A program made the translations under genes and the position numbers. This document shows, one piece after another, positions 1 through 64,000 of a stretch of DNA of 64,000 nucleotides (positions are counted from its first letter, which is position 1; each line of letters starts with the position of its first letter). The stretch spans positions 13,516,001 to 13,580,000 of the forward strand of contig NC_135901.1 in NCBI RefSeq assembly GCF_964194155.1, in the 5' to 3' direction. The stretch is from Cetorhinus maximus. Taxonomy: Eukaryota. The notes beneath the pieces are model-generated. The model was not told where the DNA came from, ran no database searches, and saw nothing but the letters and a program-made list of their open reading frames with translations.

Positions 1-1850
1 CGAATTCCCTCCCCAAAGCCCATTTTGGAGAGCACATCCCCCATGTAGGTGTGCGATATTCTGTCAAAGGCCTTCTCCTGATCCAAGCTGATGAGGCAGG
101 TATCCACACCCCTGTCCTGTACATAGGCAATCGTATCCCTGAGCAGCGCCAGGCTGTCAGAGATCTTCCTGCCTGGCACAGAGCAGGTCTGGTCAGGGTG
201 AATCACCAATTCCAGAGCGGATTTGACCCGGTTGGCGATGACCTTGGACAGAATCTTATAGTCCACATTCAACAGTGAAATGGGTCGCCAATTTCTAATT
301 TCCTCCCTTTCCCCCTTGTGCTTGTAGATGAGGGTGATGATGCCTTTCCTCATGGATTCTGACATGCTGCCGGCCAGGAGCATACTCTCGTACACTTCTA
401 GCAGGTCTGGGCCGATCAAGTCCCACAGAGCCGAATACAACTCCGCCGGCAGGCCGTCGCTTCCGGGGGTTTTACTCTTCTCGAAGGACTCGAGGGCCTT
501 AGTCAGTTCGTCAGGAGTTAGCGGTTTGTCTAGGCTCTCCCGCGTACTGTGGTCTAAGACCTCCGTGATAGAGGACAGGAAGGACTGGGAGGCCGTGCTG
601 TCCGTGGGCTTCACGTCATACAGACCGGCATAAAAGGATTTGCTGATCCTCAGAATGTCGGACCGTGATGACTTTACTGAGCCGTCTTCTTCCTTCAGGC
701 TGCTGATCACAGAGCGCTCTCTGTGTACCTTTTGGAAGAAGAAACGTGAGCACGTCTCATCCTGCTCCACGGAGCGGACTCTGGAGCGGAAGATGATCTT
801 GGAGGCCTCCGAGGCAAAGTGCGAGGCTTGCTGGCCCTTCACCTCTTGGAGCTCCTCCTTGACATCGACCCCCATCGACTGCAGCCGGAGCAGATTCTGC
901 ATCTTTTCCTGGAGTCGGGACATTTCCCTCTGTTCCTTTCTAGCTTTCTGGGTGCCTTTGCGGATGAAAAACCTCTTGATGCTTCCCTTGATCACTTCCC
1001 ACCAGTGTGTCAGGGACTCAAAGAGGGGTTTCACGGTTCTCCAACCTTTGTAATCCCTCTTGAGCTCCTCAATGTTCTCTGGGGTCAGCAGTTGCACATT
1101 TAGCTTCCATGCCCCCCTGCCCACCCTCAGGTCTTCCTCCAAGTGGCAGTCCGCCAGTAGGAGGCAGTGGTCAGAGAAGAACACCGGCTTGACGTCGGTG
1201 GATCTGACTGTGAATGCACGGGACACAAACAGGAAGTCTATCCTGGAACGAATGGACCCGTCTGGCCGCGACCAGGTGTATCTACGCTGCGCTCCGTCTG
1301 CAGGGTTGCTGAAGACGTCGTGCAGCTTGGCATCCTTAACTGTTTCCATCAGGGATCTGGACGTAGCGTCCAATCTGCTTCCGGCCCTGCCGGATCGTCC
1401 AGCCGCATCGATGATGCAGTTGAAGTCCCCGCCCAGAATGACCGGCCTGGAGGTCGCCAGCAGCAGTGGGAGCTGCTGAAAAACCTCCAGCCGCTCAGCC
1501 CCTTGTGCCGGGCCGTACACGTTAATTAACCGGAGTGGAGCGTTCTTGTACATTACGTCTGCTACCAGGAGTCGCCCGCCCACCACCTCCTTGACCTCGG
1601 AGACGGTGAAGTTGCCTCCCCGCAGCAGAATACCCAGGCCGGAGGAACGAGAGTCGTTTCCGCCCGACCAGATCGATGGCCCGTGGGACCACCATCGTGA
1701 CCATTGCCTGTAGGAGCTGAGGTGCGGTATCGCACACTCCTGCAGAAACAACAGGTCAGCTTTGACCTTGGCTAGGTAGTCCAAGGTCGCAACACATCGC
1801 GTAGTAGATTTAATGCTACGCACATTTATGGATACAATCTTTAAACCCAT
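1..1850 (-). CDS. Tx1 ORF2 (AP endonuclease plus N-terminal part of RT), runs off the window
   Basis: ATG at 1850 gives MGLKIVSINVRS...LFLQEC...GGDFNC...FSDH...PGSDGLP...WRPISLLNVDYKIL...DQEKAFD. The ORF track lists no stop-terminated ORF in this frame, so it is inferred to be open to the window edge. Confidence 0.9.
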   Translation of the reverse strand, partial: MGLKIVSINVRSIKSTTRCVATLDYLAKVKADLLFLQECAIPHLSSYRQWSRWWSHGPSIWSGGNDSRSSGLGILLRGGNFTVSEVKEVVGGRLLVADVMYKNAPLRLINVYGPAQGAERLEVFQQLPLLLATSRPVILGGDFNCIIDAAGRSGRAGSRLDATSRSLMETVKDAKLHDVFSNPADGAQRRYTWSRPDGSIRSRIDFLFVSRAFTVRSTDVKPVFFSDHCLLLADCHLEEDLRVGRGAWKLNVQLLTPENIEELKRDYKGWRTVKPLFESLTHWWEVIKGSIKRFFIRKGTQKARKEQREMSRLQEKMQNLLRLQSMGVDVKEELQEVKGQQASHFASEASKIIFRSRVRSVEQDETCSRFFFQKVHRERSVISSLKEEDGSVKSSRSDILRISKSFYAGLYDVKPTDSTASQSFLSSITEVLDHSTRESLDKPLTPDELTKALESFEKSKTPGSDGLPAELYSALWDLIGPDLLEVYESMLLAGSMSESMRKGIITLIYKHKGEREEIRNWRPISLLNVDYKILSKVIANRVKSALELVIHPDQTCSVPGRKISDSLALLRDTIAYVQDRGVDTCLISLDQEKAFDRISHTYMGDVLSKMGFGEGI

Positions 1851-1860
1851 ATTAAAGCAT

Positions 1861-3423
1861 TTATTCTCCTACCAAACCCACTGTCTCTGAGAGTCCCAGA
1901 CCTTTAGTCTGCTCCTTCATACCCGTAGTGAGCTCAAATTCCTTCACTTTGGATGGGCTGAGGTAGATCTCCTTGGCCGTGTTCTGCTCCAGTGGCATCT
2001 GGAGGTTCACGTAGTGAGCGGGTTTTGAGATGACCTTTGCTGGAGAAGCTTCTCCAAAACTCACCCCCTCTGGGGGGTTGCTGTTCCCGGCTTCCTGGAG
2101 CTGGGGTGCGATGATTGCCTCACTGCTCCCAGATTCCAGGGGCTGTGGTGCACTGGCCTCCTCAGGTTGCAGGCAAAGTTGGGGTGCGCTGGTCTCCTTG
2201 TTGTCTCCAATTTTCTGGAGCTCGGGTGTCTCGTCCTCCAACGCCCTGGAGCTTTGCCGCCTCTTCTGTCGGTGCCGCTCTGGCACTTCATCATCCGAAG
2301 AGCTGCTGCCCTTGTCATCCGTGTCGGATGGGAGACGCCTCTTGCCGCTTCTCTGGGAAACGCCTTTGCTTCTTCTTCGCTCCCTCTTACTTTTCTTGTT
2401 CTTCACCGTCCGCCACTCCCCCTGCTGCTTTTCCACTGCTGCCTCCTCCTCCATTGATTCGCTGTCCTGAGGACTGGAAGGTTCAGGGGGTAGTGCTGTT
2501 GATTGGCTCTCTGTTGCCTCAATCTCTTTCTCCACCTTGTCTCTCTCTGTGTCCTCCTTTGTCCCGTTGAGCTCCCTGGGGGCCTTGGTGGTTGGAGTGA
2601 CACGGAACCTTTCTTCTGCTTCCCCCTGGTCGGCTTTGGCTGCCTGTGCGTAAGTACGGCAGCGTTTGGGGCAGGTCCTGTAGAGGTGACTTGCCTCGCC
2701 ACACAGGTTGCAGCACTTGGCCTGTTTGCAGTCTTTTGTCTGGTGCCCTTCCTGTTTGCAGATCTTGCAGAGGGAGGCGCTGCAGTTGGCCGCCACATGG
2801 CCAGCCTTGCCGCATGAGCGACAATGCTTGGGTTGCCCAGCGTAGACCAGGTAGCCACGGTTTCCCCCGATAGCGAAACTGGAAGGAGGGTGGAAAATGG
2901 CTCCCTTACCATCGGTCTTTAGCGTGACCTTAAACAGGCGTTTGCCTGTCCAGATCCCCAAGTCGTCTCGAATCTCGGTGCCGCTCCCCACCTTATCGAA
3001 GTACCTGGTGAGGAAGGTGACCACGTCGGCGACAGGGACGAAGGGGTTGTACACATGCACCATCACCTCACGTTCCCGTTGCAACGGCAGAGAAAAGTGC
3101 AGCTCCGCCGTCAGGATCTTCATCTCCGGCAGGTCTCTCTTCTCCTCGAACACCCTCAGGAGCCGGACGCAGTCTGCCACTCGCTTGAACGTCACGTCAA
3201 AATAACCACCTTTGCGGGAGTCGTGCAGGGTGAAGATCTCCGTAGCTTGGAAGCCGCACGCCTTCAACAGGATCCTCCTGGTGAAGAAGCCCCGATCCAT
3301 AGGTGATCCTCCTTCGTCGCTGTGGTTCACCGTGACTCGGACGGTGATAGGTAACCCACGGTATGGATTCAGATTGCGATTGGTTATCGCCCTTCCATCC
3401 CAACCTTGCCTTGGCAGGACCAT
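1861..3423 (-). CDS. Tx1 ORF1 (ZCCHC3-like gag-knuckle protein), about 520 aa
   Basis: Knuckles CRSCGKAGHVAANC, CKICKQEGHQTKDC and CNLCGEASHLYRTC, then a charged low-complexity tail. The first in-element ATG is at 3423 (ACCATGG). The track's start at 3474 lies in flanking L2 sequence. Confidence 0.88.
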   Translation of the reverse strand: MVLPRQGWDGRAITNRNLNPYRGLPITVRVTVNHSDEGGSPMDRGFFTRRILLKACGFQATEIFTLHDSRKGGYFDVTFKRVADCVRLLRVFEEKRDLPEMKILTAELHFSLPLQREREVMVHVYNPFVPVADVVTFLTRYFDKVGSGTEIRDDLGIWTGKRLFKVTLKTDGKGAIFHPPSSFAIGGNRGYLVYAGQPKHCRSCGKAGHVAANCSASLCKICKQEGHQTKDCKQAKCCNLCGEASHLYRTCPKRCRTYAQAAKADQGEAEERFRVTPTTKAPRELNGTKEDTERDKVEKEIEATESQSTALPPEPSSPQDSESMEEEAAVEKQQGEWRTVKNKKSKRERRRSKGVSQRSGKRRLPSDTDDKGSSSSDDEVPERHRQKRRQSSRALEDETPELQKIGDNKETSAPQLCLQPEEASAPQPLESGSSEAIIAPQLQEAGNSNPPEGVSFGEASPAKVISKPAHYVNLQMPLEQNTAKEIYLSPSKVKEFELTTGMKEQTKGLGLSETVGLVGE

Positions 3424-3437
3424 GGTGTCGCCCCTGC
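3402..3437 (-). ncRNA. U1 snRNA-derived pieces in the head of Tx1 copy A
   Basis: GCAGGGGCGACACCATGGTC versus U1 GCAGGGGAGATACCATGATC is 17/20. It is followed by CTGCCAAGGCAAGGTT, resembling U1 TTCCCAGGGCGAGGCTT. Confidence 0.7.
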
Positions 3438-3438
3438 A

Positions 3439-3460
3439 ACACTTGATCTTAGCCAAAAGG
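3439..3460 (-). ncRNA. U2 snRNA-derived fragment (about nt 13-34) at the 5' end of Tx1 copy A; not a gene
   Basis: Minus strand reads CCTTTTGGCTAAGATCAAGTGT, 22/22 identical to the vertebrate U2 5' region as I recall it. Confidence 0.85.
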
Positions 3461-4905
3461 AAGACCAAAGCCATTGTCTTCAGTCACCACTACAAATTCC
3501 GTTCCCTAACCACTGAGTCCATCCCTCTCCCTGGGAACTGTCTGAGGCTGAACAACACTCTTCACAATCATGGTGTCAGATTTAACCCCAAGATGAGTTT
3601 CTGACCACATATCTACACCATCACTAATACCAGATATTTCAACCTCCATAACGTCGCCTGTCTCAACCCCACCCTAGATCATCTGATGCTGAAACCCTAA
3701 TCCACGCCCGTGTTACCTTTAGACTTGACGATTCCAATACATTCCAGGCCAGACTCTCATATTCATCCCACCCCCACGTGGAAACATGTAATCATCCAAA
3801 ACTCTGCCCCTGTGCTTTTTCACACCAAGTCCCGTTCATCCATTCCTCACCATTTTTGATTTATTCTTTTACAGGATATGGGTGACCCGGCTAGGCCAGC
3901 ATCTGTTGCCCATCCCTAGTTGCCCTTGAGAAGGTGGTGGTGAGCTGCCTTCTTGAACTGCTGCAGTCCATGTGGTGGAGGTACACCCACAGTGCTGTTA
4001 GGAAGGGAGTTTAAGGATTTTGATCCAGTGATAGTGAAGGAATGACCATAGAGTTCCAAGTTAGGATGGAGTGTTTCTTGGAGGGGGACTTGCAGGTGGT
4101 GGTGTTCCCATGTTTCTGCTGACCTTCTAGGTGGTAGAGGTTGCAGGTTTTGAAGGTGCTGTCGAAGGAGCCTTAGTGAATTGCTGCAGTGCATCTTGTA
4201 GATGGTACACACTGCTGTCACTGGTGGAGGGTGTGAATGTTTAAGCTAGTGGATGGGGTGCCAAGCAAGCGAGGTGCCAAAGGATGCTTTGGCCTGGATG
4301 GTGTCGAGATTCCTGAGTGTTATTGAAGTTGAACTCATCCAGGCAAGTGGGCAGTATTCCATCACACACCTGACTTGTGTCTTGTAGATGGTGGACAGGC
4401 TTTGGGATGTCGGGAGCTTAGTTTCTTGCCATATAATTCCTAGCTTCTGACTTGTTCTTGTAGCCACAGTATTTATATGGCTGTTTCAGTTTAGTTTCTG
4501 GTCAATGATAATGTTGATGTCGTGTGTGATTGGCTCCTGGTGAAGCAATGATTCAGTTTTAAAATTTGCATCCTTGTTTGCAAATTGTTCCATGGCCTCT
4601 TCCCTCCCTATCTCTGTAATCTCCAATCACACACCCTCTGAGATATCTGCACTCTTCACATTCTGACCTCTTTAGCACCCCTGATTTTAATTACTGCATT
4701 GGTCACCAGGCCCAGGTGTGAAGCTCCGAAATTCCCTCCCTAAACCTCTTAACCTCTCTCCTATTCGAGATTCTTGTTACAATCTGCCTCTCCAATCAAA
4801 CTTTGGCCATTTACCAAAATAACCCCTATGTGACTCGGTGTCAACTTTTGTTTTATGAAACTTGTCTGAAGCACATTAATCATGTTATATAAATACAAGT
4901 TGTTA
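3461..4905 (+). mobile_element. L2-clade LINE 3' remnant, split by an insertion at about 3860-4525
   Basis: Degenerate KTKAIVF...ETLIHA.VT.RLD.SN reading and an L2-like tail (ATATAAATACAAGTTG). Homologous pieces lie at about 43470-43730 (-) and 48010-48410 (+). Confidence 0.65.
3860..4525 (-). mobile_element. CR1-group LINE 3' fragment (family with the AAVCTIYKMHC...AAHHHLLKGN tail)
   Basis: ORFs 3916-4221 and 4246-4467 (TIYK.QVR.VMEYCPLAW). The same family occurs at 33270-33740, 47700-47960 and 51480-53270. Confidence 0.75.
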
Positions 4906-4909
4906 CTGT

Positions 4910-5050
4910 TTCACAACAGCCAGTTGTGCACAGTTAGTTTCTATAAGTAGCAATCAGACCAGTGACCGATTAATCCAGTTTCTTTAGGTGGTGTTAGTTA
5001 AAACACAAATGTTGGTCCCACTGCACCAGGAGAGCTCCCCTGTGGACAGT
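4910..5050 (-). mobile_element. Possible Deu-domain SINE remnant
   Basis: Degenerate resemblance, from memory, to the shark Deu-SINE central domain. Confidence 0.3.
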
Positions 5051-5329
5051 ATGTGGAGTTGTTGAGGTCTCCTGAGCTGAGAGTGGGGCTGATTGAGCTG
5101 TCGGGCCTGCAGTGTACCTTGAAGAACCGCTGTCTGGGACCTTTCCTCTTAATTCACTGACTCCCAGTTGGACTTGTCTCTGCAGTAAAATAGTTAACTT
5201 TGAAGATCAATCTGAATTTAATCTTTGATTCAAAATCTACAACTTTTAATCAGCTTTAAAAGAGAAAGTTCTTGTGTTCCTTTAGAACCGTTCACACCCT
5301 CAGAACATCCCAAAGTGATTCACAGTCAA

Positions 5330-7260
5330 TGCTGAATTTTGGGAGGACGAATGAGAGGCAGAATAAACTAAATGGTACAATTTTAAACAGAGTGCAAGAA
5401 CAGAGTGACCTGGGAGTGTATAGACACAAATCTTTGAAGGGAGCAGGAAAGGTTTATCCAGCTGTTTTGTTTTACAGATAACCCTTGGCTTTATCAATGG
5501 AGACATGGAGAACAAAAGTAAGGAACTTATCCTGAATCTTTATAAATCACTGATTCATCCTCAAGTTTAAGTCGGGTGTTCAGTTCTGAGCACCACACTT
5601 TAGGAAAGATGTCAAGCCCTTGCAGAGGGAGCATGGGAGATTTACTAGAATGGAATTGGGAATGAGCAGTTTCAGTTTTGAGGAGAGACTGGAGAAGCTG
5701 AGATTGTTCTCTTTAGAGCAGAGAAGGTTACCAAGCAATTTAATAGAGGTGTGGACATTTTGAGGAGTTATCATCTACAAAGGGAGAAATTGTTTTCATT
5801 GGCAGGATGGTTGGTAGCTGCAGAACACAGATTTAAAATAATTGGCAAAAAATCCAGGGTGAAGATGAGAAGAGATTATTTTATTCAGTGAGTTCTGATG
5901 ATCTGGAACACATTGTCTGAATGACTGGTGGAAGCAGATCCAAAGGTAACTTTCAAAAGTGATTTCGGCTTTTACTTAATAAGGAAAGATTTATATGAAC
6001 ATATGAAATAGGAGCATACGTAGGTCACTCGGCCTCTCAAGCCTGCTCCGCCATTCAATAAGATCATGGTTGATCTGTTTGTGATTCGAATTCCGCCTTC
6101 CCATCTATCCCCAATAGTCTTTGATTCCCTTGTCTAACCAGAATCTATCTACCTCTGCCTTAAAAATATTCAGTGACCCCACCTCTACCTCCATCTGAGG
6201 CAGGGAGTTCCAAAGTCACACAACCCTCTGAGAGAAAACATTTCTCCTCATCTCTGTCCTAAAAGGGCGACCCCTAATTTTCAAACAGTGCCCCCTAGTT
6301 CTGGACTCACCCACAAGAGGAAACATCCTTTCCACATCCACCTTGTCGATACCGGAACAGCAGGGGAGTGGGACAGAATGGTAACATTTTCAGAGACAGG
6401 GACAAAGAGCCAAATGGCCACCATTCCTGCTCTATTCTTCTATCATTTGAGGCTGGTACAGTGATGTTCCCCAAGGGTCAGTGCTGGGACCACTCTTTGT
6501 TTACTATATATAAATGACTAGAATTTTGGAAGGCAGAATAAAATTTCTAAATATGCCGATGATGCCAAACTTGAAGGAGTGGCAAAGAGTGACGATGATA
6601 CAAATCGCCTGCAACAGGGCATGATAGGCTAGCAGAATGGGCAGGCAAGTGGCAGATGGAGTTGAATACAGAGAAGTGTGAGGTGATGCATTTTGGCAGA
6701 AGGGATTGGAAGAGGCAATATGAACTTAATGGCCCATTCTAAAGAGTGTGGAGGGACAAAGGGAGGGTGCATGTCCACTGATCTTTGGAGGCAGTTCATA
6801 TTGAGAGAGTGATTAGCAAACCAGATGGGAGCCTGGACTTCAATAAATAGAGATATTGAGCACAAAAGCAGGAAAGTTATGCTGAAGTTTTATAAAGATC
6901 TGGTTTGGGCCAAATTAGAGTCCAGTTCTGTTCACCACACTTTAGAAAAGATGAGAAGGTCCTTGAGACGATGCAAAGGAGATTTACCAGAATGGTTCCA
7001 GGAATTGGGGTTTTAGTTATAAAGTTGGGTTGGAAAGGCTGGGATTGTTCTCCTTGGAGCAAAAGAGATTGATAGATGTACATACAAACATACGAATTAG
7101 GAACAGGAGAAGGCCACTCGGTCCCTCGAGACTCCTCCGCCATTCAATCAGATCATGGCTGATTGTAATTTTCTTGAGTTACTTCCTCCCTTCCATTTCT
7201 TGATTTGCAGCTATTTCTGGGATGTTATGACAGGTTTAGATCAGGTCAACAAGGGCAAGC
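5330..7260. mobile_element. Nested CR1 LINE fragments in both orientations
   Basis: CR1 ORF2 C-terminal motifs ([36 protein letters not shown]) on +, and CR1 3' tails on - near 6000-6350 and 7080-7170. Confidence 0.75.
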
Positions 7261-7269
7261 TCTCGCAGG

Positions 7270-7640
7270 TGTCATTGGCAAGGTCACCAATTATTGCCCA
7301 TCCATCATTGTCCTTGAGAAGGTGGTGATGAGATGCCTTTTAGGACATGGTTCTGGTATAACTGAGTGACTCAGAGAGCATTTCAGAGTCAGCCACGTTA
7401 CTCTGATTCTGGAGTCACTAGGTGAGGTTAGGAGTACAGGTTCCTTTCCTAAAGGATGTCAGTGAACCAGTTAGACTTTTACAACTACACAGTAGTTTCA
7501 CGTGATACCAGCTTTTTATTCAGTTAATAGAATTTAAATTCCCCAACTTCTGTGGTGGGATTTGAACTCACATCTACCAGATTATCAGGTCAGCTTCTGT
7601 GTTACCAAACCAGTAAGATAACCATTAAGCTACTGTACCC
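7270..7640 (-). mobile_element. tRNA-headed SINE (HE1/V-SINE-like) with a LINE-derived tail
   Basis: Minus strand has an A-box-like TAGCTTAATGG and a B-box GAGTTCAAATCCC. Its body (TTCCTTTCCTAAAGGATGTCAGTGAACCAG on +) recurs at 26630 and 43930. Confidence 0.55.
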
Positions 7641-7679
7641 TTCTTTATATTAAGATCAAATGCCTGTTGTTTAATTATA

Positions 7680-8222
7680 GCAACAGTTAACAGGCTCATG
7701 TAAACTCCTCCTAATTTAATTGCAGACTTTAACCAACTTACTTTCAAAAGGTTTCTTGAAAACAAAGTAACACCTGCCTCAAAATGGTAGATTCAGGACT
7801 GTCACATTAAATATTCTAGAATAATTACCACAATCATTTCCAGACTGGAAACTTAAACCTGCCATTTCACTGTCAGTCAGGAACAGGTCACAGTTTTACA
7901 CCAATCTCTGATTTGACAGCACGTTTCCAGCATTCACTGTTGTTCTTCCTGACTCTAAACATAGTTGTAAAGGAGCCTTCTGTTCCGAGTCTAGGAGCTC
8001 TGAACCATGAGCGGCTGGGACTTATTTCTTACACACCTCAGGATTAACCCACACGGAGACTTTGGTCAGTGGAGAGAGGTGAGAAAGACCAAAGTGCCGT
8101 TTGTCCCTCTCGGTGTGACCCTGAAGGACTGTGTCCAGGCTGAAGTTCTGTTCCTGCCGTACGATCTTCCCCCAGATTGTCCTTTCTGACCTCCAGCCAG
8201 GTGATGTTAAACACTCAGGACA
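7680..8222 (-). repeat. ZNF 3'-flank duplicon, inverted paralog of about 38300-39050
   Basis: 8191-8219 CTCCAGCCAGGTGATGTTAAACACTCAGG is the reverse complement of 38299-38327. Similarity continues for several hundred bp. Confidence 0.8.
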
Positions 8223-8244
8223 AAAATCAACAACAATGTTTTTA

Positions 8245-8435
8245 AAACTGCAGATGCTGGAATTCTGAAATATAAACAGGAAATGCCAGAAAAACTCAGC
8301 AGGTCTGTCAACTTCTGTGGATAGAGAAACAGATTGAATGTTTTGAGTCCAGTATAACTCTTCCTCGAAGGACGAGAGTTATATGGACTCAAAACATTAA
8401 CTCTGTTTCTCTCTCCACAGATACTGCGAGGCCTG
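8245..8435. repeat. Fold-back (inverted) Penelope pseudo-LTR fragment
   Basis: Arm 8315-8361 pairs with 8375-8420. The motif AACTCTGTTTCTCTCTCCACAGATRCTG also occurs near 13050, 21915 and 28620. Confidence 0.65.
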
Positions 8436-8579
8436 ATTTATTTCACAGAATATTAAACTCCAGCCCAGTTACAGGGATTATAAACATCAGCAGAAAGAAA
8501 CACCAGCTGTTAGAATGAACACTGTTCAATCCTGGATGTAATAAACAGCAGCAACAACAGCAGAATCCAACCTCTGCAG

Positions 8580-9422
8580 TCACTTGTGAATTCGCTTGTG
8601 AGTCACCAGGTTGGATGACCGAGTGAATCCCTTCCCACACTCAGAGCAGGTGAACGGTCTCTCCCCAGTGTGAAGTCGCTGGTGTCCCAGCAGGCTTGAT
8701 TTTTGAGTGAATCCCTTCCCACACACAGAGCAGGTGAATGGCTTCTCTCCAGTATGAATTCGCTGGTGTGTCAGCAGGTGGGATGAATGGGTGAATCCCT
8801 TACCGCACTCCGAGCAGGTGAATGGCCTCTCGCCAGTGTGAACTCTCTGGTGCTCCATGAGACTGGAAGACTGAGTGAATCCCTTCTCACACATGGAGCA
8901 GATGAACGGCCTCTCCCCAGTGTGAACTCTCTGGTGCTTCTGCAACGTGGAAGACTGAGTGAATCCCTTCCCACACAGAGAACAGGTGAATGGCCTCTCC
9001 CCAGTGTGAGTGCGTTGGTGTGTTACCACCTCACTTCTGCTTTTAAAACTCTTCTCACATTCTGAACATTTAAAAGGTCTCATGTCAGTGTGAACACGTC
9101 GGTGTGTCAGCAGGGTGGATAACTGTGCAAATTCCTTCCCACACACCAAGCAGGAAAATGGCCTCTCCCCGGTGTGAACTCGCATGTGCATGTGCAGCTT
9201 GGATAACTCTGTGAATCCCTTCCTGCACATGGAGCAGGTGAATGGTTTCTCCCCGGTGTGACTGCGCCGATGAATCTCCAGTTGGGATGGATAATTGAAT
9301 CCCTTCCCACAGTCCCCGCATTTACAGGGTTTCTCTCCAGTGTGATTGCGTTGATGAGTGTCCAGCTCAGACGGGTAATTGAATCCCTTCCCACAGTCCC
9401 CACATTTCCACGGTTTCTCCAT
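8580..9422 (-). CDS. C2H2 zinc-finger protein, 10 fingers, no KRAB
   Basis: 280-aa open frame starting MEKPWKC with TGE(K/R)PF linkers. Decayed fingers with stops lie upstream (9423-9670) and a splice acceptor is near 9790. Confidence 0.9.
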
Positions 9423-10489
9423 GGTGTGAGTGTCCTTGTGTCTCTCCAGGTTGGACGATCAGTTGAAGCCTCATCCACACACAGAACACGTGTACGGTCT
9501 CTCCCCACTGTGAATGGTGTGATGTTTTTTCAGGATCTGTAACTGGTTAAAGATCTTTCCACAGTCAGTTCACTGGAACACTCTCACTCGGGTGTGTGTG
9601 TCTCAATGCTTTTCCAGTCACACTGATGTTTGAAATATTTTCCCGCAGACCGAACACGCAAACATTTCCCCTTTCACAATCAAAGACCGATGATATTCAG
9701 GTCCTGATGAATCGAATGACTCTGTCAGATCCTGATGTGATATTTGACTTGAGTTTCCTGTCTGTAAATCCTCCCGTTCTAATCCCCTGTAAAAGGAGTT
9801 CACACAGAATTACTTAGAATATAGAGCACAGAAACAGACCATTCAGTCCAGCAAGTTTGTGCCCATATTTATGCTCCAAACTCATCCCCTTCCATTCCAT
9901 CTGCTTCAAGTCAGCCTTTCAGCTTATCTTTCTATTCCCTTTTCTCTCATGTAATCAGTTAGTTTCCTTTTGAAACATCTAAGCATTTTGCCTCAATCAC
10001 TTCCTGTGTCAACGAGTTTCACATTCTAACCAATCTCAGAGTGAACACATTTCTCCTTATTGGATTCCTCAGTAACTGTCTTGTATTTCTGGCCCCGAGT
10101 TTTGGATTTTCTCACACGTGGAAACATTTTCTCCACATTGACCAAGATCCCACATGGCAGACTGGGCAGGAAAGTAAAAGCTCATAGCACCCTAGAAGGA
10201 GTGGCAAATTGGATGCAAAATTGGCTAATGGCAGGAAGCGGTGGTGCATGGTCAATGTGTGTTTTTGTGAATGGAAGGCTATTTCCAGTGATGTTCTGCA
10301 GGCCTCAGTACTGGTTAACAATAAAAATAAAAGCTGTAAGAGTGCAGAAAGATATCACTGGACTAGTCAGGTGGGCCAAGTGCTGTCTTCACACACTAAG
10401 GATACCCTCCATCATGTTCTGTGGCACTACCGCTGTGCTGAATGAAATAGATTCAAAGAGGATCCAGCAGCTCAAAATTAGACATCCAT

Positions 10490-11045
10490 GAGGCGCTGTG
10501 AGCCATCAGCAGCAGCAGAATTGTATTCAACCACAATGTGTAACCTCATGGCCCAGCCTATCCCTCATTTCTGCCATTACCATCAAGCTTAGGAATTAAC
10601 CCTGGTTCAATGAGGAGTGTAGGAGAGCAGCGGACTGCAGTAGTTCAAGAAACAGTGATGGACTGCAGCGGTTCATGAAGGCAGCTCATCACCATCTCCT
10701 CAAGGGCAATTAGGGATGGGCAATAAATGTTGGCTTAGCCAGTGATTCTCACATCCCATGAATGAATTTAAAAAATGTGTGGCAGCGCCAGGCATATTGA
10801 GAAATGAGGCATCCGCCTGGTGAAGATACAACACAGGACTACAGACATGTCAAACAGCGGAAGCAGAATGCAACAGACAGAGCTAAATGATCCCAATAGG
10901 TTAGATCTAAGCTTTGCTGTCCTGCCACATCCAGTGGTGAATGGCGGTGGACAATTAAACAACTCACTGGAGGAGGAGGCTCCACAAACAACTCCAACCT
11001 CAATGATGATGCCCAGCATGTCAGTGCAAAAGACAAGTTGCATTT
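10490..11045 (+). mobile_element. Rearranged CR1-group LINE fragments
   Basis: Family tail CTCAAGGGCAATTAGGGATGGGCAATAAATG at about 10700, plus ORF2 pieces homologous to 53150-53270. Confidence 0.55.
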
Positions 11046-11364
11046 GCAGCTTTTTACCTTCCACATTAAGATGCTGATGATATTCAGGTTCTGATGAATC
11101 GAGTGACTCTGTCAGATCTTATTGTGATGTTTGGTTTGAGTTTCTCATCTGTAAATCCTTCCTCTTCTAATACCCTGGAAAAAGAGCTTCAAAAGCCACC
11201 AATATCAGTGCAGAATAAATATTCAGAAGTAACAAAGAGTTTGCTGTCTATAATTCCACCTCGTGCCCCACGGCTTCTAATCCCCTCTAAAAGGAATTTT
11301 CAAAAGCCATCACTGCCAGTACAGGATAGAAATCTCTCCTCCAGCTCCAGGCCGCAGAACGATC

Positions 11365-11550
11365 ACGCTTGCGCCGTCTACACAATGCCCCCTGCATAAA
11401 GATCGCGACGGCGCATGCGGCCTAGTGTGTATTCACCCCCGATAAAGATGGCGACTGCGCATGCGACCTAGTGCCTATTGGCACCGATAAAGATGGAGGC
11501 TGCGCATGCGGCCTATTGTACATTGACCCCAATAAAGATAGCAGTCGTTA
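11365..11550. repeat. About four copies of a 45-47 bp tandem unit carrying NRF1-like and YY1-like motifs
   Basis: Unit CGCATGCGGCCTAGTGY-N10-CCGATAAAGATGGCGACTG, visibly repeated with divergence. Confidence 0.8.
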
Positions 11551-11689
11551 ACATGGTTGTAATTAGAAGCGCTACAGCTGTCGAATCGCTCGGTGCAAAC
11601 GCACCGATAGATTCTGATAGATCCTTGTTCGGACCTTCAGGCCTACGCCTGATTTTTATGACGCCTCCCCGCACATCTCCAGGCTCATC

Positions 11690-11850
11690 GATCCCACCAA
11701 GTGGCCGCTGCTTCCCAGCTGCAGATGTGAAAAACAAGCCTGTGTCAGTCGGCATGCGCCAAGACTGTTCCATACTGCGCCTGCGCAATAGTCTCCTGTG
11801 GTGTGGATAGGGGGCATTCTGCACCGCGGGGAATGCTGGGTGAATGATCC
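11690..11850 (-). promoter_or_regulatory. CpG-rich promoter of the ZNF at 8580-9422
   Basis: ZNF143/Staf-like site at 11825-11842 and GCATGCG motifs. Paralogous to 18240-18400. Confidence 0.55.
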
Positions 11851-12104
11851 GCCATTGAACATTCCACTTAGTTCATAGTGGTTTTTTGTTGTAATGGAGT
11901 GGACACTTGGGGAAATTGATAAAATTAGGAAATAAATTGGACTGAAACTGAAGTGAACGGACTCTCCATTATCCAGGAGAAAGAAGGGAATTGGAAATTG
12001 ATGAACAATCGACAGTCCCTAAAACAGCAACAATAACAGCAGAATCCAACCCGTGCATTTACATGTGAACTCAGTCGTGTCTTAGCGAGTCGAGTGAATG
12101 AATC

Positions 12105-13125
12105 ACTGGGGACAGGCTATCAACAAATATTCATCATAAGCCCAGCATTCCCCAGAGCTACCACAACTATAGTTCCTTAATCCATACACCCTGTAGGGAT
12201 TCAATTTCATTCCCTTAGCTTCTCCATCAAAACCACATCTGTTCTGATGTTGCAACCTCCTGTAACAGCACCTCAGATATAGCCTCCTTTTTCCTCAACT
12301 GAAGATCTCCCATCCCCACCCCCAACCCCCAGATATTGTGTTTGACAGGTCCTTCGACCATGCTCGAACCAATTCCCTCACATCTTCCACTCCCTTACAG
12401 AAGCCCGATGGGTTTCCCATTATCCTCACTTTCCACCCCACCAGCCCCCATATTCAACAGGTCATCTCCAGTGTGATGCTGCCAGCAAACTTATGTTCCC
12501 CTTCCCCCTCTCCTTTCAAAATTTCAAAGGGACTATTCCCTCTGTGATCCCCGATCCACTTCTCTCTCACCCCCTACAATCAATCCCCTGCTCACAGCAT
12601 CTTTCCAAGTGAACAAAGGCAATGTATCACCTACCCTTTTATCCCCTCCTCACCATCCAAGGCCCCAAACTCTCCTTCCAGGTGAAGCAGCGGTTTATAA
12701 GTACTTCCTTCAATTTAATATACTACATTTGCTGTTGTCAATGTTGCCTCCTCTACATTGAGGAAACCAAACACTGGTTGGGTGACTGCTTTGCAGAGAT
12801 CTCTGCTCAGTCTGCAATCGTGACCCCGAGCTTCCAATAACCTGCCATTTTAATTCTCCACCTTCCTCTCACGCTGATATCTCTGTCCATGGTTTACTGT
12901 CATGTTCCAATGGAGCTCAATACAATCTCAACAGCACCTCATCTTTGCATTAAGCACTTTACTATCTCCTGGACTCAACAATTTCAGACTGTAATCTCTG
13001 ATTTCCCATTTTGTTTTATTTCTTTTCGTATAAGGTCATAACTGGAAATGTTAACTCATTTTCTCTTTCCATAAATGCTGGGCTTGCTGAGTATCTGCAG
13101 CAATTTCTTTCTTTCCTTCAGATTC
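12105..13125 (+). mobile_element. Penelope-like element remnant (RT C-terminus, GIY-YIG endonuclease, pLTR piece)
   Basis: STNIHHKP at about 12120, NLIYYICC.QC.LLYIEETKHWLGDCFAE (GIY-YIG-like) at about 12710-12800, and pLTR-like sequence at 13030-13125. Confidence 0.7.
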
Positions 13126-13127
13126 CC

Positions 13128-13199
13128 AGCATCACCTGGGAATTGAACACAGGTCACAGTGCAGAAAGTACTAAATTCTAACCACTAGGTCACCTGGAA
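13128..13199 (-). pseudogene. tRNA-Glu(TTC)-derived pseudogene
   Basis: Minus strand TTCCAGGTGACCTAGTGGTTAGAATTTAGTACTTTCTGCACTGTGACCTGTGTTCAATTCCCAGG aligns to tRNA-Glu with CpG-type decay. The stems are broken. Confidence 0.6.
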
Positions 13200-13639
13200 A
13201 GCAGGTGCATGGCAGTGATATAAGTGATCAGCGGAAATCTATCATACAGAGTGTAAACATGGAATGGACATGACAATGAAGTTTATGCTCTTTGTAGGTC
13301 ATCATACACGGGCAGAACTAAACAATCAGCAAACTGACCGATTCGAGCCTAGGAACTAAATCTCCAAACCTCAGTAAGGCTGCAGTTAACCTCACACCAT
13401 AGACTGTACTCACTGAATGACTGACCCCCATCGGCAGAGATTTTATGCTGTGGACCAAAGGGCTGCAAGTGACCCAGGGCCATCATTTCAATCTGATTTA
13501 AATATATGGCGTCATTGTAGGAGAACAGTGGGAGGAGGAAGTGATGATGAATCTACAGAATCCTCTGATGGGGTCTGTTCTAGTCTGGGTTTGACCTCAT
13601 AAAGGGACCGGCAGGTTCGGGCTCGGCAGCGGCCAGGGA

Positions 13640-14122
13640 GATATTGAGCATCTGGGTTGTGCTTAGGATGTTTATATTCGATAAGGATGACTCCAGTCGT
13701 ACTGTATTCAAACTAAAGTGTTAATATTGTTTCACTTTTTAATACTCGGTCTTGTCTTCTTCCTGAACGCATGTTACATTGGAGATTCAGTTACTCAGCC
13801 CAAGGCATCAAAGAGCGTGAGAGAAGGTGGAACAATCACTTCAATATGTACCCATAGCACTGCATAAAACTTGTATTATTTATATTGGTGCTGGCAACAA
13901 CCAGACAAGGAACTCCAGTTTGTTGTGTGGAGATGGTCTTGGGATGAACAACAACAGACAGAAGATGACTTCGGAATTCGTTTCTCATCTGAGCTCCAGG
14001 CCACAATTAAATTCACCAGTTTAACTGTTTCGGGGCTGCAGCTGGCTGAATGTGCCGTGTATTACTGCGCTCTTTCTCAGACTCATAATGATGGAAAACT
14101 GTCTCACCTCTGTACAAAACCT
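13640..14122 (+). pseudogene. TCR alpha/delta-like V segment pseudogene with leader remnant and 23-RSS
   Basis: GDSVTQP...TITSICT..*..YLYWCWQQPDKELQF...RFSSEL...LTVSGLQLAECAVYYCALS. Heptamer CATAATG at 14084-14090, 23-bp spacer, nonamer ACAAAACCT at 14114-14122. There is an in-frame TAA and the splice sites are damaged. Confidence 0.85.
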
Positions 14123-14615
14123 ACCTTTGGACTGTGGCTGGGCGCTCCTGTCTGTTGGGTGTCAGATAGAATCTCGGCAGACACAGCCATAATGTGGCTG
14201 TCAGGCGCTCAGACACAGATCTAGAGGAAATCAAATTAACCTCGGGTCAAACTATCACACAACTGTCTCCAGGAGCAGCCAAGAAAACAAATTGAAGAAT
14301 CCAATCGGATAGACAGATCCATCAGAGAAAAAATGTACAAGTTAAACCTTCCTTCCTGCTTCTGATCAAATATTTATCTCCTTAAAATCATGGCTCAATA
14401 TTCAGATCAGCACAGAGACAACGATTTCTGACACTCAAGAACATTCCTCAGTGTCACAGAATCAGTCTGTTGTGAGCCCTTCACACAAGGGGCTGCTTCC
14501 TGTCTCCATCTCAGTGTGTGTCAGCTCACAGCAGCGTGACTCAGCACCGTGTCAGCATCTGATCGCCCTTATATCAGGCGTCAGCAGCTGGAGCCCAGGT
14601 ATCTTGAGCGAGGGG

Positions 14616-15109
14616 AGTTTCTGTTTGAGAGTTTCACTGGTTTCTGTCACTGAGAGCCTCGGGGAGCAGTAACACTCTGCAATGTCTGTCAGTTGTAGCC
14701 CTCAAAGAGTCAACATGGTGAACTTAAGCTCTGCTGAGAAACGAGCTGTTGTAAAATCTGCTTTATCTGCATAACCGCTGGTGTATTTCATCAGAATAAA
14801 CTTGGGCTGTGTGTCTGGGGGATGCCGGGACCAGTATAAATAATTGATGCTCCGTGTGCCCCCATAGAGACAGTGCAAAGTCACCACTTTTCCTTCTAAT
14901 GTAACTTCCCGAGGACAGAGGTTGAGTGACAGAATCTCCAAGGCTCAGATCTGAAGAAAATGTTCGAACAGGAAAAACTCAGTCCTGCGGGTTTTAAAAA
15001 TTCTAGCTCAAATAATGTTCAGAAAACTAATTAAAGAAGTAAATGTGTTTAACCCATAATTACCTGTCAGAAACGCACCCCGCACAATTCAGATGCTGAG
15101 GAGCCGCAT
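14616..15109 (-). pseudogene. TCR alpha/delta-like V segment pseudogene with leader exon and 23-RSS
   Basis: Leader 15109-15064 (MRLLSI*IVRGAFLT, GT donor). V exon 14950-14655: GDSVTQP/..VTLHCLY..YLYWSRH..RFSAEL..*GLQLTDIAECYC. Heptamer CTCAGTG at 14654-14648, 23-bp spacer, nonamer ACAGAAACT at 14624-14616. Confidence 0.85.
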
Positions 15110-17029
15110 TGTCTCTATCTGCTCTGTGAAAGGAGAGCTGGATATTTGAAGACAACCGTTCTAAACCCCACCCTCAATAATCTGCTGTCGTGTCTCAGGA
15201 TGTTCTCACCTCCTTATATCAGTGAATGGAAACACCCCGAACTGGGCTACAGTCAGTCTGCTTACAGGGGGAATGGTTCCACTGTTACAGACCGAGTGGG
15301 AATAACATTCCTGTGTGACATGGTGGAGGTTTACTGACCTTCTGACTATATCGTTGAGGTCTACGATTCCTCAATTTAAAGGTGCAGGTTAGTGTGGCAT
15401 TACTTTCCTCATTAACTGTCACAAGAGGATCCCTCCCACTTTCCACTGTTTCTTTGTTATATAGACATAAAATAATAGTAATGATCGCCATCACCATCAT
15501 CATCATCATCATTGAAACCTCTGATGAGTCTCTGAAAAGGCAGCTAGCTCTCTGCAACAGAGAAGATTCTCCACATGTCAAATTTGAAGGTGGATGTTTG
15601 AATCTTGAATCAAAATATGATAAACAACATCAAGTTCAGAACTATCATGTTACAGGATATCTGTAATCACAGAAGAGTAAAGGTACATTATAAGCAGTGT
15701 ACATCCATCATGTATTCTTCTGTCTTTATGTCTGCCTTCATATACCCCATTCATTTCAGTTTTCCTCCTTTTTATCTCTGTCTGTGTAATAATGATACAT
15801 ATGTAGATACACAGATTCTCATCACAGTCTCTTTCCCACATCGTGAATTTGTCGGGATCACATGTATCACCGAGCCCTCAGTGAACCATTGGGTTCATGG
15901 GTTGAAGCCAAGTTCAAATAATTCCAAAGTATCTCTTACCAGATGCAGTTAATGCTGAGCAAATGGAAACAGTCTCGTTATAATACCGAGAGAAACTTGT
16001 CAGTCATGTCAAATCGGAAATAATATTCATCATTCTGATGAAAATAGAACTAAGAAACATTTGAGGAAAAGAAACCCATCATGACAATTGGAATGTGAAC
16101 TGTCTGGTTCAATGAGCGGTCAGCAAATGGTTCCAATGCAGCAGGATCGTCGAGTGATTAAGGTGTTGGACTTGGGTTCAATAAACAAATGCTCAAGTGA
16201 GTTGAACACCCCCCACCTAGCCTCCTCCTGGAGGTTTGCCAGAGTTGTTTCCGTTTTTGTTGAGCGAGGAATATGGAGGTAAGGGAATGATGCTGATAGG
16301 CAGATCAGTAATTCTCTTAGTGAATTCAAAGTAGTGTCAATGGCTGAATGACCTCCCCCTGTTTCTATTGAAGAACAATATATATTCCAAATACGGTGGA
16401 GAGTGGGATTGATGGAGAATGATGCAGAGTGAGAAAGACAGATACATAGAAAGAGAGAAAGTTAGTCTGACAGAGAGAAATTACAATCAATTTATTTCCT
16501 AAAAAGGCAGGCTTGGCACAGAGTGTGGCCCATCACAGATGAGTTGAAGAATTTAAAAGAAGCTCTTGGAAAGTCGAGTATTGAAGACAAATGGGATTAA
16601 AAAGACTAAATCTTGGAGTGTTTAACAAAATAATGATGTAAAATGTTGGGGGAGTGGGGTGGTGGTGGTATATGAACTCCTCCTATTTCTGTGTTACACT
16701 TCCCTATTTTTTCCAATTAAGTAAAAACAACCAATCAGACATGGAATGCCTGAGACTGCTTGCTGTCAACAACACATTTCCCCTCTCTAACCTCAGTATT
16801 GGAGAGAAGTGCACCTGTTAACCGTTTCCTATTCAGTTTCCCATTTCCACACAGAACAGTTAAACGAGTGGTTTCTGCACTGCAGTCACTGAGAGCTCAA
16901 TGTCCATTGATCAGTAAAACCGTCTTCAGTCACGTTAAAATTACTTAATGGGACAAGATTAAAACACAAACAGCTGGGAATCAGAAATAGAATCAGTTTC
17001 ACAAGTTAAAAGGATTTCCTGGATCTAAG

Positions 17030-18185
17030 TTCATGAGAAATAGCAGCAGAATAGATCATTGGGCCCCTCCAGCCTGCTCCATCATTGAATATGATCATGG
17101 CCGATCGTTGGCTTCAACTCCACTTTTCTTCCTGTTCCCCATTTCCATTGATTCACCAAGAGAGCAAAAATTTGTCTATCTCAGCCTTAAATGTATTCAA
17201 CAATGGAGCATCCGAAATCCTTTGGAGTACAGAGTTCCAAAGCCTCACAACAGCATGAGTGAATAAATTTCTCCTCTTCTCAGTCCTAAATGATTGGCTC
17301 CTAATCCTGAGTCTGCGCCCCGTGTTTTTGATTCTTCAGCCAGGGAGACAACCTCTCCATGCCTGCCCTGTCAAGCTCCTCCAGAATCTTATATGTTTCA
17401 ATGGGATCACCTCTCATCTTTTAGCTCCTGAGATTATAAGACCAATTTACTCAGTCACTCACCATAGGACAACCATTTCATCCCAGGGACCAAGGTGGTG
17501 AACCTTCACTGTACTACCTCTAATGTATTCTTAAATCTGGAAATCAAAACTGCACACAGGGTCGCAATTGTGGTCTCAGCAAAGCCCTGTATAATTGTAG
17601 CAAGACAACTTCATTCTGGTACTCCAATCCCCTCGCATTAAAGGCTAAATAAGGATGATGAAAGGCAATAAAGGCCAATGAAACAACAAATGGCAATGGA
17701 CTCATTCTTCCTGGAGACAGAATAAATGAGAGAATAATATTTCACAGAGAAAGAATATTTTGCATCTGTCTTTACCAAGGAAGATGCTACCAGGCTACGG
17801 TGAAATAGGAGGTAATTAAAACACTAGGAGTATTTAAAATTGATAAGAAGGAGATATTAGGTAGGCTGTCTATGCTCAAAGTTGATAAAGCACCAGGACT
17901 GAATGAGTTGCATCCAGGGATAATGAGGGAAGTGAGAGTGGAAATTGTGGAGGCAAAGGACATAATTTTCCAATCTTACTTAGACTCAGAGGTGGTTCAG
18001 AGGACTGGAGAATTGCAAATGTTACAATTTTGTTCAAAAAGGGTAAAGATAAGTCCAGTAACTACAGGTCAGTCAGTTTAACTTCAGCGGTGGGGAAACT
18101 TCTTGAAACAATGATTCGGGATAAAATTAATAATCACGCCGACAAATATGGAAAGGAAAACCAGCACGGATTTAATCTTACCAAT
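17030..18185. mobile_element. CR1 LINE fragments (3' tail on -, RT part on +)
   Basis: KAPGLNELHP and NYRSVSLTSAVGKLLE..NQHGF on +. CR1 3' region on - at about 17030-17650. Confidence 0.7.
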
Positions 18186-18239
18186 TTGCCGTTCGATCCC
18201 AGTGTGAAAGCAATAAAAATATTCTGTTTACAATTGGGA

Positions 18240-18620
18240 TTCTCGATGGCTTCGCTTTTACCCAGCATACCCCGCGTGTGGAAAATATCCCCTATCCATA
18301 CCACAGCGGAACAGTGCGCAGGCGCGGTGCCACCCAGTGCTGGGAGCATGCGCAATGTCAGTCATGACCAGGGACAGACGCTTGCTGCCTGGATCCACAA
18401 TGGGTAAAGTGGGTGATGGCGGGGTGGAGGGAGCGATGGATCCGGCGGGTGGACGGGGAGGCTCCAGAAACATGTTGTGTAAACCGCAAACCTCGAATGA
18501 GAAGCTACCGACTCCCCGTTTGCACCGAGTGGACCCGAGAAGAAATGTCCCGGTGACAAACCCGGAGCAGGAGGAGAGAATGTTGTGAATTTCTATCCTG
18601 GACTGAGGGATGGATTTTGG
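18240..18620 (+). promoter_or_regulatory. CpG-rich promoter and first-exon region of the ZNF at 19378
   Basis: TACCCAGCATACCCCGCG (ZNF143-like) at 18259-18276, GCATGCGCA at about 18346, and the shared motif GAATTTCTATCCTGGACTGA at about 18590. Confidence 0.6.
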
Positions 18621-19377
18621 AAACCAAACAAAAATTACAGGCGTTGGGGAAGTTTGGATTGGAGTTTTTTTTCTTGAGAAAAGGAAGAGTGAACAGTGAG
18701 CTGATGGAGGTCTTTACAATGATCAATGGGTTGGATGGAGTAGATATGGAGACAATGTTTCCACTTGAAATTTCTTTACTCAGAGAGTGGTGAGGATGTG
18801 GAACTCACAGGAAACCATTGAGGAAAGGAAACTGATAATTTCAACAGGAAACTGGATGAGTACGTGAGAAAAAAGGGATTAGAAAGATAAACTGAAAGGC
18901 TGAGATAATTTGGATGGAATGGGAGGAGAAGCATAAAACTAGCAGAATAGTTGGACAGAATGGCCTGTTTGTTCATTGCATATTTTGAGTATTTCAAATT
19001 AAACTCTTTTTACAGGGTATTCGGAGGGTTTGATTTGCAGATGGGAAATTCAAATCAAACATCACGTCAAGATCTGACAGAGACAATTGCTCCACCAGGG
19101 CCTGAATGTCATCAGCCTTTGAATGTGGAAGGAGAAATGTTTGTCTGTTCTGTCTGTGAGAAAAGATTTCAAACATCAATGTGACTGGAAAAGCACAAAG
19201 ACAGACACACACCCGAGTGACAGTGTTGCAGTGAATTGACTGTGGAAAGAGCTTTAACCAGTTACACAGCCTGAAAAAACATCACACTGTTCACAGCGGG
19301 GAGAGACTGTACATGTATGTGTGTGGTCAGGCTTCAACTAAGCGCGCAACCTGGAGAGACACAAGGATACCCACACC

Positions 19378-20526
19378 ATGGGGAAACCGTGGAAATGTGG
19401 GGACTGTGGGAAGGGATTCAATTCCCCATCTGAGGTGGAAACTCATCGACGCTGCCACATTGGGGAGAGGCCGTTCACCTGCTCCGTGTGTGGGAAGGGA
19501 TTCACTCAGTCATCCAGCCTCTACACACACCAGCATGTTCATACTGGTGAGAGGCCATTCACCTGCCTTGAATGTGGGAAGAGATTTAATGCTTTATCAA
19601 ACCTCCGGACTCACCATCGGGCTCACTCTGATGAGAGACCGTTTAAATGTTCTGACTGTGAGAAGAGCTTTAAAAGCACAAAGGATCTACTGACACACCA
19701 ACGCACTCACACTGGGGAGAGGCCATTCATCTGCACAGTATGTGGGAAGGGATTCACTCAGTCATCCCACCTCCTGACACACCAACTTGTTCACACTGAC
19801 AAGAGACCTTTTGAATGTTGTGACTGTGAGAAGAGCTTTAAAAGTAAAAAGGATTTACTGAACCACAAACGCACTCACACTGGGGAGAGGCCATTCACCT
19901 GCTCCGTGTGTAGTAAGAGATTCACTTGTTCATCCCACCTTCTGACACACCAATTTGTTCACACTGATCAGAGACCTTTTCATTGTTCTGACTGTGAGAA
20001 GAAATTTAAAAGCAAAAAGGATCTTCTGAAACACAAACACACTCACACTGGGGAGAGGCCGTTCACCTGCTCTATCTGTGGGAAGGTATTCACTCGGTTA
20101 GCCCACCTGGTGAGACACCATCGAGTTCACACTGGGGAGAGGCCATTCACCTGCACTGAGTGTGGGCAGGAATTCATTGATTCATCAGACCTTCTGATAC
20201 ACCAGCGAGTTCACTCTGGGGAGAAACCATACACTTGCCTTGTGTGTGGCAAAAGATTCAGTCAGTCATCTCATCTTACTACACATCAACTTGTTCACAC
20301 TGATCAGAGACCTTTTAAATGTTCTGACTGTGAGAAGAGATTTAAAAGTAAAAGGAATCTGCTGACACACCAGCAAGTTCACACTGGGGAGAGGCCGTTC
20401 ACCTGCTCCATGTGTGGGAAGGGATTTGCTCAGTCAAACAACCTGCTGAGACACCAGCAAGTTCACATGCGACAGCGGGGGTTGGATTCTGCTGTTACTG
20501 CTGCAGTTAATCACATCCAGGACTGA
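19378..20526 (+). CDS. C2H2 zinc-finger protein, 13 fingers, no KRAB
   Basis: 382-aa open frame starting MGKPWKC. Acceptor TTTTTACAG at about 19014 and decayed upstream fingers. Confidence 0.9.
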   Translation: MGKPWKCGDCGKGFNSPSEVETHRRCHIGERPFTCSVCGKGFTQSSSLYTHQHVHTGERPFTCLECGKRFNALSNLRTHHRAHSDERPFKCSDCEKSFKSTKDLLTHQRTHTGERPFICTVCGKGFTQSSHLLTHQLVHTDKRPFECCDCEKSFKSKKDLLNHKRTHTGERPFTCSVCSKRFTCSSHLLTHQFVHTDQRPFHCSDCEKKFKSKKDLLKHKHTHTGERPFTCSICGKVFTRLAHLVRHHRVHTGERPFTCTECGQEFIDSSDLLIHQRVHSGEKPYTCLVCGKRFSQSSHLTTHQLVHTDQRPFKCSDCEKRFKSKRNLLTHQQVHTGERPFTCSMCGKGFAQSNNLLRHQQVHMRQRGLDSAVTAAVNHIQD

Positions 20527-20539
20527 ATCATGTCTGGAA

Positions 20540-22315
20540 GTTTGTTCCCAGTGGGGTTCCGCAGTTTGTGGTTTATAACAATGATTTAGACTTACTCATT
20601 GCCCCTACATTTAAGAAGTTTGCAGATGATACAATAGTTGCTGGTGTGGTTGACAATGAGGAAGAAAGCTGTGGACTGCAGGAAGATATCAAAGGACTGG
20701 TCAGATGGGCAGAAAAATGGCAAATGGAATTCAGTCTGGATCACGGTGAGATAATGAATTTGGGAGGGTAAACAAGACAAGGGAATGAACAATATACTTC
20801 TCAGCATCATCCCGTTTTGAGGAACAGAGAGACCTTGGAGTGCATATCCACAGATCCCTGAATGTGGCTGGATGGGTAGATCAGGTGGTCAAATTTGGGA
20901 CACTTACTTGTCTGAGGACTAGAATGTAAGAGCAGGGAGATTATGTTAGAATTATGTGAAACACTAGTTAGAGCACAGCTAGAGTACTGAGTACTTTCAC
21001 ATTAATCAGCTATAAAGTACTCATTTAGACTAAAACTAAAGACAAATTGATAATTTATCATATAATTAGTCAGTATTTAATTAATCAAATCTAGGGGATA
21101 ATGATAAAGCTAACTAACCAGGGATTGAAACAGTGAAGAAGTCTGAATTTTTCAGGAAATTAAACTCTGAGGTGTTTAGGTAATAAGAGTTAAGAAAAAC
21201 ATTTCTGTTAATTTCCTATAAAAATTAGGTGACTTCAGCTGATTGGAGAGTAGTCGATAAATCTTTATTTATTTTAATCACTGGTTTATTTTGCTTAAGT
21301 GAATTAATAGTTAAATAAAGGGATGGCAGGGCATCCAAGTCCTGTGAATTGCGCATCCATGTGGGAAAACCAGGATGCATCACATGTGCTGGACGATCAC
21401 AAAGGGGAATGGTTGAGGGTGTTTTTGGGATCAGAAGGCTGTTTCCAGTGGAGTTCTGAATGGCTTACTGCAGGATCCCATGCTTTTATGGTATAAATCA
21501 CTGATTTAGACTTTAACATAGGGGGCATGATTAAGATATTGGCAGCCTTGTGGTTAACAGTGAGGAAGAAAGCTGTAGGCTGCAGAAATATATCAATGGA
21601 CTGATCAGGTGGGCAAAAACGTAGCAAATGGAGATCAGCCTGGAGAAGTGTGAGGTAATAAATACATTTGGGGAGGAAAACTAAGGCAAAGGGAAAGAAT
21701 ATTACTGGTATGATGGTGAGAAGTGTAGAGGAACAGAGGGACATTGGAATGCATGTCCACAGATCCCTGAAGGTGACAGGAGAGGTAGATAAGGTAATTA
21801 AAAAGGCAGACAGGATACTTTCTGTTATTAACTGAGACATAGAATACAAGAGCAGGAAATACTTAAATACTTCCAGCATTTTCTACTGATGAAAGATTAC
21901 AGACTTGAAACTCTGCACTCTCCACAGATGTTGCCAGAGCTGCTGAGTATTTCTAACATTTTCTGTTTTTATTACAAGCTCAGGGAGGTTATACTAAAGT
22001 TGTATAAAACACTAGTTAGACCACAGCTAGATTACCGAGTACAGTTCCAATCACTGCATTACAGGAAGGATGTGTTCACACCATAGAGGGTACAGAGGAG
22101 ATTTACGAGGATGTTGACAGGGCTGGAGAATTTTAACTGTGAGGAAAGATTGCATTGGCTGGGGTTGTTTTCTTTGGAACAGAGGAGGCTGAGCGGAGAT
22201 TTAACTGAGACGTATAAAATTATGAGGGGCGAGATGGAGTGGATAGGAAGGACCTACTTCGATTAACAGAGATGTCAATGACCAGAGGGCTTAGATTTAA
22301 ACTAATTACCAGGTG
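20540..22315 (+). mobile_element. CR1 LINE fragments, with a Penelope pLTR piece at about 21870-21975
   Basis: KFADDT, LQEDIKGLVRWAEKWQMEF, LYKTLVRPQLDY.VQF and LGLFSLEQRRL motifs. Confidence 0.75.
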
Positions 22316-22324
22316 ATTGGAAAC

Positions 22325-22620
22325 GGGAGGGATTCACTGAATCATCCCACCTCAGTTCACACTGAGGAGAGGCTATTCACCTGCTCTGAGTGCAAGAAGG
22401 GGTTCACTCAGTTATCCACCCTGCTGAGACACCAGTGAATTCACACTGGGGGAGGCCGTTCACCTGCTCTGAGTGGGATGGGATTCACTCAGTCATCCAC
22501 CCTGTTGAGATACCAGTGAGTCACGGCAGGAGCTGGATTCTGCTGTTATTGCTGCTGTTAGTCTCATTCAGCATTGAACCATATTAATTCTGGATTTTGC
22601 TGATGTTAATAACTCCTGTA
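22325..22620 (+). pseudogene. Degenerate C2H2 ZNF 3' fragment (2-3 fingers plus 3' UTR)
   Basis: Frameshifted CACACTG..GAGGCCGTTCACCTGCTCTGAGTG repeats followed by the family 3' UTR motif GGATTCTGCTGTTA. Confidence 0.7.
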
Positions 22621-22654
22621 ATATTCATTTGGTTGTACAGGACTTGAGTATTGC

Positions 22655-23315
22655 TAATCTTTTCATCTTGTACTCATCAGGACACTTCGCAAGAATAAGA
22701 CCATAAGATGTAGGAGCAGAAGTAGGCCATTCGGCTCATCGAATCTGCTCTGCCATTCAATGAGCTCATGGCTCATCTGATACTCCTCAACTCCACTTTC
22801 TTGCCTTGTCCCCATACCCCTTGATTCCCTTACTGATTAAAAATCTGTCTAAAGAACACCAATAACAACAATATATACTGTGTGTGAAGAGAGTGCAGAT
22901 TGGTTGGCAAGTGGCATTGCCATGGAGAATGCACCACTGATGGTGACAGACAGTTAACTGCCAAGCATTGTTTGAAATTTAAACCAGGCAGCTTGTCCCT
23001 GATTGGTCAAGGCATTACTTGAGGAATGAATCAACCAATGGCTGTCACTTATTTTGTTTAGCTGCGCATACATTGCGCCTTTCTCAGCTAAACAATATAA
23101 GTGACAGCTATTTGCTGACTCATTTCGCAGGGCAACGCCTTAACCAATCAGGGCAAGCTGCATGGTTTAAATTTCAAACAATGCTTGGCAGTTAACTATC
23201 AGTCACCATCAGTGGTGCATTCTCCATGGCAACGGCACTCTTCACATGCAATATAAATTGTTGTTATTAGTATTCTTGCAAAGTGTCCTGATGAATGCAA
23301 GACAACGTTTAGACA
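22655..23315. mobile_element. Long palindromic (fold-back) element with hammerhead-like termini, interrupted by a CR1-tail insert at about 22697-22851
   Basis: Arms 22861-23063 and 23085-23269 are reverse complements. Outer arms 22666-22697 and 23271-23302 carry GTGTCCTGATGA. Confidence 0.75.
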
Positions 23316-23479
23316 TGCCTCTTTTTTCCAGCAATCTCTTGTAATGTGGTTGGAGTTTAATATTTTAGTATATCAAATAAATCAGCTTTGTTTCAAACAT
23401 ACAGTGTGTCGTATGTTTGATTTCTCTAAGATTTCATGAGCCTGTTCCCTTCAATCCACTCAGGAAATGTATTTAACAG

Positions 23480-25390
23480 GAAATCAACAATTAAACACGT
23501 CACATCAAATAATTGGCAAAAATCCATCAGGATGATGAGGAACCACTTTTTACTCAATAAGTTATGATCTGGAATGTTCTGCCTGAAAGGCGATTGAAGC
23601 AGGTTCAATAATAACTTTCCAAAGTGAGTTGGATCTCCAGTTAAAAGGTAAAGTTTTCAGGGCTCTGGGGAAAGGGCAGGAAAGTGGGGCTGATTGGCAA
23701 CTCTTTCAAAGATGGTCACAACCCTATAAGGCAGCTCTATGTCGACAGGAGAAAGGCTGGTGTTCAACTCCGTGAGAATAACAAGGAAGTTATGAGAAAC
23801 CAGAATAAAACACTGGTTCAACATCAACTGGAGTATTGTGTCCAATTCTGGACACCACACTTTAGGAAGGATGTGAAGGTATTGAAGAGGATGCAGGACA
23901 GATTATTGATAAGAAGCTTCAGTTATGAGGATAGGTCGGAAAAGCTGGGGCTGATCACTTTAGAGAAGAGAAGATTAAGAGGAGATTTGATAGAAATGCT
24001 CAGAATCATGAGGGATCTGGACAGAGTAGATTGGGAGAAACTATTCCTATTGGCAGAAGGGTTGAGAACCAGAGGACATGGGTTAATGCTGAATTGAAAA
24101 AGAAGCAATGGTGACATGAGGAAAACCCTGTTTATGCAGTGGGTGGTTAGAATCTGTAGTGCACTGACTGAGCGTGTGGTGGAGGAAGGTTCAATCATGC
24201 CTTTCAAAACAGAATTGAATAATTATCTCAAGAGAAAGTGTGTACGAGGAAATGGCCAGGGAGTGGGACTGGCTGAGTAGCTCTTTCAGAAAGCCAGCAT
24301 TGGCATGGACATGATGGGCTGAATGACCTCCTTCTCTGATTCTGATGAAGGCTCTGGGGAAAGGGCAGGGGAATGGGACTCATTGGCAGCTCCTTCTAAG
24401 ATGGTCCCAGCCCTACAATGGAGCTCCATATTGACAGGAGACAGTCTGATGTCCAACTCTCCAAGAATAAAGAAAGATCTTAACTCTTCTAAGGAGCCCT
24501 TCAATTCTCTGTAATTATCTTTCAAATACTGACAGATTCTTTCCTTCTTTTGAAATTCCATTTCCTTATGCCAGGGATGCAGACAGTGCTGGACACAGAG
24601 GGAGCAGCAAACCTGGTTCAGAGTGGACACGCTGGATATATCCCTCCTTAAGTAAGGAGACCAAAACTGTACACAGTACTCTAGGCGTGGTTTCACCAAT
24701 GCCCAGTACAGCTGCAGCAAAACTTCCCTACTTTTATACTCCAACCCTCTTGTAATAAAGGCCAGCATTCCAGTTGCCTTCCTAATTTCTTGCTGTACCT
24801 GCATGCTAACTTTTTGTAATTTATGCACCAGGACACTGAGGTCCCTCTGTACTGCAACATTCTGCAGTTCTCTCGACTTAAATAATTCTCTGCTTTTCTA
24901 TTCTTCTTGCCAAAGTGGAAACCCCCACATTTTCCCAAATTATGCACCATCTGCAAGTGTTTTCCCATTCACTTTGTCTCCTCACAACTTGATTTCCTTA
25001 CCATCTTTGTATCATCAGCAAATTTGGCTGCAATACACTTGGCCCATTCAAACCAATGTATGTTGTAAATAGTTGAGGTCCCAGCACTGATCCCTGTGGT
25101 ATCCCAGCAGTTACAGTTTGCCAACCTGTAAATGACCCATTTATCCAGACTCTCTGTTTCCTGTCAGTTATCCAATCCTCTATCCATATTAATATATCAC
25201 CCCAGCACCTGGTCACTTAGCCTGTGTAGTTAACTTTTATGTGACAGGTAATTGAATACCTTTTCAAAATCCAAATGCACTACATCTACCATTATCCACC
25301 CTGCTAGTTACATCCTCAAAGAACTTGAATGAAATTGTCAAACACGATTTCCCTTTCAGAAAACAATGTTGTCTCTGATTGTATTATGAC
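23480..25390. mobile_element. CR1 LINE fragments (+ at 23780-24340, - at 24635-25390)
   Basis: ORFs 23684-24097, 24286-24828 and 24998-25216 contain LEYCVQFW and [10 protein letters not shown]. Confidence 0.75.
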
Positions 25391-25469
25391 AGTGATTGTT
25401 TTTGGATTTTTTTTCAGAGGAAGAGAACTTACACACAGTTAATTCAAACCAAAAGAAAAGTTAGGTCTG

Positions 25470-25675
25470 AATTTCTAGCCTGAACTTCCAGTGATCGCTT
25501 TTGGCAACTCCTTTTACAGCAGGGTTTGCAGAAGGGAAACACAAACCATGCATCATATCAAAATCTGACAGAGTCACTCAATTGATCAGTACCTAAACAT
25601 CATCAGCTTTTGAACATGGAAGCAAACAGCCCTGTTCAGAGTGGGGAGGAAAGGTTCACGTGTTCTGAATATCCG
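25470..25675 (+). pseudogene. Truncated ZNF leader and start remnant
   Basis: Family acceptor and leader (CTCCTTTTACAG...TCTGACAGAGTCACTC...TTGAACATGGAAG..GGGGAGGAAAGGTTCACGTGT) with no finger array behind it. Confidence 0.55.
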
Positions 25676-25924
25676 GTAAGTCTGGTTGTCCACTCCCATT
25701 GTGTGAGTTTGTGGGAGCTCATCAATCTCTCCCAGTTGAAGCCGGACCAACAGATCGGCTGGAATTAAATGGTTCCAGACATGGAAGGAACGTTAAATAT
25801 CCTGTGAATTCTTCCACTAATTCACACTGTTCTCCAAGGGATGAGTTCAAAGAGAAACAATCGCTACACTGTGTAATTTCCTGAAATAATCTCTGCTGCC
25901 TCTCCTGACTGAATCCATTTCACT

Positions 25925-26420
25925 AACAAATGTTGAAATATTTGCTCCACACCCACAGGGTTTCATCTGTTTAAAGCCACAAACAGAAAGGTCCAGTTTT
26001 CTCCTGGAGTTTGAGACCTGCTTTCAAAATGATGCAGATTCAGCCAATGAGGGAGACGCGGGCTCAGCTCCGCCCCCCTCATTCACTCCGATTGGTTGGA
26101 GGACCAGCCGATCCGGCTCGGTCCTCCAGCCCCGTCCCCTCTTCCTATTGGTCCAAAGCTTCCGTCAATCACTCCCCGCGTATTGTGATCTGGCGCATGC
26201 GCAGTGCGGGTGATGTCCAGGGACAGACGCTTGTTTGTCTCATCTTCAGGCGGGAAGGAGGCGGATAAGCGGAGGCAGCGTTAGGGGCAGTGGGTGGGAG
26301 GGGAGGCTTCACAAACACCCAGTGGAGGCCTCAACACCCCCAGTAAGAAAGTACCGGTCCCGCCTTTGCACCGAACGGAACGGAAGCTCCGGGCTTTCTC
26401 CCGGTGCCAGGCCCGAGTGG
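25925..26420 (+). promoter_or_regulatory. CCAAT/GC-box/NRF1 promoter duplicon of the ZNF at 26828
   Basis: CAGCCAATGAG, CCGCCC, ATTGG and GCGCATGCGCA. Closely similar to 41570-41900 (+) and 58880-59165 (-). Confidence 0.65.
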
Positions 26421-26827
26421 ACAAATGTGGGTTAATGAAGGAAATGCAGCAATGGGTTTGTTAATGAGAAATCACCTTTAACTCACTTTACTGATCCTGG
26501 AGCAGGAGAGAATGGTGTGAATTTCTATCCTGGACTGACAGGGATAGTTTTTGGAAACTCCCTTTACTGAGGGTTAGAAGAGGTGGATTTACAGACAGAA
26601 AAGTCAAACAGACCTGGAGCCTGATCCCCCTCCCTGAAGGATATTAGTGATGCAGTTGAGTTCAGCTCCACAAATTACCAGATTTATTCAGCTCAATTTC
26701 ACAACCTAGGTTTGTCTTTTTGTGGTTTCTCTCTCACTCCCTCTTTTCTGTTTTAAATCAGTTTCATAGGATATTAGAAGGAGAGGGATTGCAGTCAGGA
26801 AATTGAAATCAAACATCATACCAGGAT

Positions 26828-27916
26828 ATGACAGAGTCTCTCGATTCATCAGGACCTGAATATTATCAGTCTTTGAACATGGAAGTAAAAAGCACCATTA
26901 ACACTGAGGAGAAACCAGGGAAATGTGGGCACTGTGGGAAGGGATTCAATTACCCATCTAAGCGAGAAATTCATCAGCGCTGTCACACTGGGGAGAGGAT
27001 ATTTTCCCACTCTGACTGTGGGAAAGAATTCATTGATTCAACCAACCTGCTGACACACCAGCGAGTTCACACTGGGGAGAGACCGTTCAGCTGTCCCAAG
27101 TGTGGGAAGGGATTTGCTCAGTCATCCACCCTGCTGATATACCAGCGAGGTCACACTGGGGAGAGACCGTTCACCTGCTTCGAGTGTGGGAAGGGATTCA
27201 CTTGTTCATCCAACTTGATGAGACACCAGCGAGTTCACACTGACAAGAGACCTTTTAAATGCCCGGGCTGTGGGAAGTGCTATCAAACTTTAGATAAACT
27301 TATGTCCCATCAACATATTCACACTGACGAGAGACCGTTCAGGTGCTCTCACTGTGGAAATGGGTTCAGGCGATCATCCGAACTCACTGTACACCAGCGA
27401 ATTCACACTGGGGAGAGACCATTCCTCTGCTCTGAGTGTGGGATGGGATTCACTCAATCAGCCAATCTGCTGTCACACCAGCGAGTTCACACTGATGAGA
27501 GACCTTTTAAATGCATAGACTGCAGGAAATGTTTTAAAAGTTCTGGAGCACTGATGCGCCATCAAAGAGTCCACACTGATGAGAGACCTTTTAAATGCCC
27601 AGACTGTGGGAAGTGATATAAAAGGTCTGGGGATCTGATGTCCCATCAACGTATTCACGCTGACGAGAGACCATTCAGATGCTCTCACTGTGAGATTGGG
27701 TTCAGGCAATCGTCTCAGCTCACTGAAAATCAGCGAATTCACACTGGAGAGAGGCCGTTCACCTGCTCCGAGTGTGGGAAGGGATTTACTCAGTCATTCC
27801 ATCTGCAGACACACCAACGGGTTCACAGTGTGGAGAGACCTTTCACCTGTTTCGTGTGTGGGAAGAGAATCACTCGGTCATCCACCCTGATGAGTCACCA
27901 GCGAGTTCACAAATAA
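26828..27916 (+). pseudogene. C2H2 ZNF (about 12 fingers) with an in-frame TGA at 27614-27616
   Basis: ORFs 26828-27616 and 27638-27916 share a frame. Three fingers have also lost Zn ligands (HSDC, YQRGH, NQRIH). Confidence 0.8.
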
Positions 27917-28789
27917 TTACAGTGATTGGATTTTGCTGTTAATCATGCCCAGGACTGAACCATGTTCATTGGGGTCTGTTTCTGCTGATGTTAATAAACT
28001 CCAGCCCAGTTTTACTGGTTAATATTTTGGATAAAAGTCAAATAAATCAGCTTTGTTCTAAACGCACAGTGTGGCGAATCTTCTAGTATCTCTAACAGAA
28101 GTTAGTTCCTTTTGAAGTGCTCTCCCTTTCCTCGTATCCTCCTCCTCACCTCAAACAACAAGCATGAGAAGCTCATGGAGCTTCTTTGTCACGAAGATTG
28201 AGACAATCCGATCAGCTGCCTCTGCTTCTTCCCTCCCTTCCACTAGCCCACCTGGCCAAACTGTATCTGAAGCGCCTTCTTGTCGAAGCTCTGCACTTGC
28301 ATCTTTCTCCAGTTTCTCTCCTATCTTCCATCTCCCTCAGCTCATCTTGTCCATGAGACCTGCCTTCGGCTTCCTTGACCCTATTCTCACTAAACTGCTG
28401 ACCATCCAACTTCCACATTTTAGACAATATTCTTAATGGTTCTCTTTCTTTTCGTACTGTCCCTCTCACCTTTAAATCCATTGTTGTCTCTCATCATAAA
28501 AAAATCCTTCGACCCCACCATCCTCCTCCACTCTCTTTTCTCTAACTTGGTACTTGCTGGCAAACTGTTAGATCTCTAATTCTTTTCCAGTTTGGATCAA
28601 AGGTTCCTGACCTGAAGCATTCACTCTTTTTCCCTCTCTGTAGATGCTGTTTGACCTGCTCAGAGTTTCCAATATTTTCTGTTTTGAGGTCAAACAATTA
28701 TACGAATTAGGAGGAGGAGTAGGCCACTCGGCCCCTCGAGCCTGATCTAATTGAGCTGATCTAATTGTAACCTTAACTCCACATTCCTG

Positions 28790-29150
28790 CCCACCTCCGC
28801 CCCGCCCCTCTGTTGCATCACCAACACAGCCGCGCATGCGCTCCGTTCCCCGGTGGCCATTAAACTGGGCCTCTTCCTGGGAAAAAGTCCCAGAGCTGTA
28901 AACGCAGGACCCGCAGAATTTTATTCAGGCCTTGCGGCCTACACCAGGTCTTTATGAAGCCTCCTTTTCCTCCCCCTCCCGGCTCCATCCCTCCACCTCA
29001 TCGACTCTCACCCGCTGCAAAAAGCGTCTCCCGCAATCACAAGGTTCTGACCAAAGTGACACTGCGCATGCTCTGGACATAGTCCAATATTGCACCTGCG
29101 CACTGGGCTCCTGTAGAGGGAATAGGGCACATTCACATTCGTAGGGGAGG
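28790..29150 (-). promoter_or_regulatory. Orphan ZNF promoter-like module
   Basis: GCGCATGCG motifs and TTTATTCAGGCC...GAAGCCT similar to 50860-51210 and 11600-11810. No ZNF CDS follows on this strand. Confidence 0.45.
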
Positions 29151-29679
29151 TTGGGTAACAAGAGCGCCATTGATACTCCAGACAGAGAAGAGCAAATAAT
29201 TCTGTTACCAACTGAGATAAATTGATTTAAAAATCACATAAATTCTTGTCAATGCCGTGTTTCTTTTCTCAAAATAATTCTAACCCCTGCTCTCCTGTGT
29301 TTTAAAAACTTTTCTGACTCTATCTCCTCCTCTGAAGGTGTTGATTCAGGCTAGCTGCAATCCCACAGTAGCTGCTTCCTCTCTCTTGATCTCGCTATCC
29401 CCTGATACTGAATATTCACAGTTTTATAGAATGATACAACACAGATGGAAACCATTCGGCCCATCATGCCTGTGCTGACACTTTGGAAGATCTATCCAAT
29501 TAATTCCTCAGACCTGTTGGCACTGTCAGAACAATGTATATCTGCTGTAGAGATGGAAGCGGTGAATAGAAAAGGTTTTCCAGTTGGATACTTCTCAGAC
29601 ACACTCACCACTGTGGAAAGATCAATTGTCCAGTTTATTAAGCAGAATTGAGTGTTCACTGGTTGGTTAAGCACACAGA

Positions 29680-31420
29680 GTATTTGCTGGAGTTAAATTC
29701 AAAAATTCTACACACCCCCATATACTGCAGTGACATTATTAGTTAAAGGCCAAGGCAAGGGAATATCCTTGGTGTGATAGAGTAAATGAATTGAGTTACA
29801 AAGCAATGGCATTAACATCATAAAACTGAAAAAATTACCAATTGGCTGGAATGTTGCAGTATGAAGGAACCTCACATACTTGTCAGGTGAAAGAGGCCAT
29901 GTACAATGGACCTATTAAAGCCACACCACTGTTAGACTCCACTGGGGTTTATGTGGATGAGTCTTGGTTTTATCAACAGGGACCATATTAGACTGGTACA
30001 ACATCTTTGATTCCCCATGACAGCTGTAGTATCCTTATTAAATGCCCACCACAATACTTAGTCCAGAAATCTGAGGTTATTGTGATCAAAGCCCTTAAAA
30101 CCGTCACTGATTGAATCAGGAACTATTCTGAAACCTCCTTGGGTTGTAACTCCTTCAGGGAAAACCCATTTCTCTGGCAAAAAAAAACACAACAGCAAGG
30201 AAACCACTCAGCCACCACTCCAAACTCCGAATGATTTGGGATATTGCTGGTAAGTGTCCGGGGCAATTTGCTATTTGTAAGGCGAAGGTACATCAACAGC
30301 AGGAGTTAGTGAAGAGGGTAATAACCAGGCAGACTGACTCACTAGGAAAGCTGCTGGGATGTGCTTGGGATCCACCCAAAACTCCATCATTGGCACTGAT
30401 ATGAGAGACTCCAGTTAAACCTGATTTTAAAATTTGTCAGGATCCTGACCCTGATGTGACTATAGTCAAAGAGGCCGTACACCATAGGAGACTTTACCTC
30501 ATCCCTCACAGCAAGTAAGGACTCGCTCATCCGACATGACGAGGTTTTTCTATTACATGGATGGCTCTAATTTGACTAGAGTCACACCTCAATGGCTCAG
30601 AAAAGGATTCATTTTGTTTATGGGTCAAATTGGGGACATGTTTCTCTTTTTCAAGTCATCGATATGTCACAGAATTACTATTGGTGGCAGAGGATGCACC
30701 AGGGTGCACCAGGATGTCCATCATAACCGGAACCTGTGTCTCATCTGTGTCAAAATCAATCCAGATCTTCAAAATTTAAGGTTCCGATGTACACATCCCG
30801 CCTGAATGATGTTCCTGGGAAGCATTGAAGATTGATTATACAGGTTCATTATGTAGATAAAAGGAAGGGATTAGGATATCATGGTAATTATAGATACGTT
30901 TACTCGGTGGATTCAAGATTTCTTGGTGTGTAATAATGATGCAGTCACTACAGCCAATATCCCATGGGAATAGATCTTTACCAGATGGGGCTTTCTGAAA
31001 AGGATAGAGTGATATTGATTCTCATTTCACAGCAGAAGTAATGCAACAGCTCTGTCATCTTATGGTTTGTAACTACATTTCCACATCCTCTACCGCACAA
31101 AGTCCAGTGGGATGCTCGAGAGCTTTAATCACTCTGGATAAACAACACTGAAAAAAGCTGTCGTGAAGGGAGCTTATTCAACACCTCCAGGGAGAACAAC
31201 CCCATCCGTTACATTATCTCTTAAATGGGAGATGAAGTAATGTTAAAAAAAAATTGTGAAAAGAGGTAGGGCTAGGAGGCTATTCGGGAAGATCCATATG
31301 ATGTTCTGGATAATTGGGAGAATAAAATCTTATATTATTTAATTGGAAATGAGGAAGGGAAGCACAATATCCAAGTTACTATGGAGATCAGTGTAAACAG
31401 TACAAAATGAAAAGGTCAGA
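29680..31420 (+). mobile_element. Highly degraded LTR-retroelement/ERV pol remnant (RNase H and integrase)
   Basis: FYYMDGS at about 30548, VIIDTFTRWIQDF at about 30883, DSHFTAEVMQQLC at about 31017 and HILYRTKSSGMLESFN at about 31082. Confidence 0.65.
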
Positions 31421-31767
31421 TAACCACATGGGGAATAAACGCTTGTGTTTGATTTTACCCAACAGGGACTTGATGTGGATGGTCATCGTTCATCGTGCTG
31501 CTGGAACTGTCCAGGTTGAAGCCCTATGCATTTCCCCCAGATTATCCTTTCTGAGCTCCAGCCAGATGATGCTAAACACTCAATTGAGAAAGACAAAAAT
31601 CTACAACAATGTGTTTAAACCAAAGTTGATTTATTCCACATTCAAACAGAATATTAAACTCAAGCCCAATGATGGGATTATTACCATCCGAGACAAACCC
31701 TGATTCTCACAAGGAACGTGGTTCAATCCTGCCTGAGATTAACAGCAGATTCCAACCTCCACAGTCA

Positions 31768-32700
<933 letters not shown>

Positions 32701-33269
32701 AATGAATTTAAGACAAGGCAAAGGGAGTGAGGGAGAACGCACAAAAGCACAGACAGGTGATGAAACTGAACTGAATGAATTTAGTCATTTGTGGAGCCAA
32801 CACGAGGAAAAAGTGACAATGAAAACTGTTGGATTGTAAAACCTAACTGGGTCATTGATTTTCGTCAGGGTAGGGAACCTGCCACCCAATATTGACCTAC
32901 AATAAGACTGTGGCCTCAACAGAAACAGATAGAGAGGTAGAAGGTTTAGGGCTGTGGTGTGGGAATGATACTGAAGGAGAGGGGTCTTATGCATTGACAT
33001 GTCGACAAGAACTTAGACATGACCTCCTAAAATTGTGACTTCCACCCACTTTAAAGACAATAACAGCAGGTGCATGTGGAAACCTTCATGTTCATTTCAA
33101 GTCATACACACCATCCTGACTTGGATTCTCTGTTTCTTCATCATTGCTGGGCGAAAATCCTGCAATCCCTTACCTAACAGCATTGTCAAAGTGCCTCCAG
33201 CACAAGGACTGGTGTGGATAAAGAAGGCCCACAATCAGCTTCGTGTGGAGCAGGTTGGATTTCACAGGA

Positions 33270-33740
33270 TGTGGGCATTGCTGGCGAGGCCAGCATTTAT
33301 TGCCCATCACTAATTGCCCTTGAGAAGGTGGTGGTGAGCCACCTTATTGAGCTGCTGCAGTCTATGTAGTGTAGGCACACCACACTGCTGCTGGAAAAGA
33401 GTTCCAGGATTTTGATCAGCTGATAGTGAAGGAACGGTGATATAGTTCCACGACAAGATGCTGAGTGGCTTAGAGGGAAAATTGCAGGTGGCGGTGATCC
33501 ATGAGTCTGCTGGCCTTGTCCTTCTAGGTGATAAAAGTCGTGTGTTTGAAGATGCTGTCGAACAAAACTTAGCGAGTTGCTGCAGTGCATCTCATAGATG
33601 ATACACATTGTTGCCACTCTGCAACGGTGGTGGAGGGAGTGGATATTTAAGCTGGTTGGTGGAGTGTCAATCACGCAGGCTGCTTTGTCCTGGATGTTGC
33701 CAAGCTTCTCGAGTGTAACTGAAGCTGCACTCATCCGCTA
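33270..33740 (-). mobile_element. CR1-group LINE 3' fragment
   Basis: ORF 33297-33734 (IQDKAAC.I...SLHHR...CIIYEMHCSNS). Confidence 0.7.
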
Positions 33741-34159
33741 TATTTGCTGGCCTTGCTGGCAAAAGCCCACACCCCAAGAATTAATTTGAAAAACTAAATG
33801 GAAATGAATTAAAAGCCTTTACTGAAATTATTGCTCTGAAGAGAATACTTGTTTACTTTGTAGGGGCTGTGTCTGTTTAGCAACCGAACATCCCAGAGGA
33901 ATCTATCTCCCCTGGCAGTCCACACATTGGGAATTTTGAGGATTAACTGGGCTGAAAACTACACAGAAGATTCTCCCCGTCCCCATTCCTTTTCAAACTG
34001 ATACAACAATAAAGATCCACTCAGGAGGCCAGGGACAGGCAAGGGCATCCAACTCCAATCCTGAGGCAAATACTGGAAATATTATGTTGTTTAAACAGAA
34101 TATGTGCAGAGTGAACCGTAAAAGATTTCCATTCTGTTGAGTTTTTGCCAGGATGCAGG

Positions 34160-34790
34160 AAAACACTTACCTGCAGCTGCTCATTAATGGTGGCCATCCC
34201 TCCCACAAATCCCCGCGCCCCTGAAACCGCTCTATCCAACTCGCTCCTTTCTCCAGGCGCTGAGAGTGCGCATGCTCCCCCGGACCAGCCGCGGGGCATT
34301 CTGGGCGGCTCCTTTGTTGTGAGTCGGACTCAGTGCAAACGGGAGAAGAAACCGGGAAGCGGCGGCGAGGACGGGGGAGGCGCTGCAGCATCGCTTTAAT
34401 GGGCAGCCCCGACCCCCAGCCTCCCAGCCCGGGGAGATCACCGCACGGCTGCCGGGCCCGGCCGCTCTCATTCGGCCTCTGAGAGCCGCACTCGCTGCTC
34501 CTGAGGCTGCGCTTGCCCCCCGCTCAGTTTCTCCATTGAATCCTGTTTCTCTCCTTGTTTCTCCCAACTCAGATTCACCGCCTCATTTTCTTTTCTTCCT
34601 CTGAACCCCTGAACTCCATCTGACAGGGTCATGTTGGAGAGCGGGCATTGACTGTCCTGGGAAACAACAGCAAGAGGAGCTCAGAGGCCGGAGGAGCAAA
34701 GGAGCAGCGAGTTCAGTCACCAATCGGGGGGGATTGAGGACTGGATCCTGAGTCAGTCAGTCAGGGGAGTCGGAGTGAACCCCTGGGGAA
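34160..34790. promoter_or_regulatory. CpG island, candidate bidirectional promoter between divergent ZNFs
   Basis: NRF1-like site at about 34267, ZNF143-like at 34290-34307 and ETS-like GGGAAG. A perfect minus-strand donor CAG|GTAAGT lies at 34173-34165. Confidence 0.6.
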
Positions 34791-35301
34791 TCATTCATCT
34801 CTGAAAAATTAAATGAGTATCTCTTTAATCAAAAATACAATTTAACATTTATCAGTTTAATTTTTAAAAATTCTTTGTTATCTCAATCCTAGACATCGCT
34901 GCAGGAATTCCTCAGGACAGTATCCTGGGCCCAACCATCTTCAGCTGCTTTATCAATCATAAATCAGACTTGGGAATATATTGCCGTTCCTTCATTGTCG
35001 CTGGGTCAAAATCCTGGAACTCCCTTCCTAACAGCGCCGACACCACATGGACTACAGCAGTTCAAGGAAGTGAACAGGAAGATTTGCTGACAGGAAACTC
35101 AAACCAAAAATCACGTCAAAATCTGACAGATTCACTCAATACATCAGGTGCTGGATATCATTGAAACTTAAATGTAGAAGGAGAAATGTTTTAACCAATT
35201 GCACGGCGTGAAAAAACATCCAATCATTCACAGCGGGGATAAACTGTATACGAAGTTTGGTCTGACCATCCAACATGGACAGCCACGAGGACACCGGCAC
35301 C

Positions 35302-36144
35302 ATGGAGAAACCGTGGAAATGTGGGGACTGTGGGAAGGGATTTGGTTCCCCGTCAAAGCTGGAAATTCATCAACGCAGTCACACTGGGGAGAGGTCATTC
35401 ACCTGCTCCGTGTGTGGGAAGGGATTCACTAGTTCATCCAACCTTCTGAGACACCAGCACATTCACACTGAGCAGAGTTCAGTCATCTGCTCCGTGTGTG
35501 GGAAGGCAATCGGTCATTCATCAAACTTTCTGAGGCACCAGCAAACTCACAGTGGAGAGAGGCCGTTCACCTGCTCTGTGTGCGGGAAGGGATTCACTCA
35601 GTCATCCTACCTGCTGACACACCAGCGCATTCACACAAGGGAGAGACCGTTCATCTGCTCCTTGTGTGGAGAGGGATTTAACCAATTATCCAGGCTTCTG
35701 AATCACCAGAGAATTCACACTGGGGAGAGCCCATACACCTGCTTTATCTGTGGCAAGGGATTTCATCGGCCTTCCAAACTACTGACACACCAGCGAATTC
35801 ACACTGGGGAGAGGCCATTCACCTGCTCCATGTGTGGGAAGGGATACACCAATTCATCTGACCTGTTGACACATCAGCGAGTTCACACTGGCGAGAGGCC
35901 ATTCACATGTTCCGTGTGTGGAAAAGGATTCATTCGGTCATCCCACCTTCTGACACATCAACTTGTTCATACTGATCAGAGACCTTTTAAATGTTCTGAG
36001 TGTGAGAAGACCTTCAAAAGTGAAAAGGATCTGATGACACACCAACGAGTTCACACTGGGGAGAGGCCATTCACCTGCTTCGTGTGTGGGAAGGGATTCA
36101 CTCAGTCATCCACCTTGCTGACACATCAGCGAGTTCACAAGTGA
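35302..36144 (+). CDS. C2H2 zinc-finger protein, 10 fingers, no KRAB
   Basis: Open frame MEKPWKC...HQRVHK*. An alternative in-frame ATG is at 35275. Confidence 0.9.
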
Positions 36145-36244
36145 CTATGGGGATTGAAATCTGTGGTTACTGTTGCTGTTAATCCTGTTCAGGATTGAAT
36201 TCTTTCATTCTGACAGATGGAGTTTGTTTCTGCTGAAATATAAT

Positions 36245-38190
36245 TGTGTAAAGATGAGTGGCAGCTCAGAAGACTGGACAGAATTTAAAAAAAGAAGAGG
36301 ATGACTGAAAGATTAATAAAGAGGGAAAAATTCGAATATGAGAGAAAGCTAGTTAGAAATATAAAGACAGATAGTAAGAGTAAATATTGATATTTAAAAA
36401 TGAGAAGTGTTAACCAAGTGAAGGTTGCTCCTATAGAAAGTGAATCAGGGGAGTTATTAATGGAAAATAAGGAGATGGAAGATTAATTGAAGAGGTATTT
36501 TGCATCGTCTTCACTGTAGAGGGTACAAGTAACTTGCCAGAAATGGCTGTAAATCAGAAATTGGAAGGGAGGGAGGAACTCAAGAAAATTACAATCACCA
36601 GGGAAGTGGTATTGAGCAAATTGTTGGAGCTGCGGGCTGACAAGTCCCCCTGTCCTGATGGATCCTGGGGTCTTAAAAGAAGTGGCTAGTGAGATAGTTG
36701 ATGCATTGATTTTAATTTTCCAAAATTCATTAGATTTGGAGAAGGTTCCGTCAGATAGGAAAAGAGAAAATGTAACTCCTTTATTCAAAAAGGGAGGGAG
36801 ACAGAGAGCAGAAAACTATAGGCCAGTTACTTAACTTCTGTCATAGGGAAAATGTTAGAAGCATTATAACAGGGCACTTAGATAAATTCAAGGTAATCAG
36901 GCAGAGTCAACAAGGTTTTGTGAGAGGGAAATCATGTTTAACCAATTTATTGGGGCTCTTTGAAGAAGTAATAGGTGCCGTGGATAAAGGAGAACTGGTG
37001 GATGTACTGTACCTATATTTCCAGAAGGCATTTGATAAGGTGCCTCATTAAAGGTTATTGTGGAAAATGAAATCTCATGGTGTAGGGGGTAACATATTGA
37101 CATGAATAGAAGATTAGCTAGTTAACAGGAAGAAGAGAGTAGGCATAAATGGGTCTTTTTCTGATTAGCAGGATGTGATGAGTGGTGTGCCACAAGGATC
37201 AGTGCTGGGACCTCAACTCTTTACAATTTATATAAATGATCTGGATGAAGGAACCGATGGTACGGTTGTTAAATTTGCTGATGACACACAGGTAGGAAAA
37301 TAAATTGTGAAGAGGACATAAGGAGGCTACAAAAGGATCCAAACAGGTTAGGTGAGTGAGCAAAGATCTGGCAAATGGAATATAATGTGGGAAAATGTGA
37401 CAATGTCCATTTTGGCAGGAAGAATAAAAAAAGGAGCATATTATTCAAATGGTGAGAGATTGCAGAGCTCTGAGATTCAGAAGGATCTGGGTGCCCTGGT
37501 GCATGAATCGCAAAATATTAGCATGCAGGTGCAACAAGCAAAACTGAAAGAATGTTATTGTTCATTGTGAGGGGAATTGAATACAAGAGTAGGGAGGTTA
37601 TGCTTCAGTTATACAGGGCACTGGTGAGCCCACATCTGGAGTACTGTGTGTAGTATTGGTCACCTTATTTATGGAAGGATGTAAATGCATTGGAAGCAGT
37701 TCAGCGAAGGTTTAGTAGATCAATACCAGGAATAGGCAGGCTGTCTTATGAGGAAAGTTTGGACAGACTAGGCTTATATCTGTTGGAGTTTAGACGGGTA
37801 AGAGGCAACTTGACTGAAACACATAAGCTTATGAGGGGCCTTGTCAAGGTGGATGTGGAAAGGATGCTTTCTCTTCTGAGAGAATCTTGAACTAGGGGTC
37901 ACTGCTTAAGGGGTCGCCCATTTAAGAAAGAGATGAGGAATTTTTTTTTCTCCATAGGGTTGTGAGACTTTGGAATTCTCTTCCTCAAAAGGCAGTTGAG
38001 GCAGAGTCTTTGAATATCTTTAAGGCAGAGATAGATAGATTCTTGATAAGCAAGGGGTGAAAGGTTATCGGGGTAGGCAGGAATGTGTAGTTGAGATTAC
38101 AATCAGATCAGCCATGATCTTATTGAATGGCGGAACAAGCCCGAGGGGCCGAGTGGCCTACTCCTGCTCTTAATTCGTATGTTCGTATAT
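36245..38190 (+). mobile_element. CR1 LINE, 5'-truncated and degenerate, inserted in the ZNF 3' UTR
   Basis: [28 protein letters not shown] and KFADDT in order. Tail ends TTCGTATGTTCGTAT. Confidence 0.85.
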
Positions 38191-39106
38191 AAGTTAATAA
38201 ACCATATCAATGGGCTGCTGTTTAATATTCTGGATAAATGTCACATAGCATGTCAAACTTTGTTTTTCACACATTGTTGTACAATTTTGTCTTTCCCACC
38301 TGAGTGTTTAACATCACCTGGCTGGAGCTCAGAAAGGACAATCTGAGGGAGGATCATACGGCAGGAACAGAACATTAGCCTGGACACAGCCCTTCAGGGT
38401 CACACTGAGAGGAACAAATGACACTTTGGTCTTTCTCATCTCTCTTCACTGACAGCAAAACCCACATGTGGGTAAGTCCTGAGGTGTGTAAGAAATGTGT
38501 CACAGCCACTTCTATGCAGTACGTACAGCCTAAAGATGACCAAGTTCAGACTGTGTGGAGTCCAAGGCCACATAGAAAAGTGGATGGAAAAATATAAACT
38601 CCCTGTAAATCTAACCCTCTGATTTCTGTTTGGAACCATCGTGGTTCAAAGCTCCTAGGCACAGAGCAGAAGGTTCCTTTACAACTGTGGTTGTTCAACC
38701 TGAGTCAGGCAGTCTGGGAATGTGCTTTTAAATCAGAGATTGATGTAAAACTGTGCTATGTTCCTGACTGAAACTGAAATGGCAGGAATAAGTCTCCAAT
38801 TTAAAAATGACTGTGGTGATTATTCTGAAGTTTTTAAGGTTTATTAATGACAGTCCTGAGTCCACTACTTTAAACCAATGTCAACAACAACTTGTGTTGA
38901 CATAACACCTTTAAAAAGTGAGACATAGTTAAAAATAAATAATGTAAAGTCTGCATTGAAATAACACATGGAGGAATTCAGATGATCCTTTTAACTACTG
39001 GGAGAATTATACAACAGACATCTGATTTCCAGATAAAGAAGGACCTGCACCGTGTTTTCAAGAATTCCCTGTTATATTGATGTGTGTGTGTTAGATCCTA
39101 GGATTT

Positions 39107-39745
39107 TGTTGTAGTCTTCCTCAGTATTAACTGTACTTCCCAATTTGGTAATCAATTAATTCATGTTAGCGGGAAATAAAGGAATACAGTAATGGTCAAG
39201 GGACTTGACTTAAAATATCCCAGCATGCAAAACCACAATTGCTAAGTAGTTAACATTTAAAGTTCAGGCTGGGACAGAGAGAATGCTGAACCTTGCACAT
39301 TCTCAGGGCTTGTGAGCATTAGCAAGGCCATATTGGACGAAGAAGAATGTAAATATGATAGATTGGGAGTTTTGGGAGCTAGACTGGAGTCAGAGGATGG
39401 CAATAACAGATTAAGTGTGCTCTTCAACAGATAGGGGAAGGACAGATGGTTCCAGCTTAGATAGGAAGGCAGGTCTCTGCCTGGGTGAAGGTGGGGTCAG
39501 ATAATGCATGTACTTTTGTACCAGAGACTTGTCTGTTTAACGTAAACCTATATGTTGACGAGATCGAAATCTGGAAATTGTTCTTGTACGTGACCAATAA
39601 TGTATAAATATGATGAACACTTGTAGTTTAGCAGAGTACTTTCTCAAGCTACATTGAGATGGTGCCCTCCTTGCAATTGCTCGAATAAACAATCGTAACC
39701 TGTACCTGAGTCTCCTGTGGTCCGTTCATCAAAGACACCACAACA
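39107..39745 (+). mobile_element. Solo LTR
   Basis: Termini TGTTGT...ACAACA, flanks ATTT/ATTC (near-TSD), TATAAATA at 39603 and AATAAA at 39684. Confidence 0.6.
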
Positions 39746-40959
39746 ATTCATAAATAAATCAGTTCATCACTTCCTCGTGTCATTGTACATTCTGCTACTG
39801 AATTAAAGATTTAATGAATTGTGCAACAAAGTTTTGTTAACTGGGAATTCTTATCTGTGATTTACTGAAATTCTGCTCCCAAATTTTAAAATTGGGTTTC
39901 TGATTTCTGAGTCCAAATTGTTTATGTAAATTGTGAGTAACAGTGGCCCCAGCATTGCTTCCTGTGGAGCATCAATTCCCATCTTTTACCAGTCTGAGTC
40001 ACTTTGCTTAACCTCTGCTCTCTGTTTTCTGTTTTGTAACCAGCTTGTTATCCATAACAGTGTGTACAACCTACAGGGTAACCAAGATCAGGCTGTGTGG
40101 TGTGAAGGTCCAGGTGGCAGAATGGATGGAAAGATGGCTACAAAACAGTATTCAGAGGGTTAGATTTACAGGGAGTTTGGAGCCATCTTTTCATCCATTC
40201 TGCTCTGTGGCCTGACCTTCACCCAGACCATCAATATAAAGGGGTTTATCTGTAATACCGATAGGAAAGTAGGGGCTGCAATTATGCAAAGATGTCCTGT
40301 ATTGTCTAAAATCTCCCACCAGGGCTGATCACCAGGGTGGCCATAGACCGCTCAATATCTATTGATGGCTTAACTTTTTGTTGTTGCTTCTGTTCAAGAT
40401 GTTGTCCATTATAGATTAAGGTTCAGAGAAAGTGCTGGAATTAGATAGTCAAAACTGCTTTGAGTCCCTGGAGCGTAATGTTTACTTGAATTTCTATAAC
40501 ATTTTGGTCCTTACAGACACTGATACTTTATCCCCAGTCCTAGTCAGTAGTCAGGTTGGCGGTGTGAGGCAAAACCTGGTCCACCTGATCGATAGGAAGT
40601 GTATCCATGTGGGTTTGTGTGTGTGTGTGTGTGTCAAACCAAGTGGAAGGTCCGATGTCCTTTGTAACAACATGAAGAGTCTTTTTTTCCAGATCCCTTC
40701 CTTTCCTCTCACTATTATCCTCAGTTAGTTTAGAAAATCCTTCTGTACATCATCTTCCAACATGCTACTGTCTCCACTAAATACTTCCATCAGTCTTACT
40801 AGCAATGGGATCACTGATATCACAGGAATCAGTTCTGAAATACTGTCACTCTGATTTAAAGTCTTCCTGGAGTAAGACATTGATCCAGATCTTCCCACCT
40901 AACACCAATCCATATTCCCATCTGAGTTCCAGATTTTAATGTGATTGTCCCATATGTTT

Positions 40960-41330
40960 AGCATCCGTTCATCTGTGAGAGATGATGGGAATGCAGCCTC
41001 AGAACTTTGGTGAGATCAGATGAGATGATCTGCTGCACTCCATCTGATGGCTGAACAAGCCGATACTGTAAAGGCAAAAGTGCCCCGTATGAAGGTATTC
41101 CCTACTCCTGTTGTGGGATTATCTCTGCTGACACCTTGATTGTCTGTGTTGGAGTTTCTGAAACCACATGTCGCTGTGGTGGTGAACTCCTGCCCACAGC
41201 TGGTGTTTCCAATTGCATCAATCATTAGTTAGCTTCCCACTTGTCATGATTAATGTCGAGGGCTTTCATGTCTCATCTTTGAAGCTTTGATGTGATTGTG
41301 CAATATAGAAAACATATCAAACTCCTTTAA
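40960..41330 (-). mobile_element. Possible RTE-clade LINE 3' remnant
   Basis: Degenerate ..RDMKALDINHDKWE.. reading and an RTE-like tail, by eye only. Confidence 0.35.
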
Positions 41331-41389
41331 ACCTGTTTCAGCACATTCCCTTCACACATATTACAACAGATTGTCTTTGAGATCAGTTT

Positions 41390-42500
41390 TTCCTTTACAT
41401 TCTGTGTTGTTCTGAATGATGACAGTATTAATCTTCTCCCTAACCTGTCCTAAACCCTCCTGCCTGTTCATTTATTGAAACCAAGGACTCCCCTTGTTGT
41501 GGTGACATTCCCTGTCTGCCCAGTTATTCCTTTAAGTTTGTGCCTCGTTTCACCATGTTCCCAAATTTCAGTAATAAATGTTGAAATGTTTGCTCCACGT
41601 CCACAGGGTTTCATCTGTTTAAAGCCAAAAACAGAAAGGTCCCAGCTTTCTCCTGGAGTTTGGGACAAATCAGTTTTCAAAATGATGCAGAGTTTCAGCC
41701 AATGAGGGAGACCCGCGCTCGACCCCGCCCCTCATTCACTCCGATTGGTTGGAGGGCCAACCGCACCCCCTTGATCCTGCAGTCCCGCCCCCATTCACCA
41801 TTGGTCCGGAGCTGCCGTCAATCACCTGGACATTGTGACGTTTGCATGTGCAGTGTGGCTGCTGGAACTGGACATCAGTGCGCAGGTGCAGTCCCGCCTC
41901 GAGTTTGGAGCATGTGCAGTGTGAGTGAGGGCGACGGAAAGCTGCTTGTTTGTCAGGTCCGCAGCCGGTAAGATAAAGGGCGGAATTGAGGGAGAGATGC
42001 AGCCGGCCGGTGGACGGGCAGGTTTCGTAAACACCTTGAGCCGTTCTGAAGCCAGAATAACAAGCTACCGGTTCCTCGCTGGTATCTGTGGGCGGCAGTT
42101 CCCCCGATCCGCGTCCCTAGGTGAGAGACCCGGGTTAACGGCCGCCATCTTGTGCAGCAGGGCGCATGCGCGATCATCCCTGTCCCTGTCAACAGGAGGA
42201 GATGATATTGTGTATTTCTATCCTGGACTGACAGGGATGGATTTTGGAAACTCCTTTTACAGGGGATTAGAAGGGGAAGATTTACACACAGCAAACTCAA
42301 CTCAAGAGAAATGTTTGTCCCTTCTCAGTGTCTATCCTGGATTTATCGTGACGGTTATTGTAAACTTACAGGGCACTGGAAGTGGAGGATTGACAGACGG
42401 GAAACTCAAACCAAACATCACATCAACATCTGACAGAGTCACTCGATTAATCAGGACCTAAATATCATCAAAGTTTGAATGTGGAAGTGAAACAGTTTGT
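41390..42500 (+). promoter_or_regulatory. Promoter duplicon and leader exon modules of the ZNF at 44213
   Basis: CCAAT/GC cluster at 41695-41810, YY1-like CGGCCGCCATCTT at about 42139, NRF1-like at 42162 and acceptor modules at 42260 and 42370. Confidence 0.65.
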
Positions 42501-42689
42501 CTGTAGGCAAAGGTTTCAGGTAAGTATGTGAATAATGAACTGGGGGAAAGCCAATTTCCGTGGGGTAAGAATGGATCTGACCCAATTAAGTTAGAATCAA
42601 AGGTTGGCAGGTGAAACTGGAACTGAAAAATTGGCTGCCTTTGAAAAAGAGGTAGTTTAGACACAGTCAAGGTTTATTCCCACAAGGCA

Positions 42690-43180
42690 AAAGATAGGGG
42701 CAAGAAGTCCAGAGCTCTCACGATGACTAAAACGACAGAGATTAAGATGAAGAAGAAAAAATGTGCTTCTTGCAGATGTCAGGTGTAAAATAGAACTAAG
42801 CTGAATAAAAAAAGTTCAAAGCAGAATTGGAAAAGCAATTAAGAGAAGCAAAGAGAGAGTATGAAAAGAGATTAGCAGGTAACTTAAAAATTAAAATGTC
42901 TTCTGTAGGCATACAACTAGGTAAAGGGTGATAAAGGTATGGGTGGGGCTGATTAGGGACCACAAAGGGGATTTACACATAGAGGCAAGGGGCATAGCTG
43001 AGGTATTAAACTAACAATTTGCACCTGCCTTTACCAAAGAAAAAGACGTTGCACAGGTCCTGATGAGAAAGGAGATAGCTGAGACCCTGGAAGGGTTTAA
43101 AATTGATGAGATATTGGATAAGCTGTCTGTACTGAAAGATAGACAAGGTACCAGGATGGTTTCCATCCACAGATACTGAG
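42690..43180 (+). mobile_element. CR1 ORF2 mid-region fragment
   Basis: AKREYEKRLAG and AEVLN.QFAPAFTKE readings. Confidence 0.55.
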
Positions 43181-44212
43181 GGACCGGAATCTCAGGAGGC
43201 TTCACACCGCTGGCTGCTCGTGAGGAAGTGATCTCCGATCAGATTAATGTGCTTCTGCTGTGAGTATTTAATAAAGTGTCCGAACCTCTCATTGTGCTTC
43301 CTGTCCAATATCCCCCTTGCCATGGATCTTCCAATTTACCAACTGGGGGAAAAAAATGGCTGTTCACTGATTGGTCTCGATGGCGGCTGGTTTATCTAGA
43401 ATGCCCTGTGGGTCAGAAAGTCCCCTATCAATGAGAACAGGAACCCAGAGCGCCAGCGTGGGGACCGGGCTGTGCTCTGAGGCAGGGGCACAGCTGGGCG
43501 ATGTTACTGAGGTGGAAATGGGTGGTTTTAGTGATTTGTAGTGAGTAGCTCAGCTTGGGCTGAAATTTGACAACAAGATTGTGAATAGTCTGGTTCAGCC
43601 TCAGAGAGCTGCAAGAGGGATGGAGTCGGTGGTTAGGGAGTGGAGACAATGGCTTTCATCTTCCCAACATTTAAATGGAGGAAATTTCTGCTCATCCAGT
43701 ACTGGATGTCAGACAAGTTAGGACAGTGTGTGAGTTGGAGGTGATGGTGTTCATTGACACCTGTTACCTTCGTACTTCTAGGTAGGGGATGTTGAGGGTT
43801 TGGGATATTCTGCCAAAGTTCTGGTTGAGCTGAAGATGTATTGAACACATCTTCACCCCCTGCACCTCCCACCTCTCTCTTTCATCCCATGGAGGCCAGA
43901 GTCTTGTGTAGACCCAGACCAGGTGGCAGGTTCCATTCCCTGAAGGACATTAGTGAACCAGTTGGGTTTTTATGACAATCCGGCAGTTTTCATGGTCACT
44001 TTTCCCTCATGCCGGCCCCACAAATTACCAGATTCATTCAGCTCAATTTCACAACCTGCATTTGTGTTTTTGTGGATTCTCTCTCACACCTTTTTTTCTG
44101 TTTTAAATCAATTTCACAGGGTATTAGAAGGGGAGGATTTGCAGTCAGGAAACAGAAACAAAACATCACAGCAGAATCTGACATTCGCCCTGAATATCAT
44201 TTGATTTTGAAC

Positions 44213-45334
44213 ATGGAAGGAGAAAGTACCGTTCACAGTGGAGAGAAATCGTACATGTGTCCTGTGTGTGGACGAGGCTTCAACCGATCATCTGGCCTGT
44301 CAAGACACAAGCGCAGCCACATCGGGGAGAAACCATGGAAATGTGGGGACTGTGGGAAGGGATTCAGATTCCCGTCAGAGCTGGAAGAGCATCGGCGCAG
44401 TCACACTGGGGAGAGGCCGTTCACTTGCTCAACGTGTGGGAAGGGATTTACTCTTTCAAGCTACCTGTTGAGCCACCAGCGAGTTCACAGTGAAGAGAGA
44501 CCTTTTAAATGCCCAGACTGTGGGAAGTGCTTTAAAAGTTCCTGTGAGCTGATGTCCCATCAACGTGTTCACACTGACGAGAGACCATTTAAATGCTCTC
44601 ACTGCGGTACTGGGTTCAGGCGATCATCTCAACTCACTGTACACCAGCGAATTCACACTGGGGAGAGGCCGTTCACCTGCCCCGAGTGTGGGAAGGGATT
44701 CACTCAGTCATCCCACCTGCTGACACACCAGCAAGTTCACACAGGGGAGAGACCTTTCATCTGCTCTGAGTGTGGGAAGGGATTCACTGCCTCATCCTAC
44801 CTGCTGAGACACCAGCGAGTTCACACTGGGGAGAAGCCATTCACCTGCCCCCAGTGTGAGAAGGGATTCACTCAGTTATCTAGCCAGCTGAGACACCAGC
44901 GAGTTCACACTGGGGAGAAGCCATTCACCTGCCCCCAGTGTGGGAAGGGATTCACTCAGTTATCTAGCCTGCTGACACACCAGCAAATTCACACTGGGGA
45001 GAGGCCATTCATCTGCCCTCAGTGTGGGAAGAGATTCACTACCTCATCCAACCTGCTGGCACACCAACGAATTCACACTGGGGAGAGGCCGTTCACTTGC
45101 CCCCAGTGTGGGAAGGCATTTATTCATCCATCCCACCTGCTGACACACCAACGAATTCACACTGGGGAGAGACCATTCACCTGCCCCCATTGTGGGAAGG
45201 GATTCACTACCTCATTCAAGCTGCTGGCACACCAACGAATTCACACTGGGGAGAGGCCATTCACCTGCCCTCAGTGTGGGAAGGGATTCACTACCTCATC
45301 CAACCTGCTGACACACCAGCGAGTTCACAAGTAA
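44213..45334 (+). CDS. C2H2 zinc-finger protein, 13 fingers, no KRAB
   Basis: [19 protein letters not shown]...HQRVHK*. Acceptor TTTCACAG at about 44118. The part of the track ORF from 44009 is intron or SINE. Confidence 0.9.
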
Positions 45335-45889
45335 CTAAAGTGGTGGGATTTTGCTGTTAATCACATCCAGGTCTGAACCATGTTCATTGGGATCTGTTCC
45401 TGCTGATGTTAATAAACTACAGACCACTTAGGAGGGCGAATATTCTGGATAAATATCAAATAAATTAGTTTTGTGTTAAAGACACGATGTGTTGAATCTT
45501 TTTAAATCTCTAACACAAGTTCATTCCTTTTGAAATGCTCTCCCTCCATCCTCACCCCCAACAACTGGTGTGAGGATCTCATGGAGCTTCTTTGTCACTA
45601 AGATTGAGACAATCGGATGAGCTGCCTCTGTTGCTTCCCTCCTTTCCACTCGCCCTCCCTAAAGTTCCCCAATACCTGAGCCCTGAACTCACATCTTTCT
45701 GTAGTTTCCCTTCCATCTCCCCTCATGCCCTCTCAGAGCTCATCTTGTCCATGAAATTCATCTCTTGCTCTATTGACCCTACACCCACTAAACTACTGAT
45801 CACTCAACTTCCCCATTTTCACTGAATATGTCGACAGTTTTCTCTCTCAAGTCCTGTCCATCTTTCCTTCAAATCTGCCATCATTATAC

Positions 45890-47700
45890 CCATAGAACTA
45901 TAGAAAAGTTACAGCACAGAAGGAGGCCATTTGGCCCATCTTGTCCATGCCAGCCCGAGGACACCCAGGTGCCCTTTCTAATCCCACCTTCCTGCACCAG
46001 GCCCATAGCCCTGTAGCTTACATCACTTAAGGTGCAGATCCAGGTACTTTTTAAAGGAGTTTAAAGTTTCTGCCTCAACCACCAACTTGGGCAGCGAATT
46101 CCAGACACCCACTACCCTCTGCGTAAAAAAGTTCTTCCTCATGTTCCCCCCTACACCTTCTGCCACTTATCTTGAATCTACGGTCCCCTGAATCTAGAAT
46201 TCTCTACCATGGGAAACAATTTTATCCTGTCCACTCTATCTATTCCCTTCATAATTTTGTACACCTCAATCAAGTCACCTCTCAGCCTTCTTTGTTCTAA
46301 GGAAAATAACCCCAACCTATCCAATCTCTCCTCATAGTTACACTTTTCTAACCCTGGCAACATTCTTGTAAACCTCCTCTGTACTCTCTCCAGAGCTATT
46401 ATGTCCTTCCCATAATGTGGTGACCAGAACTGCACACAACACTCCAGTTGTGGCCTCTCCAGTGTTTTATACAATTCCAACATTGTATCCTTACTTTTAT
46501 ATTCTATACCTCTGCCAATGAAGGAGAGCATTCCATATGCCTTCTTTACAACCTTGTCTACTTGAACTGCTGCCTTCAGGGACCTGTGTACTTGTACGCC
46601 AAGATCTCTCACTTCATCTACCCCTCTCAGTATATTCCCATTTATTGTGTAATCCTTGTAACTGTTTGATCTCCCTAAATGTATGACCTCACACTTATCT
46701 ATGTTAAAATCCATCTGCCACTTTACCGCCCACTCCACCAACCCATCTATATTGTTTTAGAGATTATGGCTATCCTTTACACTATCCACTACTCCGCCAA
46801 TCTTTGTGTTAGCTGCAAATTTCCCAATTGTCCCCCCACGTTCACGTCCAAATCATTAATATATAACACAAACAGCAAAGGTCCCAACACTGAGCCCTGT
46901 GGAACACCACTTGAGACAACATTCCATTCGCAAGGGCATCCATCGAACATTACTCTTTGTTTCCTGTTACAAAGCCAACCTTTTATCCAGTTTGCAACAT
47001 TACCCTGAATCCCATGGGCTTTTACTTTCCTGACCAATCTGCCGTGTGGGACCTTGTCAAATGCCTTGCTAAAATCCATGTACACAACATCCACTGTACT
47101 ACCTTCATCAACCCTTCTTGTCACTTCTTCAAAGAATTCAATCAAATTTGTGAGGCAAGACCTTTCTTTAACAAATCCATGCTGACCATCCCTGACTAGC
47201 CCATGCCTTTCCACATGACAGTTAATCCTATCTCTCAGGATTGATTCTGCTAATTTGCTCACCACCGATGTAAGACAAACTGGCCTATAATTGTTTGGCA
47301 TTTCCTTTGATCCCTTTTTAAACAATGGAACTATGTTTGCATTTCTCCAGTCCTCCGGTACCTCCCCTGTATCTAGTGAAGATTGGAAAATCATCCTCAG
47401 AGCATCTGCTATCTCCTCCCTGACTTCCTTCAGCAGCCTTGGAAACAATCCATCTGGCCCTGGTGACTTATCAACTTTCAAGGGTTTCAACCCTTCGAGT
47501 ACTTCCTCTCTCTTTATGACTATCCAGTCCAATATCTCGCAGTGTTCCTCCTGGACTACTATATTTCCATCCTCCCTTTCCTTCGTAAACATGGAGACAA
47601 AATATTCATTCAAAACCCTTCCCACAGCCTCTGCATCTACACACAAGTTTCCATCTTCATCTCTGATAGGTCCCTTTTTCCTTAACTAACCTTTTAGCCT
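45890..47700 (-). mobile_element. Relatively young CR1 LINE, 5'-truncated (RT domain with one frameshift)
   Basis: ORFs 46789-47646 and 46178-46741 ([42 protein letters not shown]). Tail TTCTATAGTTCTATG. Confidence 0.9.
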
Positions 47701-48589
47701 TCTTGAACCGCTGCAGTCTATGTGGTGTCGGTACGCACACAGTGCTGTTAGGGAGGGAGTTCCACGATTTTGACCCAGCGACAGTGAAGGAACGACGATA
47801 TATTTCCAAGTCAGGATGGTGTGTGGCTTGGGGGGGGATCTTCCAGGTGGTGGTGTTACTATCTATCTGCAGCCCTTGTCCTTCTAGATGGCAGAGGTCT
47901 CAGCTTTGGAAGGAGCCTTGGTGAGTTGCTGCAGTGCATCTTGTAGATGGTACACATACTGTGTGAAGTTAAAGCACGTTGCTTGCAATCTCGATGTCAT
48001 ATTTGATCAGAAGGTGAGCTTCTGACCACAAATCTGCACTATCACTAAGACTGCCCATTTCCACCTCAGTAACATCGCCTGACTTTGCCCCTGTTTCAGC
48101 TCATCTGCTTCTGAAACTTACATCCATCAAACTGTTAACTTTAAACTTGATTATTCTAACACAATCGTGACCGGCCTCCCATATTCTACCTCCAGTAAAC
48201 GTGAGATCATCCAAAAGTCTGCTGTCTATATCCTCACTCACACCAAGTCCCATTCGCCTACCATCCCATGCTTGCTGACCCACATTGGCTCCCGGTTCAG
48301 CAGCACCTCAATTTTAAAATGCTGATCCTTGTTTTCAAATCTCTCCATGGCCTCCCCTCTCCCAATCTCTATAATCTCCTCCAGCCCTACAACCCTCCAG
48401 GATCTCTGGGCCCAAGAACTGTCCCACATTCCCACCAAAGCTACACATCGATCCGCAGGAGCCTCCAGCCTGGAACTCGGAGTGGGAGAAGGGGGAAGAA
48501 TGAGGAGACACAATATAGTCTGACACTCACAGCAACCTACAGTCTATTTATATTAATGGGATAGTGAGGCGGTTCAGAAACAATTAATT

Positions 48590-49255
48590 GAACTACAGAA
48601 AAGGTATGGCACAGAAAGAGGCCATTCAGCCCATCGTATCTATGCAGGCCGAAAAATAAAAAACTAGCCACCCATTCTAATCCTACCTTCCTGCACATGC
48701 TCCGTAGCCTTGCAGGTTACAGCACTTTGGATGCAGACCCAGGTACCTTTTAAATGAGTTGAGGGTTTCTGCCTCCACCGTCAAACCAAGCAGTGAATTC
48801 CAAACACCCACCACACTCTGGGTGAAGAGATTTTTCCTTAAGTCCCCTCTAATCTTCCTACCAAATCACGTTAAATCTATGGACCCTGGTAACTGACCTC
48901 TCAGCTAGGGAAAACAAGCCTTTACTGTCTATGCTATCGGGGCCCCTCATAATTTTGTGTACCTCAATTACGTCACCCCTCAGCCTCCTCTGTTCTAAGG
49001 AAAACAACCCTAGCCGATCCAATCTTTCTTCATAGCTGCAATTTTCCGGCCCTGGCAACATTCTTGTAAATCTGTCCTGCCACCTTCAGAGACCAGTGGA
49101 CTTGCAGTCCAAGGTCTCTCACTCCCTTCAGCCCTCTCAATATCCTCCTGTTTACTGAGTATTCCCTTGCTTTGTTTGCTTTCCCCAAATGCATTACCTT
49201 GCACTTTTCTGGATTTAATTTCATTTGCCCTTTTCTGACCACTCACCAACACAAT
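48590..49255 (-). mobile_element. CR1 LINE 3' fragment
   Basis: ORFs 48858-49061 and 49030-49242. Confidence 0.75.
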
Positions 49256-49359
49256 TCCTGTAGAAGATCTCATCAGGAAAACATTTTAGTTTCCCTTCTG
49301 TAAATCCTCCCCTTCTAACCCCCTGTAAAAGGAGTTTCCAAAATCCATTCCTGTCAGTC

Positions 49360-50812
49360 AGTGAGGCAAGTCTGGCCACAGGAGAGGTGCCAGAGGACTG
49401 GAGGACAGCCAATGTGGTCCCGTCATTCAAGAATGCAGGAAGGGATAAACCAGGGAACTACAGGCTAGTCAGTCTAACCTTAGTGGTGGGGAAACTATTG
49501 GAAGCAATTCTGGGGGATGGAATTAATCTACACTTGGAGAGGCAGGGATTAAACAAGAACAGTCAGCATGGTTTTGTTTAGGGGAGGTCATGTCTGGCCA
49601 ATTTGATTGAATTTTCTAAAGAGGTGACCAGGTGTGCAGATGAGGGCAATGCATTATGACGTAGTCTACTTGGACTTCGGCAAGGCTTTTGATAAGGGCC
49701 CACATGAGAGACTGATAATGAAGGTAAGAGCCCATGGGATCCAGGGCAATTTGGCAAATTGGATCCAGAATTGGCTGAGTGGCAGGAAGCAGAGGGTGAT
49801 GGTCGAGGGGTGTTTTTGTGACTGAATGCCTGTGTCCAGCGGGGTTCCACAGGGATCAGTGTTGGGTCTCTTGCTGTTTGCAGTATATATAAACGATTTA
49901 GACTTGAATGTAGGAGAATTGATCAGTAAGTTCATGGATGACACGAAAATTGGTGGGGTGGTAAATAGTGAGGAGGATAGCCTTAGATTGCAGGAGGATA
50001 TAGTCAGGCTGGTCAGTTGCAAATGGAATTTAATCCAGATAAGTTTGAGGTGATGCACTTGGTATAGGACAAACAAGGCACGGGAATACACGATGAATGG
50101 TAGCACCCTGGGAAGTACCGAGGATCAGGGGGACCTTGGTGTGCACGTCCAATGGTCCCATAAGGTAGCTGAACAGGTAGATAAGGCATATGGGATACTT
50201 TCCTTTATTAGCCGAGGCATAGAATATAAGAGCAGGGAGGTTATGTTGGAACGGTATAAAATGCTGGTTTGGCCAGTTAGAGTGTTGCCTTTAGTTCTGG
50301 AATCCGAATTATAGGAAGGATGTGATTGCACTAGACAGAGTGCAGAGGAGATTTACCAGGATGTTGCCTGGGCTGGAGAGTTTTAGTTATGAGGAGAGAT
50401 TGGATAGACTGGGGTTATTTTCCCTGGAGCAGAGGAGATTGAGGGAGGACATGATTGAGGTGTATAAAGTTATGTGGGGCAGAGATAGGGTAGACAGGAA
50501 GGGACTTTTCCCCTTGATGGAGGGATCAATAACCAGGGGGCATAGATTAAAGGTAAGGGGAAGGAGGATTAGAGGGGATTTGAGGAAGGATTTTTTCACC
50601 CAGAGGGTAGTGGGAGTCTGGAATTCACTGCCTGAAAGGGTGGTAGAGGCAGATACCCTCATAACATTTAATTTGGATGTGCACTTGCGATGCCATGGCA
50701 TACAAGGCCATGGGCCTCCTGCTGGAAAATGGGATTAGAATTAGGTACTTGTTTGACCCACGCAGACTCGACGGGCCAAAGGACCTTTTTCTGTGCTGTC
50801 GACCTCTATGAC
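49360..50812 (+). mobile_element. CR1 LINE fragment inserted into a ZNF leader module
   Basis: [26 protein letters not shown] and FTQRVV motifs. The module motif CTGTCAGTC / CAGGATAGAAATT is split across the two ends. Confidence 0.8.
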
Positions 50813-51245
50813 CCCAGGATAGAAATTTACAACATTCTCTCCTGCTGACAGGGATGACCGCGCATGCGCCCAGCTGCACATTGCCCTCCCCCCATAAACC
50901 CGGGTCCAGCAGGAGCTCGGAGCTGCCGCCCGCTGGGTATAAAGGCGGGACTGGGAGTTTGTTATTCGAGGTCTGAAGCTTAAACAGGGTATTTAAGAAG
51001 CCTTCCCGCCGCCACCTCCCCCCACACGGGTTCCATTCCTCTCCGCCCGCCCGCCGGCTCCGCTCCTCCCTTCGGCTCCGCTCCTCCCTTGACGTTTCTC
51101 ACCTGATCTTGATCGAATTGAAATGAGGCCGTCCAATTTCAACAATCAAACTGCGCATGCTCCAGTCACAGCCCCGCCCAGCGCGGTGTCTCCTGTCGTG
51201 AAGATAGGGCACAATCTGGGCCCCGGGGAATGCTGGGGAATAGCA
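50813..51245 (-). promoter_or_regulatory. Orphan ZNF promoter and first-exon module
   Basis: NRF1-like sites at 50860 and 51152, ZNF143-like at 51222-51240. The acceptor module is at 49280-49355, but no finger exon follows. Confidence 0.55.
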
Positions 51246-51479
51246 TCGCCATTAAATATCAATCTTTCAATAAACTCGAAATATCATTTTCATTCGATTG
51301 GAATTGCAGCCAAAGAGTTCGGATAATCTCGAAGTTGGGGGATGATAGGAAACTTGGAAGAATTGTAAACTTTGAGAAGCACAATGTTGAACTTCAAAAG
51401 GACGGAGGCAAGTTTGTGGAGTGGACAGATAGGTGGCAGATGATGTTCATTGCGGAGAAGTGTGAGGTGATTTTTGTTT

Positions 51480-53270
51480 TTATTCATTCAAGGGATGTGG
51501 GCTTCGCTGGCTGGGCCATCATTTATTGCCCATCCCTAGTTGCTCTTCAGAAGGTGGTGGTGAGCTGCCTTCTTGAACCGCTGCACTTCATGTGAAGTAG
51601 GTACACCCACTGTGCTGTTAGGAAAGGAGTTCCAGGATCTTGAACCAGCGAAAGTGAAGGAACGGTGATATATTTCCAAGTCAGGATGGTGAGTGACTTG
51701 GAGGGGAACTTTCAACTGGTGGCGTTCCCATCTATCTGCTGCCCTTGTCCTTCTAGATGGTAGTGGTCGTGGGTTTGTAAGGTGCTGCCGAAGGACCCTT
51801 GGTGAATTCCTGCAGTGCATCTTGTAGATGGTACACACTGCTGCAACTGTGTGTTGGTGGTGGAGGGAGTGAATGTTTGTGGATGTGATGCCAATCAAGC
51901 AGGCTGCTTTGTCCTGGACAGTGTCAAGCTTCTTGAGTGTTGTGGGAGCTGCACTCATCTACGCAAGTGGGGAGTATTCCATCACACTCCTGACTTGTAC
52001 CTTTTAGATGGTGGACAGGCTTTGGGGAGTCGGGAGGTGAGTTACTCCTCGCATGATTCCTAGCCTCTGTCCTGCTATTGTAGCCATAGCATTTATATGG
52101 CTAGTCCAGTTAAGTTTCTGGTCAATGGTAACTCACAGAATGTTGATAGTGGGGGATTCAATGATGGCAATGCCGTTGAACATCAAGGGGAAATGGTTGG
52201 ATTGTCTCTTGTTGGAGATGGTCTCTACCTGGCACTTGTGTGACGTGAATGTTACTTGCCACTTGTCAGCCTAAGCCTGGATATTATCCAGGCCTTGTTG
52301 CATTTGGACATGGACTGCTTGAGTATCCGAAGAATCGCGGAACAATGTGCAAACATCAGCGAACATCCCTACTTCTGACCTTATGATGGAAGGAAGGTCC
52401 ATTGATGAAGTAGCTGAAGATTGTTGGGCTGAGGACACTACCTTAAGGAACTCCTGCAGTGATGTCCTGGAGCTGAGACGACTGACCTCCAACAACCACA
52501 ACCATCTTCCTTTGTGCTAGCTATGACTCCAACCAGCGGAGAGTTTTCCTTATGATTCCCATTGACTTCAGTTTTGCTAGGGCTCCTTGATGCTGCACTC
52601 GGTCAAATGCGGCCTTGATGTCAAGGGCAATCACTCTCACCTCACCATGGGAGTTCAGCTCTCTTGTCCATATTTGAACTAAGGCTGTAATGAGGTCAGG
52701 AGCTGAGTGACCCTGGTGGAACCCAAACTGGACGTCAATGAGTAGGCTATTGCCAAGCAAGTACCGCTTGATAGCAATGTCGATGACCCCTCCCCATTAC
52801 TTTACTGAAGATCGAGAGTAGGCTGATGGGGCAGTAATTGTCCGGGTTCGACTTGTCCTGCTTTTTGTGCACAGGACATACTGGAGCAATTTTCCACATA
52901 GCCGGGTAGATGCCAGTGGGTACTGGAGCAGCTTGGTAAGAGGCGTGGCAAGTTCTGGAGCATAAGTCTTCAGTACTATTGCCGGAATGTTGAGAGGGCC
53001 TATAGCCTTTGTAGTATCTCGTGCCTTGACATCATATGGAATGAATCGAATTGGCTGAAGGCTGGCATTTGTAATACTTGGGACCTCCGGAGGAAGCCGA
53101 GATGGATCATCCACTCAGCACTTCTGGCTGAAGATTGTAGCAAATGCTTCAGCCTAATCTATTGTACTGATGTTCTTGGCTCCTCCATCATTGAGGATGG
53201 AGATATTTGTGGAACCTCCTCCTCCAGTGAGTTGTTTAATTGTCCACCATCATTCACGACTGGATGTGGC
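51480..53270 (-). mobile_element. CR1-group LINE, 5'-truncated
   Basis: APELATPL, QFGFHQGHS, ALDIKAAFDRV, MFAD and AAVCTIYKMHC motifs, with the family tail near 51490. Confidence 0.85.
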
Positions 53271-54035
53271 ATTTTGGTAGGAAGAACATGGAGAGACAAT
53301 ATGAAATAAAGATACAATTGTTCAGGGGGTGCTGGAGCAGAGGGACTTGGGTGTATATGTGCATAAATCATTAAAGGTGGCAGGACAGGTGGAGAGAGCA
53401 GTTAATAAAGCATACAGTATCCTGGGCTTTATCAATAGGGGCATAGACTACAAGAGCAAGTAGGTTATGCTGAGCTTATATATGACATTATTTAGATCTC
53501 AGCTGAAGTACTGTGTACAGTTCTGGGCACCACAGGAAGGATGTGAACGTGTTGGAGAGAGTGAAGAAGAGGTTTACGAGAATGGTTCCAGGGATGAGAA
53601 ACTTCAGTTATGAAGATAGAGGTTGGGACTGCTCTCCTTGGAGAGGAGAAGGGTAAGAGGATATTTGATAGAGATGTTCAAAATCATGAGGGGGCTGGAT
53701 AGAATTGGTAGGGAGAAACTTTTCCCACTTGTAAAAGGATCAAGAATGAGAGGGCACAGATTTAAAGTGATTTGCAAAAGAAGCAAATGTAACGTGAGAA
53801 AAAACTTTTTCACACAGTGAGTGGTTCAAGTCTAGAATGCACTGCCTAGAAGTGTAGTGGAGGCAGGTTCAATTGAGGCATTCAAGAGGGCAGTAGATGA
53901 TTATTTTAATAGAAACAATGTGCAAGGGTGCAGGGAAAAGGCAGGAGAATGGTGCTCAGTCAATGCTTATTTAGAGAGCCCTGCAGACACGACGGCTGAA
54001 TGGCTTCCTTCTGCACCGTAACATTCTGTGATTAT
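53270..54035 (+). mobile_element. CR1 LINE 3' fragment
   Basis: RDLGVYVH, LKYCVQFWAP and RKNFFTQ, with tail ATTCTGTGATT. Confidence 0.8.
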
Positions 54036-54129
54036 GTTTCAGAAAGTTAGTGCATGGGTCCTCTGTCATAGTGCTCTCCTGGATGTGAATAACAGCATCG
54101 ATAACTCCCTATGGTCAAATGTGAGCCTA

Positions 54130-54425
54130 CTGATGTGTCACCAAGTAGCATACATGAATGAATCTTCTTCCACACACACATTTATACAACCTCTCACCAG
54201 CCGGAATGTACCCATTGTGCAACAAATCCTTTGAAAATTTAAATATGGAATGTTTACAGGTGGGAAAACTGAGTAAATCACTTCACACACATGAAGTATC
54301 TGAATGGTCTCCCTCTCACGTTACTGTGCTGGTGTGTCAGAAAGAAGGATGGCTCAGTGAATCCCTTTCCACATGCAGCTGGTGAACAGCCTTTCTGCAT
54401 TGTGAATGTATCCACGAGTTAACAG
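54130..54425 (-). pseudogene. Very degenerate ZNF remnant
   Basis: Residual finger-like words (FTSCM.WKG, ETIQ, CVK.FTQ) on the minus strand. Confidence 0.35.
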
Positions 54426-55113
54426 GGAATTGAATGTCACCCCAGTCAACAGTAACTACAGCATGTTGTATATAGCGCCTTAGCCACAGTAAAAAGTTCC
54501 AAATCCCTTCACAGCTGTGTTAACAATCCCCACACTAGTGGGTAGATTCCCCACACCTCTGTGCTTGTGTCTCCAATTTGGTTCCCAGAACAGTGCCATC
54601 ATTTCCATCCAAAAATTGAAATGCACCTATTTTGCCAAGGTAAGTGGTCAATTCAGTGATGTAACACCCCAGTGGTTGTAAGCAGCAGATCATCTGGCTC
54701 AGTATGAGATGTTCCTTGTTAGATGGGCTAGGAATGTAGTATAAACACAGCCTGACAGTTGCTTCATCAACTCCAAGTCACAGTCCACAGTTAAATGATC
54801 TGAGGGCCAAATGGACTCCTTTATCTCTCTCATTGCATATTGTTCGATAAGAATGAGATCACACCTAACTGATCATCTTTTATCAACTGGAGTAGGTCAT
54901 TCAGCCCTTCGAGCCTGCTCTGCTATTCAGTTAGACTCTGGCTGATCAATTCATCTCCTCAGAACTTGAGGGACAATTTCCTGAACAGTTAGCTCCAACC
55001 AGTTATAGGGGTTATGAACAGCAGCAGAAACAAATGCAAACTGTCCGAATGAACATGGTTCAGACCTGGATGTGATTAACAACTGCAATAACAAGAGAAT
55101 CCACCTCCAGAAG

Positions 55114-55566
55114 TTATTTGTGAACTCGTTGGTGTCTCATTAGGTTTTGTGACTGAGTGAATCTCTTCCCACACATGGAGCAGGTGAATGGCCTCTCCCC
55201 GGTGTGAACTCGCTGGTGTGTCAGAAGGTCAGATGAATTAGTGAACCCCTTCCCACACATGGAGCAGGTGAACGGCCTTTCCCCAGTGTGACCACGCTTG
55301 TGTTTCAGGAGGTGAGATGAACTGCTGATTCCCTTCATACACACAGAGCAGATGAATGGTCGCTCCCCAGTGTGAATTCGCTGGTGTGTGAGTAGGTTGA
55401 ATGATCGATTAAATCCCTTCCCACACATGGAGCAGGTGAACGGTCTCTCCCCAGTGTGACTGCTTTGATGACTTTCCAGCTGGGATGGAGATCTGAATGC
55501 CTTCTCACAGTCCACACACTTCCATGGTTTCTTGACCTTGTGATTCTCCAGGTTGGCCGATTCCAT
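55114..55566 (-). CDS. C2H2 zinc-finger protein, 5 fingers
   Basis: 150-aa open frame ..KPWKCVDC...HQRVHK*. Acceptor CTCCTTTGACAG at about 55594. Confidence 0.8.
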
Positions 55567-56473
55567 GTCAGTAGATCCTTCTTTTCAAATATCCTGTCAA
55601 AGGAGTTTACAAACATCAGCACTGTCAAGACAGGATAGAAATTCAGAACAGAAAATTCTATTTTCTATGGAGCATGTTTTCCTCACGTGTTCCTGCAAAG
55701 CAGTAAATCCTCATGCCACACACTTTCCCTGTCCCTTTACTGGAATCCAAACCCAGGGTTACCAACTGTTCAGTATTTTATGGGATTGTCCCTTATTTGA
55801 GTTAACTGTCCCAGGCTGCATAGTGCAAGGATGATGCTTGTCCCATAAATTGGACCTACATTGAACCTTATTCAAACTGTTCTGGCAGCCAAACCTCATC
55901 CCCACCCACCCTCACAGCTCTGGCAGCACCCCACTCAACAGCCTCCCTCAACACACACACATATGGACACCATGGCAGGCTGTCCCTTAATTATCTCTGT
56001 GAGAGTTGCTCACCCTGCCAAACCCATCACATCATTTCCACCATCCTTTGCTCTGCTCCCAGTTATCTCCCTCTACTCTGGCTGAGTTCAGTTCTCAAGC
56101 CCCTCCGTGCAGAGTGAGAACAGAATCAATGAATCAATCATTTTCTCTCCTGGTCACAGGAACCCTGAAGCCCCGCCCACTCTTTGTTGTTTCACCAAGA
56201 TGGCCGCACAAAGTTTTTAACTGCAAACGCGGGACCTGCAGGTTCTTATTGGGAGTTTGTTCTCCCAAAGCTGTAAATCCCCGTCCCACACACTCTCCCT
56301 CCTCCCTGGGCTGAAATCCAAACCCATCTCACCGTCTCCACCATTTCTTTCTTCCACTCCTAGTTTTCTCCCTCCCTCTCCTCTGCCTGGGTTCAGTTCT
56401 CCAGCTCCTGTCGGCAGACTGACAATAAAATCAATGAGTTTTATTGGGGGTTTGGGGCCTCCAGCGGGTGTTT

Positions 56474-58228
56474 TTTTTTGCAAAAATATACTTTATTCAC
56501 AAAATATCTTCAACAACATTTCAAACCATTTCAAAATCACCAAAACAAAAATACAATCAGGTTCAACTTTTACAACGTATCACGAAATGCATTGATACAA
56601 AAAATGAATATTACATTCATTTGCAGACATTCATTTTGAGCTGTACAGCCCGAGGGGATTTAAACAGTTCCCAGTCCCTCGGTGCACTGTGGCAGAAAGG
56701 TCTTAGACAGCGACCCTTCCCCATTGCGCCTTTGCGGCGGCTGCCCCAAGCTTTAGTGCATCCCTCAGCACATAGTGCTGGACTTTGGAATGTGCCAGTC
56801 TGACACACTCGGTCGGGGACAACTCTTTGCGCTGGGAGTCCAACAAGTTTCGGGCAGACCAAAGAGCGTCTTTCATCGAGTTGATGATCCTCCAGCAGCA
56901 GTTGATGTTTGTCTCGGTGTGTGTCCCTGGGAACAGCCCGTAGAGCACAGAGTCCTGTGCCACAGAACTGCTCCGGACAAACCTCGACAGAAGCCACTGC
57001 ATCTCTCTCCAGACCTTCTTTGCAAAGGCACAATCCACCAGGAGGTGAACAACGGTCTCTTCCCCACCACAGCCACCTCGAGGGCAACGTGCAGCGGGGG
57101 TGAGACTCCTGGCGTGTAGGAAGGATCTGACAGGGAGGGCCTTTCTCACCACCAGCCAAGCTATGTCTTGGTGCTTGTTGGAAAGCTCTGGTGATGAGGC
57201 ATTCTGCCAAATGACTTTGACAGTCTGCTCGGGGAACCATCCCACAGGATCCACCCTCTCCTTTTCCCTCAGGGCCTCTAAGACGTTACGTGCCGACCAC
57301 TGCCTGATGGACTTATGGTCAAAAGTGTTTCTCTGCATAAATTTTTCCACGAGAGACAGGTGGTACGGCACGGTCCAACTACTTGGAGCGTTCCGCGGCA
57401 GCGTGGCCAGACCCATCCTTCGCAACACCGGGGACAGGTAGAACCTCAGCACGTAGTGACACTTGGTGTTTGCGTACTGAGGGTCTACGCACCACTTGAT
57501 GCAGCCACACACAAAGGTGGCCATCGGTATGAGGGCGATGTTGGGCACGTTTTTTCCCCCTTTATCTAGAGGCTTGTACATTGTGTCCCTGCGGACACGA
57601 TCCATTTTCGACCTCAGATAAAGCGGAAGATGGCTCGGGTGATCGCCACCACGCAGGAGTGTGGAATGGGCCAGACCGGCGCCACGTACAGCAACAGCGA
57701 GAGTGCCTCACATCTGATGACCAGGTTCTTACCCACAATGGAGAGGGAGTGTCGCTCCCACATGCCCAGTTTCCTCTTCAGCATAGACACTCGCTCCTTC
57801 TAGTTTCTAATGTATGCTCTGGTCCCTCCGAACCATATCCCCAGCACCTTCAGGCCGTCAGCCCAGTTCTCAAAGAACATGGCCTCGCTCTTCCCACGAT
57901 TTATCTTGGCTCCCGAGGCCAGTTCGAACTGGTCGCAGAAGTGGATCAGTCTGCGCACTGATAGCGGATCTGAGCAGAAGACGGCGACGTCGTCCATGTA
58001 CAGGGAGGCTTTGACCTGAGTGCCTCCACTGCCTGGGATTGTCACTCCTCTTATGCCCGGATCCTTCCTGATGGACTCGGCAAAGGGTTCTATGCAACAC
58101 ACGAAAAGAACAGCCGAGAAAGGACAGCCCTGCCTGACTCGATTTAATCGGAAAGCTATCTGATTCCCACCCATTGACTGAGACTGCGCTACTGATGTTA
58201 GTGTAGAGCAGTTGGATCCAGGCCGTCG
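56474..58228 (-). mobile_element. Tx1 copy C, 5'-truncated, with poly(A) tail and about 22-bp TSD
   Basis: RT C-terminal half (VRQGCP, LYMDD) and zf-RVT CPRGGCGGEETVVHLLVDC. AATAAA and an A-run mark the 3' end. TTGGGGCCTCCAGCGGGTGTTT occurs at both 56452-56473 and 58229-58250. Confidence 0.93.
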
Positions 58229-58489
58229 TTGGGGCCTCCAGCGGGTGTTTCTGAATCCTCCCCGCCCACCTCCCAGGGTTTCCTTCCTTCCCACAGATCA
58301 GATCCTGATTGACTGGAGCCCAAAGTGTAACCTCTTATTTATTGTCCCCCCTCCCCCATCCTCTGATGTGAACCATCCTCCACTCGCTGACCCAGGATGG
58401 CGGCCGTTAACCTGGGCCTGTTCCCGGGAGGGAGAAGCCCCGCAGCTGCAAACCAGGACCTGATAATTATTCATAACGGTTACTCCAGC

Positions 58490-59350
58490 TCACTGTGCCG
58501 GGGAGTGATTGACGGGAGGGAATGACCAATGGGAAGAGGGGATGGAGCTGGAGGACAGAACGAGAACGGCTGGTCCTCCAATCGGAGTGAACGAGGGGCG
58601 GGGCTGAGCCCATAAATCCCTCATTGTCTCCGCAGGCTGCATATTGTCCCCGATAAAGGTGGCGGCCGTTAACCCGGCCCAGTGTCGGCTAATGGTCCGA
58701 GCAGCTGCAGCCGGTTCAAATATCGTACCCGAGCTTCGTATTCGAGGCTTGGGGCCCTCACAGGGTGTTTGTGAAGCCTCCCACCCAACTCGTCGGCTCC
58801 ATCCCTCCCCCATAACCCACCCGGCAGTATTTTACCGGCCGAGAATTTGGACACAAATCACCTCAGCTCTCTGTCCTCACCCGCACTGCGCATGCTCCAG
58901 CTCACAGAGCCCGCCTGATGGACGGCCTCTCTGGACCAATAGCAAGAGGAGGCGGGGCTGGATAACTAACTGTGCCTGGCCCGCCAACCAATCGGAATGA
59001 ATGAGGGGCGGGGCTGAGCCCGGATCTCCCTCATTGGCTGAAACTCTGCATCATTCTAAGCTGATTTGTCTCAAACTCCAGGAGAAAACTGGACCTTTCT
59101 GTTTGTGGCTTTAAACAGATGAAACCCTGTGGGTGTGAAGCAAACATTTCAACATTTGTTTCTGAAACAATAAAGGGAACATGATGAAACAATTCAAGGG
59201 CTGACTTGAAGGAATAACTGGGCGGACAGGGAATGTCACCATTAGGACAAGGAGAGTCCCTGGTTTCAATAAATGAACCGGCAGAAGAGTTAGGACAGGC
59301 TAGGGAGCAGGTTAATACTGTCATCATTCAGAACGACAAAGACTATAAAG
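58490..59350 (-). promoter_or_regulatory. Promoter duplicon (partly doubled) of the ZNF at 55114-55566
   Basis: CCAAT/GC clusters at 58520-58625 and 58930-59040, NRF1-like at 58887. Reverse-complement paralog of 41390-41900. Confidence 0.65.
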
Positions 59351-59353
59351 ACT

Positions 59354-59405
59354 ATACTTACCTGGCAGGGCAGAAACCTCGATCACAAATTCTGCCAGGG
59401 AAGGG
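59354..59405 (+). ncRNA. U1 snRNA-derived head of Tx1 copy B; not a complete gene
   Basis: ATACTTACCTGGCAGGG is identical to U1 nt 1-17, followed by CAGAAACCTCGATCACAAATTCTGCCAGGG, a stem-loop I-like sequence that keeps GATCAC. Confidence 0.88.
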
Positions 59406-59409
59406 TAAA

Positions 59410-61038
59410 ATGGCTATAACCAATCAAACCCCATATCATGGGGTACCTAACACTGTCCGAGTCACAGTGTAGGGTAGTGAAGAAGGAGGAGCAGCTATGG
59501 ACCGGGCTCTTTTCACTAGGAGGATCCTGCTGAAGGTGTGCAGCTTTGAGGCTGTGGATGTCTACTGCCTGCAAGATTTCCCCAGCGCTGGATACTTCGA
59601 CGTGACATTTCAGTGAGTGGCAGACTGCGTCAAGCTCCTGAAGGTTTTCAAGGAGAAGAGTGACCTGCCAGAGATGAAAATCCTGACAGCGGAGCCGCTC
59701 TTTGCTCTGCCTTTGCAACGGGACGATGTGGTGACGGTGCATCTATACAACCCCTTCGTCCCTGTCGCCGACGTGGTCACCTTCCTCACCAGGCACTTCG
59801 ATAAGGTGGGAAGCTGCACCACGGTTAGAGACGAGTTGGGGATCTGGACATGCAAACGCCAGGTGAAGGTCACGCTCAAGACCGACGGCAAAGGAGCCAT
59901 CTTCCACCCTCCATCCAGATTCGCTATCGGGGGAAGCTGTGGCTACCTTGTCTACGCTGGGCAACCCAAACTTTGTCGCTCATGCGGCAAGTCTGGTCAT
60001 GTGGCGGCCAACTGCAGCGCCGTCCTCTGCAAGAACTGCAAACAGGAAGGGCACCAGACCAAAGACTGCAAACAGGCTAAGTGCTGCAACCTGTGTGGCG
60101 AGGCAGATCACCTCTACAGGACCTGCCCCAAACGCTGCCGTACTTACGCACAGGCAGCCAAAGCCAACGAGGGGGAAGCAAAAGAAATGCTTCGTGTCAC
60201 TCCAACCACCAAGGCCCCCAGTGAGAGCATCGGGAACAAGGAAGACACAGAGAGAGACAAGGTGGAGGAAAAAAGTGAGGCAACAGATTTGCCTCTATCA
60301 ACAGCACTGCCCCCTGAATCTCCCACTCCTCAGGAGAGCGAATCAATGGAGAAGGAGGAGGCAGCAGTGGGAAAGCAGCAGGGGGAGTTGCAGCTGGTGA
60401 AAAGAGCCAAACGGAAGAAGGGGCTAAGAAGGAACCAAGCCATTTCCCAGACAAGTGGCAAGAGGTGTCTCCCATCCGACACAGATGACAAAGGAAGCAG
60501 CTCTTCGGACGAAGAAGGGCCAGGGTGGCACCCACAGAAGAAGCGGCAAAGCTCTAGGGAGTTGGAGGACGAGACGCCCGAGCTCCAGAACATTGGAGAC
60601 AAAGAAGAGACCAGCGCTCCCCAATTTTGTCCACAACCCGAAGAGGCCAGCGCACCCCAGCCCCAGGAATCTGGGAGCGGTGAGGTGCTCAGCACACCCC
60701 AGCTCTGGGAAGCCGGGAGCGATGAGGCGCTCAGCGCACCCCAGCCTCAGGAATCTGGGAGCGGTGAGGCGCTCAGCGCACCCCAGCTCCGGGAAGCCGG
60801 GAGCAGCAACGCCCCAGAGGGGGAGAGGATTGGAGAAGCTTCTCCAACAGAGGACAGTTCATATCCCGTTCTCTACACGAACCCCCAGATGCCACCTGAG
60901 CGGAACATCTCCAATGGGGAGTTTCAGGACCGTTTCCTCAGCCCGTCCAAAGTGAAGCAATTTGAGCTCACTACGGGTATGAAGGAGCAGACTGAAGGTC
61001 TGGGGCCCTCAGAGACAATTGGTTTGGTAAGAAAATAA
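59410..61038 (+). pseudogene. Tx1 ORF1 (three CCHC knuckles) with premature stops
   Basis: ATG at 59410 (MAITNQTPYHGVPNTVRVTV), TAG at 59470-59472, TGA at 59614-59616, then the 473-aa open remainder. Confidence 0.88.
60648..60815 (+). repeat. 42-bp (14-aa) coding tandem repeat in the ORF1 tail, about 4 units
   Basis: SAPQPQESGSGEVL / STPQLWEAGSDEAL / SAPQPQESGSGEAL / SAPQLREAGSSNA. Confidence 0.85.
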
Positions 61039-61048
61039 ACACTTTAAA

Positions 61049-64000
61049 ATGGGTGTAAAGATTGTATCCATAAATGTGCGAAGCATTAAATCTACTACGC
61101 GATGTGTTGCGACCTTGGACTACCTTGCCAAGGTTAAAGCTGACCTGTTGTTTCTGCAGGAGTGTGCGATACCACACCTCAGCTCCTACAGGCAATGGTC
61201 ACGATGGTGGTCCCATGGGCCATTGATCTGGTCGGGCGGAAACGACTCTCGTTCCTCCGGCCTGGGTATTCTGCTGCGGGGAGGCAACTTCACCGTCTCC
61301 GAGGTTAAGGAGGTGGTGGGCGGACGCCTCCTCGTAGCAGACGTAATGTACAAGAGTGCTCCACTCCGGTTAATTAATGTGTACGCCCCGTCACAAGGGG
61401 CCGAGCGGCTGGAGGTTTTTCAGCAGCTCCCACTGCTGCTGGTGACCTGCAGGCCGGTCATTCTGGGCGGTGACTTCAACTGCATCATCGATGCAGCTGG
61501 ACGATCCAGCAGTGTCGACAGCAGATTGGACGCTACGTCCAGATCCCTGATGGAAACAGTTAAGGATGCAAAGCTGCACGACATCTTCAGCAACCCTACA
61601 GACGGAGCGCAGCGTAGATACACCTGGTCGCGGCCAGACGGGTCCATTTGTTCCAGGATAGACTTCCTGTTTGTGTCCCGTGCATTCACAGTCAGATCCA
61701 CCGACGTCAAGCCGGTGTTTTTCTCTGACCACTGCCTCCTACTGGCGGACTGCCACTTAGAGAAGGACCTGAGGGTGGGCAGGGGGGCATGGAAGCTAAA
61801 TGTGCAACTGCTGACCCTAGAGAACATTGAGGAGCTCAAGAGGGATTACAAAGGTTGGAGAACCGTGAAACCCCTCTTTGAGTCCCTGACACACTGGTGG
61901 GAAGCGATCAAGGGAAACAACTAGAGGTTTTTCATCCTCAAAGGCACCCAGAAAGCTAGAAAGGAACAGAGGGAAATGTCTCGACTCCAGAAAAACATGC
62001 AGAATCTGCTCCGACTGCAGTCGATGGGGGTCGATGTCAAGGAGGAACTCCAAGAGGTGAAGAGCCAGAAAGCCATGCACTTTGCCTCGGAGGCCTCCAA
62101 GATCATCTTCCGTTCCAGAGTCCGCTCCTTGGAGCAGGATGAGACGTGCTCACGTTTCTTCTTCCAAAAGGTACACAGAGAGCGCTCTGTGATCAGCAGC
62201 CTGAAGGAAGAAGACGGCTCAGTAAAGTCATCACAGTCCGGCATTTTGAGGATCAGCAAATCCTTTTATGCCGGATTGGATGACGTGAAGCCCACAGACA
62301 GCACGGCCTCCCAGTCCTTCCTGTCCTCTATCACGGAGGTCTTAGATGACAGTACACAGGAGAGCCTGGACAAAACGCTAACTCCTGATGAACTGACTAA
62401 GGCCCTTGAGTCCTTCGAGAAGAGTAAAACTCCCGGAAGCGATGGCTTGCCGGTGGAATTGTATTCGGCTCTGTGGGACTGGATCGGTCCAGACCTGCTA
62501 GAAGTGTACCAGAGTATGCTCCTGGCCGGCAGTATGTCAGAATCCATGAGGCAAGGCATTATCACCCTCATCTACAAACACAAGGGGGGAAGGGAGGAAA
62601 TTAGAAATTGGCGACCTATTTCACTGTTGAATGTGGACTATAAGATTCTGTCCAAGGTCATCGCCAATCGGGTCAAATCCGCTCTGGAATTGGTGATCCA
62701 CCCTGACCAGACCTGCACTGTGACGAGCAGGAAGATCTCTGACAGCCTCGCGCTGCTCAGGGATACGATTGCCTATGTACAGGACAGGGGTGTGGATATC
62801 TGCCTCATCAGCTTGGATCAGGAGAAGGCCTTTGACAGAATATCGCACACCTACATGGTGGATGTGCTCTCCAAAATGAGGTTTGGGGAGGGAATTCGAA
62901 ATTGGATCCAACTGCTCTACACTAACATCAGTAGCGCAGTCTCAGTGGGAAACAGATAGCTTTCCGATTAAATCTGGAGTCAGGCAGGGCTGTCCTCTCT
63001 TGCCTGTTCCTTTCGTGTGTTGCGTAGAACCCTTTGCTGAGTCCATCAGGAAGGATCCGGGCATAAGAGGAGTGACGATCCCAGGCAGTGGAGGCACTCA
63101 GGTCAAAGCCTCCCTGTACATGGATGATGTCGTCGTCTTCTGCTCGGATCCGCTGTCGGTGCACAGACTGATCCACATCTGCGACCAGTTCGGAATGGCC
63201 TCGGGAGCCAAGGTAAACCGTGGGAAGAACGAGGCCATGTTCTTTGGGAACTGGGCTGACCGATCCTTTGTCCCCTTCACTGTCAGGGCTGACGGCCTGA
63301 AAGTGCTGGGGATATGGTTCGGAGGGACCAGGGCATGCGTTAGAAACTGGAGGGAGTGAGTGTCTATGGTGAAAAGGAAACTGGGCATGTGAGAGCGACG
63401 CTCCCTCTCCATTGCAGGTAAGAACCTGGTCATCAGGTGTGAGGCACTCTCGCTGTTGCTGTACGTGGCACAGGTCTGGCCCATTCCACACTCCTGCGTG
63501 GTGGCGATCACCCGAGCTATCTTCCGCTTTATCTGGAGGTCGAAAATGGATCGGGTCCGCAGGGACACGATGTACAAGCCTCTAGATAAAAGGGGAAAAG
63601 ACGTGCCCAACATCGCCCTCATACTGATGGCACCTTTGTGTGCGGCTGCATCAAGCGGTGTGTAGACCCTCAGTATGCAAACACCAAGTGTCACTACGTG
63701 CTGAGGTTCTACCTGTCCCCGGTGTTGCGAAGGATGGGTCTGGCCACGCTGCCACGGAACGCTCCAAGTAGTTGGACCGTGCCGTACCACCTGTCCCTCG
63801 TGGAAAAATTTATGCATAAAAACACCTTTGACCACAAGTCCATCAGGCAGTGGTCAGCACGTAACGTCTTAGAGGCCCTGTGGGAAAAGGAGAGGGTGGA
63901 TCCTGTGGGATGGTTCCCCGAGCAGACTGTCAAAGTCATTTGGCAGAATGCCTCATTACCAGAACTTTCCAACAAGCACCAAGACATAGCTTGGCTGGTG
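61049..64000 (+). pseudogene. Tx1 ORF2 (APE-RT), disrupted
   Basis: Pieces 61049-61924 (APE), 61976-62959 and 62883-63359 (GVRQGCP, LYMDD), with frameshifts near 61920, 62945 and 63630. Confidence 0.9.

Follow-up and report, generated by a model that had tools for sequence, protein, structure and literature searches.

Results

A Tx1-Type LINE with a Head Derived from U2 and U1 snRNA

The analysed window is the whole stretch of 64,000 nucleotides from Cetorhinus maximus, and it represents a C2H2 zinc-finger gene cluster. At its left end, the minus strand carries a full-length Tx1-type LINE of 5.25 kb (copy A). Both of its ORFs are open, and it has a poly(A) tail and a target-site duplication of 17 bp. 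ORF1 (1861..3423, minus strand) codes for a protein of 520 aa with two ZCCHC3-type RNA-binding domains and zinc knuckles (Pfam PF23057 and PF23058; PF00098, just under the cut-off). The 5′ part of ORF2 (1..1850, minus strand) contains the AP-type endonuclease and the reverse transcriptase. This frame is open over 1135 aa overall and extends beyond the window edge; its Pfam matches (PF03372, PF00078, and PF13966) were obtained with the 99%-identical ORF2 of another copy, L164. The domain set of the two ORFs, the poly(A) tail, and the target-site duplication are those of the Tx1 clade. The closest named proteins carry the label Cetorhinus maximus (98% and 93%), followed by those of other sharks and rays, and the nearest ORF2 matches at 46% are unnamed amphibian and assembly proteins. 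The 5′ copy of the duplication was located at 3459..3475 (minus strand), where its last 2 nt overlap the head as microhomology. The same 17 nt follow the poly(A) tail about 1.8 kb past the left edge of the window (L091), and U2 does not continue at this 3′ end, which consists of poly(A) and then the duplication.

The head of copy A is composed of snRNA-derived pieces, all on the minus strand. The outermost piece (3439..3460) corresponds to U2 nt 13–34 and is identical in 22/22 positions to the U2 genes of this genome (L061-L072). It is followed by a linking T (3438), which may be either a changed U1 nt 11 or an untemplated base, and by U1 nt 12–31 (3418..3437), which contains the first in-frame ATG of ORF1. 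The next piece (3404..3417) resembles U1 nt 44–57, is colinear with the preceding one, and now forms ORF1 codons. The U1 20-mer matched the U1 variants of this genome in 18/20 (L120), 17/20 (L124), and 16/20 positions (L111, L115, and L123), and the chance of a match of at least 17/20 is 3e-8 per site. The inner piece matched U1 nt 44–57 in 10/14 positions in four U1 variants and in 8/14 in L120. An earlier note on this DNA had described a 22-nt identity to U2, an extra T, a 17/20 match to canonical U1, and an inner U1-like remnant, and all of these were recovered. The U2 piece, which that note had defined as U2(13-34), is real, and its start at nt 13 is a 5′ truncation of copy A by 12 nt: the family head is U2(1-34), and sister copies begin at U2 nt 1. 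The predicted RNA fold of the head (z = −2.4, −2.1, and −1.7) was too weak for use.

At the other end of the window, on the plus strand, lies copy B (59354..64000), a member of an older U1-headed subfamily that has both ORFs broken and ends about 0.65 kb outside the window. Its head (59354..59406, plus strand) consists of U1 nt 1–33 and a colinear U1 remnant, and it was the sole match, below the gathering score, when the whole window was searched with Rfam. The ORF2 sequences of copies A and B are 95.0% identical. Copies of the B type begin at U1 nt 1 at many unrelated sites. Among further U1-headed relatives, L157/L175 has U1 nt 8–34 exact, followed by a short gap and the inner U1 piece; copies A and B keep the same order of pieces with different gaps. 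Because this order is shared, the two U1 layers of copy A are colinear pieces of a single U1 head that was inherited and lacks an internal stretch. They had been interpreted before as two separate additions, which does not agree with their joint presence in L157/L175. The gradient of identity across the head may result from the outer part being refreshed by the annealing discussed below, or from plain coding drift.

The Head as an Inherited Trait of the Family

Exact matches to a 30-mer across the U2/U1 junction number 611 in this genome (G000), against 0 for the reversed control. A 5′ motif common to both subfamilies has 1243 occurrences genome-wide, and the linking base is another letter in only 3 copies. 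The heads are thus part of the element and inherited, as the earlier note had proposed, and the stack is a trait of the family, not private to copy A. Head classes were counted by eye in the first 30 copies ordered by position: 22 carry U2(1-34), 6 carry U2(1-37) plus 2 nt, one has a U1 head, and one is truncated. Another 40 dispersed copies were then taken by position, and 39 of them were read. U2 nt 1 is reached in 15/39, and upstream of it none of the 39 matches more than 4 nt of the U2 flank. Both ORFs are open in 26 and a duplication of 9–25 bp is present in 25 of these copies.

U2 sequence was found at the 3′ joint of only 2/39 dispersed copies on large chromosomes, whereas under Keno-type specificity most copies are U2-flanked. 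The preference at dispersed sites is about A-(T/G)-N-T only, with position 1 fixed by the poly(A) and positions 5–10 at chance relative to the U2 site. With regard to a preference of the Mariner-N4_AMi kind, the flanks are diverse as judged by eye, without repeat-library classification. The ORF2 identity is 99.1% among 48 U2-headed copies, a value biased upward by the many copies chosen as best matches, and 95.2% among 9 U1-headed copies. A tree of 21 rows, with all 9 U1-headed and 12/48 U2-headed copies and a midpoint root only, placed the U2-headed rows on one side of a branch with a support of 100/99. Head types differ between the subfamilies: the older copies are U1-headed, and the young clade is U2-headed.

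Copies behind U2 Gene Promoters

At least 19 full-length copies stand directly behind a U2 gene promoter among the 41 matches listed for a query of promoter, head, and body. This number is a lower bound, as the query was a young one and 40/1424 candidates were scored. Sixteen copies are found behind a type-1 and three behind a type-2 U2 promoter, and both ORFs are open in 17/18. In all 18 copies whose 3′ end was read, the poly(A) is followed by U2 from nt 38 onward, which continues in nine and is interrupted by a further insert in the other nine. The continuation of U2 at the 3′ junction, which the earlier note had named as a finding that would refute its reading of copy A, is thus absent there and present in these sister copies. 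The joint at nt 38 is the printed insertion site of Keno (PMC6136364) and of Keno and Utopia (PMC4640811), 37 nt from the U2 5′ end. The promoter-linked copies are 99.7% alike; the types of head and promoter vary among them, as do the length of the poly(A) and the inserts that follow it. One of them, L230, is decayed and groups with older dispersed copies. The youngest 5′ haplotype accounts for 9/12 distinct promoter-linked sequences versus 10/111 dispersed heads, in a comparison where the script classed two U2-cluster loci as dispersed. The three commonest dispersed haplotypes, that of copy A included, had no promoter-linked counterpart in the sample.

Twenty type-1 sites retain their own U2 5′ end. 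Twelve of them are intact genes and eight carry head-less inserts, namely six truncated copies of the same LINE and two inserts that start with a tRNA-like short element. At the head-less insert loci U2 is kept to nt 42–55, and a duplication from nt 38 was found in 6/8, which are the six loci with both sides seen. Truncated inserts at the same U2 site have differing 5′ ends. Since inserts are present at no fewer than 24/36 type-1 U2 loci (some of which may be repeats on unplaced contigs) but only the two dispersed copies mentioned above are U2-flanked, U2 genes are preferred by this family without being its specific target.

5′ Joints and Head Variants

Among the 19 promoter-linked copies, a target-site duplication was found at the 5′ joint of none, and head and gene start form one seamless sequence. 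A variant letter at U2 nt 16 that is seen in type-2 genes occurs in 6/16 heads behind type-1 promoters and in 0/20 type-1 sites whose own U2 5′ end is retained (Fisher p = 0.004, which overstates independence, as many U2 loci lie on unplaced contigs and are possible duplicates). Two of the six variant heads (L164 and L222) have type-1 sequence on both sides. The simplest reading of these data would be that the incoming cDNA head annealed to the first 34–37 nt of the gene and replaced them; later gene conversion could have moved the variant as well. For R2, experiments have demonstrated annealed 5′ joints that lack a duplication (PMC11331408).

The end of the U2(1-37) head coincides with the target cut site, and this head is present in dispersed copies on three body haplotypes. 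Double-U2 heads, in which the outer U2 piece stops at nt 36, 50, or 56, were found in 4/135 distinct heads, and three of these four lie inside U2 clusters. A dispersed copy, L013, has a private extra U2(1-50), and 1/111 dispersed heads (L142/L180) has, within its own duplication, 13 nt from the upstream flank of U2. An extra U1 layer in front of the U2 head was seen in 0/135 distinct heads. We infer that imperfect joints at the U2 site account for both U2(1-37) and the double heads. The earlier idea of repeated addition is right in that outer layers recur, with U2(1-37) in 6/30 copies and double-U2 heads as given above; their recurrence is best explained by insertion into snRNA genes.

Copies in U1 Genes and Tandem Arrays

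For the B subfamily, the case for insertion into U1 genes consists of one locus with the promoter gone. At this locus, L297, an older U1-headed copy is preceded by 16 nt of U1 upstream flank, U1 resumes at nt 34, and the rest of the promoter is replaced. Copy L167 has the same 5′ flank as L297 and a different 3′ flank. A search for poly(A) joined to U1 nt 34 gave two matches, and following up the second revealed arrays in which young U2-headed copies stand behind intact U1 genes. Six 3′ joints were read in these arrays, at U1 nt 34, 37, 38, 40, 40, and 41, and the array copies share one common 5′ joint about 650 nt beyond the U1 gene. Similar arrays are located behind type-2 U2 genes. The joints suggest that successive insertions built up the arrays, each incoming head being joined to that of the next copy. 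Copies behind an intact U1 promoter were not found: 12/12 promoter sites are intact U1 genes, with a search pattern that missed the U1 type with a shorter spacer.

A Probable U1-Derived Start of ORF1

The first in-frame ATG of ORF1 in copy A (3423-3421, minus strand) corresponds to U1 nt 26–28. Among 115 U2-headed heads, whose three length classes differ by multiples of 3, 113 have this ATG in frame with an open path to ORF1, and the first ATG is in frame and open in 92/97 heads of both types. The ancestral ORF1 start, M-A-I-T-N, is present in a horn-shark homologue (P0003) and in B-type copies, and its ATG was lost in the U2-headed clade. This distribution points to the U1-derived ATG as the probable start codon of ORF1 in U2-headed copies. 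A CCAAT-like motif, considered as a candidate for an internal promoter, was rejected on the grounds that it is ORF1 coding sequence.

Discussion

Copy A, itself dispersed, belongs to a young family of Tx1-type LINEs for which nt 38 of U2 genes is a further insertion site. Its head is quite probably target sequence, acquired through likely transcription from U2 +1. This origin of the U2 head is the most likely one because copies behind a U2 promoter are likely to be transcribed from U2 +1, a use of the promoter that is deduced from the sequence. On this view the heads most likely represent target sequence that was captured and is read from snRNA promoters, rather than RNAs acquired by template switching. 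Two stages of this process were seen directly: full-length copies with open ORFs right behind U2 promoters, with U2 resuming at nt 38, and daughters mostly elsewhere, within duplications of 9–25 bp, with heads ending sharply at U2 +1. Between them, the promoter-linked copies would act as sources whose RNA begins at U2 +1, which is why every daughter would have U2(1-34) or U2(1-37). When the cDNA head of a daughter lands in a U2 gene, it would anneal to the first 34–37 nt of the gene. The result would be a seamless joint and a new promoter-linked copy, or, if the joint is imperfect, a longer or doubled head. An ancestor may have followed the same route in U1 genes until a U1-headed copy landed in a U2 gene and U2 replaced U1 nt 1–10 or 1–11. 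The remainder of the U1 head would have been kept because its ATG had become the start of ORF1.

Some data count against this proposal. Poly(A) signals tend to go unused when transcription starts at a U1 promoter (PMC2241894), and termination in snRNA genes comes after no more than a few hundred bases (PMC5493778); a 5.2-kb element must overcome both. Since the common haplotypes are missing from the promoter-linked sample, turnover of the arrays is needed as an extra assumption, with which L230 is consistent. Insertion targeting is loose, as the 3′ joints of the dispersed copies (2/39 with U2) indicate.

The head could instead have been captured once from a U2 gene, with an internal promoter of the element starting at head +1 as in mammalian L1; dispersed copies would then be self-sufficient and U2 genes mere preferred sites. 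The sharp 5′ edge at +1 fits this equally well, and so do the open ORFs of 26/39 dispersed copies, the lack of a promoter-linked counterpart for most dispersed haplotypes, and the poor performance of snRNA promoters as mRNA promoters. We nevertheless regard it as unlikely: ORF1 begins only about 50 nt from the 5′ end, the CCAAT-like motif is coding sequence, and heads that belong to the U2 site only (U2(1-37), the nt-16 variant, and the 13 nt of upstream flank) have reached dispersed sites. Kojima, moreover, found no promoter-like sequence in SINEU (PMC4494074). A further account, printed there for SINEU (Kojima 2015) and in line with the addition of fragments proposed in the earlier note, has the reverse transcriptase switch to free U1 or U2 RNA during integration, after which the layers are inherited. 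As a main route this is already weakened, and we hold it to be very unlikely here. The joint is fixed in 611 copies with the three linking-base exceptions, and not variable; the extra layers end at U2 nt 36–56, which is the span of the target cut and duplication; and 3/4 double heads are in U2 clusters. Template switching also gives no promoter and does not predict that U2 resumes at nt 38. It is favoured by the existence of L1/snRNA chimeras (PMC13174262) and by L013, dispersed and with its private U2(1-50), and the founding U2(1-34)/U1 joint is not directly traceable.

The copies in U2 and U1 arrays might also go back to a small number of insertions, perhaps a single one, that were copied by unequal crossing-over or duplicated in the assembly, and would then say little on targeting. 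Many copies lie on unplaced contigs, the promoter-linked copies are 99.7% alike, and tandem arrays do exist. Such multiplication is hardly credible as the explanation, given the variety of heads, promoter types, poly(A) lengths, and following inserts among the copies, the differing 5′ ends of truncated inserts at one and the same site, and the five different 3′ joint positions of the U1-array units.

Returning to heads acquired as target sequence, a broader reading may be offered tentatively, with rather less than even confidence in it as a whole: a promoter-less autonomous LINE that survives by homing to spliceosomal snRNA genes again and again, in a loop. It would be transcribed from +1 by the Pol II promoters of these genes, and the captured snRNA 5′ end would steer the cDNA back into snRNA genes without duplication. 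Joining even at the head of a neighbouring copy 0.25–0.8 kb away would give rise to tandem arrays. The lineage would have switched its host gene from U1 to U2, turned the U1 leftover into a start codon, and spread to roughly two thirds of the genes of one U2 type. Insertion between +34 and +41, in U1 as well as in U2, could reflect position-based targeting via the snRNA transcription machinery. If true, the same loop would explain the heads of SINEU and Tx1-Mar.

Kojima (2015, PMC4494074) credits the heads to template switching and leaves the transcription of snRNA-headed elements open. The shark family is young enough to show a likely answer to that question, in the form of source-like copies behind snRNA promoters; its heads as captured target, with layers arising at the target site, would be the likely answer to Kojima (2015). 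It also places a Tx1 lineage in U1 genes, for which PMC4640811 lists only Dada-U1, suggests the use of a spliceosomal RNA fragment as a start codon, and reveals a heavy loading of essential U2 genes (at least 24/36 type-1 loci). The earlier note had treated recurrent addition as not known for a coding LINE in sharks. Crocodilian coding Tx1 LINEs with snRNA heads are in print (PMC4494074). Our literature searches, with Repbase Reports and Kojima and Fujiwara 2004 outside their scope, found no report of a shark Tx1 with snRNA heads or of promoter capture by Keno.

The crocodilian Tx1-Mar elements are coding LINEs with U1 heads (Tx1-2_Crp, Tx1-2B_Crp, and Tx1-4_AMi) or a U2 head (Tx1-11_Crp) that co-cluster with Keno (Kojima 2015, PMC4494074). 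The shark family likewise has a U1- or U2-derived head on a coding Tx1 element. In contrast, the crocodilian elements prefer Mariner-N4_AMi and are 85–87% identical to consensus, while the shark copies are about 99% alike and include source-like copies behind snRNA promoters. For SINEU, both U2-over-U1 stacking and 5′ extensions have been described (PMC4494074); SINEU are non-coding and shorter than 500 bp, unlike the 5.25-kb copy A with its two open ORFs. The U6/U1/U2-L1 chimeras (PMC13174262) have the snRNA 5′ of the LINE, in sense orientation and inside one duplication. They are independent events, usually not propagated, with joints private to each, whereas the identical shark joint was inherited by hundreds of copies.

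Utopia (PMC4640811) shares the U2 site, tandem insertions, and, in reptiles, a weakened specificity; it differs in its restriction-like endonuclease, single ORF, and unrelated clade. R2 likewise relies on transcription of its target gene, and its target-derived 5′ RNA leads to upstream cDNA annealing and a duplication-free joint (PMC11331408). It differs in its restriction-like endonuclease, Pol I co-transcription, ribozyme, and strict site specificity. Keno is a U2-gene-specific LINE of the Tx1 clade with an AP-endonuclease (Kojima and Fujiwara 2004, as cited in PMC4494074, PMC4640811, and PMC6136364). As far as these citing texts describe it, the shark family resembles Keno in the AP-type endonuclease and reverse transcriptase, the zinc-knuckle ORF1, the poly(A) tail, and the position of the U2 3′ joint; it differs in being mostly dispersed, in the inherited U2 5′ head, in its presence in U1 genes, and in the head-guided seamless joints. 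We did not class it as Keno because its copies lack strict specificity. By analogy, the shark family would seem to work like Keno, with target co-option of the R2 type added.

Tandem arrays at U2 and U1 genes

Tandem arrays containing the LINE were found on one basking shark contig (G000:C30:4318919-4386968 and C30:6575173-6588206; loci L205-L213, L295, and L308-L312). They have a period of ~5.53 kb, and each unit consists of a head, the LINE, poly(A), U2 from nt 35 or 38 to its end, and a 95 nt flank. The units are not uniform, as the head and the 3′ joint vary between them. One of the arrays is preceded by an intact type-2 U2 gene. Equivalent arrays are situated behind U1 genes on contigs C1476 (L301, L302, and L313) and C31 (L116, L306, and L307), where each unit duplicates ~780 nt made up of the rest of U1 plus flanking sequence.

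Other insertions

Copies often land directly 3′ of another copy's poly(A) or inside another's head, which results in head-to-tail trains (L007, L027, L038, L040, L044, L055, L057, and others). In two large-chromosome copies (L251 and L274), the tail is followed by U2 from nt 38 (~60 and 9 nt, respectively) and then by another truncated copy. This U2 stretch may have been carried along by 3′ transduction, or the copies may have inserted into a U2 pseudogene. At L077 / L165, the insertion lies in the promoter region of a type-2 U2 gene, ~95 nt upstream of the gene start.

The U2 nt-38 site also holds a short tRNA-like element in L292 and L293, accompanied in L293 by a duplication. The same element adjoins LINE copies in L104, L131, L138, L215, and L217. 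The element at nt 38 is likely a SINE that the LINE described here mobilised.

Within the window, we observed a C2H2 zinc-finger gene cluster with 84-bp repeats (8465-9520, 19235-20530, 26800-27950, 35190-36200, 43970-45360, and 55000-55590) and a near-perfect inverted repeat of ~37 bp (8311-8424), whose Rfam microRNA matches were weak, under gathering scores.

An older relative

An older Tx1 relative (L172:5930-6470), ~80% identical, carries U2 nt 4-42 and, behind it, U1 nt 11-34. This joint is unlike that of the young family and suggests an independent capture of U2 over U1.

Follow-up and report, generated by a model that had tools for sequence, protein, structure and literature searches.

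A young and abundant Tx1/Keno-like subfamily of LINEs in Cetorhinus maximus has lost the ancestral ATG of ORF1 and likely starts this reading frame at nucleotides 26-28 of a U1 snRNA remnant in its head, while intact members sit in U2 genes and probably use the U2 promoter for transcription. The member that led to this reading, copy A, lies in the window, the 64,000-nucleotide stretch of contig NC_135901.1 that was analyzed. We put the probability of this reading at roughly three in four.

Copy A is full length and intact and runs on the minus strand from position 3460. ORF1 is open for 520 aa from 3423, and ORF2 is open for 1,135 aa once fetched from the genome, so the earlier view of copy A as open in both frames was upheld and a decayed or frameshifted copy was rejected. 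Features of Tx1/L1-type non-LTR elements were found in both proteins (an RNA-binding, zinc-knuckle ORF1 and an ORF2 with APE, RT, and C-terminal zinc domains) and in the element's structure (a poly(A) tail and a 17-bp target-site duplication at its ends, and 5' truncation). By these sequence features, the element is a Tx1/L1-type LINE. The closest named ORF1 proteins are from C. maximus (97% identity) and Heterodontus francisci (60%), and a relative at 46% identity carries the name transposon TX1 149 kDa protein. A public gene model (P0003) contains an upstream exon that reads through the U2/U1 head into ORF1, which is probably an annotation artefact.

Table 1. Features of copies A and B, in window coordinates
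Feature	Position	Strand	Basis or remark
ORF2, APE endonuclease + RT + zf-RVT, 1135 aa	1..1850	-	continues past window start; full domain set on sister copy
ORF1, 520 aa, two ZCCHC3-type RNA-binding domains + zinc knuckles	1861..3423	-	domain search
AGG at ancestral ORF1 ATG site	3391..3393	-	Met here in outgroup families and Heterodontus ORF1; series ATG, AAT, AAG, AGG
Out-of-frame ATG, 4-codon frame	3396..3398	-	ATG scan of copy A
ORF1 codons 3-5, probably decayed U1 nt ~43-51	3409..3417	-	seen via intermediates such as L103
U1 snRNA nt 12-31 remnant, stem-loop I 5' arm	3418..3437	-	18/20 nt identical to host U1 variant L113
U1-derived ATG, U1 nt 26-28, predicted ORF1 start	3421..3423	-	A at -3, G at +4; first ATG from 5' end, in frame
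U2 snRNA nt 13-34, 5'-truncated U2 head	3439..3460	-	identical to host U2 genes; Rfam U2 match weak, E 8.3
5' copy of 17-bp target-site duplication, copy A	3459..3475	-	identical 17 nt after poly(A) tail outside window (L069); last 2 nt overlap U2 piece
Copy B head, U1 nt 1-33 without ATG (ACCTCG), and spacer	59354..59409	+	sequence comparison
Ancestral-type ORF1 ATG retained in copy B	59410..59412	+	ATG GCT ATA ACC AAT

The head of copy A had been described as derived from U1. This was only partly right: the U1 remnant does hold the ATG, and none of 2,000 shuffles equalled its alignment score, but the head begins with U2, as do the heads of complete copies, which start at U2 nt 1. The minus strand reads ACC ATG GTC CTG CCA AGG CAA GGT TGG GAT GGA AGG GCG ATA ACC AAT, so that the ATG (3423-3421) lies exactly ten codons upstream of the AGG (3393-3391), in frame and in a strong Kozak context. 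The contrast drawn in the preliminary description, between this AGG GCG ATA ACC AAT and the ATG GCT ATA ACC AAT of copy B, was thereby reproduced. A U1 origin of the codons after the ATG was not significant in copy A alone (1,975 of 2,000 shuffles scored as well). At the gathering threshold, Rfam gave no match anywhere in the window because the snRNA heads are too short. The AUG lies partly within a predicted hairpin (z about -2), and the predicted head hairpins are marginal (z -1.9 to -2.2). In the minus-strand head at 3429-3443, a base change within the U1 remnant lets it pair with U2-derived junction bases in a predicted 7-bp stem; both this stem and a different one predicted in the head of copy B are marginal (z about -2).

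Copies A and B are related elements. Copy B is dead, its ORF1 being interrupted by two in-frame stops, and was rejected as the direct ancestor of copy A, given that a rooted tree places it in a sister lineage. Copy B and an older copy on the same contig (L057/L058) have about 16 nt of 5' flank in common (59340-59353), which suggests a repeated target within zinc-finger clusters. Several C2H2 zinc-finger exon arrays of 84-nt repeats lie on both strands between 8500 and 55600, and the repeats amid them are presumably of the CR1/L2 type.

The replacement of the old ATG extends across the family, and a private mutation in copy A, which would have refuted the preliminary description, was rejected. 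In the 4.0-Gb assembly, the exact pattern from ACCATGG through the AG(G) site gave 1,023 matches, each with both features, and no match was found when ATG stood at the old site of that backbone; these exact-pattern counts include duplicate unplaced contigs. A census was taken of the first 100 of 1,352 places matching an ORF1-internal pattern, which was not chosen on the head but is CpG-rich and favors young copies. The first 30 matches had been picked for their likeness to copy A and played no part in the co-carriage test. At the old site, the census copies carried AGG (77), AAG (12), AAT (6), or ATG (3), and 2 were truncated beyond it. An in-frame U1 ATG was present in all 94 head-bearing copies that lacked the old ATG, including 76 of 76 with AGG (one further AGG copy was truncated before the head), and in none of the 3 that retained it. 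Where the U2 5' end was complete, the U1 ATG was the first ATG (33/33). Of 144 copies of the U1-ATG types, 142 had 42 or 36 nt between the U1 codon and the body of ORF1; among 25 parsed copies with heads that lacked the U1 ATG, this distance was out of frame in 19. Two mis-parsed rows were dropped from the spacing count. The copies counted here are kin, not independent events.

On this sequence evidence, ORF1 likely starts at the U1-derived AUG. Scanning from the cap would meet it first, at nt 50 or 55, and presumably the cap might stay translatable, since the element heads lack the Sm site. In copy A, it is the only in-frame AUG ahead of the first RNA-binding domain; the next in-frame ATG, codon 42, lies inside that domain.

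The history of this start was read from a rooted tree of 760 nt of the ORF1 body without heads (68 rows sampled from the types; L054 and L038, which are long mosaic rows, and L128 were omitted, and an earlier tree lacked an outgroup). The Heterodontus ORF1 protein starts MAITN, and a genome search with it recovered older families in which a U2 head is joined directly to ATG GCT ATA ACC. These outgroup families and Heterodontus all have Met at the old site, which marks the downstream ATG as ancestral. The base of the tree consists of U2-headed copies with the old ATG. Two copies with an in-frame U1 ATG ATC ATG as well as the old ATG (L103 and L089) branch next, with starred support, followed by copies with AAT, those with AAG, those that lost the second U1 ATG through a 6-nt deletion, U2-re-headed AAG copies, and finally the AGG/+4 G subfamily that includes copy A. 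From the both-ATG type to the AGG type, the mean within-type distance is 0.098, 0.072, 0.040, 0.018, 0.013, and 0.012, the first value (a p-distance) resting on three rows. Since the both-ATG rows branch first and the within-type distances fall, gain of the new start most likely preceded decay of the old one, an order of branching that rests on two rows, L103 and L089.

We therefore propose an ancestor with the old ATG behind a U2 head. A U1 head would then have set ATG ATC ATG in frame upstream, and the old start, redundant once the U1 AUG was in place, would have been lost, becoming AAT and then AAG. A 6-nt deletion would next have removed the second U1 ATG, and a U2 head would have taken the place of U1 nt 1-11. 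The last steps would have been AAG to AGG and ATC to GTC, giving the Kozak G at +4. The sequence states in this series are all present in the genome, and their order comes from the tree. Two cases depart from it. Copies with TTG or TCG heads and the old ATG, including the copy B lineage, nest among AAT copies, which leaves the base of the tree mixed and implies head exchange or recombination. A further both-ATG copy, the third (L230), falls within the AAG copies and is apparently a revertant.

Three alternatives bear on the start codon. The preliminary description saw a rescue, in which loss of the old ATG preceded recruitment of the U1 AUG to restore ORF1. This order now seems improbable: both-ATG copies are the earliest branch and the most diverged type among the U1-headed copies, AGG arose via AAT and AAG, and among the copies examined there is no amplified type that has neither ATG. 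The end state does fit a rescue, and the few copies that carry both ATGs, 3 among 177 unique ones, could be recombinants. It is likewise hard to see the U1 AUG as a mere passenger, with ORF1 starting at Met42 or at a non-AUG codon. With a start at Met42, the Pfam RNA-binding match would be shortened by 13 residues, among them a strand that Heterodontus also conserves, and an out-of-frame ATG in strong context precedes that codon. Moreover, the frame of the U1 AUG was kept through the 6-nt deletion and a later 6-nt insertion, and its context improved to +4 G. The precedent for a passenger comes from Caenorhabditis elegans, in which U1- and U2-headed read-through RNAs, holding whole snRNAs, were not translated from the U1 or U2 ATGs, according to the part of PMC6390993 consulted.

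The remaining alternative, rather doubtful but less so than the other two, is that the ATG arose by a point mutation from TTG inside a head already captured. The eight best host U1 genes read ACCTTGATC, with TTG and without ATG, and in-frame TTG heads occur near the base of the tree (L223 and L325). Against this, a second host U1 variant, the ATG form (L113, 158 bits), reads ACCATGATCATG with a compensatory stem; this combination was found in the host copies L087, L106, L111, L112, and L113, and early element heads match the ATG-type variant at both ATGs. The 18 of 20 nt shared with L113 bear out the U1 derivation proposed at the outset. L236 includes a candidate ATG-type U1 gene that was split by an early element copy but has decayed. 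The U1 ATG was thus more probably captured as such, and the reading of ORF1 as starting at this AUG is retained.

Insertions were found in U2 genes at nt 37/38, in U1 genes at approximately nt 32-38, and at many dispersed sites. The search for junctions between U2 flank and head scored 40 of 1,273 candidates, so the numbers for U2 are a lower bound. Thirteen copies have a full U2 flank, and in all 13, 400 of 400 nt match the sequence upstream of the U2 gene, the poly(A) is followed by U2 from nt 38 onward, and both ORFs are open in a 5.2-kb element. The U2 remainder is itself broken up by further inserts in 8 of the 13. Twelve of them, compared without gaps, differ by 3 to 30 nt, with no identical pair. 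A fourteenth, older U2-flanked copy matches the flank at 280 of 296 nt and has no 3' end in view. Several of the contigs with U2-flanked copies also carry U2 genes. For U1, the AAT-type copy L236 splits a U1 gene with both flanks present, and other element 3' ends run into the U1 remainder; the poly(A)-U1-remainder pattern was seen at three places, which show one junction form only and hence give no count of U1 insertions. The flanks of dispersed copies look varied. None of the 100 census copies (contigs C1-C2, 140 nt viewed) had an extended U2 flank, and one had 13 nt. One dispersed copy carries 13 nt of the U2 upstream flank inside its target-site duplication. In 46 copies with a complete U2 head, the base just before it is C 19 times and G 19 times.

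A copy inside an snRNA gene would be transcribed from the external promoter of that gene, and its offspring would therefore carry the 5' end of the snRNA as a head. From the intact U2-resident copies, the insertions in U1 genes, the 13-nt U2 flank, and the C or G before the heads, we infer that snRNA-resident copies seed the dispersed ones. Capture of the U2 promoter by the element is thus likely, and the data suggest that target insertion supplied the heads and that snRNA promoters drive transcription. The stronger proposal, that both starts are outsourced to spliceosomal genes, with transcription from the promoter of the invaded U2 gene, translation from the AUG in U1 stem-loop I, and first ORF1 codons that would be translated snRNA, is somewhat favored over its negation. 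Polymerase II at snRNA genes reportedly lacks long-range elongation, as given in the part of PMC3337830 consulted, which is therefore a problem for a 5.2-kb transcript.

Heads could also have been acquired by template switching of the reverse transcriptase onto mature U1 and U2 RNA, in which case the U2-resident copies would not be sources and another promoter would be used. We consider this the less probable route, though a stronger contender than the alternatives weighed above. Extra U2 pieces of varying length ahead of some heads (L013, L179, and L206) speak for it, and template switching is favored for crocodilian SINEU in the accessible text of Kojima 2015 (PMC4494074). Mature U2 RNA, however, cannot supply the 13-nt upstream flank of the dispersed copy, the C or G before complete U2 heads fits the -1 base of the U2 gene plus a copied cap, and only some 50 nt of head precede the ATG. 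The two routes may coexist, and template switching leaves the sequence-based claim about the start codon unaffected. Promoter capture accordingly remains the preferred account of the heads.

Other arrangements were observed around snRNA genes and between copies. At two U1 loci (L291 and L292) and two U2 loci (L289 and L290), copies lie 100 to 650 nt downstream of an intact snRNA gene, with the 3' end running into an snRNA remainder. The duplication is 581 bp in L291 and at least 193 bp in L292, L289 and L290 contain tandem gene-plus-element units, and the arrangement leaves one intact snRNA gene. Copies that directly follow the poly(A) of another, spaced about 5.3 kb in tandem arrays, were seen at L007, L027, L038, L039, L044, L121, L134, and L219-L221. 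A related U2-headed family was amplified with a common upstream flank, mostly on contig C29 (L299-L303, L306, L308, L309, L313, and L318-L323), and in some of its copies ACG replaces the ORF1 ATG. Another related family (L092, L097, L297, L298, L314, and L317) has a much longer 5' region before its own ATG; in L092 and L097, a U1 head with ACCATG lies ahead of this region.

As reported in the part of PMC4640811 consulted, Keno is a Tx1-clade non-LTR retrotransposon that targets U2 snRNA genes. The element described here shares with it the APE-type endonuclease and the 3' junction at U2 nt 38/39, the site given there for Keno and Utopia. Judged by insertion site and domains, it appears to work like Keno with relaxed targeting. 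Unlike in Keno, most copies are dispersed and some lie in U1 genes, so predominant U2 specificity is not seen, and the head has a U1 remnant that supplies the predicted start codon. Neither sharks among the Keno hosts nor a LINE inserting into U1 genes among the snRNA-targeting elements appears in the lists of PMC4640811 as far as consulted. In the protein search, no named Keno sequence occurred among the 120 matches listed of 2,905.

Heads derived from snRNA are already known on Tx1 LINEs of crocodilians. In the available text of Kojima 2015 (PMC4494074), Tx1-Mar LINEs bear U1 and U2 heads and cluster with Keno, SINEU shows repeated head addition, and tandem insertion is frequent; the U1 and U2 heads, their repeated addition, and the tandem insertions recur in the present family. 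Tx1-Mar, however, prefers a Mariner target (Mariner-N4) and is old (85 to 87% to consensus), whereas young intact copies lie behind U2 promoters here. SINEU is short and noncoding, whereas the present element has 5.2 kb and two open ORFs. R2 uses a restriction-like endonuclease. Its reliance on cotranscription from the promoter of the target gene, 28S rDNA, as cited in PMC4494074, resembles what we infer here; R2 has a self-cleaving ribozyme (per the reference list of that paper), whereas here the target's own 5' end is kept on the RNA. The main text of PMC4494074, in the portion consulted, contains no mention of ATG, start codon, translation, or ORF1. It shows a U1 head with the same ACCATGATC motif, and crocodilian families may therefore share the trait unreported. 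No report of an snRNA-derived ORF1 start was found in the open-access literature searched.

If true, this would be a clean and recent case of a noncoding snRNA turned into the start codon and N terminus of an essential retrotransposon protein, and intermediates of the start-codon switch are still present in the genome. A single genome would then preserve every recent step, from the U2 head through the U1 head, the double start, and the disappearance of the old start to U2 re-heading and a better Kozak context. The finding also bears on how snRNA-headed retroelements such as SINEU and Tx1-Mar are transcribed with snRNA promoters upstream, a question that PMC4494074, as far as consulted, leaves open. 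Intact copies behind U2 promoters make this transcription testable; if the reading holds, an snRNA promoter must yield a 5-kb RNA that is polyadenylated and translated.

Follow-up and report, generated by a model that had tools for sequence, protein, structure and literature searches.

The U1-derived head of the window copy

At the right end of a 64,000-nucleotide stretch of the Cetorhinus maximus genome (contig NC_135901.1, positions 13,516,001 to 13,580,000; hereafter, the window), a Tx1-type LINE of 5.3 kb opens with the first nucleotides of the U1 snRNA. The locus raises the question of how an autonomous retrotransposon came by such a 5' end and how it would then be transcribed. For elements of this kind, Kojima (2015) ascribes the addition of the head to template switching and, in the available part of the paper, calls transcription an open question because snRNA promoters lie outside the RNA (PMC4494074).

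The 17-mer at 59354-59370 is the sole match to U1 nt 1-17 in the window, even with one mismatch allowed; none of 100 shuffled controls contains it at one mismatch or fewer, and it is identical to nt 1-17 of the genome's own U1 genes. As the first-pass annotation had read it, the 17-mer begins 56 nt before the first ATG, that of ORF1 (Table 1). The head does start at U1 nt 1, but it is longer than that annotation held: aligned with the host U1, it consists of nt 1-33/34, a gap of 5-6 nt (about nt 35-40), and then nt 41/42 to 57. Its C46>G change is found family-wide, and G18>C at 59371 is private to the window copy. With the Rfam U1 model, the 2 kb searched gave 17.8 bits (E 0.099; the gathering score is 69.5) and the whole window gave no report; we identify the head as U1 because it matches the host genes exactly, the Rfam score being low. 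An HDV-like ribozyme at the 5' end, suspected by eye only, was dropped, with no such Rfam match in the 2 kb or in the whole window.

The element lies within a target-site duplication, and its poly(A) signal (window-equivalent position 64643) and tail are located beyond the window. It had been asked whether the rest of a U1 gene follows the element; we looked past the 3' end of the window copy and found no U1 remainder. The duplication is foreign as well, and we therefore reject the reading of this copy as an insertion in a U1 gene. The unplaced contig C379 carries identical copies of both window elements described here and therefore duplicates this region.

Table 1. Features of the window (coordinates relative to its first nucleotide)
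Feature	Position	Strand	Remarks
Family B sister element	1..3460	-	Head made up of U2 nt 13-34 followed by U1 nt ~11-57
Left copy of 13-bp target-site duplication	59338..59350	+	Right copy after poly(A) tail, ~670 bp past window end
Three extra bases separating duplication from U1 nt 1	59351..59353	+	
U1-derived head and 5' UTR	59354..59409	+	Host U1 alignment
Predicted hairpin	59361..59399	+	Arms 59361-68 and 59392-99 (nt 8-15 with 39-46); prediction only
ORF1, ZCCHC3-like RNA-binding domain, CCHC knuckles, start MAITN	59410..61038	+	Premature stops at 59470 and 59614
ORF2, broken into pieces	61049..64000	+	AP endonuclease confirmed in window copy

Coding capacity and the start of ORF1

In the open relative L275, Pfam identifies PF23057/PF23058 and PF00098, as well as PF03372, PF00078, and PF13966; the ORF1 and endonuclease domains are found in the window copy too, and its RT and zf-RVT were assigned by homology to L275. 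We call the element Tx1-type on the basis of the RNA-binding domains and CCHC knuckles of ORF1, the AP endonuclease and RT of ORF2, the poly(A), and the target-site duplication. That the lineage belongs to the Tx1 clade is our assumption, made from the domain layout and the targeting of the Keno site. With its 5.3 kb and two ORFs, the element is not a SINEU, which is short (under ~500 bp) and non-coding. Within its lineage, the window copy is nothing out of the ordinary, and it is broken.

A homologue search returned eight proteins, and the one labelled Heterodontus starts with MAITN, like the window copy. In the older U1-headed subfamilies and in a sister family, family B, the MAITN ATG is lost and ORF1 is open in frame from a U1-derived ATG at nt 26 or 32; the window subfamily has lost the U1 ATGs, and its first ATG is that of MAITN. 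These frames suggest that translation starts at U1-derived codons or at MAITN. The family B copy of the window has its U1-derived start of ORF1 at 3423 and its own 17-bp duplication at 3459-3475.

The linker that precedes the ORF1 ATG in the young subfamily (59403-59409) looks like a 5' splice site, and in the relative L004 the same linker is predicted to pair with nt 2-6 of the head. Elsewhere in the window, there are a cluster of C2H2 zinc-finger ORFs (8580-9422, 19378-20526, 26828-27616, 35275-36144, 44009-45334, and 55114-55566), additional 3' portions of the LINE group to which the element belongs (minus strand, 56703-57605), and an RT fragment at 46178-47592 that we take to be CR1/L2-like.

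The head is inherited

Searching the genome by DNA sequence and by pattern yielded 43 separate U1-headed copies among the loci examined, and the first-pass proposal that an autonomous LINE carries a heritable snRNA head starting at U1 nt 1 is borne out by them. Eighteen begin at U1 nt 1 on a strict reading (9/21 young and 9/22 older copies) and the others at nt 2-14, shares that are not genome-wide because the searches favour head-bearing copies. A lenient rule gives 10/21 and 12/22; the strict count reflects a single mismatch at nt 4 in L281 and the promoter-resident position of L257. The deletion and C46>G are common to the whole lineage, and the core of the head is therefore inherited. U1 sequence confined to this one copy, for which the first-pass annotation had allowed, is not what we find, and a one-off snRNA-LINE chimera is rejected on the same ground, the 43 copies sharing derived changes. 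The lineage thus has what defines a snRNA-headed Tx1, an inherited U1/U2-derived 5' head on an autonomous element.

The target duplications sampled have no common consensus. At L040/L188, L189, and L319, head-to-tail stacks share one target duplication and mix U1- and U2-headed families. At L048 (C22:36777253), a U1-headed copy lies within the U2 head of another element (about nt 4-19) and has duplicated that stretch.

Predicted fold of the head

The annotation had described a shortened U1 stem-loop I formed by GGCAGAA (59369-75) and TTCTGCC (59390-96). The two arms are indeed complementary, but their pairs have a predicted probability of only ~0.15, against ~0.85 for nt 8-15 paired with nt 39-46. 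The favoured hairpin would hide nt 8-11 of the 5'-splice-site arm, and the nt 8-15 arm is predicted to be paired in all five U1-type heads folded (that of the window and four others). The G>C and C>G changes had been taken for a compensatory pair; we reject this, since nt 18 is G in 42/43 separate headed copies and C solely in the window copy (and its duplicate) and since the fold that the pair was to maintain is disfavoured. The loop bound by U1-70K is not retained as had been supposed, being shortened by the 5-6-nt deletion at about U1 nt 35-40. The first 300 nt contain no Sm-type motif. Together with the low Rfam score and the different predicted fold, this sets the head apart from a functional U1 snRNA.

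U2 heads and family B

Exact matches to the family B head from U2 nt 1 occur at 321 places (control, 0), and of 25 separate copies retrieved with a query whose first base was U2 nt 23, 12 begin at U2 nt 1. The family B copies are young (98-99.5%). In a midpoint-rooted tree of 95 ORF1 5' stretches, from which copies with less than 600 bp of ORF1 were excluded and whose bootstrap is not fully settled, U2 heads fall into two separate, strongly supported clades amid U1-headed copies. They are of two types: U2 1-37 replaces the U1 head in L176, L273, and L308, and U2 sequence sits atop the U1 head in family B. Doubled heads also occur, L177 having U2 1-50 and then the head and L154 having U2 1-36, a G, and then the head. 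All of the added heads seen end in the cut zone (U2 34-50; U1 44-57), and none is a whole snRNA.

Three layers are present at L172 and L173 (C215 and C568), where a U1 promoter and U1 1-44 precede an older U2(3-44)+U1 head; at L173, a later copy has inserted at the same junction.

Insertions into U1 and U2 genes

A search with U1 upstream sequence returned 15 places, three of which are U1 genes interrupted by the lineage with their promoter intact. At L174, a truncated copy of 665 bp interrupts the U1 gene after nt 51; beyond it, U1 38-51 is duplicated and the gene resumes. Genome-wide, the pattern of poly(A) with a U1 remainder behind it was matched 212 times forward, with overlaps, and 58 times in reverse, and that of poly(A) with a U2 remainder (from about nt 38) 3,914 and 398 times; controls gave 0 in both cases, and many of the matches are amplified duplicates (C22 and C29). 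Each of the 19 U1 loci fetched at length ends in the 3' signature of the lineage, with junctions at nt ~31-41, and 14/19 run on into the usual flank of a U1 gene. A U1 gene also holds the 3' junction of L268, which is 95.8% identical to the window copy and has the tail of the window subfamily. In U2 genes, family B and its relatives have their 3' junction at nt 37/38, and the 20 nt that come next are the published target of Keno; this junction was not seen for the window's subfamily.

Most U1-headed copies sit outside snRNA genes, and 0/20 sampled family B copies are in U2 genes; the insertion specificity for snRNA genes is weak. Insertion into U1 and U2 genes, which the first-pass annotation had overlooked, likely explains the snRNA head.

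Several other arrangements were noted. At L260 (C22), L341 (C31), and L342 (C30), family B has inserted with the host U1 or U2 gene left intact, in the order gene, 108-650 bp of flank, element, poly(A), and then the gene repeated from nt 32-35 with the same flank, the duplications measuring ~260-780 bp and some being tandemly repeated. At L304 and L306, a different short element, tRNA-like at its start, interrupts U1 genes at about nt 45-58. On C22 between 16.7 and 20.0 Mb (L201-L221), ~25 amplified, diverged U1 remainders lie behind an old element tail at spacings of ~50-200 kb.

Copies resident behind snRNA promoters

L275 is preceded by 1,500 bp that are 100% identical to the upstream DNA of a U2 gene and that pass without a seam into the head of family B. 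Behind the head come an ORF of 520 aa and one of 1,135 aa, both open, and after them poly(A) and U2 38-191. It is the only promoter-resident family B copy found, among the five with GGC upstream out of the 321 exact heads, in a search whose scope was exact heads. L257 and L259 have the corresponding arrangement in U1 genes, namely the U1 promoter, the family's deleted U1 head, the element, poly(A), U1 41-164, and the 3' flank of the U1 gene. Both are decayed, and L257 groups with the scattered copy L292 on the tree (99/90). At L291/L320, the U1 promoter and the deleted U1 head have a family B copy behind them. For the window's subfamily, a promoter-resident copy was found in 0/21 young copies, in a search that scored 40 of 796, 1,321, and 376 candidates and covered some U1 upstream variants.

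One window-subfamily copy, L005/L034 (C24:9229332, minus), has in front of it U1 upstream sequence of the C24 type that extends for exactly 16 bp; it and its duplicates L008 and L009 are without a clear target duplication.

Scattered copies: U2 carry-over and the nucleotide at -1

Twenty family B copies were drawn from the first 100 listed, with the flanks ignored. A promoter precedes 0/20, and U2 38-56 follows the tail in 2/20, both 3' carry-overs being thus U2. At L323, the head, the element, U2 38-56, a second fragment, and the tail all lie within one foreign 22-bp duplication. At L316, a foreign duplication likewise encloses U2 1-37, then an element that is 99.5% identical to L275, and finally U2 38-191 with poly(A). 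L316 might alternatively have arisen by insertion into a processed pseudogene of U2, and stacks with U2 tags could have been copied from secondary scattered sources.

Immediately upstream of the head, G is present in 26/42 family B copies versus a 24% background (p 1e-7; one tandem pair and some doubled heads are counted among the 42, and six loci selected for GGC were excluded). In U1-headed copies, the count is 6/10 by script and 9/17 with seven older copies added by eye. Host snRNA genes with promoters have C or T at this position in nearly all cases. The G at -1 may be a copied cap; it could also come from plain non-templated C addition. The capped, U1-mimicking 5' end that had been imagined for this element accordingly divides in two: a cap at +1 is indirectly backed by the G at -1, whereas mimicry is unsupported, since the stem differs from U1 stem-loop I and an Sm site is lacking.

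A proposal for promoter capture

The reading that we favour, at a probability of roughly 0.7, is that the lineage captures promoters by homing into snRNA genes. The inherited U1 head would be the 5' half of a U1 gene into which an ancestor had inserted, and the promoters of U1 or U2 genes would drive source copies, with transcription beginning at the snRNA +1. Pol II would start at +1, yield an m7G-capped RNA, and read 5 kb through the element. Such read-through is not a given because, in the parts of the sources available, U1-promoter transcription tends to ignore poly(A) signals, although its long transcripts are exported like mRNA (PMC2241894), and snRNA genes have a distinct elongation complex (PMC5493778). 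Once target-primed reverse transcription has taken place in an snRNA gene, the head of the cDNA may anneal to the 5' part of that gene and seamlessly replace this part, as has been suggested for melanogaster-type R1 in 28S genes; insertions that fail to anneal would stack a new head on the old one. Scattered copies, including that of the window, would have no promoter and be dead ends.

A fuller version, which we hold less firmly and only somewhat above even odds, is that a LINE without a promoter homes into both U1 and U2 genes, that the head serves as a pairing handle for the swap behind the snRNA promoter, that heads change when an element lands in the other gene, and that in some subfamilies U1 nt 26-57 came to encode the initial residues of ORF1, start codon included.

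Intermediate states coexist in this one genome: U1 and U2 genes that have been split, copies seated seamlessly behind a promoter, heads that are doubled, and promoterless daughters that begin at +1, some with U2 3' tags. Together with the young age of the copies, they make promoter capture directly testable at named loci.

Other origins can be imagined for the heads. They might stem mainly from jumps of the reverse transcriptase onto mature U1 and U2 snRNAs as templates, which is how Kojima interprets SINEU, with transcription left to chance flanking promoters. The doubled heads of L177 and L154 would fit such jumps, nt 1 ends with a G would equally suit a capped snRNA template, and the variation of the young heads at nt 22 and nt 33 mirrors that among host U1 variants and does not sort clearly on the tree. 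We nevertheless regard this as improbable: the lineage-wide deletion and C46>G speak for an inherited core, the added pieces end within the insertion cut zone and are never full snRNAs, and template jumps predict neither the promoter-resident copies nor the U2 3' remainders. Slightly less credible still is transcription from an internal promoter in the head or at the start of ORF1, or by read-through that begins in a tandem copy upstream or in an intact snRNA gene, the snRNA genes being then merely a hot spot. That most copies are scattered agrees with it, as do the 8/43 U1-headed copies placed directly behind the tail of another copy and the family B copies found 108-650 bp behind intact U1 or U2 genes; however, read-through would not yield a sharp +1 end, heads have been swapped between U1 and U2 twice and always start at nt 1, and both carry-overs of the blind sample are U2. 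The available part of PMC4494074, moreover, reports no internal snRNA promoter.

Finally, the head might have been retained as a mimic of the U1 snRNP, recruiting U1-70K or a trimethyl cap and aiding stability, export, or import. This reading is compatible with promoter capture and draws on the good conservation of U1 nt 1-25 between subfamilies and on the GATCA(C) motif that is still present. That conservation is, however, equally expected if pairing with the target gene is required, and the disruption of stem-loop I by the deletion and C46>G, the predicted burial of nt 8-11, the lack of an Sm-type motif in the first 300 nt, and the occurrence of G18>C in 1/43 copies make mimicry very unlikely in our opinion.

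If promoter capture is correct, a Pol II snRNA promoter would drive a 5-kb coding RNA in nature, U1 genes would be LINE targets, and non-coding RNA sequence would have been recruited as the start of a protein. The fuller version would also explain the transcription of crocodilian SINEU and headed Tx1 elements and their stacked heads.

Comparison with known systems

The first-pass annotation implied that an autonomous LINE with an snRNA head was new, yet such Tx1 families have been published: Kojima (2015) describes, in the part of the paper available, crocodilian autonomous families with U1 heads (Tx1-2_Crp, Tx1-2B_Crp, and Tx1-4_AMi) and one with a U2 head (Tx1-11_Crp) (PMC4494074). What is new here is genomic evidence that, at U1 as well as U2 genes, points to promoter capture, a process that would likely account for these known but unexplained snRNA-headed elements. 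In the literature searched, whose scope left out Repbase and subscription papers (these may describe U1 targeting), we found no report of a LINE that targets U1 genes or of promoter-resident sources, and the accessible parts of PMC5786205, PMC5381603, PMC8869645, and PMC5753468 contain nothing on the transcription of snRNA-headed Tx1 families.

The crocodilian Tx1-Mar families and SINEU resemble the shark lineage in their U1/U2 heads at the 5' end, repeated stacking of U1 and U2 sequence, and tandem insertion, and the Tx1-Mar families cluster with Keno, according to the available text of PMC4494074. They are old (85-87% to consensus) and prefer Mariner-N4_AMi, whereas shark copies are young (98-99.5% for family B); unlike them, the shark lineage inserts in real U1 and U2 genes and includes full-length promoter-resident copies. 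Keno itself is a U2-gene-specific LINE of the Tx1 clade (PMC6136364, PMC4640811) and, as far as those sources were available, is likewise an AP-endonuclease LINE with a 3' junction at U2 nt 37/38 and the same 20-nt target (PMC6136364). The likeness rests on the target site; the shark lineage does not share the specificity of Keno for U2 genes, since most of its copies are outside them and U1 genes are hit too (nt ~31-41), and its ancestral head is U1.

For the use of the head, the nearest parallel is provided by R1A and R2 in 28S rRNA genes. In melanogaster-type R1A, upstream target sequence borne at the 5' end of its RNA is proposed, in the accessible part of PMC2718515, to anneal with the target and thereby to give precise junctions; off-target R1A copies retain upstream target sequence, and R2 is proposed to depend on transcription of the host gene (PMC2718515). 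We liken the shark lineage to them in the proposed annealing, to which genomic signatures point. It differs in that the target is a Pol II snRNA gene, the piece carried is the whole 5' end from +1, the clade is another one, and the specificity is weak.
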